This document shows, in pieces, positions 1 through 64,000 of a DNA stretch of 64,000 bases. How positions within the stretch are numbered: the first letter of the stretch is position 1; each line of letters starts with the position of its first letter. The stretch comes from Rickettsiales bacterium (GTDB lineage Bacteria > Pseudomonadota > Alphaproteobacteria > Rickettsiales > UBA3002), in the NCBI GenBank assembly GCA_046154225.1, contig JBJXEM010000006.1, positions 46,124-110,123 on the forward strand, read 5' to 3'. Position numbers and translations under genes: made by a program. The notes below the pieces were generated by a model. The model saw only the letters and a program-made list of their open reading frames with translations. It was not told the origin of the DNA and searched no databases.

Positions 1-475
1 TGGTGGCGGCACGACTAGCCTTTTGTATGATGCGCTGGTGCGCCAGCAGAAGCTCGCAAGTAACGTCAGTGCGGGTTACGATCCACTGAATGTCGGCCCG
101 TCTTTGCTGCGCATCGATGCCGTGCCGGCCGCCGGTGTCTCGCTCACTCAGCTTGAGGCGGCACTCGATGCGGTGTTGGCTTCATCGCTCGCCACACCGC
201 TCGACGAAGCAACGCTTGCACGCGCCAAAACCCAGTTAAAAGCCCAGACTATTTTTGCGCAGGACGGCTTGCAGCCCCTCGCGCACCTCATCGGCGAGTT
301 GTATGCGCTGGGCCAGAACGAGCAATATTTTTACGACTGGGCTTCGCGTATCGAGCAGGTGAGTGCCTCGCAAATTCAGGCGGCGGCGAAAGCGGTCGTG
401 CAGGAAAATTACAGCGTGACTGGCACGCTTGAGCCCGCCATCGCTCCGGCTACGGAGGCACCGCATGCGCCGTAA
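1..475 (+). CDS. M16 (pitrilysin) family peptidase, C-terminal fragment; 5' end lies upstream of the window
   Basis: Frame 2 is open from base 2 (GGGTTSLLYDALVRQQKLA...), which resembles the conserved C-terminal-domain region of M16 peptidases. Stop at 473-475. It overlaps a paralogous M16 gene downstream by 11 nt. Confidence 0.7.
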   Translation, partial: GGGTTSLLYDALVRQQKLASNVSAGYDPLNVGPSLLRIDAVPAAGVSLTQLEAALDAVLASSLATPLDEATLARAKTQLKAQTIFAQDGLQPLAHLIGELYALGQNEQYFYDWASRIEQVSASQIQAAAKAVVQENYSVTGTLEPAIAPATEAPHAP

Positions 476-1808
476 TCTCAGTTTTATCCTCGCAGTGATG
501 CTGCTTTCCACCCCGGCTTTCGCCGCCATCGAGGTGGAAACGACGCGGCTCGGCCACGGCGTTTCGGTGTGGTACGCCGCCAACAACCGCGTGCCGGTGG
601 TTGATGTGGTGCTGAGTTTCGAAGGTGCCGGATCGGCCAGCGACGCCGAAGGAAAAAGTGGCCGCGCCGCCTTCGCCGCCTCGTTGCTGAACGAGGGTGC
701 TGGCGACCTCGACAGCGCCAGTTTTCAACGCACGCTTGAAGAACACGCGATTACCCTGCAAGCCAGCACCGACCACGACCGGCTGCAAGTGCATGTGCAT
801 TGCCTGCGCGAGGACGCGCCGCGCGCCGGTGAGTTGCTGGCGCTGGCACTCAGCCGCCCGCGCCTTGATCCCGCCGATCAGGCGCGCATCAAGGAAGAAC
901 TGGGCGGGTTACTACAGCGCCTGGACGAAAGTGCGGGCTATCAGGCACAGCGCCTGCTTGAGAAGCGCGCTTTCGCGGGGCATCCTTACGCCAGCCCGCC
1001 TTATGGCACGCCGGAATCCATTGCCGGACTCGACGGGCAGGATGTGCGCGATTTCATGAAAACCTACATCACGCGCGGCAACGTCACCGTCGCGGCGGCG
1101 GGCGATGTGGATTCGAGCCTGCTCGACCAGATGCTGGGGCCGGTGATCGAAGCGCTGCCGGAAAACGATGCGGGGGCGGTCGCAGTGACCCCCATCACGT
1201 TACAAGGTGGCGGTGAAAATTTGCAGCGTAGCATGCCGCTGCCGCAAAGTGTGGTGGTGTTTGCCGCACCCGCAATCGCGCGCGACGACAAACGTTTTTA
1301 TGCGGCGTACTTGTTGAATCATATCCTCGGCGGCAGCGCGCTCGACTCGCGGCTAGCGCAGTTACGCCGGCAAAACGGGCTGGTCTATAACATCGATACC
1401 GACCTCGATATCCGTAGCGGCAGCGTGTTTTTCTATGGGTCGCTCGCAACGCGTAACCACAGTGTCGAGGCGGCGATTGCCCAAGCCAAAACCGTGCTCG
1501 GCACCCTGCGCGAAAAAGGCGTGACCACGCAGGAATGCGCCGATGCAAAAAGTTATGTGCTGGGCGCGCTGCCACGTCAGCTCGATTCCAGCAGTGCCGT
1601 CACCAGTATGCTGCTCACCATGCAAATCCAGCATCTCGGGCGTGAGTATCTCGACGAGCGCACCACGCTGTTCAATCGCGTGTCGTGCGGCGACATCAAC
1701 ACGCTGGCGGCGGAATTGCTTGCGCCCGAACATTTCCTTTTTGCCACGGTGGGCGGCACAGCCGATGGCCCGGCACCCATGGCGGACGTGCCCGCCGACG
1801 CACGATGA
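465..1808 (+). CDS. M16-family peptidase-like protein, secreted, probably the non-catalytic partner subunit
   Basis: ATG 465 is preceded by GGAGG (455-459). Signal peptide MRRNLSFILAVMLLSTPAFAA. Two-domain M16 layout, but AASLLNEG sits where HxxEH would be. The 429 start in the ORF track lacks a ribosome-binding site. Confidence 0.7.
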   Translation: MRRNLSFILAVMLLSTPAFAAIEVETTRLGHGVSVWYAANNRVPVVDVVLSFEGAGSASDAEGKSGRAAFAASLLNEGAGDLDSASFQRTLEEHAITLQASTDHDRLQVHVHCLREDAPRAGELLALALSRPRLDPADQARIKEELGGLLQRLDESAGYQAQRLLEKRAFAGHPYASPPYGTPESIAGLDGQDVRDFMKTYITRGNVTVAAAGDVDSSLLDQMLGPVIEALPENDAGAVAVTPITLQGGGENLQRSMPLPQSVVVFAAPAIARDDKRFYAAYLLNHILGGSALDSRLAQLRRQNGLVYNIDTDLDIRSGSVFFYGSLATRNHSVEAAIAQAKTVLGTLREKGVTTQECADAKSYVLGALPRQLDSSSAVTSMLLTMQIQHLGREYLDERTTLFNRVSCGDINTLAAELLAPEHFLFATVGGTADGPAPMADVPADAR

Positions 1809-3031
1809 GCGCCGCCTGGCAGTGGCAGGATGCCGCCTGCTTTCAATCCTGCAGCGCCTCTACACAACAGCGCGCTGCGCAATGGTTGGCCGATGCGCCT
1901 GCACTGCAACAAAAGCTCGTGGCACTCGCCGCCGAACAGCCGCTACTTCACACCGCAAGCGACGCCACGATGCTGCAGCACATAGTGCAGCATGCGGCAC
2001 AACTGGCGCAGCATAGTCAACAACTGGTGGTGGTGGGTACGGGCGGTGCATCGCTCGGCGCGCAGGCGCTGTGTGCGCTTTCGGCCGACCCCACGCGCGT
2101 GCGGTTTTTGGAGAATTGCGACCCGGAAACGGTCGCACGTTTTATGCAACTGCCTTGCGAGCACACCGCGTGGTTGATCATCAGTAAATCCGGCGAAACG
2201 GTGGAAACACTGGCCGCCGCCCTCAGCCTCATTGGTACGCACGGGCCAGCGCTTGCTTCGCGCCTGATGGTCATTACCGCCAACTCGGACAGCACGTTGG
2301 GCCAGCTTGCGAAGCAACAACATTGGCCTATTCTGACGCACCCCGCACGGCTGGGCGGGCGGTTTTCGGTGTTCTCGGTGGTGGGGCTTTTGCCGTGTGC
2401 CTATGCGGGCCTCGACATCATGGCCATCGCGCAGGCGGCGCAAAAAATGCTGCAACAATTGTTGCAGCAACCGGACGTTACCTTATGGCGCCACGCCAGC
2501 TGGATTGCGGCCACCATGGCAGAAAAACCGCAGCAATTATTGATGGCCTATGCCGACCGCCTGCGCCCAGCGACGCAATGGTGGAAGCAGCTTTGGGCCG
2601 AAAGCCTGGGCAAACAGGGCCGTGGCCAGACGCCCATTACCGCCATCGGGTCGATCGACCAACATAGCCAACTCCAGCTCTATCTCGACGGCCCGCACGA
2701 CAAATTGGTAACGCTGTGGCTGCCCGATGCGGCTGGCCACGGCCCGATTCTGCCGACGATGACACTGCCCGGCCTGCACTATCTTGGTGGCCACACCATG
2801 GGCGACGTGATGCAGGCGACGGCCGAAGCCACAGTGAAAACCCTCACCGCCACTGGGGTGCCATTGCGCGTGTTGCGCGGCGAATTAAGCCCCGCCAGCA
2901 TGGCCGAGTGGATGGTAGCGCGCATGCTCGAAACCCTCGCCGTGTCGGTCCTCATCGCGGTCGACCCCTTTTCGCAGCCAGCGGTGGAGGAGGGCAAAAA
3001 GCTGGCACGCGCGGCCCTTGGTGCGGCGTGA
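1805..3031 (+). CDS. pgi: glucose-6-phosphate isomerase (short SIS-type PGI, 408 aa)
   Basis: PGI signatures ISKSGETVET and GGRFSVFSVVGLLP. ATG 1805 overlaps the upstream stop (ATGA). Confidence 0.75.
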   Translation: MSAAWQWQDAACFQSCSASTQQRAAQWLADAPALQQKLVALAAEQPLLHTASDATMLQHIVQHAAQLAQHSQQLVVVGTGGASLGAQALCALSADPTRVRFLENCDPETVARFMQLPCEHTAWLIISKSGETVETLAAALSLIGTHGPALASRLMVITANSDSTLGQLAKQQHWPILTHPARLGGRFSVFSVVGLLPCAYAGLDIMAIAQAAQKMLQQLLQQPDVTLWRHASWIAATMAEKPQQLLMAYADRLRPATQWWKQLWAESLGKQGRGQTPITAIGSIDQHSQLQLYLDGPHDKLVTLWLPDAAGHGPILPTMTLPGLHYLGGHTMGDVMQATAEATVKTLTATGVPLRVLRGELSPASMAEWMVARMLETLAVSVLIAVDPFSQPAVEEGKKLARAALGAA

Positions 3032-4845
3032 CCATTCGCCGCCTACCGCAAACGCTGGTGAACCAGATTGCCGCCGGGGAAGTGATTGAGCGCCCGGCCT
3101 CGGTGGTGAAAGAACTGGTCGAGAACGCGATTGATGCGGGCGCGACCGACCTCGACATCGCGCTCGAGCAAGGCGGCGTGACCCTCATCCGCGTGCGCGA
3201 TAATGGGCGCGGTATGGGGCCGGGCGAGCTGCCCCTCGCCATCGAGCGCCACGCCACCTCGAAACTGCCCGACGACGATTTACTGGCGATTCACCATCTC
3301 GGTTTTCGCGGCGAAGCGCTTCCTTCCATTGGCTCCGTCGCGCGCCTGACACTCAGTAGCCGCGCCCGTGGGGCCGCCGAGGCATGGAGCCTGAGCGTGG
3401 AAGGCGGCCACGTGCAGCCGCTGATGCCCACCGCCATGAGCGAAGGCACGCTGGTGGAAGTGCGCGATTTATTTTACGCGGTGCCGGCGCGGCTGAAATT
3501 TTTGAAATCGTCGCGCAGCGAAATCAATGCGGTCGTCGACATCATCGAGCGGCTCGCCATGGCTCACCCCGACATTCGCTTTCGCTTGAGCCACGATGGC
3601 CGCGCGTTGCGCGACTTTCCAGCCCTCACCCGCGATTTTTTAAGTGCGGGGCCCGAACGGCTGGAGAAAATCATCGGGCACGGATTCGCCGCCAATATCG
3701 CTAGCATCGACATGGAGCGCGAGGGCATTCGCCTGACGGGCTTTGCGGGCCTGCCCACGTTTCACCGCGCCACCTCGCAGTCGCAATATCTGTTCGTCAA
3801 CCGCCGCCCGGTGCGCGACCGGCTGCTGCTCGGCGTCATTCGCGCGGCCTATCAGGATTACCTCGCGCGCGACCGCCACCCCGTCGCCGTATTGTTTTTG
3901 GAAGTGCCGGGCGAGCAGGTGGATGTGAATGTCCACCCCGCTAAATCCGAAGTGCGGTTTCGCGATGCGAATGTGGTGCGCGGCCTGATGATCACCGCCC
4001 TGCGCCATGCCATTGGTGCCACCGCCCAGCGCGCGAGCACCACGGTGGCCGATGCGGCGCTGCAGGCGTTTCGCAGTGAGGGTTTAGGGTCTAGGGTTTG
4101 GGGTATAGAAAATGGCGTGCGGCCCCAAGTACTTTCCAATTCAACAACAGAATTTGCTGCACCGAATGCTGCATTGTGGCGTGGTGAACAATTGCCACCG
4201 CAGCATCGTTCTGCTGAGTCAAAATCATCGCACACTAACCCCTATACCCTAAACCCTAGCCCCTCATTCCCCCTCGGCGCTGCCGTCGCGCAGTTGCACC
4301 ACACCTACATTGTGGCACAAACCGCCGATGGGCTCGTCATCGTCGATCAACACGCGGCGCATGAACGGCTGATGTACGAGAAATTCAAGGCCGAACTGGC
4401 GGGCGAAGGAGTGCCGCGCCAAATGCTGCTGCTGCCTGAAGTGGTGGAGTTGAACGAGGCCGAAGCGCACCGCCTGCTTTCGCGGGCGGAGGAATGGGCG
4501 AAGCTGGGGCTGCTGCTGGAGCCATTCGGCGAGCGCACCGTGCTGGTGCGTGAAGTGCCCAGCATGTTTGGGGATGGCGACATTGCAGGGCTGGTGCGCG
4601 ACCTCGCCGAAGAAGTAAGCCTCTATGCCGAAGGCCTTGCGCTGGCCGATAAACTTGAAGCCATTTTAAGCCGCATGGCCTGCCATGGCAGCGTGCGCGC
4701 CGGGCGGGTCCTGAACCTCAACGAAATGAACGCCCTGCTGCGGCAGATGGAAGCGACGCCCTTCAGTGGCCAATGCAACCACGGACGGCCGACTTACGTT
4801 TCGCTCGCGAAGGCGGATGTCGAAAAGCTGTTTGGGCGGCGATGA
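3028..4845 (+). CDS. mutL: DNA mismatch repair protein MutL (605 aa) carrying a repeat-derived in-frame segment in the linker
   Basis: GHKL ATPase N-terminus (VNQIAAGEVIERPASVVKELVENAIDAG, DNGRGM). C-terminal endonuclease/dimerisation motifs (DQHAAHERLMYE, ACHGSVRAG). GTG 3028 overlaps the pgi stop (GTGA). The 2716 start in the track is frame read-through inside pgi. Confidence 0.9.
   Translation: MTIRRLPQTLVNQIAAGEVIERPASVVKELVENAIDAGATDLDIALEQGGVTLIRVRDNGRGMGPGELPLAIERHATSKLPDDDLLAIHHLGFRGEALPSIGSVARLTLSSRARGAAEAWSLSVEGGHVQPLMPTAMSEGTLVEVRDLFYAVPARLKFLKSSRSEINAVVDIIERLAMAHPDIRFRLSHDGRALRDFPALTRDFLSAGPERLEKIIGHGFAANIASIDMEREGIRLTGFAGLPTFHRATSQSQYLFVNRRPVRDRLLLGVIRAAYQDYLARDRHPVAVLFLEVPGEQVDVNVHPAKSEVRFRDANVVRGLMITALRHAIGATAQRASTTVADAALQAFRSEGLGSRVWGIENGVRPQVLSNSTTEFAAPNAALWRGEQLPPQHRSAESKSSHTNPYTLNPSPSFPLGAAVAQLHHTYIVAQTADGLVIVDQHAAHERLMYEKFKAELAGEGVPRQMLLLPEVVELNEAEAHRLLSRAEEWAKLGLLLEPFGERTVLVREVPSMFGDGDIAGLVRDLAEEVSLYAEGLALADKLEAILSRMACHGSVRAGRVLNLNEMNALLRQMEATPFSGQCNHGRPTYVSLAKADVEKLFGRR
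4080..4264. repeat. heptamer-array palindromic element (GGGTNTA units) located inside the mutL reading frame
   Basis: Left arm GGGTTTAGGGTCTAGGGTTTGGGGTATAG (4080-4108). Right arm TAACCCCTATACCCTAAACCCTAGCCCC (4236-4264), the inverse orientation of the same unit. Same arm type as the intergenic copy at 20128-20208. Boundaries are good to a few nt. Confidence 0.8.
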
Positions 4846-4847
4846 AA

Positions 4848-5631
4848 CTAAAATAGCTTCCGATACGTGAGATTGCATTGTTTAGTGCTGTCGGTAAGCC
4901 GATAACTCGCCACCAAATCATTATTAGCGCTACTGCCATCATCCGCTGCGGCACAGGCATTGTTCCAATAGCGGGCAATAAGTTTGCCTGAAGCGGGCTT
5001 GCCATCATCCAGCTTGGTGTCGATATTCCACGCTTCTTCCGGCTTTAATGGTGGCCCCGATGGTCCTGAAAGCTCAATAAAATTACCATAATCGAGCGCA
5101 TAGGCCGATGCATCACCAGGAAAATTTACGGCATGTGAAATATAATAGCCGCCATTCGTCAGTTTACTGCGCGGCGTTTCGGTTCCATAAGTGAAGGTGC
5201 CTGAAGCGTTGAGTAAGCCTGAATAGGTTCCCTCAATTAGCCCTGCCAAGATTAACTGTCTCCAGAATTGCAGACCCTCATCCGTGGCCCCGGCAACACC
5301 AGCAAAGTTTGTAGGTACTAACCCGTCACCATTGCCATCGCAGGTTCCGGCCGCCGAAGCGCCGCCGCACGCCGTGCTTTTACCCCAAAACGCCGTTGCG
5401 TTGGTCATATCGCCGGGGATGGCAAAATATTTATCACGAAACGTTTGGCTGGCGGTGTAAAAGCGTGAAAATTCCGTACTCACTGCTCGCAACTCCGCTG
5501 CGCGGATGAGTGATTGGCCAGCGAGAATACCTCCGGTGAGCAATCCAAGAATTACCAATACAATCGATAATTCAACGAGGCTGAACCCCAGTTTTAGCGG
5601 GGGGGGGGGGTAAATTCTGAATCGTTTTCAT
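4848..5631 (-). CDS. prepilin-type (type IV pilin / T2SS pseudopilin-like) protein, leader out of frame at a C12 tract
   Basis: The frame ending at 4848 encodes ...LKLG|FSLVELSIVLVILGLLTGGILAGQSLI (Gly-Phe cleavage site, Glu+5, hydrophobic helix) followed by a Cys-containing variable domain. The only ATG (5631, MKTIQNL) is out of frame by one base across the C12 run. With 11 or 14 C the product would read MKTIQNLPPPPLKLGFSLVELS.... The gene is visibly AT-richer than its neighbours. Confidence 0.75.
5599..5610. repeat. G12 (C12 on the coding strand) homopolymer inside the pilin leader
   Basis: Counted directly: 12 consecutive G at 5599-5610. Confidence 0.95.
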
Positions 5632-5668
5632 AAATAAATAATACATGTTATTTATCCCGCAATCAAGC

Positions 5669-7339
5669 TCAATGCCGAAAATGCCTCGTACACGTCATCA
5701 GCATGGCGATGCCGTGTTTCTTGGCAGCCGCGATGACTTCGGCGTCGCGCACTGAGCCGCCGGGCTGGATGAGGAGGGTGATGCCGGCAGCAGCGGCGAG
5801 CTCCACATTGTCGGCGAAGGGGAAAAATGCATCCGATGCTAAGGTCGCGCCGCGCGGGTCGTGCCCATGCTGGCGGGCTTTTTCGATGGCGATGCGCACG
5901 GAATCGACGCGCGACATTTGCCCGGCGCCAACGCCGATGGTGGCGCCGTTTTTCACCAGCACAATGGCGTTGGATTTGACGAATTTGACCACATGCCAGG
6001 CGAGGGCGGCATCGGCCATGGCGCTGGGATTAAGGGGGCCGCCGCTGGCTTGCGTCCATGCGCTGGCGGGGGTGGAAGTGCGGTCTTGCTGCTGTACCAA
6101 ATACCCACCGCTGATGGCCTGAATCATCCACCCAGCTAATGGCGAAGCGTGGGTTTCAGGCTGGCACACGAGCAGGCGCAGGTTCTTTTTTGCGGCCAGT
6201 TTTTCGCGCGCTTCGGCGGTGAATTCCGGCGCGACGATGACTTCTAAAAACAAACTGCCAATGGCCTCGACTAGTGCCACATCCACCGGTTGGTTGACGG
6301 CAAGGATACCGCCGAAGGCGCTGACGGGGTCGGACGCTAGGGCTTTGATGAAGGCGTCCACGGCTTTCGCGGCGATGGCAACGCCGCACGGATTTGCATG
6401 TTTAATCAGCACGGCGATAGCAGTTTCGTTAGCGACAGCATAACTGCTGGCAATCGCCCACGCCGCATTGGCATCGGCGAGGTTGTTGTAGCTGAGTTCC
6501 TTGCCTTGCAGCTGCTGCGCGTTTGCGATGCCGCCTTTGGCATCGAGCCGGTTGTACAGGGCGGCCGACTGATGCGGGTTCTCGCCGTAGCGCAGGGGTT
6601 GGCCGAGTGCGGCGTCGAGCAAGTAGGCGGGGAAGACTCCTCCCCCCATCGGGGGGAGGTTGGGCCTGCCGTCCGAAGCCTTGGCGTAGGATGGTGGGGG
6701 GCTGCCATGAGGCGCAGAGCTTGGTTCAGCCCCCCACCTAGCCCCCCCCCGATGGGGGGAGGAATTACCGAGCCAACTACTAATCAGTGTGTCGTAGCTG
6801 GCGCAGCGGGCGAAGGCTTTGGCGGCGAATTTTTTGCGTTCGGTGAGGGGGACAGCACCGCCATTTTGCTGCAGCAATTGTTGCAGCATTTCGTAGTCGG
6901 CGACATCGACCACGACGGTGACAGATTCATGGTTTTTGGCGGCCGCGCGAATCATGGCGGGGCCACCGATATCGATGTTTTCGACCAAATGGTCGTAGTC
7001 GGTGGTGGCGTTCAGGGTGGTTTCGAACGGGTAGAGATTCACCACCAGTAAATCGATCATGCCGATATTGTGGGCGTTCGCAGATTGCATATGCGAGGGC
7101 TCGCTGCGCCGTGCCAGCAACCCGCCATGGATGGCGGGGTGCAGGGTTTTTACGCGCCCGTCCATCATCTCGGGGAACTGCGTCACCTCCGCCACATCGC
7201 GCACGGGGATGCCTGCTTCCGCGAGGGTTTTAGCGGTGCCGCCGGTGGAAAGCAGTTCGATGCCTTGTGCCACCAGAAAATGCGCAAACGGAATCAGCCC
7301 GGTTTTGTCGGAGACGGAAAGAAGCGCGCGGCGGATCAT
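5669..7339 (-). CDS. purH: bifunctional AICAR formyltransferase / IMP cyclohydrolase PurH (556 aa) with a repeat-derived in-frame insertion in the interdomain linker
   Basis: N-terminal MGS-like domain (ALLSVSDKTGL, MDGRVKTLHP). AICARFT domain (LRYGENPHQ, KHANPCG, GAGQMSRVDS, C-terminal MTCTRHFRH). An extra segment of about 43 aa (NSSPHRGGARWGAEPSS...PPMGGG) lies between ISSWLG and VFPAYL. Confidence 0.92.
   Translation of the reverse strand: MIRRALLSVSDKTGLIPFAHFLVAQGIELLSTGGTAKTLAEAGIPVRDVAEVTQFPEMMDGRVKTLHPAIHGGLLARRSEPSHMQSANAHNIGMIDLLVVNLYPFETTLNATTDYDHLVENIDIGGPAMIRAAAKNHESVTVVVDVADYEMLQQLLQQNGGAVPLTERKKFAAKAFARCASYDTLISSWLGNSSPHRGGARWGAEPSSAPHGSPPPSYAKASDGRPNLPPMGGGVFPAYLLDAALGQPLRYGENPHQSAALYNRLDAKGGIANAQQLQGKELSYNNLADANAAWAIASSYAVANETAIAVLIKHANPCGVAIAAKAVDAFIKALASDPVSAFGGILAVNQPVDVALVEAIGSLFLEVIVAPEFTAEAREKLAAKKNLRLLVCQPETHASPLAGWMIQAISGGYLVQQQDRTSTPASAWTQASGGPLNPSAMADAALAWHVVKFVKSNAIVLVKNGATIGVGAGQMSRVDSVRIAIEKARQHGHDPRGATLASDAFFPFADNVELAAAAGITLLIQPGGSVRDAEVIAAAKKHGIAMLMTCTRHFRH
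6639..6762. repeat. G/C-hairpin-bounded palindromic element inside purH
   Basis: Terminal near-palindromes CCTCCCCCCATCGGGGGGAGG (6639-6659) and CCCCCCCCCGATGGGGGGAGG (6742-6762). Internal 11-bp stem GTGGGGGGCTG/CAGCCCCCCAC. Boundaries are approximate. Confidence 0.75.
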
Positions 7340-9231
7340 GCGGCGGCCTGCTCGGTTTCGGGTTGGTATTCTGCTACAATGCGCTTGAGTAGTTGGCGCA
7401 TGGCTTGGGCGTCACCCTCGCGCGCGCGCTGCAGCAATTCGCGCAGGGCAGCGAGGATTTCAACGCGCGCTAAGGTGCGGGCACGGGCCAGGCGGATCGA
7501 CTGGTGCGAAGTGGGCATTAAATTTTCCGCGTCGTGGAACAATTCCTCGAACAGTTTTTCGCCGGGGCGCAGGCCGGTGAAGGTGATGGGGATGTCGTCG
7601 TAAGGTTTCAGCCCGGCGAGGCGAATCATCTGGCAGGCCAGCTCTTCGATACGCACGGGGTTACCCATGTCGAGCACGTAAATCGGTGCGCGGTCGGCCT
7701 CGCGGCTGCCCAGTACCGCGGCCTGCAACACCAGCTGCACGGCCTCGGAAATGGTCATGAAATAACGCACCATGTCTTTGTGGGTGACGGTAACCGGGCC
7801 GCCGCGCGCGATTTGTTTTTGAAACAGCGGCACCACCGAACCCGCCGAATTTAGCACGTTGCCGAAACGGACGGTGATGAAGTGGGTTTTTGCGCCGTCC
7901 TGCGCCAGCATCTGGCCGTAAATTTCGGCGGCGCGTTTGCTGGCACCCATCACGCTCGTAGGGTTCACCGCCTTGTCGGTCGAGATTTGTACCATGGCGG
8001 CGACACCGTGCGCCACGCAGGCATCGGCCAGTTGCTTACTGCCCAGCACGTTGGTGAGCACCGCCTGATCGGGGTTCGATTCCGACAGCGGCACATGTTT
8101 GATGGCAGCGGCATGGAATACGATTTCGGGGCGGAACATGGTGAAGGCGCGGCCCAGCTGGTCGATGTCGCGCACATCGCCCAACACCGCGTATCGGCGA
8201 AGGGTGGGCACCAGTTCACCCAGCTCGTGGTCGATCTGGTAGAGATTATATTCCGACTGTTCGTAAAGCAGCATTTCCGATGGCTGCAGGGCTGCGACTT
8301 GACGCACCAGTTCGCTACCGATGGAACCGCCGGCACCGGTAATCAATACGCGTCGCCCGGTCACAAATTCACGCATGGCGGGGCGGTCGAGCTCGGCTTG
8401 CGGGCGACCTAAAATATCTTCCACCGCCACCGGGCGAATGTCGTGCAGCCGGTCGCCGCTTTTCAGTTCGCCCATGTTTGGCAGGCGTGAAAGCGGCAGT
8501 TGGTGCGCGTGGGCGACGGCCAGCAGTGCGTTGAACTGGGTGCGCGGATAGTCGCTGTCGGCGATGATGATGCGACGCGGGCTGCGGCCTTTGCGTGCCA
8601 GCTTGCGCAAAATGTAATCGACTTCGCCGCTATGGCCGTAAATGCGCACATGGTGGATTTCGCGGCCGTGCTGGCGCGGGTCGTCGTCGATGAGGCCGAC
8701 GGCTGCGTAGGGGAAATCGGCGTTGCGCTCCGACTCGCGCAGGAACAGTTCGGCTTGCGCCGTGGCCCCCACCACCAGCACCGGCGTGCGGTTTGAGGGC
8801 CGCCCCATCAGGCGCGCCATCAGCGCCCGGTCATGCGCGAGGCGCCATAGCACGCGCCCGGCAGTCAGGCACAGCATCAGGGTCATCCAGTGAATGTAAG
8901 GCACCGAGCGCGGCAGGTTCTCAAGCCGGGTGAAGCCGAACATGCCGAGGTAGAATAGCAGTAGTGCCACGGTACCCGCGCGGGCGATAATCATCAGGTC
9001 CGACAGCGTGCAGTAGCGCCAGACATGGCGGTAGGTGCGGTAATACACCAGCACCACCAGCATCACGAGTGCGAAAGTGGCCGCCCCCTCGATACGGTAG
9101 CCTTGCGTATGCACCAGCGTGCGGTCGCCCAGGCGCAGGTAAAGCGCCAGCAGGAAACTCAGCGATGCCATCGCCATGTCGTGCAACAGGGCGAGCATAT
9201 TGCCAGAGGGGCGTTTAAAGGGCAGGCGCAT
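7336..9231 (-). CDS. polysaccharide biosynthesis protein, CapD/WbpM/PglF-type membrane-anchored NDP-sugar dehydratase/epimerase
   Basis: Four N-terminal TM helices followed by a Rossmann domain (VLITGAGGSIGSEL) and a short-chain dehydrogenase-like C-terminal part. Length 631 aa is typical of this family. Confidence 0.8.
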   Translation of the reverse strand: MRLPFKRPSGNMLALLHDMAMASLSFLLALYLRLGDRTLVHTQGYRIEGAATFALVMLVVLVYYRTYRHVWRYCTLSDLMIIARAGTVALLLFYLGMFGFTRLENLPRSVPYIHWMTLMLCLTAGRVLWRLAHDRALMARLMGRPSNRTPVLVVGATAQAELFLRESERNADFPYAAVGLIDDDPRQHGREIHHVRIYGHSGEVDYILRKLARKGRSPRRIIIADSDYPRTQFNALLAVAHAHQLPLSRLPNMGELKSGDRLHDIRPVAVEDILGRPQAELDRPAMREFVTGRRVLITGAGGSIGSELVRQVAALQPSEMLLYEQSEYNLYQIDHELGELVPTLRRYAVLGDVRDIDQLGRAFTMFRPEIVFHAAAIKHVPLSESNPDQAVLTNVLGSKQLADACVAHGVAAMVQISTDKAVNPTSVMGASKRAAEIYGQMLAQDGAKTHFITVRFGNVLNSAGSVVPLFQKQIARGGPVTVTHKDMVRYFMTISEAVQLVLQAAVLGSREADRAPIYVLDMGNPVRIEELACQMIRLAGLKPYDDIPITFTGLRPGEKLFEELFHDAENLMPTSHQSIRLARARTLARVEILAALRELLQRAREGDAQAMRQLLKRIVAEYQPETEQAAA

Positions 9232-9937
9232 CAGAACTCACGACGGGTTTGCGGACGAGGCCACCTAGCACAACCACGAGATAAAAGCCAATAGAGAGAC
9301 CCGCGCCCACAAACGCATGATGCGCGAGTGCCACCAGTATCAGCCAGCCGATGAGAAAGCCGTAGGGTTGGCGACACACGAGCCCGAGCGTTCCCGGGCC
9401 GGATTGCGCAAGTAGCACACCCACCAGCGGTGCTAGCAGCAGCAGCGCATCGAGCGCTAGGAAAGCAGGTGTTTCACCAAAGAGCGAACTTGCGGCCAAT
9501 GGAAAAAGCATGAGCGTGGCGGCCAGACTACCCCCGCGCGGTGTGTTGGGAAGGCCTGTGGCCAAAAATGTGGTGAGCAGCCACATGGCCGCCGCACCGA
9601 CATAGATGAGCCAAAGCGGGAGGCCCGAAATAGCGGGCAGATGCAGGGTGGTAAGGCCCAGCAGTACCGCGACGAGCGGCGCGGCGTATTGTATATAGGC
9701 AGGCAGCGGGTGTCGCATGGAATAACCGCCAACCAACACCAGCAGCAGCGAGGCGACCGCCAGCGTGGAAGGCATTGCTACAATAATGAGAAATCCGATG
9801 GCGCTGAGCACTGCAAACAGTCCCGTGGGAATGGCCGGCGCGCCAAGCATGGCCTCCAACCTGCGGCTGATACGCAGTGCAGCCCATGCGGCCAGTGCTG
9901 CCGAAAAAGCCAGAATGACAATATAGCTTGCGACCAT
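9215..9937 (-). CDS. polytopic membrane protein, unknown function
   Basis: 240-aa ORF that is hydrophobic almost throughout (7-8 predicted TM helices). It overlaps the downstream CapD-like gene by 17 nt. I recognise no catalytic motif. Confidence 0.5.
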   Translation of the reverse strand: MVASYIVILAFSAALAAWAALRISRRLEAMLGAPAIPTGLFAVLSAIGFLIIVAMPSTLAVASLLLVLVGGYSMRHPLPAYIQYAAPLVAVLLGLTTLHLPAISGLPLWLIYVGAAAMWLLTTFLATGLPNTPRGGSLAATLMLFPLAASSLFGETPAFLALDALLLLAPLVGVLLAQSGPGTLGLVCRQPYGFLIGWLILVALAHHAFVGAGLSIGFYLVVVLGGLVRKPVVSSDAPAL

Positions 9938-9991
9938 AGGGACAGACTAGCGGGCCCGGCGTGGATTGTCATTAGCGACGGTGAGGCATGC

Positions 9992-12900
9992 CTACAGGGT
10001 GGTGACGCCTTGTACCTGGCGCAAGGCGACAATCAGCATCGGGTAGTCGAGGCTGGGCTGCATGCGTAGCTCGCCGATGAACTGTAAAAACCGCGCGAGC
10101 GGCCCGCTGAATTCTTCGGCCCACAGCGCCATCGGCTCGGCTTTTTTGTTGCCATAGCGGGCGAGCACGTCCTGTGTCAGGCGGCGCTGGGCGTGGTAGA
10201 GTTCGACGATCAGCGACTTCACCGCCAGTTCCTGCCAGTAATTATCGGCGACCAGTTCGCGTGCCGAGCGGCGCAGCCAGCCAAGTTTCAGCGTTGCACC
10301 CAGTTCGAAATAGAGGCGGCCCACCTGTTCGATGGTGAGTTTTCGCGCACGCGCGATGTCGGCGATGTCGCAGGCCGATGCCATGATTTCGAGCTTGGCG
10401 ATGCGCACCGCGAGCGCTGCGGGCACTGCCTGTGCCAGCAATTCGTCGACCGCTAAATGGAAGGATTTACGCAGCGTTTCGCTCATCAGCGATTCTGCCT
10501 TTTTCTCGACCACCGCGATCGCATCGACGTAGGTGCTGAACACGCTGTCGAGCGCCATGGGTTGGGGCAGATGCGTTAAAAACCAGCGGCAGCTATGCTC
10601 GATGAAGCGGTTGACGCGCGAGAATAGCTGCGACTGCAACGCCGCACTGGTTTTGCCGTCGAGCGTCTCGATCATCGCCCAGAGCTCGCGCAGGCCGAAC
10701 GCGTCGCGGGTGGCAACATAGGCCTGTGCTACGTCGATGGCGGCAAGGCCCGTATCGCGCATCAGGCTGTGGGCGAAAGCGAACCCGGCGCGGTTGACGA
10801 TGGAGTTGGTAATCATGGTGGCGACAATTGAACGCCTGAGGCGATGCGCGCGGATTTCTCCCGCGTAGGATTTCTGCATGACTTTCGGGAAATAGCGCAG
10901 CAGGTCGGACTCGAAATACGGCCCGTCGAGCAATTCTGCGTCTTTCAGCCGGTTGTAAAAATCCATTTTGGCGTAGGCTTGCAGCACCGCAATTTCGGGC
11001 CGGGCAAGGCCGCGTTTGGCGGTGCGTAATTCACCGATTTGATGCGCCGAAGGCAACGCCTCGATGTCGCGATTCAAAAACCCGGTGGCTTCAAGCTGCG
11101 CCATGAGCTGTGCTGCGGGCTCCAGTGCTCCAGCCCCTTGCGCTTCGGCGATCGAGATGGCCTGGGTTTGCAGGCGGTTGTCGAGCAGCACCAGATCAGC
11201 CACTTCTTCGGTCATGGTTTTTAGCAGCGCATCGCGCTTTTTGGCATTCAGGCGTTTCGAATCAACGGCGAGGCGCAGCGCGATTTTGATGTTTACTTCG
11301 TGGTCCGAGCAATCGACGCCGCCGGAATTGTCGATGGCGTCGGTATTGATGCGCCCGCCGCGGCGCGCATATTCGATGCGGCCTGCCTGCGTGAAGCCAA
11401 GGTTGCCACCTTCACCCACGATTTTGCAGCGCAGATCGCCGCCATTGATGCGCAGCGCATTGTTGGTGCGATCGCCCACGTCGTCGTTGGTTTCAAACGC
11501 CGCTTTCACATAGGTGCCGATGCCGCCGTTCCAGAGTAAATCGACTGGGGCTTTGAGAATCAGGCGAATCAGTTCGTCGGGCGTGGCTTGGGTGACGCTT
11601 GTGTCGAGCGCTGCACGGATTTCGCTACTGAGCTTGATGGATTTAGCGGTGCGCTCGAACACCCCGCCGCCTTTGCTGATGAGCGCCGTGTTGTAGTCGT
11701 TCCAGCCCGAGCGCGGCAGGGCGAACAGGCGTGTGCGCTCGGCAAAACTGCTGGCCGCATCGGGCGTGGGGTCGATGAAAATATGGCGATGGTTGAAGGC
11801 AGCGATAAGGCGCATGTTGGCACTCAGCAGCGCGCCGTTGCCGAACACGTCGCCCGACATGTCGCCCACGCCGATGGCGGTGAATGTGTCGCGGCCAATG
11901 TCGCGCCCCATTTCGCGAAAATGGCGTTCGACCGATACCCAGCCGCCACGCGCGGTGATGGCCATGATTTTATGGTCGTACCCCGCCGAACCGCCGGAGG
12001 CGAACGCATCGCCCAGCCAGAACCCGTATTCGCCGGAGATGCCATTGGCAATGTCGGAAAAACTCGCGGTACCTTTGTCAGCGGCGACGACGAGGTAGGG
12101 GTCGTCGGCGTCGTGGCGCACCACGTGCGACGGCGGAATGATTTCGGTGCCCGCGAGATTGTCAGTAATGTCGAGCAAGCCGCGCAAAAAAATCTGGTAG
12201 CAGGCGATGCCCTCGGCCATCAGGGCGTCGCGCTCGGCGGGGGCGCGGCGCAGGATGAAACCGCCCTTAGCGCCTTGCGGCACGATGACGGCGTTTTTCA
12301 CCATCTGGGTTTTCATCAGACCCAGAATTTCGGTGCGGAAATCCTCGGGCCGGTCGGACCAGCGAAGCCCACCGCGCGCCACCGGGCCGCCGCGCAGGTG
12401 AATGCCTTCGACCCGCATGGAGGTGACAAAAATTTCGGCATAAGGTACCGGCTGCGGCATCTCAGGCACCGCCGCTGAGCGCAGCTTAATCGAGAGATAC
12501 GGCTTGGCATTGCCCGCCGCATCCGTCTGGAAGAAATTGGTGCGCAGGCTGGCTTGGATGAGGGCGAGGAACCGGCGGATAATGCGGTCTTCGGCGAGGT
12601 TGCTGACATTTTCAAGCGCCGCTTCAATGCGGGCCGTAATGGCGGCGGATTTTTCTTCGCGCCCGCGTATTTCAGGGTGGAAGCGGGCATGAAACAACGC
12701 CACTAAATCGTTCGCGGTGGCCGCATGGGCATTGAGTGCCGCCGCAATAAAACTTTGGCTATACGGGAAATCGAGCTGCTGCAAATAGCGGCTGTAAGCG
12801 CGCAGAATTTCAATGTCTCGCGCTGAAAGTTCAGCCGAAAACACGAGTGCGTTGAGCGTGTCGTTATCCACCAAGCCACGCCAAATCAGGCTGATGGCCG

Positions 12901-14758
12901 ATTCAATGCGCGCCTTATGTTGCGCGAGGTTCAGGCTTTCGGCACCGGGCACACGCAGCGTGACATCGCGCAACAGAAGCGGCGAGAGGGGCGGCAGCGG
13001 CGACACCACATAGGGCGTGGCATCCACTACCGTGCAGCCCATATTCTCCAGCAGCGGAATGATGGTTGAGAGTTCAGAATTCACATCGCGCGTAAAACAT
13101 TTCAGGTGCAGTTGGCCTTGCACGGCGGGCGCTTCGGCACGGAATAATTCGAGTGCCAGTCCGTCGCCGCGCAAACATTCCATGGCGCGGCGAATATCAT
13201 GCACGGCTTGCGCCGCGCTGTGGGTGTTGATGTAGGGCAGGGTGAAGGCATTAGCGAAACTTTGTGCCAGTTCCGGCCCGTCTTCCTCACCGCTGGTGGT
13301 GAGGAGTGTTTCGTGCAGTGCTTCGGCCCATAAATTGGTGCGCCCGGCGATTTGTGCTTCGAGCGCCGTTTCGTCGACCACCGGCACGGCACCCGGCGTG
13401 GTTTCGATGAGTAGCGTGAGGCGCGCCAGCGGCGATTCACCCAGCTGCGTGCCGAAAGTGACGTAACGCCCGTGATAGGCGCGCTCGAGCAGGCGCACGA
13501 TGGCTTCGCGCAGGTCGGACGAAAAGCGTTCGCGCGGGATGTACACCATGGCGCTGATGAAACGGTCGAACGGGTCGTGGCGTACGAAGAGTTTCACCTG
13601 CGGTTTGGCGTCGAGCGCGACGATGCCCATGGTCATGTGGAACAGGCGTTCCTCGTCCATTTGAAACAGCTCGTCGCGCGGCAGGAACTCGAGTGTGGCT
13701 TTCAGTGTTTTCCCCGAATGGCCGGACGCGGCGAAACCAGCGCGTTTCAAAATGGTGGCCGCGCGGCGGCGAATGAAGGGGATATGGTCGGTTTCGCGGT
13801 AATAGACGGTTGAAGTAAACAGTCCCAGAATGCGCGTTTCGCCGATGAGCGCGCCTTTCGTGTCGTAGCGGCGCACGGCGATGTAATCGAGCGGGGTGAC
13901 ACGGTGCACGAGGCTTAAATCCGACCCTTTAAACACGCTGACGGTTTCGCTGGCGGTGAAGCGCGGACCACGCTCGATGGCGTTTTCCACGTTTGCGGGC
14001 AAGCGGTAAATGCCGAGTGCGGATGGTGCGTCGAGCTGCAAATCGCCTTTGCTGTTGGCGCGGTAGTCGGCCATGCCCAAAAACACAAAATGTTTAGCGG
14101 CCAGCCAGTGCAGCAAATCATGCGCTTCGAGCGTATCTTCGGGGCTTACGTTTTTAATGGCGTGTTTAAAGGTCTGCGAGAGTGCGAGCGTTTGCTCATG
14201 CATGATTTTCCAGTCGGCCACCGCGTGCGCCACATGCTGCAACGTCAGCCGCATTTTTTCTTCCAGCTGGGCCGCCGATAGTTCAGCCGGCAGCGGCGAC
14301 AACTCGGCGTAAATCAGGGATTCGGACTGTGTTTTGCCGGAAGCGTTGAGCGCACCTTTGCCGTCGCGGGCCATGTCGAGCACGGGGTGCAACACGCGGT
14401 GAATGCTGAGGCCGAGCGAGGTAAAAAGCCCCGAAAGCGAATCGACCAGAAACGGCATGTCGTCGTTTAGTACCAGTAACTGCGTGCGTCGCTGGTCGCG
14501 TTTCTTCTCGCGCACCGTGACTGGTGTGATTTCGATTTTGGGTCCGCTTTTGGGGCGCTGGGCCGCGAATGCTTGCGCCAGGCGCGCGATTTCGGTGGCG
14601 TGTTTGGGCTCCAATGCCGAAAGATCCTGCACCGTGGCGCTGCGATAGAAATAGGTAACGAATTCTTTTGCCGCACTGTTCGCGGCTTTGGGCAGCGCGG
14701 CCGTCATGGCAGCAATCAGTTGGCGGTGCAGCGACGAATAGTTGGGCGACATGCGCAT
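9992..14758 (-). CDS. gdhB: NAD-specific glutamate dehydrogenase, large (about 180 kDa) type
   Basis: 1588-aa single ORF. Central catalytic region GGLRWSDRPEDFRTEILGLMKTQMVKNAVIVPQGAKGGF is typical of the Bac_GDH family. Confidence 0.88.
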   Translation of the reverse strand: MRMSPNYSSLHRQLIAAMTAALPKAANSAAKEFVTYFYRSATVQDLSALEPKHATEIARLAQAFAAQRPKSGPKIEITPVTVREKKRDQRRTQLLVLNDDMPFLVDSLSGLFTSLGLSIHRVLHPVLDMARDGKGALNASGKTQSESLIYAELSPLPAELSAAQLEEKMRLTLQHVAHAVADWKIMHEQTLALSQTFKHAIKNVSPEDTLEAHDLLHWLAAKHFVFLGMADYRANSKGDLQLDAPSALGIYRLPANVENAIERGPRFTASETVSVFKGSDLSLVHRVTPLDYIAVRRYDTKGALIGETRILGLFTSTVYYRETDHIPFIRRRAATILKRAGFAASGHSGKTLKATLEFLPRDELFQMDEERLFHMTMGIVALDAKPQVKLFVRHDPFDRFISAMVYIPRERFSSDLREAIVRLLERAYHGRYVTFGTQLGESPLARLTLLIETTPGAVPVVDETALEAQIAGRTNLWAEALHETLLTTSGEEDGPELAQSFANAFTLPYINTHSAAQAVHDIRRAMECLRGDGLALELFRAEAPAVQGQLHLKCFTRDVNSELSTIIPLLENMGCTVVDATPYVVSPLPPLSPLLLRDVTLRVPGAESLNLAQHKARIESAISLIWRGLVDNDTLNALVFSAELSARDIEILRAYSRYLQQLDFPYSQSFIAAALNAHAATANDLVALFHARFHPEIRGREEKSAAITARIEAALENVSNLAEDRIIRRFLALIQASLRTNFFQTDAAGNAKPYLSIKLRSAAVPEMPQPVPYAEIFVTSMRVEGIHLRGGPVARGGLRWSDRPEDFRTEILGLMKTQMVKNAVIVPQGAKGGFILRRAPAERDALMAEGIACYQIFLRGLLDITDNLAGTEIIPPSHVVRHDADDPYLVVAADKGTASFSDIANGISGEYGFWLGDAFASGGSAGYDHKIMAITARGGWVSVERHFREMGRDIGRDTFTAIGVGDMSGDVFGNGALLSANMRLIAAFNHRHIFIDPTPDAASSFAERTRLFALPRSGWNDYNTALISKGGGVFERTAKSIKLSSEIRAALDTSVTQATPDELIRLILKAPVDLLWNGGIGTYVKAAFETNDDVGDRTNNALRINGGDLRCKIVGEGGNLGFTQAGRIEYARRGGRINTDAIDNSGGVDCSDHEVNIKIALRLAVDSKRLNAKKRDALLKTMTEEVADLVLLDNRLQTQAISIAEAQGAGALEPAAQLMAQLEATGFLNRDIEALPSAHQIGELRTAKRGLARPEIAVLQAYAKMDFYNRLKDAELLDGPYFESDLLRYFPKVMQKSYAGEIRAHRLRRSIVATMITNSIVNRAGFAFAHSLMRDTGLAAIDVAQAYVATRDAFGLRELWAMIETLDGKTSAALQSQLFSRVNRFIEHSCRWFLTHLPQPMALDSVFSTYVDAIAVVEKKAESLMSETLRKSFHLAVDELLAQAVPAALAVRIAKLEIMASACDIADIARARKLTIEQVGRLYFELGATLKLGWLRRSARELVADNYWQELAVKSLIVELYHAQRRLTQDVLARYGNKKAEPMALWAEEFSGPLARFLQFIGELRMQPSLDYPMLIVALRQVQGVTTL

Positions 14759-14822
14759 TCCTTAGGCGAGTGCGCGCACGAGGGAAAGCAAAAAAGCTTG
14801 TGCGCTGCAGCGTGAATAATCG

Positions 14823-15755
14823 TTAGAGTGAGGCCTCAATCGTATCCCACACCTGCGCCGCGACGTTCACGCCGTAAAGCGCCCCCGCAGCGCGAAAGCC
14901 GGTGGGGGAGGTGACGTTGATTTCCGTGAGGTAATCGCCAATCACATCGACGCCGGCGATCAGCAACTTTTCGCGTTTTAAAAACGGCTTCAGCGCGGCG
15001 CAGATTTTTTCCTGCTTCGGTGTTAGCTCGGCCTTCACCGGCGTACCGCCGACGCGCATGTTAGCGCGGATGGAGCCGGATTCGGGTGTGCGGCCAAACA
15101 CGCTGGCCACAACGCCATCGATCATTAAAATACGCCGGTCACCTTGCGCCACTTCAGGCAAAAACGCCTGCCACATCAGCGGTTCGCGGCTTTGTTCGCG
15201 CCACTGCTCGATGAGGGTGGCGATGTTGGGGTCGTCGCGGTTCAGCTTATACACCGCCCGCCCGCCAAAGCCGTAAAGCGGTTTCGCGATGATGGCCGTG
15301 TGCGCGTCGGCGAAGGCGGCAATCGCCTGCGGGTCGATGCTGATGAGCGTCGGTGGCAGAAATTCCGTGAGCGGCAGGATGGAAAGTTTTTCCGGCGCGT
15401 TGCGCACGCCTGCGGGGTCGTTCACGACGCGCACCGTGTCGACGATGCGCTCCAGCAAATGCGTGGCGGTGATGTAGCTCATGTCGAACGGTGGGTCTTG
15501 GCGCATCATCACCACGGCCATTTCGCGTAACGAGCGGCGTTTTGTTTCGCCCAGCGCCCATACCGGGTTGTGGCTGAAATCGAGCGTGATGGGGGTGAGT
15601 GGTGCGCTTACATCGCCCGCCTGCCAGCTCAGCATCGGCGCTTCGTAAAAATAGACTGTGTGACCGCGTTTTTGGGCCTCTTCAATCAGCGCAAAACTGG
15701 TATCGCCACGCGCGTTAAGCTTGGCCGGGTGGTCGAGCTGAAACGCGATTTCCAC
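14823..15755 (-). CDS. gshB: glutathione synthetase (prokaryotic ATP-grasp type)
   Basis: N-terminus MEIAFQLDHPAKLNARGDTSFALIEEAQKRGHTVYFY plus an ATP-grasp C-terminal half. 310 aa. Confidence 0.88.
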   Translation of the reverse strand: MEIAFQLDHPAKLNARGDTSFALIEEAQKRGHTVYFYEAPMLSWQAGDVSAPLTPITLDFSHNPVWALGETKRRSLREMAVVMMRQDPPFDMSYITATHLLERIVDTVRVVNDPAGVRNAPEKLSILPLTEFLPPTLISIDPQAIAAFADAHTAIIAKPLYGFGGRAVYKLNRDDPNIATLIEQWREQSREPLMWQAFLPEVAQGDRRILMIDGVVASVFGRTPESGSIRANMRVGGTPVKAELTPKQEKICAALKPFLKREKLLIAGVDVIGDYLTEINVTSPTGFRAAGALYGVNVAAQVWDTIEASL

Positions 15756-15760
15756 GGGCG

Positions 15761-16462
15761 TTAATATCCGCCGTTAGCGGTAACCGGCGGAATCGGCGAA
15801 CTGTCGATCGGGTCGTTCGGCTGCACTACAGTGGCACGGCTGGCCGGTTGCGTCAGGTTCGCGCTTGGCGGGCTGGCGTTGCCGTTTTGCGTGTCGGGGT
15901 TAATTTGCAGGTGGCTGACCACGCGCTTCACGCCGCGGGTGGTGCGCGCTACGTTCAGTGCCCGGTTCAGCTCGGCTTGGTCGTGCACGCGGCCGATCAT
16001 GTAGGCGGTGCCGTCCGTCACGTCGAGCGAGTAATTGATAATCCAGACATCTTTGGTGAAGAGCAAGCGGCTTTCAAGGTTGCGCTTGGTGAGTGAATCC
16101 TGCGCGATGGTGGCATAGCTGCGCTCAGGCGCGACCACCAGTTCGTTGATGACTTCGAGCACACCCCGCGCTTTCCAGCTGAGGGCTACGGCGCGCTGGG
16201 CATCGGCCTGACTGTCGATAAAGCCAGTCAGCATCACCCGGCCGTAGCGAATGTTGAACGTTACCTGCGTCAGCAATTCGCCCGCGTCGTTTTGCAGGAA
16301 CACGTTGGTGAGGTCGGTGTAAATCACGGTATCGTCGACCTTGCGGCCCACCGAGCGGTTTTCGGCGAGGCTGACGCCGACTTCAGTACCGCCCGCCACG
16401 ATTGCAGGAATGCAGCCGGACAGCAAAATTGGGACGAGGGCGAGGGCAGAGTAGCGACGCAT
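15761..16462 (-). CDS. BON-domain lipoprotein (DolP/YraP-like)
   Basis: ATG 16462 is preceded by AAGGAGA. Lipobox LLSGC. Two BON-like repeats. Low-complexity Pro/Asn-rich C-terminal tail. The 16543 start in the track lacks a ribosome-binding site. Confidence 0.7.
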   Translation of the reverse strand: MRRYSALALVPILLSGCIPAIVAGGTEVGVSLAENRSVGRKVDDTVIYTDLTNVFLQNDAGELLTQVTFNIRYGRVMLTGFIDSQADAQRAVALSWKARGVLEVINELVVAPERSYATIAQDSLTKRNLESRLLFTKDVWIINYSLDVTDGTAYMIGRVHDQAELNRALNVARTTRGVKRVVSHLQINPDTQNGNASPPSANLTQPASRATVVQPNDPIDSSPIPPVTANGGY

Positions 16463-16488
16463 GGAATTCTCCTTGAAGTAAAGCGACG

Positions 16489-16842
16489 CTAAGAAAACGC
16501 CGCCGGAAGATGACGCGGCCAGTTGTACCACGCGATCAGGCAAACGTCGAATCGAACCTGCAGCGAATCGTATCGCGGATGCGCGCGCAGAAAATACTGT
16601 GCCGCGCGCACCACACGCGCTTGGTTTTTGCTATGTACGGCTTCCGCCGCGTCGGCCATGCGCGCGCGGGCTTTGACTTCAATCACCGCCAGCGTTTTGC
16701 CGCGCCGCGCAATCAGGTCGATTTCGCCCACCGGGGTTTTATAGCGCATGGCGACTGGCCAGTAGCCCTTCAGCATCAGCCACGCGGCGGCCGCATATTC
16801 GGCGCGGATGCCGGCGCGATGACTGCGGGCGCGGTTACGCAT
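16489..16842 (-). CDS. yraN: YraN family (UPF0102) endonuclease-like protein
   Basis: 117 aa with the motif GEIDLIARRGKTLAVIEVKAR. It overlaps the rsmI stop by 8 nt. Confidence 0.8.
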   Translation of the reverse strand: MRNRARSHRAGIRAEYAAAAWLMLKGYWPVAMRYKTPVGEIDLIARRGKTLAVIEVKARARMADAAEAVHSKNQARVVRAAQYFLRAHPRYDSLQVRFDVCLIAWYNWPRHLPAAFS

Positions 16843-17680
16843 CGCTCGCTTTTAAGGCCAGCGCGCGCGCATAAATATCGCTTTTGGCACGGCCGCTTAA
16901 TGTGGCGACTTCGGCCACGGCTTCCTTCATTTTGGCGCGGGTAAGCGCATCGTGCAGCGCGGCGTCGATGGCGTCATCGTCCATAGTGATCGCCGCCGCA
17001 CCCGCCACGACAATGACACACTCGCCGCGCGGTGCGTGGGCAGTAAAATGCGTCATTAATTCAGGCAGTGAACCGCGCACACATTCCTCGTGCAGCTTGG
17101 TGAGTTCGCGGGCGACGGCGGCGGGGCGGGGGCCCAGCCCTGCGTTCAATGCCGCGAGCGTTTCGCACAGCCGGTGCGGTGCTTCGTAAAACACCAGTGT
17201 GGCGGGCAGGTGGCTGAGGGCTGCAATGCGCGCGGCGCGTTCACCGGTTTTCGCACTTAAAAACCCGGCATAAAAAAATGTCTCGGCGGGCAGACCTGCA
17301 ATGCTGATGGCGGCCAGCAGCGCACTCGCGCCGGGCAATGGCGTGACGCGGATACCTGCTTCGATGGCAGCGGCCACCAGCCGCGCTCCGGGGTCGGAAA
17401 GTAATGGCGTGCCCGCGTCGGAAATCAGCGCGATACGTCCGCCTGCCTGCAGGGCGGTTACCAGCGTGGCAGTAGCAGTAGCTTCGTTATGGTCGTGGTA
17501 GCTGGTGAGCGGGGTGCGGATGCCGTAATGCTGCATCAGCACGCCGCTGGTACGGGTGTCCTCGCAGGCGATGCGGTCGACGGATTTCAGCACTTCAAGC
17601 GCGCGCAGCGTGATGTCGCCCAGATTGCCAATCGGGGTCGCGACGACGAATAATTCGCCGGGTTGGTTTTTTTCTCGCAT
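16835..17680 (-). CDS. rsmI: 16S rRNA (cytidine1402-2'-O)-methyltransferase RsmI
   Basis: Tetrapyrrole-methylase fold N-terminus LFVVATPIGNLGDITLRALEVL. 281 aa. Confidence 0.88.
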   Translation of the reverse strand: MREKNQPGELFVVATPIGNLGDITLRALEVLKSVDRIACEDTRTSGVLMQHYGIRTPLTSYHDHNEATATATLVTALQAGGRIALISDAGTPLLSDPGARLVAAAIEAGIRVTPLPGASALLAAISIAGLPAETFFYAGFLSAKTGERAARIAALSHLPATLVFYEAPHRLCETLAALNAGLGPRPAAVARELTKLHEECVRGSLPELMTHFTAHAPRGECVIVVAGAAAITMDDDAIDAALHDALTRAKMKEAVAEVATLSGRAKSDIYARALALKASDA

Positions 17681-17706
17681 GCTGTTATGCTCCCCACTTA
17701 GCTATA

Positions 17707-18954
17707 ATGAGGCCCGCCATGATCCGCTACCGAATTTGGCACCTGCTTGCCCTTTCGTCGCTCGTACTGGTTGCGGGCTGCAAACCATTGCCGCAAGACC
17801 AGGCCGATCGTAACCGCGTATTGCAGCAATCACCGAACATCAGCCACCCGCTGGCGATTGATGGGTCGGTCGCGGTGGCTGGGGCAGCCGAAGCGGCGGG
17901 CGACGTCCGCACGGTGAAAGTGGGTTTGCTGCTGCCGCTCACGGGCCGCAACGCTGAGCTTGGCAAAGCCATGCAGGACGCGGCGACGGTATCGCTGTTC
18001 GACAAATACGCGAGCCTCTCGGTGCGCCAGCAAAATATCCGCCTCGAATTATTGCCGCGTGACACGGGTGATTCGCCGCAGCAGGTAATGGCCGCCATGA
18101 ATCAGGCCGTGGCCGATGGCGCGCAATTCATCATCGGGCCGCTGTTTTCCGACGCCACGGAAGCCATCGCCCCCATTGCCCAAGCCAAAAATATCAGTGT
18201 ACTCAGCCTGTCGAGCAACCGGGCGCGGGCGCAGAATAATATTTACACGTTCGGGTTCGCCCCGCAGGAGCAAACGCGGCGAGTGGTGAGCTATGCGCTG
18301 CGCCACAATAAAACGCGCATCGCGGTGCTGGTGCCGGATTCGGCGCTCGGCAACACGGTACTGACCGCAGCGGTCGAAACCATTAAAGCCGCCGGGCAAA
18401 ATGTGGTGGCACAGGCGAAATACCAGCCGCTCGGCACGGGCGTGGAAAGCGCCATGAGCCAGCTTATTCCGCCCGGCAGCAAACCGAATTTCGATGCGCT
18501 GCTCATCCCCGAAGGCGGCCCCGCGCTCGATGTATTGCTCCGCGCATTGCAATCACGCGGCGTCACGCCCGCCAACACCCAGTTTTTAGGCACCGGCCTG
18601 TGGGACGACGCGACGCTGCTGCGCCGGGTGGGCCTGAACGGTGCATGGCTGGCCTCAAGCCCGCCCACGCTCACCGCGCAGTTCGAAGACCGGTTCCGCA
18701 CCACCTATCACTACACCCCGCCGCGCATCGCCAGCCTTTCGTATGACGCGGTGGCGCTGGCCGTCACGCTCATCACTTCGGGCCGTGGGTTCGAAGCGCG
18801 TTACCTCACCAACATCGGCGGTTTCAGCGGCCCGGCGAATGGCATTTTTCGACTCAAACCGAATGGGCTGGTTGAGCGTGGCTTAGCCGTGCTGCAAATC
18901 AATGGGCCCACACTCGAGGTGATTGAAAACCCACCGACGGGTTTTACCAACTAA
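17707..18954 (+). CDS. lipoprotein with type-1 periplasmic-binding fold, LpoA-C-terminal-domain-like (penicillin-binding protein activator-like)
   Basis: Lipobox LVAGC. Leu/Ile/Val-binding-protein-like core (VKVGLLLPLTGRNAELGKAM...). It is divergent from rsmI-yraN-BON, the gene neighbourhood that lpoA has in enterobacteria. Confidence 0.6.
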   Translation: MRPAMIRYRIWHLLALSSLVLVAGCKPLPQDQADRNRVLQQSPNISHPLAIDGSVAVAGAAEAAGDVRTVKVGLLLPLTGRNAELGKAMQDAATVSLFDKYASLSVRQQNIRLELLPRDTGDSPQQVMAAMNQAVADGAQFIIGPLFSDATEAIAPIAQAKNISVLSLSSNRARAQNNIYTFGFAPQEQTRRVVSYALRHNKTRIAVLVPDSALGNTVLTAAVETIKAAGQNVVAQAKYQPLGTGVESAMSQLIPPGSKPNFDALLIPEGGPALDVLLRALQSRGVTPANTQFLGTGLWDDATLLRRVGLNGAWLASSPPTLTAQFEDRFRTTYHYTPPRIASLSYDAVALAVTLITSGRGFEARYLTNIGGFSGPANGIFRLKPNGLVERGLAVLQINGPTLEVIENPPTGFTN

Positions 18955-20121
18955 TCAACGCAGCACTTGTTCGATTAGGGCGTTGAGCAACAGGCTGCCG
19001 CGCGGGGTGGCACGCAGGCAATCGTTGGTTGCCTCCAGCAATCCCTCGTCCTGTAAGCGCTGCAGGCGACCATCGCGCCACAGGTTCTCAAGGTAAGCAC
19101 GTTCGTCGGCGCGTAAACGGCCGAGGGCGATGCCCTCGTGCAGCCGCAATCCCATCAGCACCGTTTCCTCGGCGCGTTCGGCGACGCTGAGGGGTGTTTC
19201 CTCCTCCAGCCCGTGGCCCATTCGCTCCACCTGCTCCAACCAACGCTCGGGCGATTTCAAGTTGCGGGTGGCCAGTCTTTGCGGGGGACCGAGTAAGCCC
19301 GAAGCAGGAACGTCTACCCGCCCATGCGCCCCGGGGCCGATGCCGAGATAGGCTTCGCTGCGCCAGTAGCAAAGGTTGTGCTGACTTTCGTGCCCGGCGC
19401 GTGCGTGGTTCGAAATTTCGTAGGCGGGCAGCCCCGCTTCTTCCATCACCCGTTGCGTTAACGCATAAAATTCGGCGGCGAGTTCTTCGCTGGGCAGGGT
19501 GAAGGCTTTGTCGACATGGTAGGCGTGGTGGAACGCCGTGTTTTCCTCGATGGTGAGCTGGTAAAGCGACAGATGGTCGCGCGCGAGCTTAAGGGCGGCG
19601 CGCAATTCCTGCTCCCAGCCCTCCAGCGTTTGGCCGGGAAGGGCGTAAATCAGGTCGAACGTGTAGCGCGGGAATATTTTTTGCGCGAGGGCAATGGCGG
19701 CGCGTGCTTCGTCGGCCGAATGTTCGCGGCCTAAAAACGCGAGTGCTTCAGGCCGCAGTGACTGGATACCGAGCGACAGGCGATTCACCTCCGCCGCACG
19801 CAACTGCACGAATTTTTCGGCTTCGACCGAAGTAGGATTGGCCTCGAGCGTGATTTCCATCGCTTCGTCGTGCGACCATAATTGCTGCGCGCGGGCGATG
19901 AGTGCGGCGGCGGTTTCGGGCGCCATCAGGCTCGGCGTGCCGCCGCCGAAAAACAAGCTGTTCAGCTGAAAATCCGGCACGCGGGCATGCCAGTATTCCA
20001 GCTCGCGCACCAGCGCCGCCCGCCAGCGTGCATGGTCGACCCCCTCGCGCACATGCGAGTTAAAATCGCAATACGGGCATTTCTTTTTGCAAAACGGCCA
20101 GTGGATGTAGAGGGCGCTCAT
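18955..20121 (-). CDS. hemW: radical SAM heme chaperone HemW (HemN-like)
   Basis: CKKKCPYCDF radical-SAM cluster motif near the N-terminus and a HemN_C-like tail. 388 aa. Confidence 0.85.
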   Translation of the reverse strand: MSALYIHWPFCKKKCPYCDFNSHVREGVDHARWRAALVRELEYWHARVPDFQLNSLFFGGGTPSLMAPETAAALIARAQQLWSHDEAMEITLEANPTSVEAEKFVQLRAAEVNRLSLGIQSLRPEALAFLGREHSADEARAAIALAQKIFPRYTFDLIYALPGQTLEGWEQELRAALKLARDHLSLYQLTIEENTAFHHAYHVDKAFTLPSEELAAEFYALTQRVMEEAGLPAYEISNHARAGHESQHNLCYWRSEAYLGIGPGAHGRVDVPASGLLGPPQRLATRNLKSPERWLEQVERMGHGLEEETPLSVAERAEETVLMGLRLHEGIALGRLRADERAYLENLWRDGRLQRLQDEGLLEATNDCLRATPRGSLLLNALIEQVLR

Positions 20122-20127
20122 GGGCAG

Positions 20128-20208
20128 TAGGGTATAGGGTTTAGGGTATAGGGTATAGAGAAGAAACGTAGCTTCCCCTAGACCCTAAACCCTAAACCCT
20201 ATACCCTG
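20128..20208. repeat. heptamer-array hairpin (TAGGGTA/TAGGGTT units) filling the hemW / ORF283 divergent intergenic region
   Basis: Left arm TAGGGTATAGGGTTTAGGGTATAGGGTATAG. About 19-nt loop. Right arm CTAGACCCTAAACCCTAAACCCTATACCCTG. Confidence 0.9.
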
Positions 20209-20214
20209 CGCAGC

Positions 20215-21066
20215 ATGATCGACCATCAAAGCCAGTCTGCCATCATCGAGCTGATGCACGCGAAATACGAAAGCTTGCTGGCCATTGAAGCCGTGTGGGG
20301 CATTCGCCTGCATGAAGGCGACATGCGCCCGCGCATCGAGCATTTTCACGACGCGGTACGGGCCCTCACCTCCGGTTCGGCGAGCCTGTACGATAAAGAC
20401 AGCCGCCTGTCGGTCGAGAACCTCGCCTATGATTTAAGCCAGCTGCGCGGCGTGGCCGATAGGCCGCTGGGCCACGTCAACCGCATCAACGAAAAATCCG
20501 TGGGCACCGCGATTGTGAAGCAGGGCGACGCAGGCGCCAGCGGCCCGCGCATGCCGCCCCAACCCGTGCGCCACCAGCTGGTGAGTGATTATCGCGACTA
20601 CACGGTGTTTTTTGCCGCGTTATTCGCGCAGGCGGCCGACCGCAATTTCCAGTCGCGCGTTGATGAAATCGACAGCGCCGTTTCCGACATCGGCCTCATC
20701 GAGCAGGTGGTGAAGCAGTTGATTGCCGGTAAACTCACCAACGCGCAGGCCAGCGAACAGCTCATGCATGTCGAGCGCGACGATTTACGCGAACGCCTCC
20801 AGACCATGCTCGCACGCAAAACCATGAGCGCGCGCGAAAAGCAGGAAGTGCTGGCGCTGGTTGCGCAAATCGAGCGCGGCATGGCGAAAGAAAAAAAGAG
20901 CCTCGAACAGGCACATCTCAGCTACGCTACCGGTCAACTCGCCGTGTACGAAGACGCGAAGGAAACCGTGAAGCGCCTAGCTGCCGCGGGGCTGAACCTA
21001 GCTGGCAAATTCGTCGAAAACGCAGTACAGGCGGCCCAAGGCCAAGGCAAAGCGCGAGGAATTTAA
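20215..21066 (+). CDS. hypothetical protein (283 aa, predicted helical)
   Basis: Long ORF with codon usage like its neighbours. I recognise no motif and see no signal peptide. Confidence 0.5.
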   Translation: MIDHQSQSAIIELMHAKYESLLAIEAVWGIRLHEGDMRPRIEHFHDAVRALTSGSASLYDKDSRLSVENLAYDLSQLRGVADRPLGHVNRINEKSVGTAIVKQGDAGASGPRMPPQPVRHQLVSDYRDYTVFFAALFAQAADRNFQSRVDEIDSAVSDIGLIEQVVKQLIAGKLTNAQASEQLMHVERDDLRERLQTMLARKTMSAREKQEVLALVAQIERGMAKEKKSLEQAHLSYATGQLAVYEDAKETVKRLAAAGLNLAGKFVENAVQAAQGQGKARGI

Positions 21067-21956
21067 TTCCCTACCTTCGCCGCCCCCGTCATGCTTTGCA
21101 GAATTTGCTGGCTGATGTCGCTGACGGAGGCGGGCGAATGCGATAAAAACAGCGTGTTGGTTTTGTTGCTTTCGCCGATGGATTTCAGCGTGTCGAAATA
21201 CTGGGTGACGAGCACGAGCTGCATGGTTTCCGCCGCCGACACGCCACCTACCACTTTTTGCAACCCCTCGATGGAATTTTGCAGCCCCTCGATAATCGCA
21301 CGGCGCTGGTTGGCAATGCCCTGACCCTGCAGCGCCTTGCTTTCGGCTTCAGCTTCGGCCTTTTTCACGACCAGGATTTTATCGGCCTCCCCGCGTGCGG
21401 TGGCGGCGACTTGCTCGCGTTGCGCGGCGTTGATGTCGTTCATTGCCGATTTCACTTTTGAGTCGGGGATGATGTCGGTGACAAGCACGTTGACGATTTC
21501 GTAACCGAACTCGCTCATATCGACATCGAGTTCTTTTTTCACGGCGGCCGCAATGCCCGACTGGCTGGCGAACACTTCATCGAGGGTCATGCTCGGGACA
21601 TGGCCCAAAATCACCTGCTCGACATAGGACTGGATTTGCGCGACGGGGTTGGCGAGCTTATAAAACGCGTCGTAGGCTTTTTCCTCACGTACGCGGGTTT
21701 GCACCGAAATTGGGATGGTGACGAAGACGTTGTCGCGGGTTTTGGTTTCCATGGTGAGGCTGATTTGCGTGACGCGCAGGCTGACGCGCCCGGCCACCAT
21801 ATCCACCAGCGGGATTTTGACATTCAGGCCCGGCTCGGCAAGGCGCAAAAATTTACCAAAGCGCTGGATCACGCCAATTTCGGCGGTACGCACGGTGAAG
21901 AAAATCAGCGGTGAGAACACTAAAACCAATACGAATAGGGCAATAAAAAGGGCCAT
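21063..21956 (-). CDS. SPFH / band-7 (stomatin-prohibitin-like) membrane protein
   Basis: N-terminal TM helix then the SPFH core (VRTAEIGVIQRFGKFLRLAEPGLNVKIP...) and a coiled-coil Ala/Glu-rich tail. Confidence 0.8.
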   Translation of the reverse strand: MALFIALFVLVLVFSPLIFFTVRTAEIGVIQRFGKFLRLAEPGLNVKIPLVDMVAGRVSLRVTQISLTMETKTRDNVFVTIPISVQTRVREEKAYDAFYKLANPVAQIQSYVEQVILGHVPSMTLDEVFASQSGIAAAVKKELDVDMSEFGYEIVNVLVTDIIPDSKVKSAMNDINAAQREQVAATARGEADKILVVKKAEAEAESKALQGQGIANQRRAIIEGLQNSIEGLQKVVGGVSAAETMQLVLVTQYFDTLKSIGESNKTNTLFLSHSPASVSDISQQILQSMTGAAKVGN

Positions 21957-21981
21957 ATATATGTACTCCGGTTTGGGTCAA

Positions 21982-22127
21982 CGTCATTGCGAGGCTTGCA
22001 CCTGCATTTCAACCTACTCAAAGATGAAAGGCCGAAGCAATCCAGCTGCTACGCGGCGTTGAAAATGGATTGCCACGGCCTTTCATCGCAGTGCAAGCGG
22101 AGGGCGTATGCATGCCTCGCAATGACG
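21982..22127. repeat. MITE-like nested palindromic element, 146 bp, CGTCATTGCGAGGC termini
   Basis: 14-bp terminal inverted repeats CGTCATTGCGAGGC / GCCTCGCAATGACG. Inner inverted repeat AAGCAATCCA...TGGATTGC. No ORF. Confidence 0.85.
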
Positions 22128-22183
22128 ATGTGGTGAGATTAGTACTTCCCCAGAAAGCTGCAAGTGCCATGTTCGCAAAATAC

Positions 22184-22741
22184 TTACGCGTCGCGGCGAT
22201 AGAGATGCAGGGCGGCTTTGCCGTATTCGCGGCTGTCGCACAAAGTGACGCCGATGAGTGTTGGTAGCTTGGTGCCGCGACGCATTTCGGCGACGAGCAA
22301 TGCGCCGGGTGCAAACCATTGGCCGCGCTCCAGCGCGTCATAGGCGCTGGCTAAAATCGGGGTGTCGTAAGGCGCGTCGATCACCACCAGCTGGGCAGGC
22401 GTATGGGCCGGCGGCAGGCGGGTGGCATCGGCGGTGAGGAACTGGCAGAGCGGTAAGGTGCCGCAATGGGTGGCGTTGTCGCGGGCAAGCGCTATCGCGC
22501 GTTTATCCTTGTCGATAAACGTGGCCATGCGCGCGCCGCGCGACAAGGCTTCAAGCCCCAGCGCCCCGGTGCCGCAGCATAAATCCACCACGTGGCAACC
22601 GATAATATCGTCGCCGCCATACGCGCCGTGCATCAGTAAATTAAACAGCGATTCGCGCGTGCGATCGCCCGTCGGGCGAATGGCGTCGCCTTCGAATTCT
22701 TTCAGTTTGCGGCCTTTGAAGGCTCCGGCGATGATGCGCAT
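22184..22741 (-). CDS. rsmD: 16S rRNA (guanine966-N2)-methyltransferase RsmD
   Basis: MRIIAGAFKGRKL...RPTGDRTRESLFNLL N-terminus. SAM motif DLCCGTGALGLEALSRGA. VIDAPY motif. Confidence 0.85.
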   Translation of the reverse strand: MRIIAGAFKGRKLKEFEGDAIRPTGDRTRESLFNLLMHGAYGGDDIIGCHVVDLCCGTGALGLEALSRGARMATFIDKDKRAIALARDNATHCGTLPLCQFLTADATRLPPAHTPAQLVVIDAPYDTPILASAYDALERGQWFAPGALLVAEMRRGTKLPTLIGVTLCDSREYGKAALHLYRRDA

Positions 22742-22753
22742 AGCGTTTTACTG

Positions 22754-22820
22754 TGAGTGGTGAGTGGTGGGTAGTGAGTGGTTCAGCGTCACTACTCACT
22801 ACCCACTACTCACCACTCAC
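22754..22820. repeat. heptamer-array hairpin (GTGAGTG/GTGGGTA units) between rluB and rsmD, overlapping the rluB stop
   Basis: Left arm GTGAGTGGTGAGTGGTGGGTAGTGAGTGG. Loop TTCAGCGTC. Right arm ACTACTCACTACCCACTACTCACCACTCAC. The last four codons and the stop of rluB (VSGE*) lie in the right arm. Confidence 0.9.
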
Positions 22821-23555
22821 ATCAAGTGATTGCATCAGCTTATTCACCTGCGCGTGGGGCACTTCGCGGGCATTGCCGGGTTTGAGGTCGGCGAGTTCAA
22901 ACGGCCCGTAGGCGGTGCGGATGAGGCGGCTGACGGGGTAATCGAAATGCTCGAAAATACGGCGGATTTCGCGGTTCTTGCCTTCGGTGAGGGTGAGGGT
23001 GAGCCACTGGTTGCGGCCGTCTTTCTCGGCTTCGGCCACCACATGAATGGGCTGATAACGAACCCCCTCGATTTCCAGCCCGTTGCTGAGCATGTATAAA
23101 TGTTTGTCGCTCGGCACGCCACGCACGCGCACGCGATAAACGCGCTCCAAGGCATTGTCGGGCAGTTCGAGCTGGCGCGCGAAGCCACCATCCGTCGTGA
23201 GCAGCAACAAGCCTTCGCTGCTGAGGTCGAGCCGCCCGACCGACACGACGCGTGGGAAGTTCGCGGGCAAATGGTCGAACACGGTGTCGCGGCCCTGTTC
23301 GTCACGGTGGCTGACGACGAGCCCCGCCGGTTTGTGATACACCCATAGGCGCGTGCGGGTGGGCGTCTGGCCGATCACTACGCCATCGACCTCGATGCGG
23401 TCAGCAGCAGTGACGAGGGTAGCGGGCGTGTCGAGCGTTTTGCCGTTCACCGCCACGCGACCTTGTCCAATCAACCGCTCGGCATCGCGCCGTGAGCACA
23501 CTCCGGCTGCGGCGATGATTTTGGCGATGCGTTGGGGATTCGTGTCAGCGGTCAT
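22806..23555 (-). CDS. rluB: rRNA pseudouridine synthase, RsuA/RluB family with S4 domain
   Basis: S4-like N-terminus (RIAKIIAAAGVCSRRDAERLI) and catalytic motif GRLDLSSEGLLLLTTDG. Confidence 0.8.
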   Translation of the reverse strand: MTADTNPQRIAKIIAAAGVCSRRDAERLIGQGRVAVNGKTLDTPATLVTAADRIEVDGVVIGQTPTRTRLWVYHKPAGLVVSHRDEQGRDTVFDHLPANFPRVVSVGRLDLSSEGLLLLTTDGGFARQLELPDNALERVYRVRVRGVPSDKHLYMLSNGLEIEGVRYQPIHVVAEAEKDGRNQWLTLTLTEGKNREIRRIFEHFDYPVSRLIRTAYGPFELADLKPGNAREVPHAQVNKLMQSLDVSGE

Positions 23556-23577
23556 ACGTGCGCCAGCCTTTCCACCA

Positions 23578-23724
23578 CGTCATTGCGAGGCATGCACTGG
23601 CCTATCAGCAAACGCGGTGAGCGTTGGCCAAAGCAATCCATCTTCAGCACGGAGTTGCAGATGGATTGCTTCGGCCCCTCAACACTGTGTGCGCGGTTAG
23701 TGTAGCACTCGCCTCGCAATGACG
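23578..23724. repeat. MITE-like nested palindromic element, 147 bp, second copy of the CGTCATTGCGAGGC family
   Basis: Same 14-bp termini and the same inner AAGCAATCCA...TGGATTGCTT inverted repeat as the copy at 21982-22127. Confidence 0.85.
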
Positions 23725-23748
23725 ATGGGGCGGGCGTAGAGTAAAATT

Positions 23749-24069
23749 TCATGGCTGTAGCTCGGCGGACATATCGTGCCAGAAAGGGTTGCGTGTTTCG
23801 ATGATGTCTATCTTGCGTTGGCGGGAGCCGCCCTTAAGCTGTTTTTCACGCAGGATGGCAGACTCCATCGTTTCATGGACTTCGTACCACACCAGCAGCT
23901 TACAGCCATGCTTTTTCGTGAAGCCCTGAAGCATCCCGTGTTTATGTTGATAATCGCGCTGCACGAGGTTCGAAGTCACGCCTATATAAATTACCCCTCG
24001 AAACCGGTCAGCCATTATATAGACGGCGGGTAATTTATCGCGCCGCATACACGCGTGCAGCATCGACAA
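23749..24069 (-). CDS. small GIY-YIG nuclease superfamily protein
   Basis: AVYIMADRFRGVIYIGVTSNLVQRDYQH...LVWYE...REKQLKGGSRQRK matches stand-alone URI-domain proteins. The start may be 24048 (MRRDKL). Confidence 0.75.
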   Translation of the reverse strand: MSMLHACMRRDKLPAVYIMADRFRGVIYIGVTSNLVQRDYQHKHGMLQGFTKKHGCKLLVWYEVHETMESAILREKQLKGGSRQRKIDIIETRNPFWHDMSAELQP

Positions 24070-24769
24070 ACGCGGCGAAAATTTTGGTGTCGCCGCTGGT
24101 GATGGAAAATTCCGGGTGCCACTGTACGCCGAGGCAGAACGGGTGCTCGGGATATTCGATGCCTTCGATCACGCCATCACTCGCGCGGGCGTTGACGACG
24201 GCGCCGGGGGCAGGGGTGGCTACCGCCTGGTGGTGCGCGCTGTTCACGGCCAACGTGGGTGCGCCCACAATGGAATAGAGCCGTGTGTTGGCAAGGATGG
24301 CTACTTCGTGCCCCGGCTCGTGGCGCGGGTTGGGTTGCTCGTGCGCGAGGGGTTTTTCTACCGAGTCGGGGATGTGCTGGATCAGCGTGCCGCCGAGAAT
24401 GACGTTCAGCAATTGCTGCCCGCCGCAAATGCCGAGGATGGGCATGCGCCGCGCGAGTGCGCCTTTGGTGATAGCCCACTCGAACTGGCTGCGGCGGGGT
24501 TTGGTGCTCACGGTGTCGCTGGTGGTGGTTTGGCCATACATTTCCGGCGGCACGTCGAAATTCCCGCCGGTGATGACGAGCCCGTGCAGCGTGTCGAGGT
24601 AATGCTCTACCATCGCCACTTCATGCGGCAAAGCCAGTGGGGCCGCACCCTGCGCGCTGAGCGCCGTGCAGTAATTATCGCGCAACGCATACCACGGATA
24701 TTTCGAATAGCCGCCCGCGGTTTCGTAATCGAGCGTGACGCCGATGAAAGGGGTAGGTGGAGTGTTCAT
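24035..24769 (-). CDS. class I glutamine amidotransferase / peptidase C26 (gamma-glutamyl-GABA hydrolase family)
   Basis: Nucleophile elbow GICGGQQLLN and the catalytic His region QWHPE. 244 aa. Confidence 0.8.
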   Translation of the reverse strand: MNTPPTPFIGVTLDYETAGGYSKYPWYALRDNYCTALSAQGAAPLALPHEVAMVEHYLDTLHGLVITGGNFDVPPEMYGQTTTSDTVSTKPRRSQFEWAITKGALARRMPILGICGGQQLLNVILGGTLIQHIPDSVEKPLAHEQPNPRHEPGHEVAILANTRLYSIVGAPTLAVNSAHHQAVATPAPGAVVNARASDGVIEGIEYPEHPFCLGVQWHPEFSITSGDTKIFAAFVDAARVYAAR

Positions 24770-24788
24770 GCCATCAGCTTAGCCGGAT

Positions 24789-24862
24789 CGTCATTCCAGC
24801 GAAAGCTGGAATCCAACTTTTTATTGGCGATGGAATGGATTCCAGCTTTCGCTGGAATGACG
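24789..24862. repeat. MITE-like palindromic element, 74 bp, GTCATTCCAGCGAAAGCTGGAATCC arms
   Basis: Perfect inverted arms CGTCATTCCAGCGAAAGCTGGAATCC / GGATTCCAGCTTTCGCTGGAATGACG. Each arm is itself a hairpin. Confidence 0.9.
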
Positions 24863-24886
24863 AGCGCGAAATGGGTATGCTCAAAT

Positions 24887-24910
24887 CACCACTCACCACT
24901 CACCACTCAC
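24887..24910. repeat. solo heptamer array (CACCACT units) 6 nt upstream of motA
   Basis: CACCACTCACCACTCACCACTCAC is the reverse complement of the GTGAGTG-type arm. There is no partner arm nearby. Confidence 0.8.
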
Positions 24911-24916
24911 GGTTCT

Positions 24917-25765
24917 ATGTCACTCTCGTCATTACTGGGCGTTATTTTCGGGTTGGCCATGATTTTTTCGGCGATCCTGTTCGCCACCTCAAACCCGCTG
25001 CTTTATGTCGATGTATCGGCGTTGATGATCGTCGGCGGCGGCTCGATTGCGGCGGCGTTCATGGGCTATCATAGCCACGATGTGCGCAATGCCTTCCGCG
25101 CTATCGGCTGGATGTTGAAAAAACCCAAATCGACCCGCGAGGGGCTGAACACCGAAATCATGCGCCTTATTAAATGGGGCTACTTGGTACAACAGCGGGG
25201 CTTGCCGGCGCTTGAAAACGAAGTGAAAACCTTGGCCACGAACGACCCCGTGATCAAATACTGCATGGAGCTGGTGGTGACGAACCACACGCCCGCGCAA
25301 CTGAAGGCGATGATGCTGACGGCGGTGGAATCGAGCTTCCAGCACAAAACCGCGCCGGTGGCGGTGCTGCGCAACATGGGGGCCAGCGCCCCCAGCTTCG
25401 GCATGATCGGCACGCTCGTCGGGCTGATTGCGATTTTAAGCCAGATGGGCAGTGGGGCCACCAACCTGCAACATGTCATCGGCACCGGCATGTCGCTGGC
25501 GCTGGTGGCCACGCTATACGGGGTGTTTTTTGCCCGCATGGTGTTCATTCCGGCGGCCAACAAATTGCTACAAAAGGAAGAAACCGAGCGCTTTCGTAAC
25601 CTGATGGTGGTGGAGGGCTTAAGCATGCTGGCCGAGAAAAAATCGCCGCGTTTCATGCAGGACCGGCTAAATTCCTTCCTCGAGCCCAAGGACCATTTCG
25701 ACATCGACCGCCAGATACGCATGAAGGTGATGAGCGTGACGCCCGATTCTGCGTCGAGGGCGTAG
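24917..25765 (+). CDS. motA: MotA/PomA-type proton-channel stator protein (MotA/TolQ/ExbB family), 282 aa
   Basis: Two N-terminal TM helices, a cytoplasmic domain, and C-terminal TM helices (SFGMIGTLVGLIAIL, SLALVATLYGVFFARMVFIP). The upstream part of track ORF 24116 is translation of repeats and of antisense sequence. Confidence 0.78.
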   Translation: MSLSSLLGVIFGLAMIFSAILFATSNPLLYVDVSALMIVGGGSIAAAFMGYHSHDVRNAFRAIGWMLKKPKSTREGLNTEIMRLIKWGYLVQQRGLPALENEVKTLATNDPVIKYCMELVVTNHTPAQLKAMMLTAVESSFQHKTAPVAVLRNMGASAPSFGMIGTLVGLIAILSQMGSGATNLQHVIGTGMSLALVATLYGVFFARMVFIPAANKLLQKEETERFRNLMVVEGLSMLAEKKSPRFMQDRLNSFLEPKDHFDIDRQIRMKVMSVTPDSASRA

Positions 25766-25768
25766 CCG

Positions 25769-26476
25769 ATGGAGCCGGAAGAACTTCCCCTTTCCACCGA
25801 GGCGCTCAGCCGCATGCCGGAACTGCCCGAGGACGAAGGCTGGCTGATTACTTTCGCCGACATGTCGGCGCTGCTGATGTGCTTTTTCGTGCTGCTGTTT
25901 TCGCTGTCGAAGCCCGACGAAGGCCAGTTCAAAAAAGTCGCCGAAAGCCTGCGCAAACAAGGCTACGCCGTGGGTGACAACCCGATCGCCGACCCCTACG
26001 ACCAGACCAAGCGCGAGCTCACCATGGCGCTCGGCCAAAGCGGCTACGACAAATTCACCGCCGTCAGCACCAGCAAACAGGGGGTCGATGTCGAGCTGTC
26101 CTCGACCTCGTTTTTCCAGGCGGGTCAGGCGAAATTCACCGCCGAGGCCATCCCCGTACTCATGCTTATTTCGAAACAGATTGCACCGCTCGCCAAGCAG
26201 GATGTGCTGGTTGTGGTTGAGGGCCATACGGATGACACGCCGGTTTCAAGCGCGCAATTCCCCAGCAACTGGGAGCTATCCACCGCGCGCGCCGCCAATG
26301 TGGTGCGTTACCTCATCGCGCAAGGTTTCCCGGCCAACAAATTACGCGTGACGGGCTTTGGAGACACCCAGCCCAAAGCCGTGAACCGTGACAGCGCCGG
26401 CAACCCCATCCCCGCCAACCAGGAACTCAACCGCCGCGTGGTGATCCGCATGGTGAAGGGGGATGATAATCTTTAG
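25769..26476 (+). CDS. motB: MotB-type stator protein with OmpA-like peptidoglycan-binding domain
   Basis: WLITFADMSALLMCFFVLLF (conserved channel Asp in the single TM helix). OmpA-like C-terminus (VVVEGHTDDTP...NWELSTARAANVVRYL...NRRVVI). Confidence 0.8.
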   Translation: MEPEELPLSTEALSRMPELPEDEGWLITFADMSALLMCFFVLLFSLSKPDEGQFKKVAESLRKQGYAVGDNPIADPYDQTKRELTMALGQSGYDKFTAVSTSKQGVDVELSSTSFFQAGQAKFTAEAIPVLMLISKQIAPLAKQDVLVVVEGHTDDTPVSSAQFPSNWELSTARAANVVRYLIAQGFPANKLRVTGFGDTQPKAVNRDSAGNPIPANQELNRRVVIRMVKGDDNL

Positions 26477-26775
26477 GCACGCGATTCGGGTTTGGATGCG
26501 CGCGCGACGTAATCGCTGACCACCCGGCGAATCATTGCCTGGTACGGCACCTTATGTTTTTTGGCCTGCGTTTTAAAAAACGCAATCGCGTCCGTATCCA
26601 GTGCCAGCGTCACTTTCGAAGTGCGCAACGATGCCGCCACTTCGGCGGGCGAGGGAATACCAAGTGCATCCAGCTGCGCTCGGGTGAGCGGCGGGCCCAG
26701 TTGGGGATTGGGGCCGAGGCCAAACGGATCCTCCTCGTAAAAATCATCGTCGTCGTCAGGCATTGATTTTTTCAT
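26473..26775 (-). CDS. brnA: BrnA-type antitoxin (ribbon-helix-helix)
   Basis: C-terminal VTLALDTDAIAFFKTQAKKHKVPYQAMIRRVVSDYV. It overlaps the brnT 3' end. The start is uncertain (26775 or 26763). Confidence 0.7.
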   Translation of the reverse strand: MKKSMPDDDDDFYEEDPFGLGPNPQLGPPLTRAQLDALGIPSPAEVAASLRTSKVTLALDTDAIAFFKTQAKKHKVPYQAMIRRVVSDYVARASKPESRA

Positions 26776-27058
26776 AATACGCCCTTCCATAGCGCCAATA
26801 GCCGGCACCGATAATACGAATGATTCCACCGCGAAGCGTGAAGCGGACTGTCGCTACCCGATTGCCCACCAAGCCAAAACAATAAAACCGCTCCTCGGTG
26901 CAGCTATGGGCAGGATCTCCAATGACTACTTGCCTTGGGTCAACAAATGCCTCGGTTGCCTGAGTAAACGAAAGCCCATGCTTTTCCTGATTGGCGGAAT
27001 CTTTAGCGGGATCCCACTCAAAATTATTATACTCACTATCATACATACTATCCACCAT
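26756..27058 (-). CDS. brnT: BrnT-type toxin (DUF497 ribonuclease)
   Basis: FEWDPAKDSANQEKHGLSFTQATEAFVDP...RIIGAGYW. AT-richer than its flanks. The start is 27058 or 27046. Confidence 0.75.
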   Translation of the reverse strand: MVDSMYDSEYNNFEWDPAKDSANQEKHGLSFTQATEAFVDPRQVVIGDPAHSCTEERFYCFGLVGNRVATVRFTLRGGIIRIIGAGYWRYGRAYYEKINA

Positions 27059-27062
27059 ACTG

Positions 27063-27986
27063 TCAAGCGGCTCGCATGCCCAATATATGGCAAATGGCGC
27101 GGGTGAGTTCGGCGCGGTTGAGGGTGTAGAAATGGAATTCATTGACGCCCGCCAACATCAGCATGCGGCATTGTTCGGCGGCTACCATGGCGGCGATGGA
27201 ATGGCGCAGTTCGGGGTTTTCATCGAGCCCGTCGAACAGGGTGGCAAGCCATGTTGGCACGGCGGTGCCGCACATGGCGGCGAAACTTTTGAGCTGTCCC
27301 ACATGTGTCACCGGCAGAATGCCCGGCACGATTTCGGCAGTGATTCCCGCTGCCCGCGCGCGCTCGAGGAACCGCAAATACGTGTCCACATCGAAGAAAA
27401 ACTGGGTGATGGCGCGGTTTGCCCCGGCATCGAGCTTGCGTTTCAAATGGTCGAGGTCGGCTTGCGCCGAAGCGGCCTCCGGGTGCGCTTCGGGGTAGGC
27501 GGCGACGGAAATTTCGAAATCGGCAATGCGTTTCAGGCCCGCTACCAGTGCGTCGGCATAGGCATAGCCGCCCGGGGTCGGCACATAGGCCCCGCCACCC
27601 GGCATATCGCCGCGCAGGGCGACCAGGTGGCGCACCCCGGCTTCCCAATAAGTGTGGGCGATGGACTCGATTTCGGCCTGCGTGGCATTCACGCAAGTAA
27701 GGTGTGCGGCGGGCAGAATGGGTGTATCGCGGCGAATGCGGGTGACGGTGGCGTGCGTGCGCTCGCGCGTGGTGCCACCCGCGCCGTAAGTCACCGAAAC
27801 GAACCGGGGGTTAAGGGGCGCAAGTTCCGCAATGGTCTGCCATAATTTCTCCTCGCCCGCGTCGCTTTTGGGCGGGAAGAATTCGAACGAGACAGCTGGA
27901 GGGCGCTTGCCATAGAGTTCGCGCAACTCCTGCAGCAACGGGGCGCTGAAAGCGGCGCTAGAAGCGGATGTGGCGCGGTGGGGCAT
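27063..27986 (-). CDS. metF: 5,10-methylenetetrahydrofolate reductase
   Basis: VSFEFFPPKSDAGEEKLW and VSVTYGAGGTTRERT motifs. 307 aa. Confidence 0.88.
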   Translation of the reverse strand: MPHRATSASSAAFSAPLLQELRELYGKRPPAVSFEFFPPKSDAGEEKLWQTIAELAPLNPRFVSVTYGAGGTTRERTHATVTRIRRDTPILPAAHLTCVNATQAEIESIAHTYWEAGVRHLVALRGDMPGGGAYVPTPGGYAYADALVAGLKRIADFEISVAAYPEAHPEAASAQADLDHLKRKLDAGANRAITQFFFDVDTYLRFLERARAAGITAEIVPGILPVTHVGQLKSFAAMCGTAVPTWLATLFDGLDENPELRHSIAAMVAAEQCRMLMLAGVNEFHFYTLNRAELTRAICHILGMRAA

Positions 27987-28230
27987 GCGAGCAACTCCTG
28001 TGGCAATTTAGCAACAATCGGCTAAATTCGCCCCTTTCTGTAAAAAAATCGATACCAAAGAAATCCGCGCAAACAAAGGTGAAAAGCCGCTTCCTGTCAA
28101 CGGTGATCGGCGTGCATGACATATTTGTTAGTCTATTCTTTATACTTTATCGCTAGATTTCATGGAAGTGCTACGCTACTTGCGTGCTTGACGTAACTCG
28201 GCTATCGAACATGAAACTGAAGAATAACAT

Positions 28231-28971
28231 ATGGACAGTGGTATGAAAAAACTTTTGGGAATCGCAGCGTTGCTGGCATTCAGTGCCGTCATTACCCCTG
28301 CAAGCGCCGCCGTCAATGATTCCGCCCGGGCGGATGTGGTGAGCATCAACGACCCGTATGAATCCTATAACCGCTACATATTCAGCTTCAACCAAGGGGC
28401 CGATAAATATTTTCTGCGCCCCATAGCCAGCGGCTATCGCTACATTACGCCGGACCCGTTGCGTGAGCGCCTCGGCCATTTTTCCGACAATATGAACGAA
28501 CCGCTCAGCATGGTGAACTCGTTCTTTCAGGGCGATTTCGAGCGCGGCATGAAAACCTTCTGGCGCTTCATGATTAACTCAACCTTCGGCATCGGCGGCC
28601 TGAACGACGTGGCGACCAGCGCCGGCATTCCCGCACAGGAAGAAGATTTCGGCCAGACGCTGGCGGTATGGGGCTTCAGTCAGGGCGATTATTTCGTGCT
28701 GCCGCTGTTTGGGCCCTCCACCGCGCGCGATGGCGTAGGCATCGTCGGTAACTGGCTGACAAACCCCGTCAGCTGGGCGCTGATTAACGAGGGCTTCGTG
28801 CAGTTCGGTATCGGCGTTGGCCAAGCCGTTATCGTGCGCGAACGCTTTCTCGACCCGATCGACGACATTAACGACAGTTCGCTCGATCCGTACATCACCT
28901 ACCGCAGCATTTATCTGCAGCGTCGCGATGCGGAGATTCATAACCGCAACAGCGCCATGCCAGACTTTTAG
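28231..28971 (+). CDS. mlaA: MlaA/VacJ family outer-membrane lipid-asymmetry protein
   Basis: INDPYESYNRYIFSFNQGADKYFLRPIASGY...NMNEPLSMVNSFFQG...FGIGGL...FGPSTARDG. The start may be 28243 (MKKLLG). Confidence 0.82.
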   Translation: MDSGMKKLLGIAALLAFSAVITPASAAVNDSARADVVSINDPYESYNRYIFSFNQGADKYFLRPIASGYRYITPDPLRERLGHFSDNMNEPLSMVNSFFQGDFERGMKTFWRFMINSTFGIGGLNDVATSAGIPAQEEDFGQTLAVWGFSQGDYFVLPLFGPSTARDGVGIVGNWLTNPVSWALINEGFVQFGIGVGQAVIVRERFLDPIDDINDSSLDPYITYRSIYLQRRDAEIHNRNSAMPDF

Positions 28972-28981
28972 GGGTGAGGCC

Positions 28982-29548
28982 ATGCGTCGTTTTTACTCTC
29001 TGGCCGTTGCAGGCTTTTTAACGGCTGTAGTGTGCCAGTCCGCGCAAGCGGCTGACGCAAAAACCTTCGTCGATTCTGTCGCGAAGCAAGTGCTGGCCGT
29101 CGCGCAAACAGACGCGCCGATGGCGGACAAAGAGCAGAAAATCGAAGTGATTTTTTCGGACAAAATCGACATCGAATTCATCGCTAAATTCGTGCTGGCC
29201 AAACATTGGCGCACCGCAACACCGCAGCAGCAGGAAGCCTATCTCACCGCCTACAAGCCGTTTGTGCTGAAAAACTACGCCGGCAAACTCGCGAAATATT
29301 CCGGCCAGACCTATGAGCTTCGCAACGCCCGCTCCGATGGCGAAGCTTCCATCGTGACCATGGTCATTCACGATACTGGCAGAGACGTGCTGGTCGATTA
29401 CCGCATCCAGAACGACAAAATCACCGATATCGTGGTTGAAAATGTCAGCCTGCTCACCACCCAACGTTCCGAGTTCAACTCGATCGTGGAAAGCCAGGGC
29501 CTCGACTACCTCATCGGCCGCCTGCAAAAAGCCGCGGCGAAGAACTAA
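28982..29548 (+). CDS. mlaC: MlaC / Ttg2D family periplasmic phospholipid-binding protein
   Basis: ATG 28982 is preceded by GGGGTGAGG. Signal peptide MRRFYSLAVAGFLTAVVCQSAQA. Tol-Ttg2-like core (FIAKFVLAKHWRTATPQQQ...). Confidence 0.75.
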   Translation: MRRFYSLAVAGFLTAVVCQSAQAADAKTFVDSVAKQVLAVAQTDAPMADKEQKIEVIFSDKIDIEFIAKFVLAKHWRTATPQQQEAYLTAYKPFVLKNYAGKLAKYSGQTYELRNARSDGEASIVTMVIHDTGRDVLVDYRIQNDKITDIVVENVSLLTTQRSEFNSIVESQGLDYLIGRLQKAAAKN

Positions 29549-29572
29549 GCGAATCTTCTCGGGTAGTGTCGG

Positions 29573-31225
<1,653 letters not shown>

Positions 31226-31489
31226 ACCGATTCTCCGCTGCATTTCTAGGGACGCCTAGGGCGTCGGAACCTTCGCGCCGTTGCTCATGTAGCGCTGCTA
31301 CACTCCGCCCGTCGCGAAGAACCCTCCTACTATGCGCCTCCTATAAATGCAGCTATTTTGTGGGGTGTAAGCAAGAGAAAACGATCTGCGTGTAGTATCA
31401 ATCGTCATCAAAACGTCACACTGGCGGTGGCCCGAATGCGCTATGATGCATCTGAATAGCCGGATCAACCGGCAAGGGAGCAAACCACG

Positions 31490-32560
31490 ATGGATTTTCT
31501 TTTTGGCTGGGCCGAGTGGGCTTTTACGAAAGTAAAAAATTTCTTTTTTCCGGGCGACGAGCAGCATGTGCAAGCGGCCATGCAGACCGTATCGGAAAAA
31601 ATATTTTCGAGTAAACAAGCACAGGAATGGCTGAAAAGCTCGGGCTGGAGCGCCTGCGAAAATGTGGTGGCCTCGATGCGCAACCCGGCCACCCGCGAAG
31701 CGGCGATTTTCGACGCGATCAACAGTTTCTACCAATGCAACGACAACGCGGCAAAAATTCAGGAACGCCTTGCGTGCCACGGGCTGAATGGCGGCACCAC
31801 GACCCGCAGCTATCTGTTGAATTCCGGGCCCGGCAGTATCGGCCAGGGCAAAAGCAACCACCAGGCGATGCTACTGGTCGACGAAGGCGCCAGCCCCCCG
31901 CGCATTACACTGGCGTTCCGCGGCATGAACCCGTTTTCGGAATCGATTGGCGTGGGCGTGGGGCTCGCCCAAGCGGCGTTTGGCAACAAGGCGGAAGGAT
32001 TCCAACGTGAAGCCGATTTATTCTGGCAAAGCGCCGGGCCGGAGGTGCAGCGCATTATCGCCGAGGTAAGTGCGCGCACCGGGGCGGCGCCCGAAATCAC
32101 CGTGGCCGGGCACTCTTACGGCGCGGATGCAGCAGCGCGGATGATCCCGAAACTGGCGCAAATCATGCCGAAAACCCGGCTTCATTATATTGGCTATGGC
32201 GGCATCCAAAGCTTCACGCGCGCCGAGCGCGACCAAATTCAGGCCGCCTGTACCAGTGCGGTGCAATATATCGCGAGCAGTGATTTCGTCAAAGGTCTCG
32301 GTTTTGGCTACACGGTTGGCGAACAACGTAACATTCCCTCGAACGCTGGTCATGCCGATTACGGCCCGACCGGCAATGTGGCGTCCCTGATGGAAGCGCT
32401 GCAAGACATGATGCAGCGCGACCCCAAACATGTGGAAGCGCTGGCGAACAAAGTAGTGGCTGATTTCAAACGCGATAGCACCGCCACCATGAATGAACTG
32501 GCGGCGCTTGCCGCCCAAATTCCTCGTAGCGGTACGGTAAGCCAAACTTCCGTAAGCTAG
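31490..32560 (+). CDS. alpha/beta-hydrolase, class-3-lipase-like protein (356 aa)
   Basis: LAFRGMNPF (like the xAFRGT strand of the Lipase_3 family) and the nucleophile elbow VAGHSYGADAA (GHSxG). No signal peptide. Confidence 0.55.
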   Translation: MDFLFGWAEWAFTKVKNFFFPGDEQHVQAAMQTVSEKIFSSKQAQEWLKSSGWSACENVVASMRNPATREAAIFDAINSFYQCNDNAAKIQERLACHGLNGGTTTRSYLLNSGPGSIGQGKSNHQAMLLVDEGASPPRITLAFRGMNPFSESIGVGVGLAQAAFGNKAEGFQREADLFWQSAGPEVQRIIAEVSARTGAAPEITVAGHSYGADAAARMIPKLAQIMPKTRLHYIGYGGIQSFTRAERDQIQAACTSAVQYIASSDFVKGLGFGYTVGEQRNIPSNAGHADYGPTGNVASLMEALQDMMQRDPKHVEALANKVVADFKRDSTATMNELAALAAQIPRSGTVSQTSVS

Positions 32561-32997
32561 CGCCGCGCGGCGAAAAAATCCGTCAGTAACTGGCCGCATT
32601 CGGTTGCCATCACGCCGCCCACTATTTCCGGCACATGGTGACAAGTGGGGTGCGAAAACACCCGTGCGCCGTGCTCGACGCCGCCGGATTTTGGGTCGTA
32701 CGCCCCGAACACGATTTTCCTGATTTTGGCGAGGCTCGCCGCCTGCGCGCACATGGCGCAGGGCTCGAGCGTGACAAAAAGCGTGCACTCACTCAGATAC
32801 TTAGAGCCAGTTATCCCCATCGCCGCGCGCAGCACCAGCAGCTCGGCATGCTGGGTGGCGTCGCTTTGCTGTTCCACCTGGTTATGGGCCTGCGCCAGTA
32901 CCGTGCCGTCGCCCGCGACCACGCAGGCGGCGATTGGCACCTCGCCGCGTTCGGACGCGGCATGGGCGAGGGTGATTAGTTGGGACATTAATGTCAT
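32557..32997 (-). CDS. tadA: tRNA adenosine(34) deaminase TadA
   Basis: HAELLVLR and PCAMCAQA zinc motifs. Start chosen at 32997 (MTLMSQL) to give about 146 aa. Confidence 0.85.
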   Translation of the reverse strand: MTLMSQLITLAHAASERGEVPIAACVVAGDGTVLAQAHNQVEQQSDATQHAELLVLRAAMGITGSKYLSECTLFVTLEPCAMCAQAASLAKIRKIVFGAYDPKSGGVEHGARVFSHPTCHHVPEIVGGVMATECGQLLTDFFAARR

Positions 32998-33072
32998 GAA
33001 AGCGTCATACTTCGCATGCACCAGAAATGCTAGTAATCCGGCAGAAAACACATCAGTAAACAGGCAAGCGAC

Positions 33073-35187
33073 GTGCATTCAGACCCCATCGAGCCGCAGG
33101 ATTGGCGGCAGTTAAGCGACCCGGTGCTACAAGAATATGCCGTAAGGGAGGCGCAGCTTCGCGCGCAGCACAAGGCGGGCCTGTTGCCCGGACCTATGGT
33201 GATGCCGAATGGGTATGTGGTGGATGGCGTGGATTTCGCTTCCTATGCAGGCGCGGCCAAAGAGCTGGCCCGCCGCCATCGGCGAAACGGCACATTGCCG
33301 CTGGTGATGCCGCGATTAAAAAAGCCGCTGCTTGACGGCGATATTTTTAAAAATGGCGAGCTGAATAGCCCGACCTACTACAAGCTGACCAATCAGGACG
33401 TGGAGCGCATTCGCACCCGGCTGCGGGATGTCACGTTGCCGCTACTTGAGCAGGCGGTTGCCAACCGCATTCATCAGCTGATCACGCAGCAGGAAAAATA
33501 CACGCAGGCTGATGGCACAATCCCGCAGTCGGTTCAGCAGGCAACCGAAACGCTGTTGGCCGAATACCGGCCGATGCTCGAGAGAATTCGCCTTTGCCAA
33601 GCATTGAACAAGAAAGAAGTCAGGAAATATGTTAGCCACTTTGGCTACGATGTTGGCGGAAACATCGCGGCGGTGTTGAGCGTCAATAAGCCGTTCACGC
33701 TGGCAAAAACGCTGGCGGCCGTGAGAGAAAAACTGCCTGATATTCAAAAAGAGATACTTTATCAGCTGGTGCCGTGGAGCCGAAACGGGTTCGAAGGGCC
33801 GTCGCCCACGCCGCACCTGCAAGCGTTTTTCAAGCAGGATTTTCAGCAGGTGGTGGCGGCCATGATGCAGCCCGTGCTGGACGAATTGACTGAGGCGTAT
33901 CTGGCAATTGAGCAGAAGAAACAGCATGCCGCTCGCAAGGCCTCGGGTGAACATTTGGTGCCGATTGATTTGGAGTTCCAGCAGGCCCTGCGCAGCGGCA
34001 GAAAAGCCATGCTGCACGAAGCTCGAAAACTTGCGCGCGAAGTGACCGAGGGCGCCACGGAATTTGAAATTGAGTTGTTGGCCGACACGTATCGGGCAAG
34101 CAAAGATGCCGCTTTTGCCTGGGCGGAAAAAGAACGCGTCCGTCGCCAATCGCCCTCCACCACCATCCAGCTGCCGGTCGCTCAGCCAGAATATTCGGTA
34201 GGGCAGCAGCTGCGGCAGACTATGAGCCCGGGCTTTGTGAAGGCGCAGCAAACGCAGATGCAGCAACGCTGGGGCGGGGTGAAGATGGACCGGCGCGACC
34301 CGCCGCAAGCGGCGCTTTCGCCGGTTAGCATGCAGGCATTGTCGATCGCGATTGATGCGCATCTGCCGCTTGCGCTGGCGGCCCATGGGTTTCCGCTGGC
34401 CTGTGCGCAAGCCGTTTCGTTTGAGTTCGTGGCTGATTTGCTGGCAGATGTGCGCGGGCTGGAGCGGGTGAAGTCATCCTATGGCTGCCCCTACCATGCC
34501 ACGCTGACGATTGATAAGCCGCGCTTTGAGGCAGCAATGCAGCAAGCTGGCTTCAGCGATGATAAAAAAATAGCGCTGCGGCGCGACCTGCTGAAAACCA
34601 TCGCCATGATCGCCAAAGAGGCCACCCACAGCCTGACCGATCGGCGCGGCGGGTGCATGAACGTGAAAGGGTATTCGGCCGATTACTTATTTGCCTCGGG
34701 CCATGGCGATAAAAAACGCAACGGCGATGGGCGCGACAGAGGCTCGCATTTCAGACACTTACAGAAATGCTATGACGAAAATGCCGATGGGAAAATGACC
34801 ATCACGATGATTGGTGGGTGGTATTGCCGCATTTCGAATCCGTTTGAAGTGGCGGAGACGTTCAACCGCTTTTTCCATCAGGCAGGGTTGGACGGCGTGA
34901 ATCTGGCGCCGTTGCGTCGTGAGGAAAAAGCGCGGCAGCAGGCGATGGCGACGCCCGAGGATATCCAGCGGCACTTTATGCATCTTCCCAGTTGCTACGA
35001 TAATGCAAACCAACTCACGACAAGATTATTGGCTAAGCCGTATGGCTATTTAGACACCAATCAACGCTACAACACGATTAGCCGCGAGATCACTCAGGGA
35101 GTCGGCAATTTGTTTCAGCAAGGGACGCGGGCTTCCAGAGCGTCCCTGGCGGCACCACCCAAGCAGCAGCAACTGCCCGCCCGCTGA
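33073..35187 (+). CDS. hypothetical protein, 704 aa, no recognisable domain
   Basis: Uninterrupted ORF. Internal duplicated motif HFRHLQKCYDENADG / HFMHLPSCYDNANQL near the C-terminus. The start is uncertain: GTG 33073 has a weak ribosome-binding site, and the first ATG is at 33196. Confidence 0.55.
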   Translation: MHSDPIEPQDWRQLSDPVLQEYAVREAQLRAQHKAGLLPGPMVMPNGYVVDGVDFASYAGAAKELARRHRRNGTLPLVMPRLKKPLLDGDIFKNGELNSPTYYKLTNQDVERIRTRLRDVTLPLLEQAVANRIHQLITQQEKYTQADGTIPQSVQQATETLLAEYRPMLERIRLCQALNKKEVRKYVSHFGYDVGGNIAAVLSVNKPFTLAKTLAAVREKLPDIQKEILYQLVPWSRNGFEGPSPTPHLQAFFKQDFQQVVAAMMQPVLDELTEAYLAIEQKKQHAARKASGEHLVPIDLEFQQALRSGRKAMLHEARKLAREVTEGATEFEIELLADTYRASKDAAFAWAEKERVRRQSPSTTIQLPVAQPEYSVGQQLRQTMSPGFVKAQQTQMQQRWGGVKMDRRDPPQAALSPVSMQALSIAIDAHLPLALAAHGFPLACAQAVSFEFVADLLADVRGLERVKSSYGCPYHATLTIDKPRFEAAMQQAGFSDDKKIALRRDLLKTIAMIAKEATHSLTDRRGGCMNVKGYSADYLFASGHGDKKRNGDGRDRGSHFRHLQKCYDENADGKMTITMIGGWYCRISNPFEVAETFNRFFHQAGLDGVNLAPLRREEKARQQAMATPEDIQRHFMHLPSCYDNANQLTTRLLAKPYGYLDTNQRYNTISREITQGVGNLFQQGTRASRASLAAPPKQQQLPAR

Positions 35188-35304
35188 CGGCCGCAGTCCG
35201 CACGAGGGTGAGCAGATTGGGCGGAAATGTCATGCAAGTGTAATACTAATACGCAATTTTATTGCTAGAATGCTTATCAATAATAGCTACATTAGAAGGC
35301 AATA

Positions 35305-36198
35305 ATGGCCGACATCAAAGAAAAACTTCGTGAAATAGGACATAGTGGTTTTGATAAAGAGCCGCACCCCGAATTCACCTTCGATAAATCATTGCTTTCG
35401 TCGCGCGACCCGTTAACGCAGGCCGAGATTGATTATGTGAATATGCAGGTAGGCGATGCTGTCAGAAAACTGGCGGTTGAATATGGCTGCGAGCCCCAAG
35501 ATGCAGACAAGATCGAAGCGCGTTACTGGTATAGCAAAAAGGGACACGGGTTTTTCGGAAACGATCACGTCTGGGGCATCTTTTACGATCGCGACCAAAG
35601 CAATTTTGATGAGAAGCAGCTCGATGAACCGGTGCCGTACGCGATCAAAGATTTCATGCGTGAATTCGAACGCGCCATGGGCGAAGTCAATTTCAATAAA
35701 GGTAATACCACGCCTCTTGCAGAGGGCGGTCGTCGCGCCGTTGGCTTTTCACAACATGGATGGCACGGCAATTATGCTTTTATGCGCGGCGACTCACGCG
35801 ATGTGCTTCTACCCATGGTAAGGTTAATTCAGCAGTTTGATCCCGAGTTCACGATCCGTTTCGATGTGCCCGAGCAATATACCTCTTGCTACGACGGGAT
35901 CAGCGAAAAAGACCTGTCGGGCATGGCAAACGCGCATGCCTCCGTGTTCTGGATCGACCGCGAATGGGCGCAGGGCGAATTAGACAGACGTGCGCAGGGC
36001 GAGCGTTGGCGAATCATGCAAGAGCGTATCGACCATAGTCGGGTTGAAGCACAGGTGCTCGGTAAACCACAGCCCTTACTCACGCGCTTGAAAATAGCAC
36101 TGTCTAGCAAACATGTGAACACGGTCGACCCCGAAATGCCGTATGGGGGGGCAGAACCGCTGAACCCTACCGCTTGCGGAACGCTTCGAGGGAGATAA
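35305..36198 (+). CDS. hypothetical protein, 297 aa, AT-richer ORFan
   Basis: ATG is preceded by GAAGG and an AT-rich 115-bp upstream region. The gene is visibly lower in GC than the flanks. It contains QYTSCYDGISEKD, reminiscent of the CYD motif in the upstream ORF. Confidence 0.55.
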   Translation: MADIKEKLREIGHSGFDKEPHPEFTFDKSLLSSRDPLTQAEIDYVNMQVGDAVRKLAVEYGCEPQDADKIEARYWYSKKGHGFFGNDHVWGIFYDRDQSNFDEKQLDEPVPYAIKDFMREFERAMGEVNFNKGNTTPLAEGGRRAVGFSQHGWHGNYAFMRGDSRDVLLPMVRLIQQFDPEFTIRFDVPEQYTSCYDGISEKDLSGMANAHASVFWIDREWAQGELDRRAQGERWRIMQERIDHSRVEAQVLGKPQPLLTRLKIALSSKHVNTVDPEMPYGGAEPLNPTACGTLRGR

Positions 36199-36730
36199 CT
36201 TTCTCGTCGTTCGCGGCTTTGGTTTCTTCGCTGGGGGCATCTTCTTCAAAGGCGGCCATGGAGGGTTTTTCGGAGCCGTTTTTGCCGGTGACGGGGCACG
36301 CGACGGGTTCTTCGGCATTGCCGTTTGAAGCCGTGGATTTTGCGCCGTTGTTTGTGTCGCTCGCGCCTGCCGGTTTTTTGCCGTGGAATTGCAGGCCGAA
36401 TTTAATGCTGGGGTCGGCGAACGCCGTGAGTGCATCGAACGGCACCACCAGTTTTTCCGGGATGTTGTTGAAGCTGAGCATGATGGAAAACTGCGTGTCG
36501 GTAATTTTCAAATCCCAAAACTGGTGCTGCACCACGATGGTGATTTCCTCGGGGTAGCGCGCCTTTAACTGCGGCGAAATGCTGACGCCCGGGAAGTTGG
36601 TTTGAAACGAAATGAAGAAATGATGCTCGCCCGGCAGTCCGAATTTGTCGATATGCACTAACGCCTGGCGCACCACGCCGCGCATCGCCGAGTCGATCAT
36701 GCCGGGATAATCTATTGTTTCTTGGCTCAT
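36167..36730 (-). CDS. sspB: ClpXP adaptor SspB (alphaproteobacterial type)
   Basis: SspB fold region (GLPGEHHFFISFQTNFPGVSISPQLKARYPEEITIVVQHQFWDL...VVPFDALTAFADPS), an acidic/Ser-rich linker and a basic C-terminal tail ISLEAFRKR. Confidence 0.78.
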   Translation of the reverse strand: MSQETIDYPGMIDSAMRGVVRQALVHIDKFGLPGEHHFFISFQTNFPGVSISPQLKARYPEEITIVVQHQFWDLKITDTQFSIMLSFNNIPEKLVVPFDALTAFADPSIKFGLQFHGKKPAGASDTNNGAKSTASNGNAEEPVACPVTGKNGSEKPSMAAFEEDAPSEETKAANDEKVISLEAFRKR

Positions 36731-36750
36731 GGGCTTCTTATACAGTGGTT

Positions 36751-36774
36751 AGAGTCGAGAGTCGAGAGTCGAGT
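36751..36774. repeat. tandem heptamer array (AGAGTCG x3) between ssrA and sspB
   Basis: AGAGTCGAGAGTCGAGAGTCGAG read directly from the sequence. Confidence 0.85.
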
Positions 36775-36784
36775 GAAATTAACT

Positions 36785-37260
36785 AAAGTGTTTCAAGTGC
36801 CACCCGGGAGGCGACCGCCGACCCGCGAAAAATCATCCTACGCTAAAGCTACGGACGACGCTCCTTCGCCTAAGGCCGCCTTCGACCGGCGTAAGCCGTC
36901 CGAAGCCGGAGGCGAAGGGCGGTGGGGGGATTCTGTTGCCCAGCTCCCCCCGGGCTGCGTTTACGAGCTAGAGCTCGTCAAGCCACACTAAGCGGCGAGA
37001 CGGGCTGCTACGACGTTGTTGTCGTTAGCTGCAACGAGTGCTACGTTGTCGTTGGCACTTGAAAAGTGATCCGATTATGGGAGATCACCCCAAGCAAAAG
37101 CAGCGCCTTTATTGCGGTTGTCGATGCTAATTCACCCCCACAAAGCCACCGCGTTGCGGTGGCTTTGTGGAGGTGCCGGGCTCTGCCCCCGGGTCCAATC
37201 CGACTATTCCACGATACGTTTATTGCTATAGCCACTTGCGTGACAGTTCTAAATATAAGG
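36785..37260 (-). ncRNA. ssrA: tmRNA (ssrA), circularly permuted two-piece gene: acceptor piece - spacer hairpin - coding piece
   Basis: On the minus strand, ...GGAC-CCGGG-GGCAGAG-CCCGG-CACCUCC-A ends at 37168. A 27-nt hairpin follows at 37141-37167. GGGGGUGAAUUAGCAUCGAC starts at 37139. GGGGGUG pairs with CACCUCC and gives a G3:U pair. The tag frame 37056-36988 reads ANDNVALVAANDNNVVAARLAA*. The outer ends are approximate. Confidence 0.8.
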
Positions 37261-37382
37261 CAAAACGGCCGCGGGTTCAAGCCGCAACTGCGGTCAAAAA
37301 TCGACAATCCGACACGCAACCTTCACGCAACCGTCATCAAACTGTCACATCTGTTTGGTAGGGTGAAGGCTAGGAGAAACCC

Positions 37383-39869
37383 ATGGTCACTAAACCAGCT
37401 ACTACTATCCCACTAACGGACGCAGCACGTTATGCTTCGGCACTGGCCCAGTTGGGGCGTCCGCTTAGCCAAACGGAAGTGGCGCTGTTGAACCCGCAAA
37501 CCGGCAAGCTTGAAGTGGCGGATCTGAACGGGATTGCTTCTGCTCGCTTAGGCCAGTTGCGCACATTGCTACCCGCAGGCTATCAGGAGCAGTCGCGCCA
37601 GATTTCCCAGCTGCTCGAGAATTTCCAATCGACTTCGACCATTGAATTGCCCAATGGCCTAACATGGGAGGCAATCTTCGGTGCGGTTGGGTCTTACGTC
37701 AAAAAACCGGCAGGCGAAGCCTACACGCAGGCAGAAAAATTCATTGACGAGAATAAAGATAAAATCGAATTTTTGCGCGCGGCGGTTTCAGCCGGAACCA
37801 GCCTAAAAAACGGGGCCAGCAATACCGAAGCATTCTTTGCCAGCTGGAACAACGGCGCGAATGCGTCACAGAATTTTTTTGGGATTGGCCGTCAGCTCGA
37901 TATCATTAAATCCACCATCGGTGCGCGCAAGCTAACCAAGGCACAATGCGATGCTGTCGCCGACACAATTGCGCTTGCCACCTACCAGTCGGTGCAAAGT
38001 AACGGCACCGCATCGGCCGCCCTTGCCGTGTCGCCGGGCGACGCAAAGCCTAATTTTATCGATAACGTATGGTCGCTCGGCCAACGGCTGGGATCGCTTT
38101 TGGTGCATGCGCTGCCCGCTGAATGGGGCCAGTATGTACTGCAATGGGCGAACTACGCCTATGGCGGCTTTAAAGATTGGGATGCGGCAGGCGTCGCAGC
38201 GAAACAGGCCTTGGCGAACGAACCGCAGGCCGTAAGTTGGGATACGCTTGCCAAACAAAGTGCGCAAGAACGCGTGCGCAAAGCACAGCTCAGCGCCACC
38301 ACTCAAGGCCGTGCGGATGCGGCGGAAATGCTTGCCGGAGTGTCGTCAGTTGAAGGTGTTACGAATGTACCCGGCATTGCCAAGCTGGTAGCGGAAGGTG
38401 GGCCGTTCCGTGGCGCGCCCGAGAAAGACGCTAACGGCAAAACGGTTCAAAAACTCTACCTCGCACGCTATGTGAATGGCACGTTGCAAAAAGACCCGAT
38501 TCTGGTGACGGGCCCGGATGGGAAACAACGGCAAATGACCGTGGCCGATGAACAGACCCAGGCCAGTGCCAATATGGCGCCTGTGCTCGATCGCGGCGTG
38601 ACCCTCTTGAATTTGGCAAGCTACGCGGGCGGGGCAACGACGGATGCGGCGCTGACCTATGGCGGTGCCGCCCTGGCCATGACGACAGGTTACGGTATGC
38701 AGGAGGGCTTCCTGCGCCAGACACTGGGCGGCCATGCTGCGGCAGGACGTTCCGATCATCTTTATAACGGCAAATTAAAGCTCGGCAGCCAACACGCGTT
38801 GGAAGAAAAAGCCGAAGCCGCGACGAAGCGCGCCGATGCATTGAAAAACGGCGCACGTCGCTGGCCCTGGGAGCGTACGGAAGCGCAATACCGCGAACAG
38901 GCCGATGAGTTCACAAAGAAAGCCGCAAAAATTGAGGTTCGCAGTGACCATCAGCTGAAAGTGGCGATTGAGCGCAACGATCGATTCATCGACCCCAAAA
39001 CGAGCTTCAGCCCACTGAATGCGCACGCTGAAGAGTCACTCATCAAGGGCAGCAGCTGGTTCGAAAAAGCCCGTAGCGCCGTGTGGAATTCGCCGCGCAT
39101 CGTGGGCCGCTGGATGGGCGACGGGGCTGGAAAAGTTACCGATTTCGTAGCGTACCGCTCTGCGCAAGCGGGTCGCTTTGCAGTGGGCCTCGTTGAGAAA
39201 TTACCCGGTGGCGAAAAAGCGACCGAAGCCGTGGCTTGGGGAGTTAGCAAAGTTGCACCAGCACTGGTGCCTGTAGCCGAAGTAGGGGGGCGTCTGGTTG
39301 CGCCGGTTGGGGCTGCCGTTGGCGTGGGTCAGGCCGGCTACGATGTTTACCACGGCGTCAGCACCGGTGAGAAACACCACACCATTAAAGGTGTCGCGAG
39401 CTTCGGTACGATCGGTGCATCGGCCATGGCCGGTTTCTGGATGGGGGCAGGCGGCGGGACGCTCGTGCTGCCTGTAATTGGCACGATTGGCGGCGGTGTG
39501 GTGGGCGCAATTGGCGGCGCAGCGACCGGGGCACTTGCTGCCTGGGGCGGCGGCATGGTCTATGATAAACTTGATGTTGGCTACCAGATGCGTGAAGCGG
39601 AGCGGAACGCACGCACGGCGGAAATGCTGGCCAAGCGTGAGAAGCTGGCGGCCGACCCGGGCATTGCGATTGCCGTGAGCGATGTCGATGCTAAAACCCA
39701 GGCAGCACAGGCGCAGGCAAAATTGGCCGCCGCAAAAGTGCACACCACAGGTCTTGGTTCGATGACCAGCGTTGAAAATTTGATGATGTTAAATCCCGTA
39801 ACATTGCCGTTTGTTGCGGCCTCGAAAATGGCGGCGGGCATCACATCTTTCTTCACCGGAAAAGCCTAA
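37383..39869 (+). CDS. hypothetical protein, 828 aa, with C-terminal glycine-zipper membrane-insertion-like region
   Basis: ATG is preceded by TAGGAGA. No signal peptide. Residues around 640-720 form Gly/Ala-rich hydrophobic helices (GASAMAGFWMGAGGGTLVLPVIGTIGGGVVGAIGGAATGALAAWGGG). Confidence 0.6.
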   Translation: MVTKPATTIPLTDAARYASALAQLGRPLSQTEVALLNPQTGKLEVADLNGIASARLGQLRTLLPAGYQEQSRQISQLLENFQSTSTIELPNGLTWEAIFGAVGSYVKKPAGEAYTQAEKFIDENKDKIEFLRAAVSAGTSLKNGASNTEAFFASWNNGANASQNFFGIGRQLDIIKSTIGARKLTKAQCDAVADTIALATYQSVQSNGTASAALAVSPGDAKPNFIDNVWSLGQRLGSLLVHALPAEWGQYVLQWANYAYGGFKDWDAAGVAAKQALANEPQAVSWDTLAKQSAQERVRKAQLSATTQGRADAAEMLAGVSSVEGVTNVPGIAKLVAEGGPFRGAPEKDANGKTVQKLYLARYVNGTLQKDPILVTGPDGKQRQMTVADEQTQASANMAPVLDRGVTLLNLASYAGGATTDAALTYGGAALAMTTGYGMQEGFLRQTLGGHAAAGRSDHLYNGKLKLGSQHALEEKAEAATKRADALKNGARRWPWERTEAQYREQADEFTKKAAKIEVRSDHQLKVAIERNDRFIDPKTSFSPLNAHAEESLIKGSSWFEKARSAVWNSPRIVGRWMGDGAGKVTDFVAYRSAQAGRFAVGLVEKLPGGEKATEAVAWGVSKVAPALVPVAEVGGRLVAPVGAAVGVGQAGYDVYHGVSTGEKHHTIKGVASFGTIGASAMAGFWMGAGGGTLVLPVIGTIGGGVVGAIGGAATGALAAWGGGMVYDKLDVGYQMREAERNARTAEMLAKREKLAADPGIAIAVSDVDAKTQAAQAQAKLAAAKVHTTGLGSMTSVENLMMLNPVTLPFVAASKMAAGITSFFTGKA

Positions 39870-39959
39870 GCGCATATATTTCTCTGCGAATAACTTACCC
39901 TTTCGCGTTGGCAGGGCGCTGCGCTGTTGCTACGGTCTTTGCATAACCGGGGGCAAATA

Positions 39960-40895
39960 ATGGCGACAGCGGCAGCGATGAAAACCGAGCAAGACATTCC
40001 AAACAGCGAAACCCAGCCCACGAAACGGGCGACCAGCCCGGCGCTTGAGGAAATTCTCTACGACGCCATCCCCGTGCTCGACCACGGCTTCATCCGGGTG
40101 GTGGACTATATGGGCGACGACGCCGCAATTGTGCAGGCGGCGCGCGTGAGCTATGGCCGCGGCACCAAGCAGGTGAGCCAGGACAAAGGCCTCATCAACT
40201 ACCTGATGCGCCACTGGCACAGCACCCCGTTTGAAATGTGCGAAATCAAATTCCACGTGAAATTGCCGATTTTCGTGGCACGCCAATGGATTCGCCACCG
40301 CACCGCCAACGTGAACGAATATTCGGCGCGCTACAGTATTATGGACAAGGAATTTTACATTCCCGAACCCAGCCAGCTCAGCCCGCAATCAAAGAAAAAC
40401 CATCAGGGCCGCGGCACCGATACGCTTAGCCCCGCCGAGTCGGCGCGAGTGCTGGAAATTCTGAAGGGCGACTCCGAGCAGGTGTACGGCCATTACATGG
40501 AACTGATGGGGCAGGAAGACGAAACCCTCGCCTTCGACAACGACCGCCAGGGCATCGCTCGCGAGCTGGCGCGGATGAATTTAACGCTGAATTATTACAC
40601 CCAGTGGTACTGGAAAATCGACCTGCATAACCTGATGCATTTTCTCATGCTGCGCGCCGACCCGCACGCGCAATATGAAATCCGCGTGTATGCCGACGCG
40701 ATGCTCGACGTGGTGAAAAAATGGGTGCCGTTCGCCTACGAAGCGTTCGAAGAACACCGCCTACACGGCGTGCGTTTTTCGCGCTCGGGCGTTGGGGTGC
40801 TCAAGCGCATGCTGGCCGGTGAAACGGTTAGCCAAGAAACTTCCGGCCTTACCAAACGCGAGTGGGACGAGTTTCAGGCGGTATTGGCGAAGTAA
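39960..40895 (+). CDS. thyX: FAD-dependent thymidylate synthase ThyX
   Basis: ThyX motif [14 protein letters not shown]. 311 aa from ATG 39960. Confidence 0.88.
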
Positions 40896-41680
40896 TTGGC
40901 AATGTCTATAAAGATTGCTGCACCACTCGCCACAGCATTTTTTGCAATATAATTCTCTCCCGCATCGGCGGCGCGGCCCATGTCGGGGTCGAGGGGGAGT
41001 TGGGCGAGAAGTTTGGTGTGGTGGCGCGCCGCCAATTCGGCCCCGCCGCCGCTGCCGAACGGCGTGGCGCGCGCGCCGCCGGGGAGTGCGAGGTAGCTCA
41101 TATTTTCAATCACGCCCAAAAGTGGCACCCCCATTTTGGTGAACGCGACGGCGCATTTTTCGGCGTCGATGACGGCCAGTTGCTGCGGCGTGGTGACGAG
41201 CAGCACGCCATCCAGCGGCGCGTTCTGTGCGAGGCTGAGAGTGATGTCGCCAGTGCCGGGCGGCATATCGATGAGTAAAACATCCAGCGGTGCATCCGCC
41301 GTACCCCAGCGCACTTGCCGCAAGAATTGCACCAGCGCTTTCGTGATCATGGGCGCGCGCAGCACGGTCGCCTGATCGCCGGTAATCAGCGCCATCGACA
41401 TCGCACGAATCGCGTGGGCGGTGGGCGGCACCATCAACCCGTCGGCGATTTCGGGCTTGAGGTAGGTGTCGAGCCCGAGCAGACGCGGGATGGAGGGGCC
41501 GTAAATATCGGCATCCAGAATACCCACGCGCTGACCCACGGCAGTGAGCGCATGCGCGAGGTTCGCCGTGACGGTGGATTTACCGACCCCCCCTTTGCCA
41601 CTGGCCACCACAATGATGCGTGCGACATGAGGAAGCAGTCGGTGGTCGATCGTTGGCGGACGGAGTGGTTCTGGTGACAT
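40874..41680 (-). CDS. apbC: Mrp/NBP35/ApbC family iron-sulfur cluster carrier ATPase
   Basis: Deviant Walker [11 protein letters not shown]. ParA/MinD-like fold. 268 aa. Confidence 0.85.
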
Positions 41681-41699
41681 AGGCCTGATGTAGCGTATC

Positions 41700-41778
41700 C
41701 GTCATTCCAGCGAAAGCTGGAATCTATCGGCTTTTAAAAGTTGGATTCCAGCGCGCGCGGAGCTTGGCTGAAATGACG
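41700..41778. repeat. MITE-like palindromic element (GTCATTCCAGCGAAAGCTGGAAT family), right arm degenerated
   Basis: The left arm is identical to the copy at 24789. The right arm GGATTCCAGCGCGCGCGGAGCTTGGCTGAAATGACG is partly decayed. Confidence 0.8.
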
Positions 41779-41848
41779 CACGAGTTGTACTTGATGCGGC
41801 GTGGCAAGCGCTCTATATCAAAACGACAAAAGCAAAACGAGGCATCGC

Positions 41849-43018
41849 ATGGCGGAGATTAAAGGCCCGTGGGGCAAAGGCGGCGGGCGCGGGCCCACAG
41901 GCAGTGGGCCTACGGGTTCAGGCCCTTCGTCGCCATTTGGCGGCGGTAAAAATCCGTTCGAAAAAGCGATGCGCGATGCGCAAGGCAAACTGCGCGACAT
42001 GAAAGGCGGTGGCGGCGAGCAAAAACTGGCCGGAATGATTTTAGCCGTTGTGTTGGGCCTGTGGCTGGTTTCCGGCTTCTACCGCGTGAATCCCGACGAG
42101 CTGGGCGTGGTGCTGCGCTTTGGCAAATATAACCACACCGAAACTTCGGGCCTCAACTACCACCTGCCCTACCCCATCGAGCAGGTGATTATCCCAAGCG
42201 TCACGACGGTGAATAAGGTCGAGATCGGCCACCGCGTGGGCGGGGCGGAAAACCCGAATATCCGGCGTGATAAACTGAAGGCCGTCGCCGTAGATGCAAG
42301 CGTGCCGCAAAACCACGAAGGGCAAATGCTGACGGGGGATCGCAACATCGTCGACATCGATTTCGAAGTGCAGTGGAAAATCGACGCGGCCGCGCCCGAG
42401 AAATTTTTGTTCAGCATGCGCGACCCAGCGGGCAACGTGAAAGCCGTCGCTGAATCGGCCATGCGCGAAGTGATCGGCCGCACCACGCTCGACGATGTGC
42501 TCACCGGCGCGCAAAGCCAGATCGCCGAAGACACCAAAGCCCTGATGCAACAAATGTTCGACGAGTACGATGCGGGCGTGGAAATCATCGCCGTGAACCT
42601 TAGTCGCCCGGACGTGCCAGCACCGGTGATCGACGAATTCCAGGACGTAAAACGCGCCGAGCAGGACAAGCAAACGGCCGAGTCCGTCGCCGAAGGCTAC
42701 CGCAACCAGATTTTACCGCAAGCGCGCGGGGAAGCCGCGAAAATGATTCAGGACGCCGAAGCGTATAAAGCCCAAATCGTGGCCGACGCGCAAGGGAACG
42801 CGTCGCGCTTCAGCCAGATTTACACGCAATATGCACTGGCGAAAGATGTCACTAAGCGCCGCATGTATCTCGAGACGATGGAAACCGTACTGAAAGGCAT
42901 GCCGAAAGTGATTGTGGGTGCGAGCAAAAATGGCGGGCCGTTGCCGGTGTTGCCGTTGCAGCTGCAATCGCCCGCTGCGGCTAAGCCCACCGCCACCACC
43001 ACTACGGGAGGGCAATAG
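41849..43018 (+). CDS. hflK: FtsH protease modulator HflK
   Basis: Gly-rich N-terminus, one TM helix and an SPFH domain. It is immediately followed by hflC. ATG 41849 is preceded by ACGAGG. Confidence 0.85.
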   Translation: MAEIKGPWGKGGGRGPTGSGPTGSGPSSPFGGGKNPFEKAMRDAQGKLRDMKGGGGEQKLAGMILAVVLGLWLVSGFYRVNPDELGVVLRFGKYNHTETSGLNYHLPYPIEQVIIPSVTTVNKVEIGHRVGGAENPNIRRDKLKAVAVDASVPQNHEGQMLTGDRNIVDIDFEVQWKIDAAAPEKFLFSMRDPAGNVKAVAESAMREVIGRTTLDDVLTGAQSQIAEDTKALMQQMFDEYDAGVEIIAVNLSRPDVPAPVIDEFQDVKRAEQDKQTAESVAEGYRNQILPQARGEAAKMIQDAEAYKAQIVADAQGNASRFSQIYTQYALAKDVTKRRMYLETMETVLKGMPKVIVGASKNGGPLPVLPLQLQSPAAAKPTATTTTGGQ

Positions 43019-43019
43019 C

Positions 43020-43925
43020 ATGATGCGCTCATGGATTCCGCTGGCCGTTACCGCAGCCTTATTACTGCTGATTTTAAACACCACGCTGTTCGTTGTGCCG
43101 CAGGCGAGCCAGGCGCTGGTGCTGCAGTTCGGCGAAATTGTGCGAGTGATCGAGCAGCCCGGCCTCAACGCCAAAATTCCGCTGATTCAAAGCGTGGTGC
43201 GTTTCGATAAACGCATTCTGGAATTCGAAGCGCAGCCTGCCGAATTCATCACCCGCAACCGCGCCAACGACGTGGACGAGCGCGTGGTGATTGATGCTTT
43301 CGTGCGCTACCGCATCACCGACCCGGTGCAGTTTTACAAGTCGGTGAAAAACGAATCGAACCTGAATAGCCGCTTAAACAGCATTGTGCTGTCGAGCATG
43401 CGCCGCGTGCTGTCGACCCATTCGCTGGGCGATTTGTTGTCGACGGAGCGCAGCTCCATCATGCAGGAAATCAAGTCGAACGTGAATGCACAGGCGCAGG
43501 GCGTCGAGGTGGAAGCCGGGGCGCGGCTGAAGCAGGGGTTTGGGATTGAAGTGGTGGATTTACGCATCGTGCGCGCCGATTTGCCGAGCGATATTTCGCA
43601 ATCGACCTACGAGCGCATGCGTAAAAACTTCACCAAAGAAGCGCAACGTTTCCGCGCCGAGGGCGACCAGCAGGCGACGGAAACCCGCGCCAGCGCCGAG
43701 CGCGAACGTACCGAGCTGCTGGCGCAAGCCCGCAAAAAAGCCGAGACCACGCGGGGTGAAGGCGATGCAGCCGCCGCTAAAATCTACGCCGACGCGTTTG
43801 GCCGCGACCCCGAGTTTTTCAAATTCTATCGCAGCATGCAGGCCTACCGCAGTACTCTCTCTAAAGACGACACGACGATGGTCTTGACACCGGAGAGTGG
43901 CTTCCTAGATGAGATGAAACCGTAA
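43020..43925 (+). CDS. hflC: FtsH protease modulator HflC
   Basis: N-terminal TM helix plus an SPFH domain. The start is 2 nt after the hflK stop. Confidence 0.85.
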   Translation: MMRSWIPLAVTAALLLLILNTTLFVVPQASQALVLQFGEIVRVIEQPGLNAKIPLIQSVVRFDKRILEFEAQPAEFITRNRANDVDERVVIDAFVRYRITDPVQFYKSVKNESNLNSRLNSIVLSSMRRVLSTHSLGDLLSTERSSIMQEIKSNVNAQAQGVEVEAGARLKQGFGIEVVDLRIVRADLPSDISQSTYERMRKNFTKEAQRFRAEGDQQATETRASAERERTELLAQARKKAETTRGEGDAAAAKIYADAFGRDPEFFKFYRSMQAYRSTLSKDDTTMVLTPESGFLDEMKP

Positions 43926-43985
43926 TGGCGAGGTCTTCTTGCACGTAGGATGAAGCGATTTAATACAGGCTTAAACCTTAAATTT

Positions 43986-44050
43986 GTCATTCCCGCGAAG
44001 GCGGGAATCCACTTTTTTCTTTAGGAGATTCCCGCCTTCGCGGGAATGAC
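43986..44050. repeat. MITE-like palindromic element, 65 bp, GTCATTCCCGCGAAGGCGGGAATCC arms
   Basis: GTCATTCCCGCGAAGGCGGGAATCC ... GATTCCCGCCTTCGCGGGAATGAC. Each arm is a hairpin. Confidence 0.9.
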
Positions 44051-44092
44051 AACATGGATAGGTTGCTGCCAACAGAATAGACAGGGGGAATT

Positions 44093-45562
44093 ATGCTGCG
44101 CCGTTTTTTTGCGATTGCTGTCACTTGGTCATGCGTCTCGTTATTACCTCTAGCAGCGTTGGCAGCCCCACCGGAATCCTTCGCACCGATCATCGAACCC
44201 TTGATGCCTGCGGTCGTGAACATCTCGACCACGCAAAAAGTAGCGCCACAGCAAACCATGCCCATGTTCGATTTCGACGGGCTGCCCGACACGCCGCAAA
44301 CCCGCCAGTTCAAGCAGCTGTTCAAGCAGTTCGGCCAAGGGGGCGGCCAGCAGGCGCCAGCGCGCGAAGTCACGTCGCTCGGCTCAGGTTTCGTGATTGC
44401 GGCGGAAGGCTATGTCGTCACCAATAACCATGTGGTTGGCAACGCCGATAAAATCACCGTGATTTTTCACGACGACACGCGTTTAGCCGCCACCATCGTG
44501 GGCCGCGACCCGAAAACCGACCTCGCGTTGCTGAAGGTAAAAACCGATAAAAAACTGCCCTTCGTCAGCTTCGGCGATTCCGATGCCATGCATATCGGTG
44601 ACTGGGTGATTGCGGTGGGCAACCCGTTCGGCCTTGGCGGCTCGGTGAGTGCGGGCATCGTGAGTGCGCGTGGGCGCAACATCAATGCCGGGCCGTTCGA
44701 CGATTTCATCCAGACCGACGCGGCCATCAATCGTGGCAATTCCGGTGGGCCGCTGTTCAACGCCAAAGGCGAAGTGATTGGCATCAACTCGGCCATTTTC
44801 TCGCCCACAGGCGGCAATGTCGGCATCGGATTCGCGGTGCCAAGCGCCATGGCGAAAAGCGTGGTCGAACAATTACGCCAGTTCGGCACGATTCATCGCG
44901 GTTGGCTGGGTGTGAAAATCCAGCACGTGACCGATGAAATCGCGAATTCGCTAGGCTTTGGCAAACCGCGCGGCGCGCTGGTGATAGAAATCAGCAAAGG
45001 CAGCCCGGCCATTGGTTCGGGCCTGCAGCCGGGCGACATTGTCGTCGCCTTCGATGGCCGCGCGATCGACGAAATGCGCCAGTTGCCGCGCTATGTGGCC
45101 GACACCAAAGCGGGCAAGAAAGTGGAACTCACCGTGTGGCGTAAAGGCAAAACGGTGGCCATTCCGCTAACGGTGGGCGAACTGCCGGCCGACAAGGACA
45201 ACCCCGATACGAATGATGGCAGCGGCGACGATACGCCCAAAGGCAAAACGGGCGCAATCACCCCGCAAAAAGACACGCTGGGCCTTGCCATCAGCCCGCT
45301 CACGCCTGCCACGCGTCAACAGTTCGAGGTCGATGCATCAATCAAATCCGGCGCGCTGGTGGTCGATCTCGACCCCGCAGGCGAAGGCGCAAAACGCGGC
45401 CTGCAGCCGGGCGATGTGGTGCTGGATATCAACCAGCAGGGAGTCGCAAGCGCGGCTGACGTAAAAAAAGCCCTCGCCGAAGCCCAAAAATCCGGCCACG
45501 ATTATGCGCTGCTGCACATCGCCCGCGGTGGCGATACGGTGTTCGTGACGGTGGCGTTGTAA
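44093..45562 (+). CDS. degP: periplasmic serine endoprotease DegP/HtrA family with two PDZ domains
   Basis: Signal peptide, trypsin-like core (TNNHV, GNSGGPL) and two PDZ-like C-terminal repeats. Confidence 0.88.
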   Translation: MLRRFFAIAVTWSCVSLLPLAALAAPPESFAPIIEPLMPAVVNISTTQKVAPQQTMPMFDFDGLPDTPQTRQFKQLFKQFGQGGGQQAPAREVTSLGSGFVIAAEGYVVTNNHVVGNADKITVIFHDDTRLAATIVGRDPKTDLALLKVKTDKKLPFVSFGDSDAMHIGDWVIAVGNPFGLGGSVSAGIVSARGRNINAGPFDDFIQTDAAINRGNSGGPLFNAKGEVIGINSAIFSPTGGNVGIGFAVPSAMAKSVVEQLRQFGTIHRGWLGVKIQHVTDEIANSLGFGKPRGALVIEISKGSPAIGSGLQPGDIVVAFDGRAIDEMRQLPRYVADTKAGKKVELTVWRKGKTVAIPLTVGELPADKDNPDTNDGSGDDTPKGKTGAITPQKDTLGLAISPLTPATRQQFEVDASIKSGALVVDLDPAGEGAKRGLQPGDVVLDINQQGVASAADVKKALAEAQKSGHDYALLHIARGGDTVFVTVAL

Positions 45563-45571
45563 TAAAACGGG

Positions 45572-46456
45572 CTACTGCGCCCAGTGTTTCGTCTCGATAC
45601 CCTGCACATACAGCAGCGCGCTTAAATCGTTGAAATGGATGGCGGCGTGGGTGTGGGCGACCACGGCGGGTTTCGCGTGATAGGCCACGCCGAGGCCGGC
45701 GGTTTGCAGCATGGGTAAGTCGTTCGCGCCGTCGCCAATCGCTACGCATGCCGACAATGGAACGGCGCGTTGGCGGGCGAAGTGCAGCAATGCTTCGCGC
45801 TTGGCTTCGCGGCCCAGAATTGGCTCCACCACGCGACCGGTGAGCAACTCCCCTGCCATTTCCAGCCGGTTGGCCTCTTGCGCATCGAACCCAAGCGCTG
45901 CGGCTACGTGTGCGGTGAAAAAGGTGAACCCGCCCGATACCAACACCGTATACACCCCGCGCGATTTGAGGGTGGCGAGCAACGTGGCGGCACCTTGCAT
46001 GGGCGTAATTTGTTCGTCATACACGCGCTGTAAGGTGCTGGTGGAAAGCCCCTTTAGCAGTCCCACGCGCTCGCGCAGGGCGGTGGCAAAATCCAGTTCG
46101 CCGTTCATGGCGCGCGCGGTGATGGCCGACACTTCGGCGCGCAAACCCACGCAGGCGGCCAGTTCGTCGATGCATTCCTGCTCGATGAGGGTCGAGTCCA
46201 TGTCCGACACCAGCAGTTTTTTCTCGCGGGTGGCAAGCGGTTGCATCACGCAGTCGATGCGCTGCGCGTGCGCCGCGTCGCGAATTTTCTGCCACGCAAT
46301 TTCCGGTAGCCGGTGCTCCAGTTCGACATCGCAGGCCACCCCTGGCTCCAGCCAGCGTATCGGCATGCCCGCCACGCTCGCCGTGAGGCGGGTGACAGTG
46401 GCGCCAAGGTCGATTAAGTTCGGTTGCGAAGCAATGAAGGTGATAACGTGGCGCAT
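45572..46456 (-). CDS. serB: phosphoserine phosphatase SerB
   Basis: HAD motif I LVSDMDSTLIEQECIDELA. GDGANDLPML motif. N-terminal ACT-like region. Confidence 0.85.
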   Translation of the reverse strand: MRHVITFIASQPNLIDLGATVTRLTASVAGMPIRWLEPGVACDVELEHRLPEIAWQKIRDAAHAQRIDCVMQPLATREKKLLVSDMDSTLIEQECIDELAACVGLRAEVSAITARAMNGELDFATALRERVGLLKGLSTSTLQRVYDEQITPMQGAATLLATLKSRGVYTVLVSGGFTFFTAHVAAALGFDAQEANRLEMAGELLTGRVVEPILGREAKREALLHFARQRAVPLSACVAIGDGANDLPMLQTAGLGVAYHAKPAVVAHTHAAIHFNDLSALLYVQGIETKHWAQ

Positions 46457-47347
46457 GCGAAATCCATAAGCGTTTTGATGGGACCGACCGGCTCGGGCAA
46501 GTCGGCGCTAGCGTTGCGCATAGCGCAGGCCGCGCCCACTGTCATCATCAATGCCGACGCGATGCAGCTGGTGGCCGATCTGCGCATCCTCACCGCGCGG
46601 CCAACGCGTGCGGATGAAGCGTTGGCCGAACATGCGCTGTATGGTGTGCTCGACGCGGGCGAACCCACTTCCGTCGCCCGTTGGTTGATGCTCGTGGAAC
46701 CGGTGATCCGCACCGCGTGGGACGAGAATAAACAACCACTGCTGGTCGGCGGTACCGGCATGTATGTGCAGGCGTTGATGCAAGGGCTCGCCAGCATTCC
46801 GCCGATTCCAGAAGCAATTCGCGCCCCCCTGCGCGCCCTCACCGCACCCGAGCTTTATGCCCGCCTCAGCGCGCGCGATTCTGCTATGGCCGCAAGCCTC
46901 AAGCCCGGCGACACCCAGCGCCTCGCCCGCGCGCTTGAAGTTGTCGAAGCCACCGGCCAGAGTTTGGCGCACTGGCAGCAGCAAAAAGCGCAGCCGCTAT
47001 TCCCGGATGCAACCTATCGCATTTTCGCCCTCACGCCCGATCGCGCGCAGCTGTATCCGCGCCTGAATGCGCGGTTTGAAGCTATGCTGGCGGCAGGCGC
47101 GATGGATGAAATCACGCGCCTGATGGCCCGCCAGTTACCGCCCGACACCCCCATCCTGCGTGCCCACGGCGTGCCGGAGCTGATGGCCCACGCCCGTGGC
47201 GAAATAACGCTGGAAGCCGCCACCACCCACGCCCAGCAGCTCACCCGCAACTACGCCAAGCGCCAGCTGACCTGGATACGCCAGCAGTTGCCAGAAGTAC
47301 GCAAAGTGCAGCCGGACGAGAATCTTAACACATTCTTCACACTTTAG
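46424..47347 (+). CDS. miaA: tRNA dimethylallyltransferase MiaA
   Basis: P-loop LMGPTGSGKSALA and the IPP-transferase core. The start is uncertain (ATG 46424 or GTG 46448). Either one overlaps the divergent serB start. Confidence 0.82.
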   Translation: MRSNEGDNVAHAKSISVLMGPTGSGKSALALRIAQAAPTVIINADAMQLVADLRILTARPTRADEALAEHALYGVLDAGEPTSVARWLMLVEPVIRTAWDENKQPLLVGGTGMYVQALMQGLASIPPIPEAIRAPLRALTAPELYARLSARDSAMAASLKPGDTQRLARALEVVEATGQSLAHWQQQKAQPLFPDATYRIFALTPDRAQLYPRLNARFEAMLAAGAMDEITRLMARQLPPDTPILRAHGVPELMAHARGEITLEAATTHAQQLTRNYAKRQLTWIRQQLPEVRKVQPDENLNTFFTL

Positions 47348-47384
47348 GCGGCGTTCCTCTGCTCTATGAGTGGCAGGAGATTAT

Positions 47385-49319
47385 ATGGGTACTGAACCAT
47401 CAACAGAAATGCCAAGCGGCGAAGATTACGATGCCGTGCAACAATCGCTGCAAAAAGCTTTCAAAGTGGCCGATGAAAGCTTTGCTAAGCATTTTGCCGA
47501 CTGGTGGTCGGCGATGGGTACGGATGCGATGAATAAACAATTAAGTGGCGAGATCGATATTCCGGACTCGCGCTTTTCGCGCCGTCGTCTGGTCAACGCC
47601 CTCGGTGAAAGCCGTAAGCGACTGGAAGCGCGAATGCAAAAAGTCAGCAATCAGAATGCTTTTATCGAAGAATGCTACGATTCGATTGAAGCGGAAATGG
47701 AAGAGCTGTTTTTTGTCACGAATAACCGTGCCGAAGCCAAAATGGTGCAGGATTATTTTTTACGCTTCCTGGCAGCAGCCTCGGGTGAGCTCGAATTATC
47801 CGGCCACATGGAAAAAGAAGTGGCGGAGTATTGTCAGGCATTCAAGGAATATTACGATATTGGTTTTGAGTCGTACGACGACCTGCGTGAGATTGTGCAT
47901 GAAGTAAGCGGCGGCACCACTCACAGCATCGTTGCGCTGGCGATGTCTCAGCACGCATCGGATGAATCTTCCAAACGTGGGATCAGTAAACTGCCCAAGC
48001 TCTCGGAGCAGTCGCAACCCGCCCGGGATATGATCAAAGCCATGACCGTTCCTGCCTATAATGCGCTGCTGGCGAGCGAATATGGGCTCAGCTACGAACC
48101 TAACCAAGTATTTCACTACAGCACTCCTTGGATTTGTTATCAGGCGCGTGAACTTTCAGGGGCACAGTATGAACTTAATCTGCCGCGCCGTTTCAGCCGA
48201 TCGCAGCAGCAAACCAATGCGATTGAAGGGGTGAAACTCGAGCGTGAATTGATGCGTCATGTCAGCGAATTGATTGCCAAAGAAGGAAACATATTCGGGC
48301 TGATTGATGCGTCCGTCATGTTTAATCATAAACGGGCCGAAGCCAATCAGGTACCGGAAGGGTTTCCGGACATGCTGCACGAAGCCTGTGCCCGGGCCGA
48401 ACATATTGCGGCCGAGCAATTCAAAGAAATCTACAACAGTCATATTCAACGATGGGCCAGCCTGCCCGCCGCGAAAAGCCGCGAGCTTGGCAAAAACGCC
48501 TGGCCGCTGCTTGACACCTGGGACATGGATAACGGCGTCGCCAGAGATATCGGCCACTACCTGACGGAGGCCGTGATCAATGCCTCGTCGCCGTTGCGCG
48601 TGGCGCGTCGCGCCGAACAAATAGTGGATGAAATGGCCGCCGATGTCATGCTCGGCTGCGTCAGCCCGGTACAATTTCGCTATGCCGAACAATATCTGAA
48701 AACCCTGCGGCGCGAACTGGGGTCGCAACTGCACGATGTTGGTCAGTTCCAGGCAGAAGCGTTTGCGCCGTTACGTCAGTTAGAAGAAAAATGCCGTTAT
48801 GCCTATGAGAGTGCAGAAGTGCTGCGCGAATGGGTACTTGACAGTACCGACCATAAATTCGACCGTCTGATGCAGGAACAATATTTGAAGCATGCGTTGA
48901 AAACCGGGCAGGCAATCCACCAGCTTAACCCGAATGAATGGGCCGACACCATCATGCCGAAAACGGCAAAATCATATCGGAAGTTGCTCAAAAATTCTGG
49001 GTTTTACCAGCGCGGCAAGGACCATGTGCTGCTACCCGTCATTGTGCGGCATGCGCGTCGGGTGGTCGATGCTGAGCTGGGGGCGGCACCTACATCTGAG
49101 GCAGGGGCTTCGAATGAGGAAATTACCGATTTTGAAACACGCTACTGGGAGCGCACGCGGGCATTAGTACAGGAAGCGCTCTCTGCCATGCCAGACCGTG
49201 ATGCGCTGACGGGAAACAGTCATCGTCGCTATCCTTTTAGTGCCGAGGATATGCATGAAGCCATCACCGACCTTGATGGCAAAGCAGCGCTGTTGACGCA
49301 TCGCGGTACGCGTCATTAA
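47385..49319 (+). CDS. hypothetical protein, 644 aa, AT-richer ORFan
   Basis: ATG 47385 is preceded by AGGAG. Acidic, predicted helical, no signal peptide and no motif I recognise. Confidence 0.55.
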   Translation: MGTEPSTEMPSGEDYDAVQQSLQKAFKVADESFAKHFADWWSAMGTDAMNKQLSGEIDIPDSRFSRRRLVNALGESRKRLEARMQKVSNQNAFIEECYDSIEAEMEELFFVTNNRAEAKMVQDYFLRFLAAASGELELSGHMEKEVAEYCQAFKEYYDIGFESYDDLREIVHEVSGGTTHSIVALAMSQHASDESSKRGISKLPKLSEQSQPARDMIKAMTVPAYNALLASEYGLSYEPNQVFHYSTPWICYQARELSGAQYELNLPRRFSRSQQQTNAIEGVKLERELMRHVSELIAKEGNIFGLIDASVMFNHKRAEANQVPEGFPDMLHEACARAEHIAAEQFKEIYNSHIQRWASLPAAKSRELGKNAWPLLDTWDMDNGVARDIGHYLTEAVINASSPLRVARRAEQIVDEMAADVMLGCVSPVQFRYAEQYLKTLRRELGSQLHDVGQFQAEAFAPLRQLEEKCRYAYESAEVLREWVLDSTDHKFDRLMQEQYLKHALKTGQAIHQLNPNEWADTIMPKTAKSYRKLLKNSGFYQRGKDHVLLPVIVRHARRVVDAELGAAPTSEAGASNEEITDFETRYWERTRALVQEALSAMPDRDALTGNSHRRYPFSAEDMHEAITDLDGKAALLTHRGTRH

Positions 49320-49325
49320 ACCCCT

Positions 49326-49370
49326 CTAAACGATTTTAGCTCTTGATTGCGTTGTTTAGATAAACTAAAC
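49326..49370. promoter_or_regulatory. pair of CTAAA(C)/(G)TTTAG palindromes upstream of the HTH-ilvI reading frame (candidate operator)
   Basis: CTAAACGATTTTAG (49326-49339) and GTTTAGATAAACTAAAC (49354-49370) share the half-site CTAAAC. They end 8 nt before ATG 49378. Confidence 0.45.
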
Positions 49371-49377
49371 ATAGCAC

Positions 49378-51348
49378 ATGGATTTTAAAGAGCGCATTAT
49401 TACGAAATTCGGCGGCACCGGGGCGGTGGCGGAGATTTGTGACGTCACGCCCGGCGCGGTTTCGCAGTGGGACATGATTCCGGCGCGGCACCAGCGCACG
49501 CTGCTGGCCGAAGCGCGGGCGCGCAATATTCGCCTGAGCGCTGAGGATTTTATCGGCGCTGCGCCCGGCGCCCAACGCAAGACCGCACCCGCAAAAACGG
49601 CGACCGAGCGCGAGTTGACCGGCGCAGAAATCGTCATCCAGTCGATGCTCGATAACGGCACGGAAGTGGTGTTCGGCTACCCCGGTGGCGCGGTGCTGCC
49701 GGTGTATGACGCGCTGTTCAAGCAAAACAAACTGCGCCATATTCTGGTGCGTCATGAGCAGGGCGCAGGCCACGCGGCGGAAGGCTATGCGCGCTCGACC
49801 GGCAAAGTAGGCGTGCTGATGGTAACCAGCGGCCCGGGCGCGACCAATACCGTCACCGCGCTGTGCGACGCGTTGATGGATTCGATTCCGCTGGTATGCA
49901 TCACGGGGCAGGTGCCCACGCATTTAATCGGCACCGACGCGTTTCAGGAAGCCGACATTGTGGGCATCACCCGCAGCGCCACCAAGCATAATTACTTGGT
50001 AAAAGACGTGAACGATCTGGGCCGCATTCTGCACGAAGCGTTTCATGTGGCCGTGACCGGCCGCCCGGGCCCGGTGCTGGTCGATATCCCCAAAGACATC
50101 ATGAACGCGACGGGTATTTATCGTGGCGCCGAGGGCATTCGTCGCCAGAGTTACAACCCCGTGAAAAAGCCCGATGCGCGTATGGTCGAGCGCGCGGTCG
50201 AGCTGATGGCGCGCGCCAAGCGGCCGTTGTTTTACGTCGGCGGCGGGGTGGTGAATGCGGGCGACGCGGCCTGCGCAGGCCTCATTAAACTCGCGCACAT
50301 GACTAAATTTCCGGTGACGACGACCCTCATGGGCCTCGGCGCGTTCCCGGGTGACGACCCGCAGTTTCTGGGTATGCCCGGCATGCACGGCTCGCTGGAA
50401 GCCAACATGTGCATGAGCGAGTGCGACGTGATGATCAATATCGGCGCGCGATTCGACGACCGAGTGACCGGACGGCTCGACGCGTTCAGCGTGAAAAGCA
50501 AAAAAATCCATGTCGATATCGACGCCAGTTCCATCAATAAAATCGTACCGGTCGATATTGCCATCAGCGGCGACGCGGGCGAAGTGATCGCCATGATGAT
50601 TGCGCTGTGGCGCAAGAAAAAACTGGAGCCGCAACGCGACGCGCTTGTCAAATGGAACAAGCAGATAGCAGGCTGGCGGGCGCGCGATTCGTTTGGCTAC
50701 AAACAGGTGGGCAAGCATATTAAACCGCAGCATGCGCTGCGCCGGCTGAATCATTTTCTCAAAGCCAAAGATTTTTTCGTGACGACCGATGTGGGCCAGC
50801 ACCAGATGTGGGCGGCGCAGCACATCCTGTACAACAAGCCGAACCGGTGGATGACGTCGGGCGGGCTTGGCACCATGGGTTATGGGTTCCCGGCCGCTAT
50901 CGGCGTGCAAATTGCGCACCCGAAAGCGCCCGTGGTGTGCGTTACGGGCGAGTCGAGCTTTATGATGAATATTCAGGAAATGAGCACCGCTGTGCAATAT
51001 CGCCTGCCGGTGAAAATCATGATTCTGAACAACCAGTATATGGGCATGGTGCGCCAGTGGCAGGAGATGTTTTATTCCAGCCGCTATTCCGAATCCTACA
51101 TGGACTCGCTGCCGGATTTCGTGAAATGCGCCGAGAGTTTCGGCATGAAAGGCATTCGCTGCAAAGACCCGGCGAAACTCGACGAATGCATCAAAGAAAT
51201 GCTCGCACATCCGGGGCCGGTGCTGTTCGATTGCTGGGTCGACCCTAAGGAAAATGTGTATCCCATGATTCCGGCCGGTGCCGCGCACCATGAACTGGTG
51301 CTGGGCCCCGAAGAGCCGCAGCGCGTGCTGGATAAAAACCGGGTGTAG
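49378..51348 (+). CDS. ilvI: acetolactate synthase (AHAS) large subunit, read in one frame with an N-terminal Cro/YdaS-like HTH segment
   Basis: From [34 protein letters not shown] onward this is a canonical ThDP-dependent AHAS ([15 protein letters not shown]...). The preceding 79 codons ([38 protein letters not shown]...) have no stop. An alternative AHAS-only start is TTG 49615. Confidence 0.85.
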
Positions 51349-51358
51349 GAGGCAGATT

Positions 51359-51865
51359 ATGACCACCGATGAAATGGAGCGCATGCCGCACAAACGGCCG
51401 GATGATGAATTGGCTAAAATTGTGGCAGAATTCGCACCGCGCACCCGCGAGTTCGTGGACTATGCCGATACGCTGGGTGAAGACGTGTTCGCAGACGACG
51501 AAGTGAAAACACGATTCCATGACTACCGTACCCAGTACGAGGCCGCGCTCGGCGAGCATTTCGACCGCTATGTCGCGCAGCATGAGCTTCCCGAGTCGGC
51601 CACGGAACAGGACAAGTTCAACGCACGTGAGTCATTCGCCGAGCAGAGCGCAGAGTATAACGAAAATGAAGCAGTCACCGAGCACATAGCCGCTAAAACC
51701 CAGGGTGACAGTGACGCTAAGCGTCACGCCCACCAGATGCGGCTTGAAACGCATTTTGGCACCTTGCGTAATGACTACCTTCGGGACAAGGCGGTGGCCG
51801 AGCGGCAGAACGAATCATGGGTGGCGTCCAGCACCAGACGCACACCGAGAGAGCAGGGTATGTAA
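51359..51865 (+). CDS. hypothetical acidic protein, 168 aa, in the position normally taken by ilvH
   Basis: ATG 51359 is preceded by a strong TAGGAGG, 10 nt after the ilvI stop. Asp/Glu-rich helical sequence. The 51278 start in the track overlaps ilvI and has no ribosome-binding site. Confidence 0.55.
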   Translation: MTTDEMERMPHKRPDDELAKIVAEFAPRTREFVDYADTLGEDVFADDEVKTRFHDYRTQYEAALGEHFDRYVAQHELPESATEQDKFNARESFAEQSAEYNENEAVTEHIAAKTQGDSDAKRHAHQMRLETHFGTLRNDYLRDKAVAERQNESWVASSTRRTPREQGM

Positions 51866-52015
51866 TGCAATGGCTGGCAGTATTAGCGCCTTAGCCAGCG
51901 GGATTGAGCCCTAGGCTGCTTTAAAGCCCGACAGATTACGCAGATGGCGTAACGCGTGACAATTTCGGCCATTGCCCGCCGGGGTTAGCTAAGCAAGGTC
52001 GCTGCTAAGCGCGAA

Positions 52016-52699
52016 TTAAAGATTCCACGAAGCGCCGATGCCGAGCACTGGTCTTTCGAGGCTGCTGTTTTGAATCATGACGGGGTGGAAATGCACCTGG
52101 TATTGGTCGTAATCGCTGATCGGCCCACGCGGGGCGCTCCAAAACTGGATTTCGCCGATGACGAAGCCCGAGATGCCGGTCACCAGCGCGTCGTTCGTGC
52201 GGCCGATTTGTGAGATGACAATGCCCGATACAGCATTGAACCCAGCATTCGCCAAATGCGGCACGAGTTCATAAGGTTCGTGCGCGCGCTCGGCACTGTC
52301 GCGAAGTAACGACTCTTTGCGGTTGAGGCATTGCGCCGGACTGTCGAGGTCGCTGCATACCGTGTCGGCGTTGAAAGCGGGCAGGGGACGGAAAATCACA
52401 TCGCCGACACCGACTAGGCTTTGCACGGCGTTCACAATGTTGCCGTTGCGTTTTTTGGCGTCATTCTCGCCCACAGACAGCGCGGTGGTGTAAATGAGGG
52501 CGGCGCCGTTAAAGCTACCCCAGCCATATTGCCAGTAATCGGCCTGCTTTTTTTGTTCGTTTAGCAGACGGGTGGTTTCGAAATAACGCGTGTCGAATTG
52601 TGGGCCGTTCACGCCTACTTTGGCCGAAGGTTCGGCCTGCGCTGAAACGGCGAAGCTGATGACAAGCGCCATGTGTAAAACGAGCTGGCGTAGATGCAT
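52016..52699 (-). CDS. hypothetical secreted protein, 227 aa
   Basis: ATG 52699 is preceded by GGAGA. Signal peptide MHLRQLVLHMALVISFAVSAQA. No recognisable family. Confidence 0.5.
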   Translation of the reverse strand: MHLRQLVLHMALVISFAVSAQAEPSAKVGVNGPQFDTRYFETTRLLNEQKKQADYWQYGWGSFNGAALIYTTALSVGENDAKKRNGNIVNAVQSLVGVGDVIFRPLPAFNADTVCSDLDSPAQCLNRKESLLRDSAERAHEPYELVPHLANAGFNAVSGIVISQIGRTNDALVTGISGFVIGEIQFWSAPRGPISDYDQYQVHFHPVMIQNSSLERPVLGIGASWNL

Positions 52700-52871
52700 A
52701 CGGTATCTCCAAAGTTGTCCTGATCCGAGCGATCGATGCAGGCAAGGGCATAAAATTTCGAGGTAGAAAATACGACAATTCACATTTTTGTCCAGTTTTT
52801 ACGTACAGTCAGCCCCTAAATGCCGCAGTATTGGGCTTGTAACGGGCCCGCAGCTGCGTTAAAACGCGCGC

Positions 52872-53420
52872 ATGAGCCAAGAATCCCTCGATATCGTCTA
52901 TGACATCCCCGATGACGTGGTCGTCGAAGACCGCCATATTCTGGCGGTGCTGGTCGATGACGAATTCGGCGTGCTGAACCGTGTGGTGGGGCTATTTTCG
53001 GCACGCGGCTATAACATTGAGTCGCTCACCGTGGCCGAAGTGGATGCGAAGAAAAACTATTCGCGCATCACTGTCGTCACCCGCGGGTCGGCTTCTAAAA
53101 TCAAGCACATCATCGCCCTGCTCGAGCGCATGGTGCCGGTGCATAAGGTGCATGATTTAAGCGTCGAAGGCCCGTTCATCGAGCGCGAGCTGGCGCTGGT
53201 GAAAGTGGCCGGCACCGGCGACGAACGCGTGGAAGCCCTGCGCATCGCCGATATTTTTCGCGCTAAACCTGTAGACACCACTATCGAGAGTTTCGTGTTC
53301 GAAATCACCGGCACTACGGAAAAAGTCGACACCTTCATCGGCCTGATGAAACCTCTGGGTTTGGCAGAAGTATGCCGCACCGGGGTGGCCAGCGTGGCGC
53401 GCGGGCCGAAGGGCATATAG
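52872..53420 (+). CDS. ilvH: acetolactate synthase small (regulatory) subunit
   Basis: ACT domain HILAVLVDDEFGVLNRVVGLFSARGYNIESLTV plus the ALS_ss_C region. 182 aa. Confidence 0.88.
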   Translation: MSQESLDIVYDIPDDVVVEDRHILAVLVDDEFGVLNRVVGLFSARGYNIESLTVAEVDAKKNYSRITVVTRGSASKIKHIIALLERMVPVHKVHDLSVEGPFIERELALVKVAGTGDERVEALRIADIFRAKPVDTTIESFVFEITGTTEKVDTFIGLMKPLGLAEVCRTGVASVARGPKGI

Positions 53421-53462
53421 CTTTTGCTTTTTTTGTCGGGCCCAATCGGCTAAACTCGACCC

Positions 53463-54674
53463 ATGACAGCAGCGACGATGGCAATGCCCAGGGGTGGCAA
53501 TATTTTCACGGCGCGGCAGTGGCGCGGGCGGCCTTATCTTATCAGCCCCGTGGCCGATTTTCTGATGGTGGGCGGGCTGGCGCTGATTCTCATTGTGCTG
53601 ATGGCTTTTTGGGTGCCGCGCGGCGTGATTAACGACGTGACGGCGCTGTCATTTTCACCGCTACTGGCGGCGCTGCTAACCTACCATATTTTCGCCATCA
53701 ATTACCCGCATTTCGCCTATTCTTACCAGATTGCCTACCGGCGCATGCATTATATTCGCGCGGCAAGCGGCCTGCGGCGCATAATCCGCTGGCGCTATGC
53801 GTTTGCATTGGTGATTTTCCCCATTCTGTATGTGGCCTATTGCGCTTATGCGCTGGCGTTAAAGGAACATTCCGGACTAGTGCTGCTGGGGCTGCTCATC
53901 AACCTCATGTATTTCACCGTCGGCTGGCATTACTGCAAACAGAGCTTTGGTATTTTGTTGGTGCTGTCGGCCTTGAAGGGCCTGTATTTTACGTCGGGCG
54001 AGCGGCGTGTACTGTTAGTGCATGCAGTGCTGGCCTGGCTGATGGCGTGGCTGGGCGGGAATATCTACCTGTTTGGCGACCAGTTTTGGGGGTTGCCCTA
54101 CCACTCGGCAGGCCTTAGCCGCTATGTGGCCGACTGGCAGCTCGAGACGTTCCACACATTGGGGGTGAACCTGACCTTCATGCTTGGGGTGCTGTGCGCT
54201 GTGATGCTAGTCCGCAGCGCCTATCGGGCCAGAAAATTCCCGTCGCTTACCGGGGCGCTCGGCTATTACATGATGTACCCGCTGATGCTGGTCTCGAGCG
54301 TGTTTCACCCCCTGTGGCTGTGGGTTTTACCCGCCATGCATTCGCTGCAATATTTGCTGTTCGTGTTCGCCTACCGGCGCGGCGAAGTGGTGCACATGCT
54401 GCCTGAACAAAACCACCCAAGCCCCGCGCCCAGCCTTCGCCTGCACGCCATCGCCGGTTTTGCAGCGCTTGGCGTGCTTATCGGCGCCATCCAGTTCAGC
54501 TGGCTGCCAAATTTGCTCGACGCGCTGGTCAACCCGGACAACAAACTCCACGTGCCCCTGTTGTTCATGGCGCTGTGCCAATTATTCGTGAATATTCATC
54601 ACTACTTCATCGACAACGTCATCTGGCGGCGCGAAAACCCCGAAGTGGGGCGCTATTTGATGGGGCGGGGCTAA
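53463..54674 (+). CDS. polytopic membrane protein with His-rich motifs, unknown function (403 aa)
   Basis: About 10 hydrophobic helices. Recurrent His motifs WHYCKQSFG, PAMHSLQY and VNIHHYFIDNVIWR suggest a membrane metalloenzyme. I cannot name the family. Confidence 0.55.
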   Translation: MTAATMAMPRGGNIFTARQWRGRPYLISPVADFLMVGGLALILIVLMAFWVPRGVINDVTALSFSPLLAALLTYHIFAINYPHFAYSYQIAYRRMHYIRAASGLRRIIRWRYAFALVIFPILYVAYCAYALALKEHSGLVLLGLLINLMYFTVGWHYCKQSFGILLVLSALKGLYFTSGERRVLLVHAVLAWLMAWLGGNIYLFGDQFWGLPYHSAGLSRYVADWQLETFHTLGVNLTFMLGVLCAVMLVRSAYRARKFPSLTGALGYYMMYPLMLVSSVFHPLWLWVLPAMHSLQYLLFVFAYRRGEVVHMLPEQNHPSPAPSLRLHAIAGFAALGVLIGAIQFSWLPNLLDALVNPDNKLHVPLLFMALCQLFVNIHHYFIDNVIWRRENPEVGRYLMGRG

Positions 54675-54756
54675 CACAAAACCCTTCCAATTCTCAAAAA
54701 ACCCGCTAAAAAGCTCGCTCGAAACGCGCGAGCCAGCAGGTCGCGCAAGCCATTAG

Positions 54757-55890
<1,134 letters not shown>

Positions 55891-55893
55891 ATT

Positions 55894-56370
55894 ATGTGTC
55901 GTTATGCATCTTATTTTTTTCTAATTATTGTTCTCATATTTCCGACCCTAGCATCTGCGTTAAGTTGCGGTCCAGATCTGGAGGCAACGTTTAATGAGGC
56001 ATTTAACGGCGCAGATATTATAGCCGTTGTCCAGCCTTTGGAGTCTTTCGATTCGGCAGTTGGCACTCTTACTGAAAACTGTGCAGGTTGTGCGTCCACC
56101 GCGAAGCTACAATTTCAGGTGCAGCGTTCTTATTTAGGTGTGCCTGCAGGCAAGAAAATAATGGTGCAAACCCCTTTCTATGAAACGCGTAAAGTTTACC
56201 AAGCGAAAGAGGGAGAATATTTTTTGGTCGCTAATTCCTACAATGATTCTTACATATTAGCACCTTGTGGCGGGCATATGTTATTTTCTATCGATACGCA
56301 GGATGTTAAAATGCTTGAGTTAGGAATGCGGGTGCAAAATCGTCTGGCGGCCGCAAAAACAAAACCCTAA
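55894..56370 (+). CDS. hypothetical secreted Cys-containing protein, 158 aa, strongly AT-richer ORFan
   Basis: Signal peptide MCRYASYFFLIIVLIFPTLASALSC. Six Cys residues. Clearly lower GC than ilvC, which ends 4 nt upstream. Confidence 0.5.
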   Translation: MCRYASYFFLIIVLIFPTLASALSCGPDLEATFNEAFNGADIIAVVQPLESFDSAVGTLTENCAGCASTAKLQFQVQRSYLGVPAGKKIMVQTPFYETRKVYQAKEGEYFLVANSYNDSYILAPCGGHMLFSIDTQDVKMLELGMRVQNRLAAAKTKP

Positions 56371-56479
56371 TCCCACTAGTTTCTTCCCTGCTAAAATGTA
56401 CCGAACGCATTGCGAGTCGTTCGCGCTTTTGTTACGCAGCAAATCGGTATAAAAAAGGGGAAATCATCAGGAGATTTCC

Positions 56480-56938
56480 ATGGCCTATTCGTTCGACACT
56501 AAACCCGTCATCGACACGTTAAACCGCATTCTCGAGGCCGAGCTTGCGGGCGTCGTGCGCTACATGCATTACTCGCTCATGGTGTTCGGTTATAACCGCA
56601 TCCCCATTGTTTCGTGGTTGCGTGAACAGGCGACCGAATCGATGGGCCACGCGCAACAAGCGGGTGAGCTGATTACCCATTTCGGCGGCCACCCTTCGCT
56701 TGGCATTGGCGCGCTGCTGGAATCACACAACCACGATATTGGCGATATTCTGCGCGAGTCGCTGGCGCATGAGCAGGCGGGGCTGCAGCTCTATGTCGAT
56801 CTGCTAGCGTTGGTTGAAGGCAAATCGGTGATGCTGGAGGAATACGCCCGCACGTTGATTCAGCAGGAAGAAATGCATCTGGGCGAAGTCGACAAAATGC
56901 TACGTAAACCCGGGGCGATTGATAAGTTTACGGAATAG
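56480..56938 (+). CDS. bacterioferritin-family (ferritin-like di-iron) protein
   Basis: VIDTLNRILEAELAGVVRYMHY..., ...ESMGHA..., ...LAHEQAG... and ...QQEEMHLGEVD align by eye with Bfr helices A-D, including a Met at the heme-ligand position. The first ExxH is shifted (ESMGH). Confidence 0.6.
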   Translation: MAYSFDTKPVIDTLNRILEAELAGVVRYMHYSLMVFGYNRIPIVSWLREQATESMGHAQQAGELITHFGGHPSLGIGALLESHNHDIGDILRESLAHEQAGLQLYVDLLALVEGKSVMLEEYARTLIQQEEMHLGEVDKMLRKPGAIDKFTE

Positions 56939-56959
56939 TCCCGCTTTCGCGGGAAAGAC
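56938..56959. repeat. solo hairpin resembling one arm of the GTCATTCCCGCG...GGGAAT element family
   Basis: GTCCCGCTTTCGCGGGAAAGAC has stem TCCCGC/GCGGGA. It lies at the bfr-like stop and has no U-tract. Confidence 0.5.
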
Positions 56960-57156
56960 AAACAGAGCTACTCCAAAATCGTGCAAGCAGTCAGTTAGGC
57001 CTGTAAATGCACTCAAGCAGTGTTATTCAAAGCTCTCCCAGTTTGTTACAAATAGATGACGAAAATGCGCGTGGTGAAAGGCAATATTTCACCAAATCGT
57101 CGCAATTTGGGACGTAGCCTGATGTATACTGGAGGCGAATCACAGGGCATCATGCT

Positions 57157-57849
57157 ATGACTGAGTCGCCGGACAACGTAGTACAAGAAATAGAAATACA
57201 TAAGCCAAAGCTTGTGATTTTCGAAGATGAAGCCACGCAGCTGGTAAAATTTCGCCAAACCTATGAAGCGATGGGGTTTGACGTAATCCCCGTGCTGGTG
57301 GCACAGCATTGTGATGACAAATATGTAAAAGACGGCCATATCAACGCGGACGCCGTGCGCCACGATACGATTAACATGCCCGAAGATTCGACATCGAACT
57401 TGCTTGATATGCGCGAGATTGATTTAGCGGTGCGCTCGAAATCGGAAGTGCGCGAACTTCTGGCGACCATCAAACCGGATTATGTTCTCTCGGATTTAGC
57501 GATGCGCATGCCACTGAACAGAGAGGCACCGGAAGAAGATAATATTGCGGATGACGATGTGGTGCGCGGCACGGATGTCATGGCCATCGTCAAGGAGTTG
57601 GCGCCTAAAACGCCGCGCGCCATTCACACGACCGATTTTAACGGCTTACTGTACGCAAACGTTCCCAACAATCCTGAAAGACAGGCGGCCATGCGCGAGT
57701 CCGGCCAAAACAAACTTCGTGCGGCACAGGAGCTCGGTCGTCGCGAAGGATATTTGATAATGCCTAAAGACCGCGACGATCACACCAGCACTGAGGCGAT
57801 TGCCGAGCATTTTCGCAGCCAGCAGGAAAAAATAGTGCCACTAATGTAA
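57157..57849 (+). CDS. degenerate receiver (CheY-like REC) domain protein with a large internal insertion, 230 aa
   Basis: KLVIFEDEATQL (acidic pocket), PDYVLSDLAMRMP (phospho-acceptor Asp context), GTDVMAIVKEL, PRAIHTTDF (Thr) and GYLIMPKD (Lys). About 50 extra residues lie between beta2 and beta3. No output domain. Confidence 0.5.
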   Translation: MTESPDNVVQEIEIHKPKLVIFEDEATQLVKFRQTYEAMGFDVIPVLVAQHCDDKYVKDGHINADAVRHDTINMPEDSTSNLLDMREIDLAVRSKSEVRELLATIKPDYVLSDLAMRMPLNREAPEEDNIADDDVVRGTDVMAIVKELAPKTPRAIHTTDFNGLLYANVPNNPERQAAMRESGQNKLRAAQELGRREGYLIMPKDRDDHTSTEAIAEHFRSQQEKIVPLM

Positions 57850-57915
57850 TATCGGTAAAACTTTTTAGGGCTTTCGTGAATCAACAGCCTTGCTGCGTCC
57901 CGTGTAAATCGCTAT

Positions 57916-57942
57916 AAAACCCGGCCTAACTCCGGGGTTTTT
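57916..57942 (+). terminator. short GC hairpin plus T5 run ending exactly at the leuA ATG
   Basis: AAAACCCGG-CCTAACT-CCGGGGTTTTT, followed by ATG at 57943. It could terminate the upstream REC-like gene and/or occlude the leuA ribosome-binding region. Confidence 0.45.
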
Positions 57943-59532
57943 ATGGCAGACGACCGCATCATCATTTTCGACACCACACTTCGCGATGGAGAGCAGTCTC
58001 CGGGGATGTCAATGACGCGTGAGGAAAAACTCCTCGTGGCGGAACTGCTCGATTCCATGCAGGTCGACGTGATCGAAGCCGGGTTCGCCATGGCGAGCGA
58101 TGGCGATTTCGAGGCGGTACATGCCATTGCGCAGCTTTGCAAAAACACCGTGGTCTGTTCGCTGGCGCGTGCCAAGGAAGCCGATATTCGCCGCGCGGCG
58201 GAAGCCATCAAACCCGCTCGTCGCGGCCGCATTCACACCTTCATGAGCACCAGCGAGATTCATCTGACGCACCAGTTTAAAATCAGTCAGGCGCAAGCGC
58301 TCGAAGTGATTGCCGATGCCGTAAAACTCGCCCGAAGCTTCACCGACAACGTGGAGTGGAGCGCGATGGACGCGACCCGCACGGAGCTGGATTACCTCGT
58401 CAAAGCCGTCGAGACTGCGATCGCCGCCGGGGCCACTACCATCAACCTGCCGGACACCGTGGGCTACGGTACGCCGGAAACCATCGCGCGCATGTTCACC
58501 CACGTGATGGGCAACGCCAAAAACGCTGATAAAGCCGTGTTCAGTTTCCACGGCCAGAATGATTTGGGCTTGGCAACGGCGAACTCGCTGGCGGCGGTGC
58601 AGGCGGGTGCGCGGCAAATTGAATGCACCATCAACGGCATTGGCGAGCGCGCCGGGAACACAAGCCTCGAGGAAGTGGTGATGGCGCTGAAAGTGCGGCG
58701 CGATGTGTTTGGCCTGACCTGCGATGTGAAAAGCGAATACCTCATGCGCGCCAGCCGTTTGGTGACGCAGGTGACCGGGCAAGCGGTGCAGGTGAACAAG
58801 GCGATTGTGGGCGCGAATGCGTTTGCGCATGAAAGCGGCATCCACCAAGACGGCATGCTGAAAAACCGGGACACGTATGAGATTATGACGCCGGAATCCG
58901 TCGGGGTGACGAAGACGAATCTGGTGATGGGCAAACACTCCGGGCGCGCCGCCTTTAAAGATAAACTCAGCGAATTGGGCCTCGTGCTCGGCGACAACCA
59001 ACTGGAAGACGCATTCGTGCGTTTCAAAACCCTCGCCGATAAAAAGAAAGAAATTTTCGACGAAGATATTCTGGCCCTCGTCGAAACCGAAAGTGCGAAC
59101 GAGCGTTATGCGTTCGCCAGCCTGAACATCGAGTGCGGCACCGAGGGCCCGCAAATGGCGCGGCTTGGCATGGTGATCGACGGCCATGTGCGCACCACCA
59201 AGAAAGAGGGCAATGGCCCGGTGGACGCCATGTTCAAAGCCATTAAATCGCTGGTGCTCGACATGGAAGATGCCGAGCTGAAACTGTATCAGGTGCACGG
59301 CATCACCGGCGGCACCGACGCGCAGGCGGAAGTCACCGTGCGCCTCGCCCGCGACGGCAAACTCGTGACGGGCCATGGTTCCGACGTTGATACGCTGGTG
59401 GCCAGCGCCAAAGCCTACATCAGCGCGCTGAACAAGCTTGAACGTTTCGAGCGGCGGCTGTTGCTGACGGATCAGGATGAGGGGGCGGCGACCCCTTCCA
59501 AAGCTTCCAGAAAAACCAAAGCGGCCAGTTAG
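57943..59532 (+). CDS. leuA: 2-isopropylmalate synthase
   Basis: IIFDTTLRDGEQSPG N-terminus, HMGL-like TIM barrel (HxH region FHGQNDLGLATAN) and the C-terminal LeuA regulatory domain. Confidence 0.92.
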   Translation: MADDRIIIFDTTLRDGEQSPGMSMTREEKLLVAELLDSMQVDVIEAGFAMASDGDFEAVHAIAQLCKNTVVCSLARAKEADIRRAAEAIKPARRGRIHTFMSTSEIHLTHQFKISQAQALEVIADAVKLARSFTDNVEWSAMDATRTELDYLVKAVETAIAAGATTINLPDTVGYGTPETIARMFTHVMGNAKNADKAVFSFHGQNDLGLATANSLAAVQAGARQIECTINGIGERAGNTSLEEVVMALKVRRDVFGLTCDVKSEYLMRASRLVTQVTGQAVQVNKAIVGANAFAHESGIHQDGMLKNRDTYEIMTPESVGVTKTNLVMGKHSGRAAFKDKLSELGLVLGDNQLEDAFVRFKTLADKKKEIFDEDILALVETESANERYAFASLNIECGTEGPQMARLGMVIDGHVRTTKKEGNGPVDAMFKAIKSLVLDMEDAELKLYQVHGITGGTDAQAEVTVRLARDGKLVTGHGSDVDTLVASAKAYISALNKLERFERRLLLTDQDEGAATPSKASRKTKAAS

Positions 59533-59534
59533 CT

Positions 59535-59613
59535 GTCACCCCGGCGAATGCCGGGGGCCGCGCACTACGTAATAGCTGAAAGTGCACAGACCCCGTGATA
59601 AACACGGGGTGAC
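59535..59613. repeat. MITE-like double-hairpin element, GTCACCCC...GGGGTGAC termini
   Basis: GTCACCCCGGCGAATGCCGGGG (stem CCCCGGC/GCCGGGG) ... CCCCGTGATAAACACGGGGTGAC. The architecture parallels the GTCATT family. Confidence 0.7.
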
Positions 59614-59703
59614 ATCGTCTGGGTTTCGTAAAGAATGAAGTGACCGCACATTCCCTGTTGGAGACTCGCACATTCCCCTTGCGTGGGGGTGGTGGCGGCC
59701 TAA

Positions 59704-60843
<1,140 letters not shown>

Positions 60844-60888
60844 TGTAATTCTTCTTGAGCTTGTCTCAAGCAGTGCCATAGTCGCGCC

Positions 60889-61716
60889 ATGAGCAGGGAT
60901 CGGTACAGTTATAGCTATGGCAGCAGCGCCGCGCCAAAATTGTGGTGGCAGCGGGTGGTGACGTGGGTGTTGGTGCTGGTGGCCGTGCTGCTGCTGGTGC
61001 TGGCGCGCCAGCCATTTACGAGCGGTATCCGCGAGCGGTTGCTGGCCACGCTTACCCCGGCTTTGTCGCTGGTGTCGCAGCCGGTGCATATGTTTCGTGG
61101 GCTGGTGGCCGACAAGGACGCGTTCTTTGCCGCGATCGACGAAAATAAAATGCTGCGCGAGGAAAATGAAACGCTGCGGCACTGGCAGGCAGTGGCACTG
61201 GCGCTGAAGGCCGAAAACGAATCACTGCGTGCTTTAAGCGGTTACCAGCCGGTCGAGAATGTGAAATACGTGACGGCACGCGTGGTGGGCCAAAGCGCGC
61301 GCGGCTATGGCGCCACGATCACCATCAACGCGGGCACAAGCGAAGGCATCGCGCCGTACCAGCCGGTGGTGGATAGCGAAGGGCTGATCGGGCGGATTAC
61401 GACCGTGAGTGCCAATGCGGCACAGGTACTGCTATTGTCGGATGCCACAAGCCGCGTGCCGGTCATCACCGGCACCACGCGCCAGCATGCGCTGCTTTCG
61501 GGCACCGGCGAGGATTTGCTGCGCCTGACATTTCTCGAGGGTGATGCGCGCGCCATGACGCTAGGCGAGCCGGTCGCCACCACCGAGGAAGGGGCGCTGA
61601 TTCCCGGCGGTATTTTAGTAGGGAAAATATTCCGTCGCGATGCGCAGGGGTTGCTCGTGAAACCGCCGCGCCCACTCGCTAGCGCCGAATATGTACGGGT
61701 GGTGGTGAGTAAATGA
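60889..61716 (+). CDS. mreC: rod-shape-determining protein MreC
   Basis: N-terminal TM helix, coiled-coil (ENKMLREENETLRHW) and beta-barrel domains. Positioned between mreB and mreD. Confidence 0.85.
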   Translation: MSRDRYSYSYGSSAAPKLWWQRVVTWVLVLVAVLLLVLARQPFTSGIRERLLATLTPALSLVSQPVHMFRGLVADKDAFFAAIDENKMLREENETLRHWQAVALALKAENESLRALSGYQPVENVKYVTARVVGQSARGYGATITINAGTSEGIAPYQPVVDSEGLIGRITTVSANAAQVLLLSDATSRVPVITGTTRQHALLSGTGEDLLRLTFLEGDARAMTLGEPVATTEEGALIPGGILVGKIFRRDAQGLLVKPPRPLASAEYVRVVVSK

Positions 61717-61720
61717 GACA

Positions 61721-61808
61721 GGATTCAGCATTCAGCATTCAGCATTCAGCACGAAGCCGCGCGAGCCTATTCTTGAGCCCTCAATCCCGAATCCCAAATC
61801 CCGAATCC
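61721..61808. repeat. paired heptamer arrays (ATTCAGC x4 and AATCCCG/AATCCCA x4) between mreC and mreD
   Basis: GGATTCAGCATTCAGCATTCAGCATTCAGC ... CAATCCCGAATCCCAAATCCCGAATCC. The arms are only about 60% complementary and share a GATTC core. The element ends 2 nt before the mreD ATG. Confidence 0.85.
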
Positions 61809-61810
61809 TG

Positions 61811-62311
61811 ATGCGCTCCGTCTCCGACATGCTGCTGCTTGCCGCGCCGACATTTATTGGGGTGCTGCTGCTGTTGTTGTTTGCGATGCCGCTGGAGAGT
61901 GTTCTGCCATTTTCCCTCGCGCCGAATGTGTGTTTTGTGATGACGCTGGTGGTAGCCACGTTTTGCCCGCCCGCCTGGCCGCGCGGGGTGGCGTTTGGGT
62001 TGGGCCTCGCGCAGGATGTCATTTCCGGCACGCCGCTCGGGGCGCAGGCGTTGCTCGGGTTGCTGCTGGTGGGCATGGTTGCCGCCAACGCACGTCGCCA
62101 GCAGCACCAGTTATTTCGGGTACGCTGGATGGAAGCGGCGGGTGTGTTTCTGGCCCTGCATTTTGTGTTGTGGCTGCTGGTACGCGCAACCACGGGTCAG
62201 GCCCCATCGCCTGAGGCGATGCTGAGTGCGGGCGTGGTGAGCGGTTTGTGGTATCCGCTGTTTTATGTGCTATTGCGGCCCTTTGCCGACGCGACAACAG
62301 GAGCGGCTTGA
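61811..62311 (+). CDS. mreD: rod-shape-determining protein MreD
   Basis: 166-aa polytopic membrane protein in the mreBCD position. Its stop overlaps the mrdA start (TGATG). Confidence 0.8.
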   Translation: MRSVSDMLLLAAPTFIGVLLLLLFAMPLESVLPFSLAPNVCFVMTLVVATFCPPAWPRGVAFGLGLAQDVISGTPLGAQALLGLLLVGMVAANARRQQHQLFRVRWMEAAGVFLALHFVLWLLVRATTGQAPSPEAMLSAGVVSGLWYPLFYVLLRPFADATTGAA

Positions 62312-64000
62312 TGCGCGGGTCGGCACTTGAACGCAGCGTCAGCCGCCGGGCGATGATTTTTGGCGGCATTCAGGGTGCTGCGGGCGTGGCGCTACTAAGC
62401 CGCCTTTATTTTTTGCAGTTCGTGCATGGGGCCGAATTCACCACGCTCGCCGAAGGCAACCGCATCAAGCTGCAATTATTGATTCCGGCGCGTGGCATCA
62501 TCGCCGACCGTTTTGGCGTGCCGATGGCCGGTAACCAGGTGAATTATCGCCTCGTGCTGGAAGGCGACGACCGCCGTGCCGCGCGCGAAAGTTTGAAAAT
62601 TTTGGCACCGCTGATGCAGTTGCGCGATGCAGAAATAAAGCAGCTCACCGACGCGATTCGCCGCGCGAAGGTGGGCATCCCGATTCTGGTGCGCGAGCAT
62701 TTAAGCTGGGACGAAGTGGCGCGCATTCAGTTTCATTTGCCCGACTTGGCCGCCGCCTCGATCGACGAAGGCCAGTGGCGGAATTATCCGTTCGCCGACC
62801 ATGCGAGCCACCTGATTGGCTATATCGGCAAACTGAGCGAAGACGAAATCGACGACGACGACCCGTTATCGAAACATCCCGACATGAAAATCGGTAAAAA
62901 CGGCGTCGAGCAACTGTATGACGAGCAGCTACGCGGCATCGCCGGCAGCCGCCAGATCGAAGTGAACGCCACCGGCTCACCGGTGCGCGAACTGGGCAAA
63001 AAAGACGCCGAGCGTGGGGAAACTTTGCCACTCGCTATCGACAGCCGCCTGCAGGAATTCTGTGTCGCACGCTTGGGCGACGAATCGGGCGCGATTGTGG
63101 TGATGGATGTCGATAACGGCGAAGTGCTGGCGCTTGCTTCGGTGCCCGCGTTCGACCCGAATGAATTCAGTAAAGGCATTAAAAGCGATTATTGGAAAGC
63201 GCTGAACGCCAACCCCAAAGCGCCGCTGCTCAACAAAGCCATCGCGGGGCAATACCCGCCGGGCTCGACGTTCAAAATGATGACGGGACTGGCAGGATTG
63301 AAATCCGGCAAATTCACGGCCGACAGCCACGTGCATTGCAACGGCACGTTTTACTTGGGCAGCAAACCCTTTACCTGCTGGAAGGTTGAAGGGCATGGAA
63401 CGCTCGATATGGCACAGGCGCTCGAACAATCGTGCGACGTGTTTTTTTATACCGTAGCGCGTGAAATCGGCATCGAAGCGCTGGCGGCGATGGCGCATGA
63501 TTGCGGGCTCGGCGCCAAGTCGGGCCTTGGCCTGCGCGGCGAGCAGCCGGGCATTGTGCCAAGCCCCGAATGGAAGAAAAAGGCGCGCCACGAACCGTGG
63601 TATCCGGGCGAGACCATCAACAGCGCCATCGGCCAGGGCGACACGTTATGCACCCCTATTCAAATGGCCATCATGACGGCGCGGCTGGTGAATGGCGGCA
63701 AAAAAATCCTGCCCAAATTGCTGACCACGGAAGAAACCAAACTCGAGGGCGCGATTGACGTGTCGCCCGAACATCTGGCGGTGATTCTCGACGGAATGAA
63801 CCGCGTGACGAATAGCCCGCGCGGCACGGCGCATGCGGCAGCAATTAAAGAGGTGGGCTACGAATATGGCGGCAAAACTGGTACCAGTCAGGTGCGCAAG
63901 CTGTTGGTGCACGGGCAGGACCAGAATAAAATTCCGTGGGAGTTTCGTCACCATGCGTGGTTCGTGGGGTATGCGCCCGTGAATAAACCGCGCTATTGCT
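62311..64000 (+). CDS. mrdA: penicillin-binding protein 2 (elongasome transpeptidase), 3' end beyond the window
   Basis: Not in the ORF track because no stop falls inside the window. Translation from ATG 62311 reads MRGSALERSVSRRAMIFGG...IPARGIIADRFGVPMAGN..., with PPGSTFKMMT (SxxK) and GGKTGTSQV (KTG). Confidence 0.88.
   Translation, partial: MRGSALERSVSRRAMIFGGIQGAAGVALLSRLYFLQFVHGAEFTTLAEGNRIKLQLLIPARGIIADRFGVPMAGNQVNYRLVLEGDDRRAARESLKILAPLMQLRDAEIKQLTDAIRRAKVGIPILVREHLSWDEVARIQFHLPDLAAASIDEGQWRNYPFADHASHLIGYIGKLSEDEIDDDDPLSKHPDMKIGKNGVEQLYDEQLRGIAGSRQIEVNATGSPVRELGKKDAERGETLPLAIDSRLQEFCVARLGDESGAIVVMDVDNGEVLALASVPAFDPNEFSKGIKSDYWKALNANPKAPLLNKAIAGQYPPGSTFKMMTGLAGLKSGKFTADSHVHCNGTFYLGSKPFTCWKVEGHGTLDMAQALEQSCDVFFYTVAREIGIEALAAMAHDCGLGAKSGLGLRGEQPGIVPSPEWKKKARHEPWYPGETINSAIGQGDTLCTPIQMAIMTARLVNGGKKILPKLLTTEETKLEGAIDVSPEHLAVILDGMNRVTNSPRGTAHAAAIKEVGYEYGGKTGTSQVRKLLVHGQDQNKIPWEFRHHAWFVGYAPVNKPRYC

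Follow-up and report, generated by a model that had tools for sequence, protein, structure and literature searches.

G-rich heptameric SSRs have been described from Xanthomonas (unit GGGAATC) and Nostoc (GGGGA(C/T)T), where arrays of four units are preferred, 70-75 convergent pairs occur per genome, and the repeats are transcribed and form G-quadruplexes (G4) in vitro (Rehm et al. 2015, PMC4692102). Of these heptamer repeats 7-11% lie inside genes, and from one species to another 83% are found at the same place and as the same repeat type (PMC4692102). Repeat DNA inside genes is also known from other systems. For example, housekeeping genes accommodate DNA of Rickettsia palindromic elements (RPE) in frame where the protein structure permits it (PMC10969869), and a 6-bp tandem repeat is known in the mutL gene of Salmonella and E. 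coli, with on/off switching of mutL documented in Salmonella (Chen et al. 2010, PMC2955026). As to the origin of such structures, template switching is able both to generate hairpin stems and to restore them (Monttinen and Loytynoja 2022, PMC8794818). Our literature searches found no description of heptamer repeats of this kind in alphaproteobacteria.

In the following we refer to the whole stretch of 64,000 nucleotides analysed here as the window. In its mutL gene, two heptanucleotide SSR arrays of four units each form a convergent pair of the GGGNATC / STRR-type (STRR, short tandemly repeated repetitive) class of Xanthomonas and Nostoc, a class whose consensus is not strictly followed, since the GGGTNTA unit of the window has the G3 tract and a different tail.

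Two arrays around a native MutL linker core

The mutL product carries the Pfam domains HATPase_c_3, DNA_mis_repair (residues 213-329) and MutL_C (420-561), and its endonuclease and clamp motifs (DQHAAHER, ACHGSVRAG, CNHGRPT and QMLLLP) are intact in the translation. The segment bracketed by the arrays, G352 to S413, lies between DNA_mis_repair and MutL_C in an open frame with no stop (Table 1). Residues 334-446 have pLDDT values below 50 in an AF2 model, which indicates a disordered linker; the model, built on a shallow alignment and of low overall quality (mean pLDDT 56), was used for linker disorder alone.

Table 1. Positions of mutL, its linker features and the other heptamer arrays in the window
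Position	Strand	Feature	Details
3028-4845	+	mutL CDS, endonuclease-type MutL	605 aa, GTG start; ORF and translation, Pfam, 100% match to NCBI MAG MutL
4080-4107	+	Left G-rich heptamer array, 4 units	encodes G352-I360; pattern search, Tandem Repeats Finder
4086-4264	+	Predicted long-range stem, 4086-4108 paired with 4242-4264	23 nt, 2 mismatches, 133-nt loop
4108-4149	+	First linker spacer, unconstrained	20/42 nt identical to related locus L169
4150-4209	+	Native conserved MutL linker core, EFAAPNAALWRGEQLPPQHR	shared by array-bearing and array-free orthologues; L169 matches at 52/60 nt
4210-4235	+	Second linker spacer, unconstrained	16/26 nt identical to L169
4236-4263	+	Right C-rich heptamer array, 4 units	encodes T403-P412; pattern search, Tandem Repeats Finder
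20130-20206	.	GGGTNTA hairpin, 4+4 units	~21-nt loop; RNA fold z -7.83
22753-22820	.	GTGAGTG-family heptamer hairpin	between pseudouridine synthase and methyltransferase genes (both -); z -8.78
24886-24910	.	Lone TCACCAC array, partnerless	Tandem Repeats Finder
36751-36773	.	Single AGAGTCG array	between sspB start and tmRNA
60774-60843	.	GTGGGTG-family heptamer hairpin	begins at mreB stop codon, mreB-mreC gap; z -7.46
61719-61808	.	Heptamer pair, CAGCATT x4 and AATCCCG x4	mreC-mreD gap; arms no longer complementary; z -0.05

The left array reads GGGTTTA, GGGTCTA, GGGTTTG and GGGTATA, and the right array (TAACCCC, TATACCC, TAAACCC and TAGCCCC) is the inverted complement of the left-array type. 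With at most one mismatch, GGGTNTAGGGTNTA has 12 matches in the window, every one within 4080-4263 or 20130-20206, as compared with a mean of 0.08 and a maximum of 1 in shuffled sequence, so that the array matches are not due to chance. Tandem Repeats Finder likewise assigns a 7-nt period to the mutL arrays (at 4079-4108 and 4235-4264) and to 20130-20206, with 3.4-4.6 copies. The encoded peptides are GLGSRVWGI on the left and TNPYTLNPSP on the right, i.e. about ten Gly/Ser/Arg/Trp-rich residues on one side of the segment and about ten Pro/Asn/Thr-rich residues on the other. The third left unit is GGGTTTG, hence the sole in-frame TAG position reads TGG (Trp358), a replacement that recurs in loci L169, L083 and L082; in the right array the in-frame unit gives TAT instead of TAA or TAG. 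A preliminary description of this DNA had reported inverted GGGTNTA arrays between the MutL domains, translated without a stop and similar in their arms to an intergenic copy. Pattern statistics, period-7 calls, Pfam and the translation confirm all of this, the similarity to 20130-20206 extending to the heptamer unit family and to no other sequence, the loops being unrelated.

About 128 bp separate the two arrays, and within them 4150-4209 encodes the motif FAAP..LW..LPPQHR, in which L383 and W384 never vary, and P391, Q392, H393 and R394 hardly ever, across an alignment of 31 orthologues, array-free ones included. Judged by its sequence, this stretch is not repeat DNA but host linker core, and it forms the loop of the predicted long-range stem. 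A scan of genome contigs with MutL gave, among the matches listed, relatives of at most 59% identity; these served solely as outgroups, have no LW..PPQHR core and carry a GLAE..FQAP motif. Between QRAS and PLGAA the linker measures 70-73 residues in repeat-free orthologues and 86 here. The arrays alone are lineage-specific, and the extra residues amount to about 13-20, not to the 62 or so of the preliminary description. A homologous linker in repeat-free orthologues, which it had named as evidence against an insertion if equal in length, was indeed found and is 13-16 residues shorter.

Pairing of the arms as a stem of 23-32 bp would loop out about 110-160 nt of coding sequence. The stem score at the mutL linker was matched by none of 200 linker shuffles, and the best inverted-repeat scores range from 7 to 12 in 25 array-free MutL linkers versus 15 to 23 in array-bearing ones; the array-free background comes from a metagenome scan with linker alignment (80 loci, three of them in the clade and the remainder taken as background). 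The fold of 4060-4285 is predicted at -91.4 kcal/mol as RNA (z -5.15), and DNA parameters give z -2.89. RNAalifold, applied to a MAFFT alignment of eight linkers, pairs both arrays, but its covariation term is unfavourable because differing units cannot align column by column, and this result is not counted as evidence.

Heptamer arrays in the window and in related genomes

The window contains 11-12 period-7 arrays with 3.3-4.7 copies in each. This corresponds to 17 arrays per 100 kb, with 10 in clade loci and 1.06 (~16 times less than in the window) in 1.5 Mb from 80 other alphaproteobacterial mutL loci; the same comparison shows no enrichment for periods 5 and 6. Convergent pairs of about four units, with the G-rich arm 5', are found at five of the seven array loci of the window and mostly fill intercistronic gaps. 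Indeed, the hairpin at 20130-20206 takes up nearly all of the 93 nt that separate a HemN-like radical-SAM gene (-) from an unannotated ORF (+), and that at 22753-22820 overlaps the stop codon of the upstream gene. In the mreC-mreD gap the left arm consists of (CAGCATT)x3-4 in the window and of (AGAGTTC)x4 in locus L170, the GAATCCC-type right arm being common to both. GGGTNTA units occur at two loci of the window, and AGTCGTG units in both mutL and purH of locus L165. An Rfam search of the window returned tmRNA only. A scan for (GGGTNTA)n in viruses gave 57 matches, many in giant-virus MAGs, and was judged irrelevant, the unit being the plant-type telomere repeat TTTAGGG.

Among 13 clade mutL loci read as DNA, eight show significantly complementary arms at the two sites occupied in the window, built from 6-7 different units; those found at both positions in related MAGs include AGAGTCG, CAGGTTC, GGGATTG, AGTCGTG and GGGTCAG. 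One or both arms are lost in the other five loci, and many further orthologues are array-free with an otherwise unchanged MutL. The arrays stay in frame at all 13 DNA loci and in 120 of 120 among the orthologues listed. Between the window and L169, the arrays are identical at 50 of 56 nt and the adjoining spacers at 36 of 68 (Fisher p = 1e-5), against a background of 75% for the whole of mutL and 49% at four-fold degenerate sites, so that the arrays are conserved on a par with the functional core and far above the neighbouring spacers. L164 and L168 are 96-100% identical in mutL and have the core in common, and both flanks are wholly different, L164 carrying a perfect (ATTCAGG)x4 array. The phenomenon is not restricted to mutL: L165 has an in-frame pair in the linker of purH, and a second pair flanks the conserved WKxVxG stretch of PurH.

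For orthologues available as protein, arm complementarity was assessed by back-translation (114 orthologues), a test of low power (background 16-19 of 21, positives 20-21) which suggests that arms are, roughly, common among the closer orthologues. The window peptides are also conserved in P0002 and P0003; the peptides that other lineages have in these positions are unrelated to them (RVESRVS/DSRLSTL, QVPGSGFR/LEPGTRNLKP and others). Because of these unrelated peptides, the constraint on the arms most likely concerns the stem, not the peptide.

Relation to described repeats

With the heptameric SSRs of Xanthomonas and Nostoc the arrays agree in the 7-nt unit, in having about four units, in being dispersed and over-represented, in forming convergent pairs, and in keeping their position while the sequence varies, as seen at the flanks of the mutL linker (8 lineages) and in the mreC-mreD gap (window and L170). 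In both cases the repeats lie mostly between co-directional ORFs near stop codons, convergent pairs capable of forming stem-loops are frequent, a minority is intragenic, and related genomes carry the repeats at the same places and in the same form (single or pair) but with differing length; the unit of L082 (GGGGATT / CCCCAAT) is even identical to that of Nostoc. What sets the present repeats apart is their host, an uncultured alphaproteobacterial clade, the many unit families with turnover of the unit at a fixed site, and a mutL pair that is translated in frame and encloses ~110-160 nt of conserved coding sequence. Several of the families (GTGAGTG, AGAGTCG, CAGCATT, AGTCGTG and CAGGTTC) have no G3 tract, so that the ability to form G4 cannot be what they all share. 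The nearest parallel to a fixed site with changing unit and paired arms may be the cyanobacterial STRR heptamers that Vioque reportedly described in 1997 inside the RNase P RNA gene, where they are said to lengthen helix P12, to be dispensable for activity and to be represented by unrelated heptamers at the same position in close strains. Those repeats extend a pre-existing RNA helix, whereas mutL codes for protein, with the further demands that the frame be kept and stops avoided, and with a long loop of coding sequence.

The preliminary description had compared the mutL feature with RPE, a likeness that stands for in-frame tolerance and not for the architecture of the element. Both are repeat-derived DNA translated in frame at a permissive site of a host ORF; RPE, however, are contiguous elements of ~150 bp with a family-wide consensus, each encoding a conserved peptide, whereas the repeat DNA in mutL consists of two 28-bp SSR arrays alone with host sequence between them. 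The 6-bp repeat of Salmonella and E. coli mutL is likewise slippage-prone and could alter mismatch-repair capacity, but it changes by in-frame hexamer copies in the ATPase region and has a demonstrated phenotype, whereas heptamers would shift the frame, lie in the linker and have no off allele found at them. The intergenic copies, finally, resemble REP and BIME in occupying operon gaps (mreB-mreC-mreD) as strong predicted stem-loops, but neither a fixed palindrome nor a conserved head is apparent in them, their stems being built from tandem heptamers. REP/REPIN are marked by a fixed imperfect palindrome of 20-40 bp with a conserved head and by association with a RAYT transposase; the window copies have no fixed sequence in common beyond the heptamer units.

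Origin and possible roles of the mutL arrays

On balance we consider it probable that the arrays are a self-maintaining pair of stem-forming heptamer SSRs, tolerated in the disordered MutL linker on both flanks of the native core, with MutL intact. Both arrays occupy unconstrained stretches on either side of the core and are transcribed and translated in frame, the probable outcome being a longer flexible linker with MutL function kept. Units would arise and then sweep through an array via replication slippage, arm complementarity and the unit families common to several loci would result from template switching or ectopic conversion, and selection on the gene would purge stops in the frame as well as 7-nt frameshifts. 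Sweeps of the slippage type can be recognised in the mreC-mreD left arms of the window and L170 and in the perfect array of L164; the generating mechanism as such is inferred. Slippage alone is insufficient, because the same unit family is found at different loci of one genome; transfer between loci is needed, and a dedicated mobilising activity may stand behind it. Nor is arm-to-arm correction universal, since the mreC-mreD arms have drifted apart.

Several other explanations were weighed against tolerated, self-maintaining arrays. That a ~185 bp RPE-like mobile palindrome was inserted in frame as one block, as the preliminary description had it, can scarcely be upheld: the inverted termini are of the same type as the other window copy and the frame is open throughout, but the interior is a native linker motif found in array-free orthologues too, orthologues carry this interior with different arms, and the intergenic copy has only the heptamer units in common with it. 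Nearly as hard to sustain is a function at the protein level, with GLGSRVWGI and TNPYTLNPSP selected as linker modules and the symmetry of the DNA incidental. MutL function depends on linker length and flexibility, and the conservation of the arrays, including their peptides in the window, P0002 and P0003, could in principle reflect such selection; against this, all that the sites have in common across lineages is that their DNA is reverse-complementary and repeats every 7 nt. We regard as rather unlikely, though deserving more weight, that the stem (or a G-quadruplex in G3 lineages) is a functional cis-acting structure of the mRNA or DNA, selected for tuning MutL expression; it might do so through RNase III cleavage of the 23-32 bp duplex, interdomain ribosome pausing, or a REP-like effect on mRNA stability. 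The high conservation of the arms, the strong predicted fold and complementarity retained at the same two sites in eight lineages despite unit change all point in this direction, and the lasting complementarity may be the product of selection for a function. As read from its letters, the left arm GGGTTTAGGGTCTAGGGTTTGGGG is moreover a canonical four-tract G4 motif, and related repeats form G4 in vitro (PMC4692102). Yet the AGAGTCG, AGTCGTG and CAGGTTC lineages have no G-tracts, the arms were lost singly or together in five of the 13 clade loci and were never present in many orthologues, with MutL otherwise unchanged, and the stem mismatches (6 of G-U versus 4 of A-C type) have no sense-strand G-U bias and are uninformative on pairing at the RNA or DNA level.

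The arrays could also act as a contingency switch, in which a change of 7 nt or an inversion between the arms truncates MutL before its endonuclease/dimerisation domain and yields a reversible mutator subpopulation, an explanation we hold to be improbable. In its favour, the unit lies in an ORF and its 7 nt are not divisible by 3, which means that slippage would put the gene out of frame; simulated +/-7 nt changes in either arm, or inversion of the interior, lead to a stop at residues 357-412, inside the arrays or shortly behind them. The arrays clearly slip on evolutionary time, and repeat-mediated on/off switching of mutL is known in Salmonella (PMC2955026). One cluster combines an intact protein (P0281, 633 aa) with split forms (P0258+P0282 and P0280+P0279) shifted by +1 and -1 at a poly-C run of the linker, and the alleles P0284 and P0286 diverge or are truncated inside the right array, where assembly error may play a part. 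However, the split alleles sit at a homopolymer, a repeat of another type, and are possibly sequencing or assembly errors (Logan assemblies); no allele one heptamer apart was found among the 13 DNA loci and the 120 orthologues listed, all in frame, and no allele with an inverted interior of the mutL linker was seen. Four units are short for an efficient slippage tract, and the selectively removed in-frame stop argues for keeping mutL on. The impairment of MutL that the preliminary description had suggested is likewise not indicated, because the motifs are intact and the arrangement is widespread in the clade.

It would be of wide consequence, though we give it little credence, if the arrays were a clade-wide selected mutL device whose long-range stem with 7-nt-slipping units sets MutL dosage or reversibly turns off mismatch repair: mutation rate would then be a heritable, tunable trait, and the split or truncated linker alleles of metagenomes its off states. 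As tolerated, self-maintaining repeats, the arrays carry a little-studied class of heptameric stem-forming SSRs, known from Xanthomonas and cyanobacteria, over to an uncultured clade of alphaproteobacteria, in which pairs of this kind can enclose conserved coding sequence and loop it out without leaving the frame. The mutL site thereby offers a natural experiment, with two fixed positions, at least six units, visible repair of stop codons, and near-identical strains that differ in the flanks only, so that slippage, template switching and selection on the stem become separable. If the stem or 7-nt slippage affects MutL output, there would be a direct link from repeat dynamics to the control of mutation rate.

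Heptamer arrays around a conserved stretch of the MutL linker

In a window of 58.6% G+C, mutL encodes an endonuclease-type protein of 605 aa, whose catalytic and clamp motifs (DQHAAHER, ACHGSVRAG, CNHGRPT and QMLLLP) are all intact. An identical protein in NCBI, MFM9889255.1, comes from a MAG labelled 'Rickettsiales bacterium', a label for the source MAG that appears doubtful because the nearest GTDB species representatives among the matches listed (MutL identity 58-59%) are Stellaceae, Reyranella and Dongiaceae. Between the Pfam domains DNA_mis_repair (residues 213-329) and MutL_C (420-561) lies a segment with two arrays of four heptamers each in inverted orientation, and its reading frame is open throughout. 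The two-unit pattern (at most one mismatch) matched 12 times in 64 kb, with 0.08 matches expected by chance, and exclusively in the mutL arrays and the copy beside the HemN-like gene. The inverted GGGTNTA arrays and stop-free frame of the preliminary description are confirmed, as is their kinship with an intergenic copy at 20128-20208.

The same description had assumed a single inserted element of about 185 bp, which is not borne out. Among 31 aligned MutL orthologues (68-80% identity), the conserved linker motif FAAPxxxLWxGxxLPPQHR falls between the two arrays, with L383 and W384 invariant and P391, Q392, H393 and R394 nearly so; the motif is likewise present in more distant clade members without any repeat trace, and the ~21-nt loop of the intergenic copy is unrelated to the mutL interior, the heptamer units alone being common to both. 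For these reasons the feature is a pair of 28-bp arrays around native sequence. All 31 orthologues measure 589-649 aa, so the window's MutL is not unusually long; the alignment does reveal a longer linker from QRAS to PLGAA (86 residues versus 70-73 in repeat-free clade members), but not a lineage-specific interior. The motif is clade-specific and strongly conserved (alignment A1); its place is taken by GLAE..(F/Y)QAP in alphaproteobacteria that are more distant. A low-confidence AlphaFold model assigns residues 334-446 a pLDDT of less than 50 and, the LW motif with its four structured residues excepted, predicts no secondary structure there, as would fit a linker that is disordered and tolerant.

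Features and heptamer units in the window and in loci of other genomes (L-numbers)
Feature	Position	Units or remark
mutL	3028-4845 (+)	
Left array	4080-4107	GGGTTTA GGGTCTA GGGTTTG GGGTATA
Core	4150-4209	FAAP..LW.G..LPPQHR
Spacers	4108-4149, 4210-4235	
Right array	4236-4263	TAACCCC TATACCC TAAACCC TAGCCCC
purH	5669-7339 (-)	
PurH insert	6620-6781	PHRGGARWGAEPSSAPHGSPPPSYAKASDGRPNLPPMGGG
PurH hairpin arms	6638-6664, 6737-6763	TCCTCCCCCCATCGGGGGG...
Paired arrays, divergent gap beside HemN-like gene	20130-20206	
Paired arrays, mreB-mreC gap		begins at stop codon
Paired arrays, mreC-mreD gap		
Paired arrays, pseudouridine synthase-methyltransferase gap		
Third repeat family	24788-24863, 43984-44052, possibly 21979-22130	T(C/T)GTCATTCC.GCGAA.GC.GGAAT...
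Array near tmRNA gene	36751-36773	AGAGTCG
Two-piece tmRNA gene	36921-37284 (-)	Rfam RF01849, 196.7 bits
L081, MutL linker		AGAGTCG / CGACTCT
L082, MutL linker		GGGATTG / CCCCAAT
L083 and L169, MutL linker		GGGGTTA
L084, MutL linker		GGGTCAG
L165, MutL linker		AGTCGTG / CTCACGA
L167, MutL linker		CAGGTTC / CTGGAAC
L164, mutL	10001-11794	one arm kept
L168, mutL	346-2190	one arm kept
L166, MutL linker		decayed array remnants
L085 and L093, MutL linker		no arrays
L082, Rieske/cytochrome b gap	997-1026	(CTGGAGA)x4
L049, intergenic	14662-14687	(AAACCCT)x3
L170, mreB-mreC gap	1-178	GC-rich palindromes
L171, mreB-mreC gap	470-610	GC-rich palindromes

Unit turnover, frame and constraint

The DNA of 12 further clade mutL loci was read (13 with the window). 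In related genomes, complementary arrays of other heptamers stand at both linker sites, immediately 3' of a conserved 'AF' and immediately 5' of '[FY]PLGAA'. At 8 of the 13 loci no more than 2 of 200 shuffles matched the inverted-repeat score of the arms, with loops of 108-158 nt, and this score reaches 15-23 in array-bearing linkers versus 7-12 in 25 other alphaproteobacteria. Sequences with arrays are dispersed over a domain-only MutL tree, on which close neighbours differ in unit family. We consider it established that the interior is native and that the positions persist while their units turn over.

The mutL genes of L164 and L168 are 96-100% identical, with both linker flanks completely different and the core almost base-for-base common. 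L164 carries a perfect (ATTCAGG)x4 array; in its place L168 has a GC-rich 'GFIERDLVPHAALP..ASGS..GLRT' segment, which recurs in the orthologues P0019, P0033, P0036, P0051 and P0064. In the mreC-mreD gap, the window and L170 (MreC 90% identical) have a GAATCCC-like right arm in common, and the left arm is homogenised to CAGCATT in the former and AGAGTTC in the latter; in L171 this gap is without arrays. The homogenised left arms and the array of L164 may be read as slippage sweeps.

A GGGTTTA array brings one TAG per unit, which falls in frame every three units. The unit concerned ends in G in the window, L169 and L083, giving TGG (Trp), the same repair is found in L082, and the in-frame unit of the window's right arm reads TAT; such stop repair shows a frame that appears to be under selection. 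Between the window and L169, whose mutL genes are 75% identical (49% at four-fold degenerate sites), identity amounts to 50/56 in the arrays, 52/60 in the core and 36/68 in the two spacers (Fisher p = 1e-5), so that, at the nucleotide level, the arms show conservation relative to the spacers.

Repeats beyond mutL

The window has 17 period-7 arrays per 100 kb and the clade loci have 10, compared with 1.06 in the 1.5 Mb of sequence that surrounds mutL in 80 other alphaproteobacteria; there is no comparable excess for periods 5 and 6. Of the seven array loci in the window, five consist of two convergent arrays with about four units each, and three intergenic pairs form near-perfect predicted hairpins (z -7.5 to -8.8). 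In L165, purH has a heptamer hairpin in frame within the interdomain linker, and another pair of arrays that flanks a conserved WKxVxG stretch. Heptamer arrays are probably a genome-wide class, and they occur also in coding regions other than mutL.

Further repeats were noted alongside. At the linker position of the L165 hairpin, the window's PurH (556 aa, versus 514-522 in six orthologues) has an in-frame insert of ~39 residues flanked by poly-C/poly-G hairpin arms, a second, different palindromic type. A third family consists of perfect palindromes with arms of 26-28 nt, which resemble the small REP-like repeats giving 'VIPAKAGIQ'-type spurious peptides in other proteobacteria. The palindromes of L170 and L171 (GGGGG..CCCCC and GCGCCTTAAGGCGC hairpins) are unrelated to the window's heptamer hairpin in the same gap, so the class of repeat found at one intergenic site differs from genome to genome. 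The alphaproteobacterial two-piece (permuted) tmRNA gene adjoins an AGAGTCG array and sspB. In L082, a direct array without inverted partner fills the Rieske/cytochrome b gap and may overlap the ribosome-binding site, each unit containing GGAG. L049, a distant alphaproteobacterial MAG (MutL 51% identical), has a lone array of the window's GGGTTTA family, and (GGGTNTA)n arrays, often in long runs, occur in 57 viral contigs (L172-L228), many of them giant-virus MAGs; these are probably telomere-type TTTAGGG repeats, not the bacterial element.

Nature and maintenance of the arrays

The closest analogue is found in the short tandemly repeated repetitive (STRR) heptamers of RNase P RNA, with a fixed site, a changing unit and paired arms within a gene. 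Work by Vioque in 1997 reportedly described such heptamers as lengthening helix P12 of the cyanobacterial RNA, the heptamers of closely related strains being unrelated to one another. The window's arrays are the same kind of element as the heptameric simple-sequence repeats (SSRs) of Xanthomonas (GGGAATC) and Nostoc (GGGGA(C/T)T), the latter unit being identical to that of L082. Those SSRs are transcribed, lie mainly between co-directional ORFs near stop codons, are intragenic in 7-11% of cases and, in a Xanthomonas genome, include 70-75 inverted pairs of the convergent kind (Rehm et al. 2015; PMC4692102). Among the long-unit SSRs of prokaryotes, heptamers are the most frequent, perhaps for reasons of polymerase slippage (PMC4679880). 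With Rickettsia palindromic elements, to whose behaviour the preliminary description had likened the insertion, in-frame tolerance is the sole common feature (PMC10969869); the rest of the analogy falls with the native interior. The preliminary description thus holds as an observation and, the single insertion excepted, in part as an interpretation.

On balance we incline to regard the feature as an SSR pair that forms a stem, maintains itself and is tolerated by the linker, which is disordered. Slippage would act within arrays, and template switching, documented as origin and maintainer of stems (PMC8794818), or ectopic conversion may operate between arms and between loci, while constraint on the arms would act on the stem, not the peptide. 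A function of the peptide itself seems very improbable, and a single inserted element, with its interior native, hardly credible at all. The predicted fold of 4060-4285 pairs the two arrays (RNA -91.4 kcal/mol, z -5.15; DNA z -2.89), and a functional mRNA or DNA structure that sets the MutL level is conceivable, if unlikely.

A mutator switch by frameshift or inversion strikes us as rather improbable: in simulation, the gain or loss of 7 nt in the left or the right arm brings a stop at residues 357-412, as does inverting the interior, but no mutL allele with one heptamer more or less turned up when the N-terminal 350 residues served as query. One cluster from metagenome assemblies combines an intact allele (P0281) with two split ones (P0258+P0282 and P0280+P0279), whose frames shift by +1 and -1 in the poly-C run of a different GC-rich linker repeat, and in another P0284 and P0286 diverge from P0283 within the right heptamer array. 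Such split or truncated alleles are either real off alleles or sequencing or assembly artefacts, and keep the switch alive without strongly supporting it.

Compared with the heptameric SSRs already known from other phyla, three things are new here: the alphaproteobacterial host, the large number of unit families, and the in-frame position of a convergent pair on either side of conserved mutL coding sequence, at a site that the clade has conserved.

Follow-up and report, generated by a model that had tools for sequence, protein, structure and literature searches.

To our knowledge, nearly all documented cases of slipped-strand switching stem from host-adapted pathogens. In established contingency loci the homopolymeric tracts are usually conserved from strain to strain, with several genes of a genome carrying one, and Campylobacter jejuni, which carries many of them, is without mismatch repair. 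[quoted passage not shown] The poly-G tracts of C. jejuni switch at 1e-4 to 4e-3 per division, the rate rising with tract length (about 10-fold on lengthening from G8 to G11), and its capA gene is ON at G11, OFF at G10 or G12, and passes from G12 to ON at 2.9e-3 per division (PMC3401435). About 29 such tracts are present per C. jejuni genome (PMC4965091). Where measured in bacteria, G/C runs of 11-14 slip at about 1e-4 to 1e-2 per division. Pilus proteins whose export-signal codons harbour slippage switches are already textbook matter, with Neisseria pilC as the model.

Here we analyzed a C12 tract in the leader of a pilin-like gene from the metagenome-assembled genome (MAG) of an uncultivated environmental alphaproteobacterium; the window referred to below is the whole stretch of 64 kb in which this gene lies. 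The layout of the tract is the classic arrangement of a slippage ON/OFF switch. As in Neisseria pilC1 and pilC2 (Jonsson et al. 1991, as cited in PMC2193922), a G/C homopolymer is placed within the N-terminal export-signal codons of a type IV pilus protein, and slippage frameshifts would turn the protein ON or OFF. PilC, however, is a tip adhesin and assembly factor with a Sec signal peptide and lacks the class III leader of a prepilin, and the pilC tract is conserved and its variation was shown experimentally, whereas the tract described here is private to one gene of one MAG. The frame arithmetic is the same as that of C. jejuni capA, 11 being ON and 10 or 12 OFF, but the target is a pilin here and an autotransporter in capA. 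A further difference from C. jejuni is that mutL adjoins the pilin gene, and slippage rates may therefore be below those of C. jejuni. Also, only one such tract is present in 64 kb, which speaks against a switch.

The C12 tract and the protein it interrupts

The positions of the tract, of the signals around it and of the predicted protein are collected in Table 1. The preliminary description, made from the letters alone, had placed a C12 run in the leader of a frame that opens at the ATG at 5631 and runs into a TGA, and the sequence confirms this exactly. With 12 C this ATG reads MKTIQNLPPPPAKTGVQPR (MKTIQNLPPPP...), the coding sequence being ATG AAA ACG ATT CAG AAT TTA (CCC)4 GCT AAA ACT GGG GTT CAG CCT CGT TGA. 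When the tract was set in silico to 11 C or 14 C a prepilin of 260 aa or 261 aa was obtained, while lengths of 10, 12, 13 and 15 met a stop after 11-20 codons. The 11/14-C product begins MKTIQNLPPPP(P)LKLG/FSLVELSIVLVILG, in its fuller form MKTIQNLPPPP(P)LKLG/FSLVELSIVLVILGLLTGG, where the slash marks the predicted cleavage site; cleavage at LKLG/FSLVE would leave N-methyl-FSLVELSIVLVILGLLTGGILAGQSLIR as the predicted mature N-terminal peptide. The prepilin N-methylation motif of this product passed the NCBIfam cut-off of TIGR02532 (21.6 bits against 16.3), fell narrowly below that of Pfam PF07963 (N_methyl; 18.7 against 21.2), and occurred only once among all six frames of the window. The earlier claim that 11 or 14 C restores a prepilin leader with its cleavage site was thus borne out by the rebuilt frames and by TIGR02532.

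Table 1. Sequence features of the pilin-like gene and its upstream region, in positions of the window
Feature	Positions	Strand	Basis or remark
-35-like hexamer TTGATT	5661..5666	-	Promoter scan; begins 2 nt past the purH stop codon
-10-like hexamer TATTAT	5638..5643	-	Promoter scan; ends 6 nt before the ATG
ATG, most likely the true prepilin start	5629..5631	-	Position relative to the -10 box fits the family consensus; ortholog leader aligns
ATT start in the public (NCBI/GenBank) annotation, MYPPPPLKLG...	5613..5615	-	P0001, 255 aa
C12 homopolymer in leader-peptide codons 8-11 (G12 on the plus strand)	5599..5610	-	Tract lengths 3n+2 (11, 14) match the pilin frame; 12 does not
Predicted prepilin peptidase site G(-1)/F(+1), GGG TTC	5583..5588	-	Motif and homologs
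TGA terminating the ATG frame after 19 codons at 12 C	5572..5574	-	Sequence and in silico frames
Mature pilin-like body, 245 codons and stop, uninterrupted	4848..5585	-	Alignment, AlphaFold2, Foldseek, dN/dS

The tract had also been singled out as the only one of its length, and it is indeed the longest homopolymer of the window and the sole run above 9; the runner-up is a C9 at 6742-6750 inside purH, followed by several 7-mers. Dinucleotide-preserving shuffles of the window gave an expected count of 0.03 for C runs of 11 or more, and the length of C12 is unexpected by chance. Two features that are hallmarks of contingency loci are present, namely a 5' coding homopolymer of 7-8 or more bases which toggles the frame, and a downstream frame which is intact and constrained. 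As judged from its codons, the pilin gene downstream of the tract is intact and under purifying selection, with dN/dS of about 0.07 against its closest ortholog (dN 0.18, dS saturated), and the single lesion of the gene is one base, at the site where slippage is expected. The 245 stop-free codons together with this dN/dS argue against an old pseudogene.

The protein is best described, from sequence motifs and the structural model, as type-IV-pilin-like, its mature part being large (245 aa). Like type IV pilins and the pseudopilins of type II secretion, it has a G/F motif and Glu at +5, an alpha1-N helix that is hydrophobic, and conserved Cys pairs in an alpha-beta head. Both F+1 and E+5 were invariant in an alignment of 63 homologous sequences, and G or A at -1 with F at +1 was found in 120 of the 120 homologs listed. 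The body comprises a long N-terminal helix and a beta-sheet head, with two Cys pairs conserved or nearly so. When the profile of the family was run against the sequences of the PDB, only weak matches to the N-terminal helix were obtained (Geopilin, E 0.29), and no sequence match to a solved pilin extended past that helix, which points to a divergent pilin head and made a fold search necessary to place the head domain. AlphaFold2, supplied with the 63 homologs, returned a model of mean pLDDT 93.9 and pTM 0.84, with a helix at 13-63 followed by the strands of the beta-sheet head. The best Foldseek match of this model in the PDB was 9iuf_A, CofA of ETEC in its type IVb pilus (E 1.2e-4, TM 0.43/0.51, probability 1.0), and the other top matches were type IV pilins as well: C. 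difficile PilA1, crystal structures of CofA and D. nodosus FimA (entries 4tsm, 3s0t and 6t8s). In its mature length the protein resembles type IVb pilins, while most members of its family have a very short, type IVa-like leader. Also unlike known pilins, the family has grown to dozens of copies per genome, and these are scattered amid housekeeping genes.

The gene lies between purH (5669-7339, minus strand) and mutL (ending at 4845, plus strand), as described before, and at 50.8% GC it is indeed AT-richer than the rest of the window (58.7%), 8 points below its flanks. A scan of 40 large ORFs of the window against Pfam found no gene for the assembly of a pilus or a type II secretion system (PilB/C/D/Q, Gsp), in line with the earlier remark; the functions encoded include an M16 peptidase, pgi, mutL, purH, a polysaccharide epimerase/dehydratase, GDH, gshB, MotA/B-like proteins, MlaA/C, ThyX, HflK/C-like proteins, DegP, MiaA, IlvB-like and LeuA-like enzymes, MreB and PBP2. 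The preliminary description had, however, taken the isolation of the gene as a special trait, and this part did not hold, since members of the family usually occur one by one or as small arrays amid housekeeping genes and away from assembly genes. The low GC content had raised the possibility of a foreign or recently inserted gene, which we reject, as the ortholog occupies the same place after purH; members of the family are on average 2 GC points below their flanks, and 72% of 192 genes are lower. The palindromic element of purH has no further copies in the window.

Start codon and promoter

Upstream of the gene a promoter scan found a sigma-70-like promoter, TTGATT-N17-TATTAT, matching the consensus at 9 of 12 positions. 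The closest relative, P0002 (locus L001), shares 72% identity and is also placed directly downstream of purH. It has the same TTGATTGC at an equal distance from its ATG, and its promoter, TTGATT-N17-TATTTT-N6-ATG, is spaced identically to that of the pilin gene. Furthermore, when the upstream regions of 247 non-redundant family genes were aligned on their ATG, a consensus of TTGAC...TATAAT emerged with the -10 box at -12 to -7, and TANNNT started exactly at -12 in 74 of the 247 genes against a background of about 5. The position profile of the same 247 genes contained no purine-rich Shine-Dalgarno (SD) signal, an SD-like motif being present in 36 of them. The position of the -10 box and the missing SD signal predict that transcription begins at the A of the ATG or right beside it, which suggests that the mRNAs of the pilin family are leaderless. 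Leaderless mRNAs need a 5'-terminal AUG.

The leader of the ortholog, encoded by ATG AGA GCG AAT TCG TTT TTT AAC AAA CTC CCT CCC CAC AAA CTG GCA/TTC, reads MRANSFFNKLPPHKLA/FSLVEL and stays in frame through an interrupted C-rich stretch, CTCCCTCCCCAC, at the position of the tract. MRANSFFNKLPPHKLA aligns with MKTIQNLPPPPLKLG of the pilin gene, that is, with MKTIQNL-PPPP-LKLG. A paralogue (L048) has a leader which ends in HAPLKLG/F, encoded by GCC CCG CTG AAA CTA GGA TTC. Since this paralogue shares the PLKLG end of the leader, CCG CTA AAA CTG GGG at the 3' end of the tract is coding in the pilin frame, with CCG as Pro. Taken with the promoter geometry, these alignments make the ATG at 5631 most likely the natural start of the prepilin, and from this start the 12-C allele is out of frame. 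A CTG just before GGG TTC was also considered as a start; it is unlikely, having no SD, while the -10 box is placed for a 5'-terminal AUG and the leader of the ortholog follows the ATG frame.

Explanations of the 12-C record

We see an even chance that C12 is an intrinsically hypermutable tract which acts as a de facto ON/OFF switch and was captured OFF. In this explanation a functional pilin-family gene would possess its own sigma-70-type promoter right after purH, and its transcription would probably be leaderless, with the mRNA starting at the ATG at 5631. An ancestral C-rich, Pro-coding stretch of the leader, where the ortholog has CTC CCT CCC CAC, would have turned into an unbroken C run through a few substitutions and/or slippage. 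A G/C run of 11-14 would then slip in replication, and the population would flicker between in-frame and out-of-frame lengths: at 11 and 14 the prepilin would be made, cleaved at LKLG/F and available for assembly, while lengths of 10, 12 and 13 would yield no pilin but only a peptide of 11-19 aa. The assembled consensus would represent the 12-C OFF length. The sequences show the tract with its frame arithmetic, what the gene is and that it is intact, where its start codon and promoter lie, and that the tract is not conserved; we infer a tract length that varies in the population, 12 as its true majority length and a leaderless mRNA.

The same record would arise if the true tract held 11 (or 14) C with the gene ON, the extra base being a homopolymer miscall of the MAG consensus; the tract would still be mutable, but the OFF state on record would be an artefact. 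We regard such an error as less likely than the switch, yet as a serious rival to it. Long G/C homopolymers have the least reliable consensus length in any sequencing technology, and the tract is the longest homopolymer of the window, where length calls are least trustworthy; the sequence comes from a MAG, the ORF past the tract is intact and constrained, and the record is exactly one base away from an in-frame state. On the other hand, the rest of the window is without indel damage. All 40 of the other ORFs scanned are full length with complete domain coverage and none is split, including a NAD-glutamate dehydrogenase of 1589 aa, and the G9 run of purH is in frame, which implies that the assembly is not generally indel-prone. 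Moreover, 12-mer miscalls would have to dominate the reads, unless the population is mixed, which is the phase-variation scenario itself. A poly-G artefact of Illumina sequencing was considered as well and is unlikely, the tract being internal, with orthologous sequence on both sides, and replacing a homologous C-rich stretch. With an assembly error behind the extra base, the locus would be an ordinary one. A loss of function is quite improbable in our estimate: a one-base slippage would have been fixed OFF recently, its loss tolerated amid dozens of paralogues, and decay would lie ahead. Such a recent pseudogene would fit the high redundancy of the family, of which one related MAG has at least 41 copies, as well as a tract confined to one gene and a frame that is broken in the one sequence available. 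Against it stand the lack of a second lesion in 245 codons, the dN/dS of 0.07, and a promoter and start codon which are intact and in the arrangement typical of the family; besides, a 12-base tract reverts readily, making permanent fixation OFF unlikely and hard to distinguish from switching.

Recoding without mutation, in which the 12-C allele yields some prepilin through +1 slippage of the ribosome or through slippage of RNA polymerase on the tract and is thus expressed constitutively at a low level, appears very unlikely to us as the whole explanation. It draws on the fact that CCC-C is established as prone to +1 shifts, reaching up to about 1% near the start codon in E. coli (PMC4519876; see also PMC7577736), and that PPPP is a stall motif dependent on EF-P (PMC4519876, PMC7577736). 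Three consecutive CCC-C contexts are present at codons 8-10, and a +1 slip of peptidyl-tRNA-Pro at any of the three, within PPPP, would read on as CCG CTA AAA CTG GGG TTC, that is PLKLG/F, and give exactly the 11-C product. The arrangement is like that of the non-programmed +1 frameshifting of tRNA-Pro, a CCC-C run close to the start codon being the most shift-prone arrangement described (PMC4519876, PMC7577736). Such slippage is, however, a translational error of at most 1%, and no evolved recoding signal is evident here. A conserved shift site is lacking: the ortholog is in frame, and so is every paralogue sampled. Nor is a stimulatory element evident, such as an SD-like sequence further upstream or an A site occupied by a stop codon or a hungry codon; unlike genes with prfB-type programmed +1 frameshifts, the gene has no conserved offset, shift site or stimulator. 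The expected yield of about 1% would amount to leakiness of the OFF state and not to a designed mechanism, and by analogy with these cases the 12-C OFF state may be leaky. That the gene is intact as annotated, with translation from the ATT and the upstream ATG irrelevant, strikes us as scarcely credible. The codon is permitted in bacteria as a very rare start (infC), and the public record, which retains the 12-C tract, gives a product of 255 aa, MYPPPPLKLG/F..., from it. The ATT has no Shine-Dalgarno in front, whereas the -10 box lies 6 nt before the ATG at 5631, as in the family consensus, and predicts a leaderless mRNA needing a 5'-terminal AUG; the leader of the ortholog aligns with the ATG-initiated leader, and in none of the 247 family genes, which have an in-frame ATG, is such a start needed. 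From these comparisons the ATT looks like an annotation rescue and is unlikely to be a real start. This gives the locus a value for annotation, as the public record rescues the gene through a start that runs contrary to promoter geometry and ortholog.

Conservation of the tract and the pilin-like family

A homology search found more than 5,000 relatives of the protein. Their mature N-terminus is near-invariant, FSLVELSIVLVILGLLTGGILAGQSLIRA being present in 120 of the 120 homologs listed and preceded by G or A, and the usual leader among the homologs listed is very short (such as MKHG, MQRG or MRG). In 269 genes of the family, drawn from 157 loci, we inspected the 75 nt that precede the mature N-terminus; none had a leader homopolymer above 7 (0/269), the longest being 7 (A or T), and G/C runs did not exceed 6. 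By this comparison the C12 tract is private to one gene and not part of the design of the family, and it is probably a young feature. The hallmark of contingency loci that the tract is kept across orthologs and paralogues was thus not found for C12, and, as the tract is conserved in neither the ortholog nor the paralogues, there is no sign of selection maintaining a switch. The preliminary description had proposed a candidate phase-variable switch. Its anatomy, the start codon, the intact and constrained ORF and a tract of hypermutable length speak for that proposal, while conservation of the tract (0/269) does not. Because the tract is not conserved, a young, opportunistic tract is favoured over a selected switch on the available sequences. 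For the mechanism this lack of conservation matters little, as G/C runs of such a length have proved unstable wherever they were measured.

A contingency switch maintained by selection, in which one of dozens of leaderless-transcribed pilin paralogues of an environmental alphaproteobacterium is toggled by slippage, we consider unlikely. The possible benefit of such a switch would be evasion of pilus-specific phage or altered adhesion to surfaces or prey, and through the PPPP/CCC-C run the OFF state would come with some +1 read-through of its own, at a low level. If true, it would extend phase variation of type IV pilins by simple sequence repeats (SSR) from host-adapted pathogens to free-living lineages. 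For the opportunistic hypermutable tract that we favour, a real variation in length would provide a clean case of slipped-strand ON/OFF control in which the prepilin leader itself is the target and the host is an uncultivated environmental alphaproteobacterium.

To find the species sampled a second time, we searched 5.8 billion protein sequences, which returned only the NCBI copy (100%) and, as the next relative, the ortholog at 72%; the exact-protein look-up of P0001 gave no contig on record, and among GTDB genomes and JGI metagenomes no second assembly of the species was found, the best loci having 59-61% identity. It may be added that among the other loci mutL is within reach only at L009, in a different arrangement, and synteny is uninformative.

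The family itself may be worth its own follow-up for its paralogue expansion, its near-invariant N-terminus, its proteins of about 260 aa and its -10 box of leaderless type. At least 41 distinct copies were counted in MAG JBBKVX01 from the fetched loci alone, and 8-20 in other MAGs. Elsewhere the members stand alone or form tandem arrays with as many as ten genes, in surroundings such as ferritin, nitroreductase and ammonium transporter genes.

Expansion and promoter geometry of the pilin-like family

A number of alphaproteobacterial MAGs that carry the labels Rickettsiales, Azospirillum or Alphaproteobacteria (loci L002-L157) show a massive expansion of the family of pilin-like proteins of ~260 aa. 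In JBBKVX01 we counted at least 41 different copies, tandem arrays comprised up to 10 members, and a 29-residue stretch of the mature N-terminus was near-invariant. Both in these loci and in the window (5638-5666), the -10 box lies 6 nt upstream of the ATG and no Shine-Dalgarno signal was observed in the family genes, which together suggest that leaderless mRNAs may be the norm for this family.

Possible palindromic insertions in pilin paralogues and a palindromic element in purH

In several pilin paralogues of other MAGs we observed that the mature N-terminus is doubled (...FSLVEP-KRSGVPAKAGIHLQRA-FSLVEL...), and the DNA between the two copies forms a GC hairpin, GGCGTCCCCGCGAAGGCGGGGATCC. 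It appears that a small palindrome was inserted at the 5' end of these genes, with duplication of the target site.

Within purH we noticed a nested palindromic element rich in G/C runs, whose 27-nt terminal inverted arms (6638-6664 and 6737-6763) are 89% complementary and whose 12-nt inner arms (6693-6704 and 6727-6738) are perfect. Its in-frame translation contributes ~44 residues, including GNSSPHRGGARWGAEPSSAPHGSPPPSYAKASDGRPNLPPMGGGVFPAY, that are additional with respect to the Pfam AICARFT_IMPCHas model, and the second-longest homopolymer of the window, C9 at 6742-6750, falls inside it. No further copies were found in the 64-kb window. The element resembles the in-frame palindromic elements known from Rickettsia genes.

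Coordinates of palindromic features and of large ORFs unmatched in Pfam
Feature	Position	Details
Nested palindromic element	window 6637-6764	~127 nt; inside purH, - strand
Doubled N-terminus	L040:~1120-1200; L045:~1280-1360; L054:~5935-6013	also proteins P0081, P0089
Four unmatched ORFs	window 31460-39866 (31.4-39.9 kb)	one block
Single unmatched ORF	window 47370-49316 (47.4-49.3 kb)	649 aa
Two unmatched ORFs	window 53454-55920 (53.5-55.9 kb)	

Other features of the window

Seven large ORFs of the window (300-831 aa) gave no Pfam match at E <= 1e-5.

The pilin gene (- strand, stop codon 4848-4850) converges with mutL (+ strand, ending at 4845), and their stop codons are separated by only 2 nt, so that an intergenic terminator would not fit between them. 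In the vicinity there is just one hairpin resembling a terminator, and it lies within mutL (4747-4734, - strand).

Follow-up and report, generated by a model that had tools for sequence, protein, structure and literature searches.

A G/C-rich palindrome in frame in the PurH interdomain linker of a Rickettsiales bacterium is probably a copy of a dispersed repeat with BoxC/PIT-like ends

The purH gene in the 64-kb stretch of Rickettsiales DNA analysed here (hereafter the window) carries a G/C-rich palindromic element that lies in frame within the interdomain linker of the encoded enzyme. Very probably, the segment belongs to a family of dispersed G/C-rich palindromes that are non-autonomous, and this copy is tolerated in the linker. 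The original prediction had placed a palindromic repeat in frame at this site, and it is borne out by the absence of the element from PurH relatives, by an unlinked copy in a related MAG and by ends shared with copies in other genomes. In-frame insertion of palindromes is a known kind of event; the BoxC/triplex-motif class, which the ends of this element resemble, was reported earlier only between genes. Judged from the sequences compared, the insertion event at purH, exactly as seen, is unique.

The element (Table 1) is free of stop codons and follows ISSWLGN, with VFPAYL directly downstream. Some 43 extra residues had been predicted between ISSWLG and VFPAYL, close to the 42 codons found, and the reading frame is kept as foreseen. 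Its boundaries are uncertain by about 4 nt: inclusion of the flanks GACT (6635-6638) and AATT (6763-6766) would give 6635-6766, and AAT(T)/AGTC flanks recur at other copies of the element. The terminal inverted repeats span 27 nt and are 89% complementary (6638-6664 and 6737-6763). They contain the hairpin CCTCCCCCCATCGGGGGGAGG and its inverted partner, which differ by one mismatch when compared as reverse complements, in agreement with the near-identical terminal hairpins described before; no such match occurred in 100 shuffles. The inner stem is perfect and measures 12 bp (6693-6704 paired with 6727-6738), rather than the 11 bp first reported. The predicted fold of the element has an energy of -48.6 kcal/mol as DNA (z = -6.3) and of -92.1 kcal/mol on the mRNA strand (z = -6.3). 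All six reading frames are open through the terminal hairpin, and four of them are open through the entire element. Searches of Rfam at the gathering threshold returned no family for the element, and at E<=10 gave only chance matches to miRNA-like hairpins.

Table 1 Coordinates of purH and of the parts of the palindromic element in the window
Feature	Positions	Strand	Details
purH (bifunctional AICAR formyltransferase / IMP cyclohydrolase)	5669..7339	-	556-aa ORF
Whole palindromic element	6638..6763	.	126 nt, 42 codons, S193-G234 of PurH
Terminal hairpin, plus-strand unit	6639..6659	+	C-arm 6639-6647 CCTCCCCCC, loop ATC 6648-6650, G-arm 6651-6659 GGGGGGAGG
Long second loop (33 nt), plus-strand unit	6660..6692	+	own small hairpin, -9.3 kcal/mol
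Inner 12-bp stem, left arm	6693..6704	+	6693-6701 GGTGGGGGG = mirror-repeat third arm of plus-strand unit
Central loop of element, 22 nt	6705..6726	.	loose similarity to centre of the L066 copy
Inner stem right arm (6727-6738) and second loop	6727..6741	-	third arm GGTGGGGGG = 6738-6730; 3-nt loop CTA = 6741-6739
Terminal hairpin, minus-strand (mRNA-sense) unit	6742..6762	-	CCTCCCCCC ATC GGGGGGGGG

Each terminal hairpin, taken together with the adjoining arm of the inner stem, forms a mirror-repeat unit in the order C-arm, loop, G-arm, loop, second G-arm. The two units start at 6639 (plus strand) and 6762 (minus strand) and stand head to head, with their third arms innermost, where they make up the inner stem. 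The minus-strand unit (6762-6730) reads CCTCCCCCC-ATC-GGGGGGGGG-CTA-GGTGGGGGG, that is, the 33-mer CCTCCCCCCATCGGGGGGGGGCTAGGTGGGGGG with a 9-3-9-3-9 layout. It has the features of a G/C-rich class II intrastrand triplex motif. In this class, a pyrimidine arm and its complementary purine arm are separated by a loop of 3-6 nt, and a second loop of 1-6 nt leads to a third, purine-rich arm that mirrors the purine arm; the triads are of the types G*G, A*A and T*A, and the stem of 8-15 nt holds at most one mismatch. Eight of the nine triads of the minus-strand unit fit this scheme, and there is one T.G in the stem. This layout was matched once in the window and never in 20 shuffles. In the plus-strand unit, the third arm GGTGGGGGG forms 9/9 purine-motif triads with GGGGGGAGG, but the 33-nt second loop exceeds the published 1-6 nt. 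Long second loops were found in seven further hairpin units from public genomes. Across these genomes, a third arm with at least 8/9 triads lay within 1-6 nt of the hairpin in 72 of 114 units, versus 9 of 2360 controls. The third arm also covaries with the second among variants that differ in arm sequence, and the mirror symmetry is kept, suggesting that what is conserved is the ability to form a triplex, or else the process by which the units arise. The term triplex motif is used here, on the basis of sequence, for a layout and not for a demonstrated structure in the purH element. For the TMECO motifs of E. coli, triplex formation was seen in vitro with the isolated strand only, and a stable triplex was found neither in double-stranded DNA nor in vivo (Holder et al. 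2015, PMC4666352).

Most of the long second loop is taken up by an extra segment of 30 nt (6663-6692; 10 codons, SYAKASDGRP), which is missing from the copy in the related MAG and has no homologue in the sequences compared. The only GTAG of the element lies within it (6685-6688). Since other copies also have long second loops with small hairpins, we consider it at least as likely that this segment is a feature of a variant unit as that it is displaced native linker.

Copies of the element were identified in other genomes. One is a 97-nt copy at an unlinked site of a related MAG (L066:7316-7412), 81% identical over 96 aligned nucleotides, in a place with no Pfam-supported gene; the PurH of this MAG is 68% identical to the one studied here. 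A further contig (L015) starts inside another copy. These two copies, together with the shared ends, amount to homologous copies at unlinked loci, as expected of a dispersed repeat. The window contains a single copy of the hairpin and an exact 18-mer occurs once in each of two related MAGs, indicating that the family is low-copy in this lineage, as far as visible. Meanwhile, the ends of the element are exact over 27-30 nt in many genomes, and the terminal hairpin was present in 112 genome stretches across phyla. A metagenome scan with GCCCCCCACCTARCCYCCCCCCGA, an over-specific pattern, gave only three loci, from unrelated and partly AT-rich organisms.

In no fewer than 13 of the 112 genome stretches, a copy lies in frame inside a real gene, with Pfam domains on both sides and mostly in a linker. 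These cases include the linkers of PDH E2 and E1-beta, as well as CysG, Lhr, a polyketide synthase, a SufS-like protein and GalK. At a single site in lhr of Brevundimonas, empty, single-hairpin and full-pair alleles coexist. Such in-frame copies also occur in finished or cultured genomes, among them the chromosome of Brevundimonas sp. SL130 (CP113064) and B. aurantiaca DSM 4731, whose allele belongs to a protein cluster of 188 member sequences. These cases bear on the question of whether a G/C-rich repeat was misjoined into purH during assembly. Contigs often break at the motif (L015, L020, L025, L041, L056 and L059), which indicates that assemblers have trouble there. Against such an artefact, which we regard as highly unlikely, stand the comparable copies in these finished and cultured genomes and the fact that the insert is exactly 42 codons long, has no stop in frame with purH and falls on a domain boundary.

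The comparison with orthologues indicates that the element is a derived state. In a MAFFT alignment of the 120 closest PurH relatives, none carried the element. Conservation of the segment in relatives that lack the hairpins, named beforehand as an outcome that would refute the prediction, was therefore not seen. The linker has 45 aa here versus 8-9 aa in most relatives, although some 15 of the 120 have extra residues, so that linker length is variable in the clade. Syntenic orthologous loci show either a short linker (L113) or different inserts (L114-L116), and the linker site of relatives holds fragments that belong to other repeat families. Of the usual 8-9 native residues, just G191-N192 and V235 remain beside the element; part of the native linker is seemingly missing, and therefore the event was not a clean insertion. 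Neither a word-indexed search nor phmmer, run exhaustively against 1.84 billion representatives, found any protein similar to the insert peptide (44-45 aa). Exact look-ups of PurH and of a CapD-like protein of the window also returned no record.

As an alternative, slippage or duplication could have enlarged a native linker of low complexity on the spot, its palindromic form being accidental. This would account for the variable linker length in the clade, for the extra residues of some relatives and for the uniqueness of the 30-nt segment. In addition, the peptide AKASDGRP is loosely similar to the usual linker TGASGDSP, a weak resemblance. The unlinked copy in the related MAG already largely refutes this explanation, and the exact match of the ends to many genomes, the nested palindrome with its low fold z-score and the 9-3-9-3-9 layout that shuffling failed to produce all argue against it. 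We therefore judge growth in place to be very improbable and retain the reading of the segment as a repeat copy.

PurH itself is intact. The Pfam domains MGS (14-127) and AICARFT_IMPCHas (133-487) were recognized, and every family-invariant residue, as defined by the invariant alignment columns, is present. The AF2 model has a mean pLDDT of 89, with values below 50 at residues 198-220 and 226-233; the insert is modelled as a low-confidence coil with a confident, well-folded domain on either side. The match to PurH of M. tuberculosis (3zzm) is broken in two, covering residues 2-193 and 248-556 of the query. These results suggest that about 42 residues, rich in G, P, S and A, are added to the linker and are probably disordered. 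We infer that the element is translated and harmless, and we ascribe no selected protein function to the insert.

Compact G/C hairpins within coding sequences bring to mind bypass elements, such as the mitochondrial GC-rich 'byp' elements, at which ribosomal bypassing takes place. That the insert is left untranslated, either because an intein or intron is removed or because the ribosome bypasses the segment, is so improbable that we give it hardly any weight. Inteins and group I or II introns are far larger than its 126 nt and 42 aa, no Rfam family was matched, and there is no stop after a take-off codon as in bypassing. Moreover, frame and openness are kept here and in the other in-frame genes, and skipped elements need neither. 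Intein, intron and bypass were rejected because of the size of the insert, because it lacks motifs and because the reading frame is kept.

It could also be that the element is useful to its host: an mRNA hairpin might pause ribosomes between the two domains, a site for RNase III or mRNA decay might tune the level of PurH, or a longer tether might alter the coupling of the domains. The very stable mRNA structure, the location exactly at the domain boundary and the recurrence of similar elements in interdomain linkers of other enzymes speak for such a role. A filter of tolerance, however, would produce the same bias towards linkers. Related elements occur in unrelated proteins and between genes, their presence varies among close relatives, and the peptide is conserved nowhere. 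No promoter- or terminator-like site was detected when 6300-7100 was scanned, and in the earlier work cited in PMC4666352 PIT/BoxC elements showed neither promoter nor terminator activity. We regard a useful element as improbable and a tolerated repeat copy as the better account.

The units of the element are built like those of the BoxC/PIT/TMECO repeats, in which a 9-nt C-arm and a 9-nt G-arm are separated by 3-6 nt and a 9-nt mirror G-arm follows after a further 3 nt, and these repeats likewise form head-to-head inverted pairs of 85-130 bp. The BoxC pair between hrpB and mrcB of E. coli (L120, 250-335) has the same order as the purH element. Further points of likeness are a G/C-rich, widespread and highly conserved sequence without a known transposase, and a local instability, by which pairs turn into single hairpins, that resembles the alleles of Brevundimonas lhr. 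There are also differences. The TMECO pattern CCCTCNCCC N3-6 GGGNGAGGG N3 GGGNGAGGG is not fitted by the purH arms, which overall are CCTCCCCCC / GGGGGG(A/G)GG / GGTGGGGGG; one of the purH units has a 33-nt second loop; and the purH element lies in frame within a gene, whereas the TMECO copies of E. coli K-12 MG1655 are reported to lie between genes without exception (Holder et al., NAR 2015, PMC4666352, which also leads to the older BoxC/PIT sources of Bachellier and Hoyne/Maher).

By way of its insertion, the element resembles the Rickettsia palindromic elements (RPEs). In the account of PMC10969869 that we draw on, these are palindromes of 100-150 bp found in frame in unrelated alphaproteobacterial housekeeping genes, whose peptide is compatible with the fold and function of the host protein. 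The purH element is likewise a palindrome of this size, in frame in a housekeeping gene of an alphaproteobacterium; orthologues lack it, its length is divisible by three, it contains no stop, and it lies in a linker of an intact host protein. In contrast to RPE families, which encode conserved peptides, its peptide has no relative among the 1.84 billion representative proteins (RPEs were compared by description only). In addition, RPEs are not described as triplex-motif pairs, and the host is a GC-rich genome of free-living type instead of a Rickettsia.

The REPs tagged with GTAG or CGTC are short hairpins, found alone or dimerised head to head or tail to tail; intragenic dimers encode 20-30 residues, are judged neutral in modular proteins and show no target-site duplication (Di Nocera et al. 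2013, PMC3733652). The purH element shares with REPs, including those mobilised by RAYT, and REPINs the short hairpins in dimers, the coding intragenic dimers and the lack of target-site duplication. Both of its hairpin feet lack the GTAG/CGTC tag and have the recurrent flanks GACT/AGTC or AATT instead, and REPs lack the mirror-repeat third arm. Similarity to MITEs, miniature inverted-repeat elements that depend on a DDE transposase, is seen in the size of about 100-130 bp, the terminal inverted repeats, the non-coding nature of the element itself and the possibility of in-frame fusions. Unlike MITEs, it shows no target-site duplication at the four filled sites compared, which are flanked by GGTAAT/GTCTTC in the window (mRNA strand), GGAAGC/ACGACA in L066, TTCAAT/ATTTGG in L087 and CGAATT/GGTTAT in L123. 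Its ends are self-complementary hairpins, and no parent IS is known.

We propose that a repeat ending in two inverted intrastrand-triplex-motif units, arranged head to head like BoxC/PIT/TMECO pairs, would have landed in the DNA for the linker that joins the IMP cyclohydrolase domain to the AICAR transformylase domain. The copy may persist because its length is a multiple of three, it is stop-free and it sits in a surface linker that is free to vary in this lineage. The ribosome would read through the element, adding some 42 disordered residues. The most likely route of its spread would depend on hairpins or single strands and leave the target site unduplicated. Candidates are a trans-acting enzyme of the HUH/RAYT kind and, at stalled forks, template switching or illegitimate recombination. 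Cut-and-paste transposition of the DDE type is less likely.

A second element lies in mutL of the same window (4079-4257). Two repeat families had been proposed to have entered enzyme linkers here; the mutL element, with arms of the heptamer AGGGTWT, does belong to a different family and is in frame, but it is not one simple insertion, since its two arms flank conserved native linker.

Based on these findings, we tentatively postulate, as a reading slightly short of an even chance, that BoxC/PIT/triplex palindromes are copied or unstable DNA found across phyla that repeatedly colonises the linkers of housekeeping genes in frame. Their triplex-forming ability, or the process that makes the units, would be conserved. 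The examples are purH, Brevundimonas lhr, PDH E2, E1-beta, CysG, polyketide synthases, SufS and GalK. The literature on BoxC/PIT/TM motifs goes back to the 1990s, and their function and spread are unexplained. An intact purine-biosynthesis gene with a head-to-head pair, at least 13 more in-frame cases across phyla and a series of alleles in a genus that can be cultured offer natural events of gain, loss and collapse that can be dated and dissected. For annotators, G/P-rich protein stretches of the type 'PPMGGG / SPHRGE / LPPSGG' are footprints of this repeat. As with RPEs, protein linkers can become longer through such repeats, and if our postulate is true, an RPE-like route of protein-linker evolution would operate far outside Rickettsia.

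A dispersed palindrome of the triplex-motif type has a copy in purH: it lies in frame in a linker that is disordered and variable in length, and the gene is otherwise intact (see table). The palindromic element that had been proposed here from sequence inspection is real. A hairpin and inverted partner of such quality did not occur in 100 shuffles. The terminal inverted repeats reach 27 nt with 89% complementarity, and the region folds with -48.6 kcal/mol as DNA; for the mRNA strand the value is -92.1 kcal/mol (z ~ -6.3 for both, unmatched by 200 shuffles). The hairpin is present in a single copy within the 64 kb window. The one point to correct is the inner stem, which measures 12 bp instead of the 11 bp proposed.

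Features of the purH element and of the further repeats discussed in the text (window coordinates unless a handle is given)
Feature	Position	Strand or location	Description
PurH gene	5669-7339	minus	556 aa; Pfam: MGS-like IMP cyclohydrolase domain and AICARFT_IMPCHas domain
Nested palindrome (whole element)	6638-6763	inside purH	126 nt, 42 codons, S193-G234
Terminal hairpin, 21 nt	6639-6659	plus	CCTCCCCCC-ATC-GGGGGGAGG
Inverted partner hairpin	6742-6762	minus	reverse complement with one mismatch to 6639-6659
Inner stem	6693-6704 with 6727-6738	both strands	perfect, 12 bp
Heptamer arms	4079-4104, 4232-4257	plus, mutL linker	AGGGTWT / CCCTAAA-like, inverted, in frame
Palindrome of the same heptamer family as the mutL arms	20112-20224
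Second heptamer family	22752-22821, 60774-60843, 24886-24910		(GTGAGTG)n ... (CACTCAC)n palindromes
Perfect 26-28-nt palindromes	24788-24863, 41700-41724, 43984-44052; L066 7711-7786		CGTCATTCC(A/C)GCGAA(A/G)GC(T/G)GGAATC
Repeat of ~120-160 nt	21979-22142, 23577-23739		GCCTCGCAATGACG ends; two copies 1.6 kb apart
Two-piece (permuted) alphaproteobacterial tmRNA	36921-37284	minus	196.7 bits

One part of the anatomy had escaped the original prediction. Centre-ward of each terminal hairpin lies a G-rich third arm that mirrors the G-arm of that hairpin. The unit in mRNA sense reads CCTCCCCCC-ATC-GGGGGGGGG-CTA-GGTGGGGGG, a 9-3-9-3-9 layout with purine-motif triads at 8/9 positions; no second motif of this layout was found in the window, and none in 20 shuffles. 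The third arm of the plus-strand unit (6693-6701) forms 9/9 triads with GGGGGGAGG and is separated from its hairpin by 33 nt. Because the third arms mirror the hairpin G-arms on both strands, the "inner stem" is third arm paired with third arm.

This unit layout is shared with the BoxC/PIT/TMECO of E. coli, a G/C-rich class II intrastrand triplex motif of the form CCCTCNCCC N3-6 GGGNGAGGG N3 GGGNGAGGG (Holder et al. 2015, PMC4666352), inverted pairs of which also occur in E. coli K-12 (PMC4666352). The hrpB-mrcB pair of E. coli, whose sequence we read directly, is arranged head-to-head with the third arms innermost, the same order as in the purH element. In contrast, the arm sequence of the purH element falls outside the TMECO pattern, and its intragenic, in-frame position was not seen in the E. 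coli TMECO work. In-frame palindromic repeats are known from the Rickettsia palindromic elements (reviewed in PMC10969869), and from GTAG/CGTC REPs and their dimers in several phyla (Di Nocera 2013, PMC3733652). No description of intragenic triplex-motif repeats was found in the literature searched, the coverage of which was incomplete. What is new is the arm sequence, the long-loop unit and the intragenic in-frame position.

The two-piece tmRNA places the source organism of the window in the Alphaproteobacteria. The window PurH has no identical protein in public collections; identity to its best relative is 73%. When 120 relatives are aligned, the stretch from ISSWL to [FW]PxYLLD usually spans 8-9 residues (e.g. 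TGASGDSP) vs 45 in the window protein, and the insert sequence occurred in none of the 120. Orthologous loci conserve the gene order GDH, 240-aa protein, CapD-like, PurH, MutL, and at the insert site L113 has a short linker, whereas L114-L116 have unrelated inserts. The match to M. tuberculosis PurH (PDB 3zzm) is split there, into query residues 2-193 and 248-556. The element is an insertion with respect to the orthologues. It is open in the purH frame and in 4/6 frames overall, and the hairpin alone in 6/6. The multiple-of-three length, the lack of stops and the linker site are a survivorship filter and no evidence of function. Window PurH retains the complete set of invariant residues, and its AlphaFold2 model (46-sequence alignment) reached a mean pLDDT of 89 and a pTM of 0.83. 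In this model, residues 194-238 are coil, with pLDDT < 50 at 198-220 and 226-233, and the insert is positioned after the last helix of domain 1 (165-193) and before the first strand of domain 2 (243). We infer that the insert is translated and tolerated. The insertion event was not clean: of the native linker, G191-N192 and V235 alone are left outside the element vs 8-9 linker residues in relatives. The interpretation originally given to the purH element is correct.

This PurH lineage is unusually permissive to inserts. In relatives (P0008-P0092; loci L114, L115 and L116), inserts of 8 aa or more recur at about five profile positions (~115, 196-200, 265-269, 382-388 and 394), and several of these inserts match other dispersed repeats found on the contig that carries them, e.g. 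GCVAEGEPR..., RVASHGEPRSEGVSGEAAKGG and LKRALSPTLPLTAAVS. The inserts SPLTTHHS, TTHDS and SHQSPV of the relatives' PurH and MutL are translated repeats related to the GTGAGTG/CACTCAC family. The window itself holds further palindromic families, among them the palindrome at 43984-44052, which matches its L066 counterpart at 92%. Another of these families has heptamer arms in frame in the mutL linker; they flank the conserved native residues W-R/G-x-x-x-LPPQHR, so that this is not one simple insertion.

A scan with the pattern CCTCCCCCCATCGGGGGG, using one genome per species, recovered 112 stretches from many phyla. A third arm with at least 8/9 triads lay within 1-6 nt in 72/114 units (56 of them perfect) vs 9/2360 controls. 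Seven further units had their third arm 13-33 nt away (23/1180 in controls), with loops that often contain a small GC hairpin, which makes the long-loop unit of the window a recognisable variant. The third arm covaries with arm 2 across arm-sequence variants (GGGAGAGGG with GGGTGAGGG, GGGAGAAGG with GGATGAGGG, GGGGGGAGG with GGTGGGGGG), and mirror symmetry is kept. Stretch L066 derives from MAG CAZZCK01 (labelled 'uncultured Azospirillum sp.'), in which the PurH relative P0046 is also encoded. L066 holds a complete pair of 97 nt at an unlinked site, without a Pfam-supported gene; over 96 aligned positions this pair is 81% identical to the window element, and the window copy has in addition a unique segment of 30 nt (6663-6692). 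The intergenic L066 copy is itself nested, at 7150-7520, between inverted heptamer arrays (GGTGCTG/CGTTGCT ... ACGACTC); different families of repeats seem to pile up in the same places. A contig of a second related MAG (L015) begins inside a copy, and pairs of the same architecture occur in Sphingomonas arantia, S. montana and S. prati. The AT-rich contigs L117 and L119 (JGI metagenome Ga0180009) displayed the GCCCCCCACCTAACCTCCCCCCGAG motif inside larger local repeats, thus this motif is not confined to GC-rich genomes. Both ends of the window element (6635-6664 and 6737-6766) share 27-30 nt of exact identity, including the AGTC/GACT flank, with repeats of distant phyla, namely Chloroflexales/Oscillochloris (L002, L007, L019, L112 and others), L010 (Rhodospira), L058 and L045. 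This identity could reflect horizontal spread, convergence under structural constraint or a shared enzyme.

In-frame copies are general and not limited to purH. Long ORFs spanning the hairpin were searched in the 112 loci and checked against Pfam, yielding at least 13 single-frame ORFs with domains on both sides. The hairpin lies at domain junctions of PDH E2 (lipoyl/E3-binding, L003), CysG (dimerisation/methylase, L033) and Lhr (DEAD/Helicase_C, L087, from the cultured Brevundimonas aurantiaca). The other hosts are an E1-beta with an N-terminal lipoyl domain (L080), a FAD-monooxygenase/OYE fusion (L091), polyketide synthases of Chloroflexales (L004, L027, L039), a SufS-like enzyme of Prevotella (L005), an epimerase (L024), GalK (L032), HMG-CoA synthase (L090) and a ResIII helicase (L017). 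Most of 120 close homologues of lhr are empty at one site, which lies between PDLIRGWL and LVKGDPGAP. Some carry a single hairpin there (CCTTCTCCC-CTTGC-GGGAGAAGG). Complete inverted pairs whose second loops are long occur in several, one of them on the finished chromosome of Brevundimonas sp. SL130. In the single-hairpin allele the flanks are those of the full pair, which matches the collapse of palindromic triplex motifs reported by Holder et al. (PMC4666352). Brevundimonas proteins with empty, single-hairpin and full-pair alleles (L087, L121, L122, L123) are ~90% identical.

Target-site duplication was absent at all four filled sites inspected, AAT(T) recurs as one flank and AGTC as the opposite one, and no transposase was found near TMECOs by Holder et al. 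(PMC4666352). Together, these observations favour spread by a route that depends on hairpins or single strands, rather than by DDE transposition. Candidates would be an HUH/RAYT-like enzyme that acts in trans, or else template switching and illegitimate recombination at stalled forks.

The interest of the purH element lies mainly in the wider pattern that it indicates. For the gain, loss and collapse of triplex-motif palindromes, lhr of Brevundimonas, a genus that can be cultured, offers a natural allelic series.

Follow-up and report, generated by a model that had tools for sequence, protein, structure and literature searches.

A small dispersed hairpin repeat as the probable link between a purH insert and the ssrA trailer in a Rickettsiales bacterium

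The window analysed here (i.e. the whole stretch of 64,000 nucleotides from a Rickettsiales bacterium) carries purH at 5669-7339 and ssrA at 36921-37284, both on the minus strand as stated in a first-pass annotation, and a short segment of an insert in purH recurs at the ssrA locus. This raises the question of whether ssrA contains a copy of the same element, whether the element was derived from tmRNA sequence, or whether two GC-rich sequences that contain G-runs simply match by chance.

The segment in common and the end of the tmRNA

The 13-mer GCCGTCCGAAGCC is indeed identical at 6668-6680 and 36895-36907 (plus strand), and the match is longer than that: a Smith-Waterman alignment of 35 nt (6668-6702 versus 36895-36930) contains 29 identities and one 1-nt gap. 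Its score of 16 compares with a shuffle mean of 8.2-8.9 (sd about 1.15) and was reached in none of 2000 dinucleotide shuffles of either partner, which bears out the earlier suggestion that the extended similarity makes chance less likely. For the purH core, no other tile in the 64 kb, on either strand, scores as high as the ssrA region. Trimmed of its G-run and of the conserved tmRNA part, the core still scores 13 and 14, whereas shuffles average 6.8 (sd 1.05), with one of 3000 reaching 13 and none of 3000 reaching 14. The ssrA region also contains a second, inverted copy that had been missed (36834-36857, ungapped, 21 of 24 positions identical to 6670-6693). Beyond the 35 nt, aligning the purH element with the ssrA region yielded nothing convincing.

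The observed similarity is genuine. An accidental match of two G-run-containing sequences can be given hardly any credence: the lone 13-mer would be expected about 0.2 times (as estimated in the earlier annotation), and blastn-short, run with each of the two pieces by itself on a small database, gave E = 0.027 and 0.11, but chance is refuted by the shuffle tests as well as by a covariance model (R1) that was built only from copies on viral contigs and is independent of the window. Moreover, two independent core matches lie within 100 nt of each other, and all three copies in the window fall in an externally defined family.

The ssrA gene (36921-37284, minus strand) encodes a circularly permuted, two-piece tmRNA of the alpha type, as recognised by Rfam (RF01849, 196.7 bits; RF04321, 116.6 bits) and by ARAGORN (permuted tmRNA). 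The last pseudoknot of its coding piece (36921-36955, minus strand) can be written as GCCC-GGGGGG-AGCU-GGGC-AACAGAAU-CCCCCC-ACC, a pairing scheme read from the sequence, and is supported by six relatives (alignment A2) and the Rfam consensus. The shared segment had been placed in this pseudoknot, which holds for its last 9 nt only (GGTGGGGGG, 36921-36929), i.e. the conserved 3' strand that is kept in the six relatives. The 13-mer, on the other hand, lies 3' of the tmRNA, because the Rfam alpha_tmRNA match ends at 36921. Conservation in the relatives stops at ...CCCCCCAC and no part of the shared segment beyond 36921-36929 belongs to the tmRNA, so that in relatives lacking the element it is the GGTGGGGGG tail alone that forms part of a conserved pseudoknot. 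Derivation of the element from tmRNA is not supported, since the same six relatives keep the pseudoknot through ...AATCCCCCCAC and then continue in unrelated sequence, and since the hairpin occurs in more than 160 unrelated metagenomic and viral places without a tmRNA nearby. The shared core is neither tmRNA sequence nor a product of chance.

The other explanation offered, i.e. a copy of the same element inside ssrA, is correct in part. What is shared is a hairpin module of about 30 nt and not the whole purH element (the ssrA flank is without the poly-C/poly-G terminal hairpins of the latter), and the module sits 3' of the conserved tmRNA end, in the spacer between ssrA and sspB, where it is present twice as an inverted doublet. 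The flank was confirmed in an independent Logan assembly of the same sample (L113). Immediately downstream of ssrA, the spacer is bounded by sspB (36167-36730, minus strand; Pfam SspB, E = 9e-43), the product of which is 100% identical to an 'SspB family protein [Rickettsiales bacterium]', and sequence comparison indicates that the spacer varies among relatives. Family hairpins are found at a different position in the ssrA of relatives, in one case (L117) directly after the CCA of the acceptor piece; L115 also has one.

Three hairpin copies and the purH insert

Only three copies of the hairpin are seen in the 64-kb window. Copy P (6663-6700), the core from which the question arose, has its GAA strand on the plus strand, i.e. 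antisense to purH, and scores 44.4 bits (E = 1.2e-7) against R1; its plus strand adopts the consensus hairpin with -14.9 kcal/mol, compared to just -7.0 kcal/mol for the other strand. Copy A (36890-36928, plus) lies directly against the tmRNA coding piece, where the latter ends in ...CCCCCCACC. It scores 21.2 bits (E = 0.019), and its plus strand folds at -16.8 kcal/mol; because its GAA strand is the plus strand, the ssrA-sense strand reads CCCUUCGCCUCCGGCUUCGGACGG at this position. Together with the following GGCTTACGCC(A/G)G, it is homologous to the hairpin after the acceptor-piece CCA in L117. Copy B (36827-36864, minus) has the GAA-type strand in the ssrA sense and is marginal with R1 (12.5 bits, E = 1.8). 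Its interior, CCGTAGCTTTAGCGTAGG, is that of a recurrent subfamily (41 viral loci, covarying arms). Copies P and A thus belong to the family by the R1 model, and copy B by an exactly matched interior with paired arms.

Copy B folds at -11.2 kcal/mol (z = -2.5) and is followed by AUUUUU (36828-36832 on the plus strand), so that five U residues come after the hairpin, 64 nt past the tmRNA end; copies A and P have no U-run. A scan with a terminator consensus did not call copy B, which, to judge by its hairpin and U residues, is likely an intrinsic terminator of ssrA.

The purH ORF (5669-7339, minus strand) encodes 556 aa with the Pfam domains MGS (residues 14-127) and AICARFT_IMPCHas (residues 133-487), and an exact database look-up of the protein returned no record. 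Its closest homologues (72-73% identity, 514-519 aa) are without the insert, a composite palindrome of about 130 nt (6637-6765, boundaries approximate) that encodes about 43 aa (...NSSPHRGGARWGAEPSSAPHGSPPPSYAKASDGRPNLPPMGGGVF...). The insert is extra sequence relative to 20 PurH homologues (alignment A1) and to the L185 DNA, and residues 194-247 match just 22 residues (200-221) of the solved PurH of M. tuberculosis (3ZZM); as read from these alignments, the insertion is in frame and lies in the interdomain linker. With respect to a target-site duplication, the linker differs too much from that of L185 for the junctions to be located.

The insert region folds at -97 kcal/mol (z = -5.3). Its left (TCCTCCCCCCATCGGGGGGAGGTTGGG, 6638-6664) and right (6737-6763) terminal hairpins are the arms of an inverted repeat (I18; 27 nt each, 89% complementary), and the 18-mer CCTCCCCCCATCGGGGGG occurs in the window only at the two insert ends (0.07 expected). 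A central G/C stem-loop (GGTGGGGGGCTG ... CAGCCCCCCACC, 6693-6740), read from the sequence and the MFE structure, supplies with its 5' arm the GGTGGGGGG that lengthens the ssrA match. One homologous composite was found elsewhere, in frame in a putA-like ORF on a metagenome contig (L182), in which the counterpart of the central stem-loop is GGTGGGGGCG...CGCCCCC. In the purH frame, the insert peptide has no word triplets in common with 5.8 billion non-redundant proteins, and in the opposite-strand frame two weak matches were obtained among 1.84 billion representative proteins; since these searches are nearly empty, the composite would be rare in called proteins. In GTDB genomes CCTCCCCCCATCGGGGGG was found in 112 stretches from diverse phyla (including MITE-like elements with paired terminal inverted repeats in a Sphingomonadales MAG), none of which carries the hairpin core. 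That the same repeats populate purH and ssrA throughout the lineage was also considered and is unsupported beyond the window, the purH inserts of L252 having no DNA in common with the ssrA inserts of relatives.

Alternatively, part of the purH element could stem from a tmRNA or tRNA gene, the 3' end of which it would have captured, or would descend from, along with the trailer hairpin, in which case ...CCCCCCACC(A) and the hairpin would be homologous throughout. The match does run through CCCCCCACC, but the stem-loops before ACC(A) share only a G/C run with the tmRNA (the conserved GGCAACAGAA loop is missing from the purH element), and neither a tRNA nor a tmRNA was detected inside the insert. 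The purH junction CCACCA|TCCTACGCC is nearly identical to CCACCA|TCCTTCGCC at the end of the ssrA acceptor piece in L117, and in the L182 composite, too, the hairpin is preceded by a G/C stem with ACCA at its end; however, arm complementarity accounts for positions +1 to +5 after the interior, while +6 and +7 are only weakly G-rich in the family. Such a capture is highly improbable.

It is considerably more plausible, and in our view probable, that the shared core is a small hairpin repeat, dispersed and of the REP/MITE type, of which the window shows three copies. Copy P would be one module of a palindromic composite of four hairpins (~130 nt) that was inserted in frame into the linker of PurH, between its two catalytic domains, and is apparently tolerated as about 43 extra residues, while the 3' trailer of ssrA would contain copies A and B as an inverted doublet, with A abutting the ...CCACC end of the tmRNA coding piece and B located 45 nt further, where, followed by the U-run, it probably ends ssrA transcription. 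The GGTGGGGGG extension of the match would then consist, in ssrA, of a hairpin set against the native G6/C6 stem ending in ACC and, in the purH element, of a hairpin set against the element's own G/C-rich stem. Mobility of the repeat, by transposition or recombination, would presumably underlie this distribution.

The hairpin family and its relation to known repeats

The hairpin unit (about 30 nt) consists of an outer stem of 6-7 bp, a 3-by-3 internal loop of G(A/T)A over G(A/T)A, and an inner part with a 2-3 bp GC(C)/(G)GC stem and a loop of 2-4 nt. Family members were defined by the interior CCG(A/T)AGC-loop-GCG(A/T)AGG together with complementary flanking arms, and were scored with a covariance model. 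More than 160 copies occur in metagenomic and viral contigs of 30-72% GC, with an invariant interior and covarying outer arms. The pattern GCCGTCCGAAGCCN{2,3}GGCGWAGG was found at 64 metagenome loci (hosts of 36-72% GC) compared to about 2 expected by our own estimate, which takes composition to be uniform, while the interiors CCGAAGCCTTGGCGWAGG and CCGTAGCTTTAGCGWAGG were found at 66 and 41 viral loci, respectively (30-71% GC for the latter). Model R1 recognises the hairpin in the relative L117 with 26.9 bits.

In an alignment of 56 sequences (A6), 93% of the outer-arm cells are paired and 54 cells have changed on both sides; none of 500 shuffles reaches the observed covariation score, and slid controls fall to 29-59% paired. 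Pair 10-29 is represented by UA (23), GC (18), CG (5) and AU (2), and pair 7-32 by UA (23), CG (18) and GC (3), while contigs of 30-37% GC have AT-rich arms. The similarity seen in the window is one between members of a hairpin family with covarying arms.

No match to the hairpin consensus was obtained by BLAST against a plasmid collection, and Rfam searches of five loci (gathering thresholds and E <= 1) returned just tRNA, tmRNA and noise. A full-text literature search for the motif strings gave no papers, and the literature on tRNA-trailer repeats gave general REP/MITE papers only. Clustering of the proteins encoded near the hairpins (unannotated clusters) resulted in phage-gene clusters and one orthologous set, among which no recurrent transposase is evident. 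To our knowledge, none of the readings of the interior as a K-turn, sarcin-ricin loop, attC, ssoA CS-6, CRISPR repeat or IS200/IS605 end seems to fit the pattern.

Rickettsia palindromic elements (RPEs), which Ogata et al. are said to have described in 2000, invite a comparison with the purH insert. Of the 526 palindromic elements of R. bellii, 53 lie within protein genes and a single one within the gene for tmRNA (PMC1458961). Like RPEs (by description, not by sequence), the purH insert is palindromic, falls within their size range of about 100-150 nt, and lies in frame in a protein-coding gene where it is translated, to all appearances without disrupting that gene; furthermore, its source is a MAG labelled Rickettsiales, and the PurH of its relatives is rich in in-frame inserts (different ones, at 4-5 sites). 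However, the purH element is GC-rich with poly-C/poly-G hairpins, and the 30-nt module alone is common to the ssrA region, where it is located in the trailer, whereas the R. bellii copy lies inside the tmRNA gene.

REPs (GTAG- or CGTC-tagged) are imperfect palindromes of 20-40 nt with G-T pairs, often occur as inverted dimers 20-100 bp apart, and for the most part follow the 3' ends of genes closely, with occasional copies within ORFs (Di Nocera et al. 2013, PMC3733652). The core is likewise an imperfect palindrome, and copies A and B, as a doublet in the ssrA trailer, agree with the picture of an inverted dimer. REPs also reach a high copy number within one genome and are associated with a RAYT transposase; three hairpin copies are seen in the present 64 kb, and no RAYT was identified. 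On the other hand, the core has no unpaired terminal GTAG/CGTC tag (CGTC lies within the stem and GTAG, where present, in the internal loop), and its stem does not start with AT, whereas CGTC-family REPs have a stem of 8-9 bp that starts with AT and a loop of 4-5 nt (PMC3733652). The window also holds dRS3-like hairpins at 24788, 41700 and 43984, which fit CGTC-1; the core does not. In general, REPs are lineage-specific, whereas the interior of the present hairpin is kept across hosts of 30-72% GC. Such invariance is unusual for REPs and suggests a sequence-specific function, which is left unexplained by the picture of a selfish repeat.

MITEs are known to enter both coding and small-RNA genes, e.g. 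in Coxiella burnetii (PMC5896051) and in the case of Correia/NEMIS elements (reviewed in PMC3184786), and repeats of this kind are known to fuse in frame with ORFs. The purH composite resembles them in its length (~130 nt), its 27-nt terminal inverted repeats, the lack of a coding capacity of its own, and the existence of a homologue in another genome (L182). It differs in that no parent IS was identified and that its terminal hairpin also occurs in otherwise unrelated MITE-like elements of the Sphingomonadales MAG; the latter points to a mosaic assembled from modules, not to a single transposon. The core is probably a new member of the REP/MITE-like repeats.

Position behind tRNA-like genes and possible meaning

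The metagenome copies are associated with the trailers of tRNA and tmRNA genes: 15 of the 64 lie within 120 nt 3' of such a gene, compared to 0.8% of the locus sequence (P = 3e-18), as measured on a subfamily whose arm (GCCG/GCCA) can overlap the tRNA 3' end. Copies are found directly 3' of tRNAs, of a one-piece tmRNA (L174) and of the acceptor-piece CCA of a two-piece tmRNA (L117). The doublet layout consists of a tRNA-like 3' end, a hairpin, about 45 nt and an inverted hairpin, with a spacing of 45 nt in L135, L141, L151 and the window. Intrinsic terminators and trailer hairpins are similar in that copy B has a hairpin and a U-run and many family members come directly after a tRNA CCA; however, most family members are without a U-tract, copy A and the tRNA-adjacent copies have the weaker UUC strand in the sense transcript, and the hairpin is also present in ORFs.

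It is possible, though less than probable, that the hairpin is mainly a functional signal, i.e. a conserved 3'-end element (for termination, 3' processing or protection) that is recognised by a widespread factor and serves tRNA-like transcripts and some operons, with the purH copy as a by-product of the composite; this partly overlaps with the dispersed repeat favoured above. The enrichment directly 3' of tRNAs and of both kinds of tmRNA would agree with such a role, as would the invariance of the interior while the arms covary and adapt to host composition, but the tRNA link is absent from the viral set and Rfam holds no match. Similarly, four unrelated loci keep the same doublet spacing of 45 nt, yet both the presence and the position of the hairpin vary among the ssrA genes of close relatives. 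The GAA strand is far more stable than its complement because of G-U pairs, and copy B has a U-tail; against this stand the in-frame copies inside proteins (purH and the putA-like ORF of L182) and the tandem arrays of the hairpin in L170. In several related phage contigs the hairpin is located between a stop codon and the next start codon, although no clear orientation bias exists relative to upstream ORF ends (21 versus 11, which is not decisive) and 95 of 127 copies are not beside an ORF end.

With the dispersed repeat as the preferred explanation, two wrong readings are removed, namely that of tmRNA copied into a protein gene and that of an element disrupting the tmRNA pseudoknot, while the real boundary of ssrA and its likely terminator are defined for the window. 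In this alphaproteobacterial lineage, small palindromic modules are present both within proteins and around ssrA, which recalls the RPEs of Rickettsia.

A broader interpretation can be put forward only tentatively and is rather unlikely to hold: a hairpin module of which we found no description, spread over bacteria and phages and with an invariant interior of 14-18 nt, would mark the 3' ends of tRNA-like genes in cellular genomes. If true, the genes marked would comprise those of tRNAs as well as of tmRNA, be it one-piece or two-piece (with both of its pieces), often by means of a fixed doublet, and there would have to be either a widely shared factor that recognises the hairpin (as a signal for 3'-end processing or termination) or a mobile element directed at tRNA-like ...NCCA ends. 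For the coding piece of tmRNA, it would further suggest that the 3' end (...CCACC) is treated like that of a tRNA. If the trailer association reflects a function or a targeting rule, the hairpin would be a useful marker of stable-RNA 3' ends and, if so, also a tractable case for the spread of short hairpin repeats between distant hosts.

The similarity between purH and the ssrA region

The 13-mer GCCGTCCGAAGCC occurs both inside purH (6668-6680) and beside ssrA (36895-36907), and the similarity is indeed longer, with local alignment extending it to 35 nt (6668-6702 versus 36895-36930, with one 1-nt gap). As the first-pass annotation had claimed, both genes lie on the minus strand, purH as a 556-aa ORF (5669-7339) and ssrA as a circularly permuted alpha-type tmRNA gene (36921-37284; Rfam RF01849 at 196.7 bits, and ARAGORN). 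No shuffle out of 2000 that preserved dinucleotides, whichever partner was shuffled, attained the observed score, and when the whole window was cut into 220-nt tiles the purH element matched the ssrA region best on each strand. When the core was stripped of its G-run and the conserved tmRNA part, the lower observed score was attained in 1/3000 shuffles and the higher one in 0/3000. An inverted copy, overlooked in the first pass, is located at 36834-36857 (21/24 identity with 6670-6693, gapless). The ssrA flank is not an assembly artefact, since the same flank recurs in L113, an independent Logan assembly made from this sample.

The match had been placed in the tmRNA pseudoknot region, which holds for its final 9 nt (36921-36929) and not for the 13-mer. 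The ssrA-sspB loci of six relatives, reached via SspB homologues, all contain an alpha_tmRNA match (190-230 bits), and their conservation reaches ...CCCGGGGGGAGCCGGGCAACAGAATCCCCCCAC, an end that forms an H-type pseudoknot on the sense strand (pairs GCCC/GGGC and G6/C6); the sequence beyond it is completely divergent. Because the conservation stops there, GGTGGGGGG (36921-36929) is native conserved tmRNA, while the 13-mer and two hairpin copies (A and B) lie in the variable spacer of 190 nt that separates ssrA from sspB (36167-36730; Pfam SspB). A shared element exists, outside the pseudoknot and not derived from tmRNA, by which the first reading (a copy inside ssrA, or a tmRNA-derived element) is partly supported.

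Several other features of this locus were observed. The tag frame (36988-37056, minus strand) codes for 22 aa, ANDNVALVAANDNNVVAARLAA, in which the ANDN motif appears two times, and this tag is kept in 6/6 relatives with 0-1 substitutions (loci L114-L120); the ARAGORN tag call EGASSVALA looks wrong for this gene. With sspB adjacent, the two NDN motifs may stand for two adaptor-binding sites. The gene measures 364 nt here and 377-519 nt in relatives L115, L117, L118, L119 and L120, whose inserts fall within the intervening segment, after the acceptor-piece CCA and ahead of the coding-piece 5' end; hairpins of the family described below occur there in L117 and L115, and L118-L120 have a different insert of ~100 nt in common. 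At the 3' spacer edge, directly upstream of the sspB start codon, the heptamer GTCGAGA is repeated in tandem (~3.5 units, 36750-36775).

The composite insert in purH

Compared with 20 homologues, PurH of the window has ~43 extra residues after ...YDTLISSWL, and its residues 194-247 are opposite just 22 residues of the solved M. tuberculosis enzyme (3ZZM), which lie between the IMP-cyclohydrolase and AICAR-transformylase halves (both recognised by Pfam). At the DNA level the insert (about 6637-6765) ends in 27-nt terminal inverted repeats, each itself a C6/G6 hairpin, around a central stem GGTGGGGGGCTG/CAGCCCCCCACC; its fold reaches -97 kcal/mol (z = -5.3). It is absent from the closest homologues (72-73% identity, 514-519 aa). 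In many other relatives PurH has other in-frame inserts, at four or five surface sites of which this linker is one, a pattern that points to several repeat families that would be colonising coding genes across the lineage; recurrent peptides among these inserts (homologues P0028-P0076) include CVAEGEPRSEGVS, VVSPESLVVSKE..DSRLTTHDS and HSEAQPKNPARDPSPSAQDD. On metagenome contig L182 a putA-like ORF holds, in frame, a homologous composite with the same module order, which is translated from the opposite strand compared with purH.

MITE-like elements of 130-210 nt in a Sphingomonadales MAG (L006 2222-2432; L011 83-226; L078 635-772) also have the terminal hairpin of the purH element, CCTCCCCCCATCGGGGGG, as their terminal inverted repeat, and this hairpin is multi-copy across many contigs of the Chloroflexales MAG ELA448; in both MAGs the internal content differs from that of the purH element. 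Elsewhere in purH, a 22-nt perfect palindrome TGCTGCAGCAATTGTTGCAGCA (6867-6888) codes for LQQLLQQ, and a 95%-identical copy lies 4.4 kb off (2448-2469).

A conserved hairpin family

Each copy consists of an outer stem, a G(A/T)A over G(A/T)A internal loop and a GC-rich inner stem. In metagenomes, 64 loci (host contigs of 36-72% GC) match GCCGTCCGAAGCCN{2,3}GGCGWAGG, against ~2 expected by chance on our estimate for uniform base composition. Their consensus is a hairpin, ggcctGCCGTCC-GAA-GCC-TT-GGC-G(A/T)A-GGAnGGC, in which the part of the 3' arm not forced by the pattern is kept as the complement of the 5' arm. Scans of viral contigs with the hairpin interior alone gave 66 loci with CCGAAGCCTTGGCGWAGG and 41 with the interior of copy B, CCGTAGCTTTAGCGWAGG (contig GC 30-71%), so that the exact interior of copy B is a recurrent second subfamily. 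The flanking arms, which the scans did not force, are paired and covary in either set (TCCG/CGGA, TCCT/AGGA, CCCG/CGGG), and in AT-rich contigs arms such as TTATATT/AATATAA are still paired. Across 56 viral copies, 93% of the cells are paired and 54 are changed on both sides, a level of covariation attained in 0/500 shuffles and collapsing in slid controls. A covariance model (R1) built exclusively from these viral copies recovers purH copy P (6663-6700; 44.4 bits, E = 1e-7), the hairpin of relative L117 (2002-2040; 26.9 bits, E = 0.001) and the ssrA-adjacent copy A (36890-36928; 21.2 bits, E = 0.019), with copy B (36827-36864) at 12.5 bits (E = 1.8). Owing to G-U pairs, the GAA strand folds much better than its complement (-14.9 versus -7.0 kcal/mol for P, -11.2 versus -3.8 for B). 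The B-type interior with AT-rich arms and a conserved 5' flank GTTTTCCGATTATATT was seen in IMG/VR contigs L257, L260, L271, L274 and L283 (30-37% GC), several of which are named GVMAG (giant-virus MAGs).

Rfam holds no family matching the hairpin, and a full-text search for its motif strings found no paper in the library searched. The purH insert behaves like the Rickettsia palindromic elements, in-frame palindromic inserts in protein genes, and the source MAG is labelled Rickettsiales; R. bellii has 526 such elements, of which protein genes contain 53 and the tmRNA gene one (PMC1458961). The hairpin core does not follow the rules for tag and stem in the GTAG/CGTC classification of REPs, unlike the dRS3-like hairpins of the window (24788-24863, 41700-41727 and 43984-44052; form CGTCATTCC(A/C)GCGAA(A/G)GC(T/G)GGAAT), which fit CGTC-1, a class described as including Neisseria dRS3 and R. 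conorii RPE-6 (PMC3733652). Two of these three sites are perfect inverted dimers. A separate repeat class comprises heptamer-repeat hairpins (4235-4271, 20112-20224, 22752-22821, 24886-24913 and 60774-60843) of TAGGGTA/TAGGGTT and GTGAGTG/GTGGGTA types, with arms of at most 47 nt. At 21981-22100 and 23577-23696, separated by 1.6 kb, lies a 120-nt direct repeat of 70% identity that contains 65-nt inverted arms; a small mobile unit may be bounded by it.

Association with tRNA-like 3' ends and proposed origin

Of the metagenomic copies, 15/64 follow a tRNA or tmRNA gene at a distance of no more than 120 nt; such positions account for 0.8% of the locus sequence (binomial P = 3e-18). This figure is for the GCCGTCC-arm subfamily, in which arm and GCCA can overlap. 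In the viral set, which has just 5 tRNA genes in 594 kb, no tRNA association was seen. Hairpins lying 1-2 nt past the gene end have the opposite orientation (sense strand ...GCCA|TCCTTCGCCAAGGCTTCGGACGGC), and those at 31-110 nt, with one exception, that of the gene. Several loci contain a doublet in which a tRNA 3' end is followed by a UUC-strand hairpin, a spacer and a GAA-strand hairpin; the spacer is exactly 45 nt in L135, L141, L151 and the ssrA trailer of the window. In L117 the first hairpin immediately follows the tmRNA acceptor-piece CCA, inside the excised intervening segment, and is followed, as in the window, by GGCTTACGCC(A/G)G; in L174 a hairpin lies 42 nt past a one-piece tmRNA. 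Given this shared placement, the window hairpin against the coding-piece ...CCCCCCACC is an instance of a general trailer architecture. Hairpins were also seen beside truncated tRNA-Ser 3' fragments in L160 (~4250-4330) and L164 (~1990-2020); these fragments retain just the acceptor and some of the T arm, as would be expected of an original tRNA-gene end displaced by island integration.

Past the interior, positions +1 to +5 belong to the 3' arm, and a weak preference for G is seen family-wide at +6 and +7. The remaining GGGG has a different source in each place: ssrA draws it from the pseudoknot's native C6 strand plus ACC, and the purH element from the 5' arm of a G/C stem of its own, found in L182 too. 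Since the purH-element junction CCACCA|TCCTACGCC resembles CCACCA|TCCTTCGCC of L117 ssrA, a small probability is kept for capture of a tRNA-like end by the purH element. Against such a capture, its loops have nothing in common with tmRNA, and neither tRNA nor tmRNA was detected in the insert.

Following these results, we propose to read the core as a dispersed REP/MITE-like hairpin repeat, which occurs as singlets, inverted doublets, tandem arrays (as in L170, with a period of 121) and within larger composites as one of their modules. Copy P would have reached purH as part of such a composite and may owe its persistence to being in frame and within a linker, and copies A and B would form the trailer doublet of ssrA, of which the distal copy B (U5 tail) plausibly terminates the gene. 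From its non-orthologous ssrA positions in relatives, in-frame copies in unrelated genes and presence on phage contigs we infer that the repeat is mobile; no transposase or target duplication was identified for it. A purely selfish model leaves the invariant interior across very different hosts unexplained, and in view of this invariance the hairpin may be functional, for example as a processing signal, termination signal or protein-binding site.
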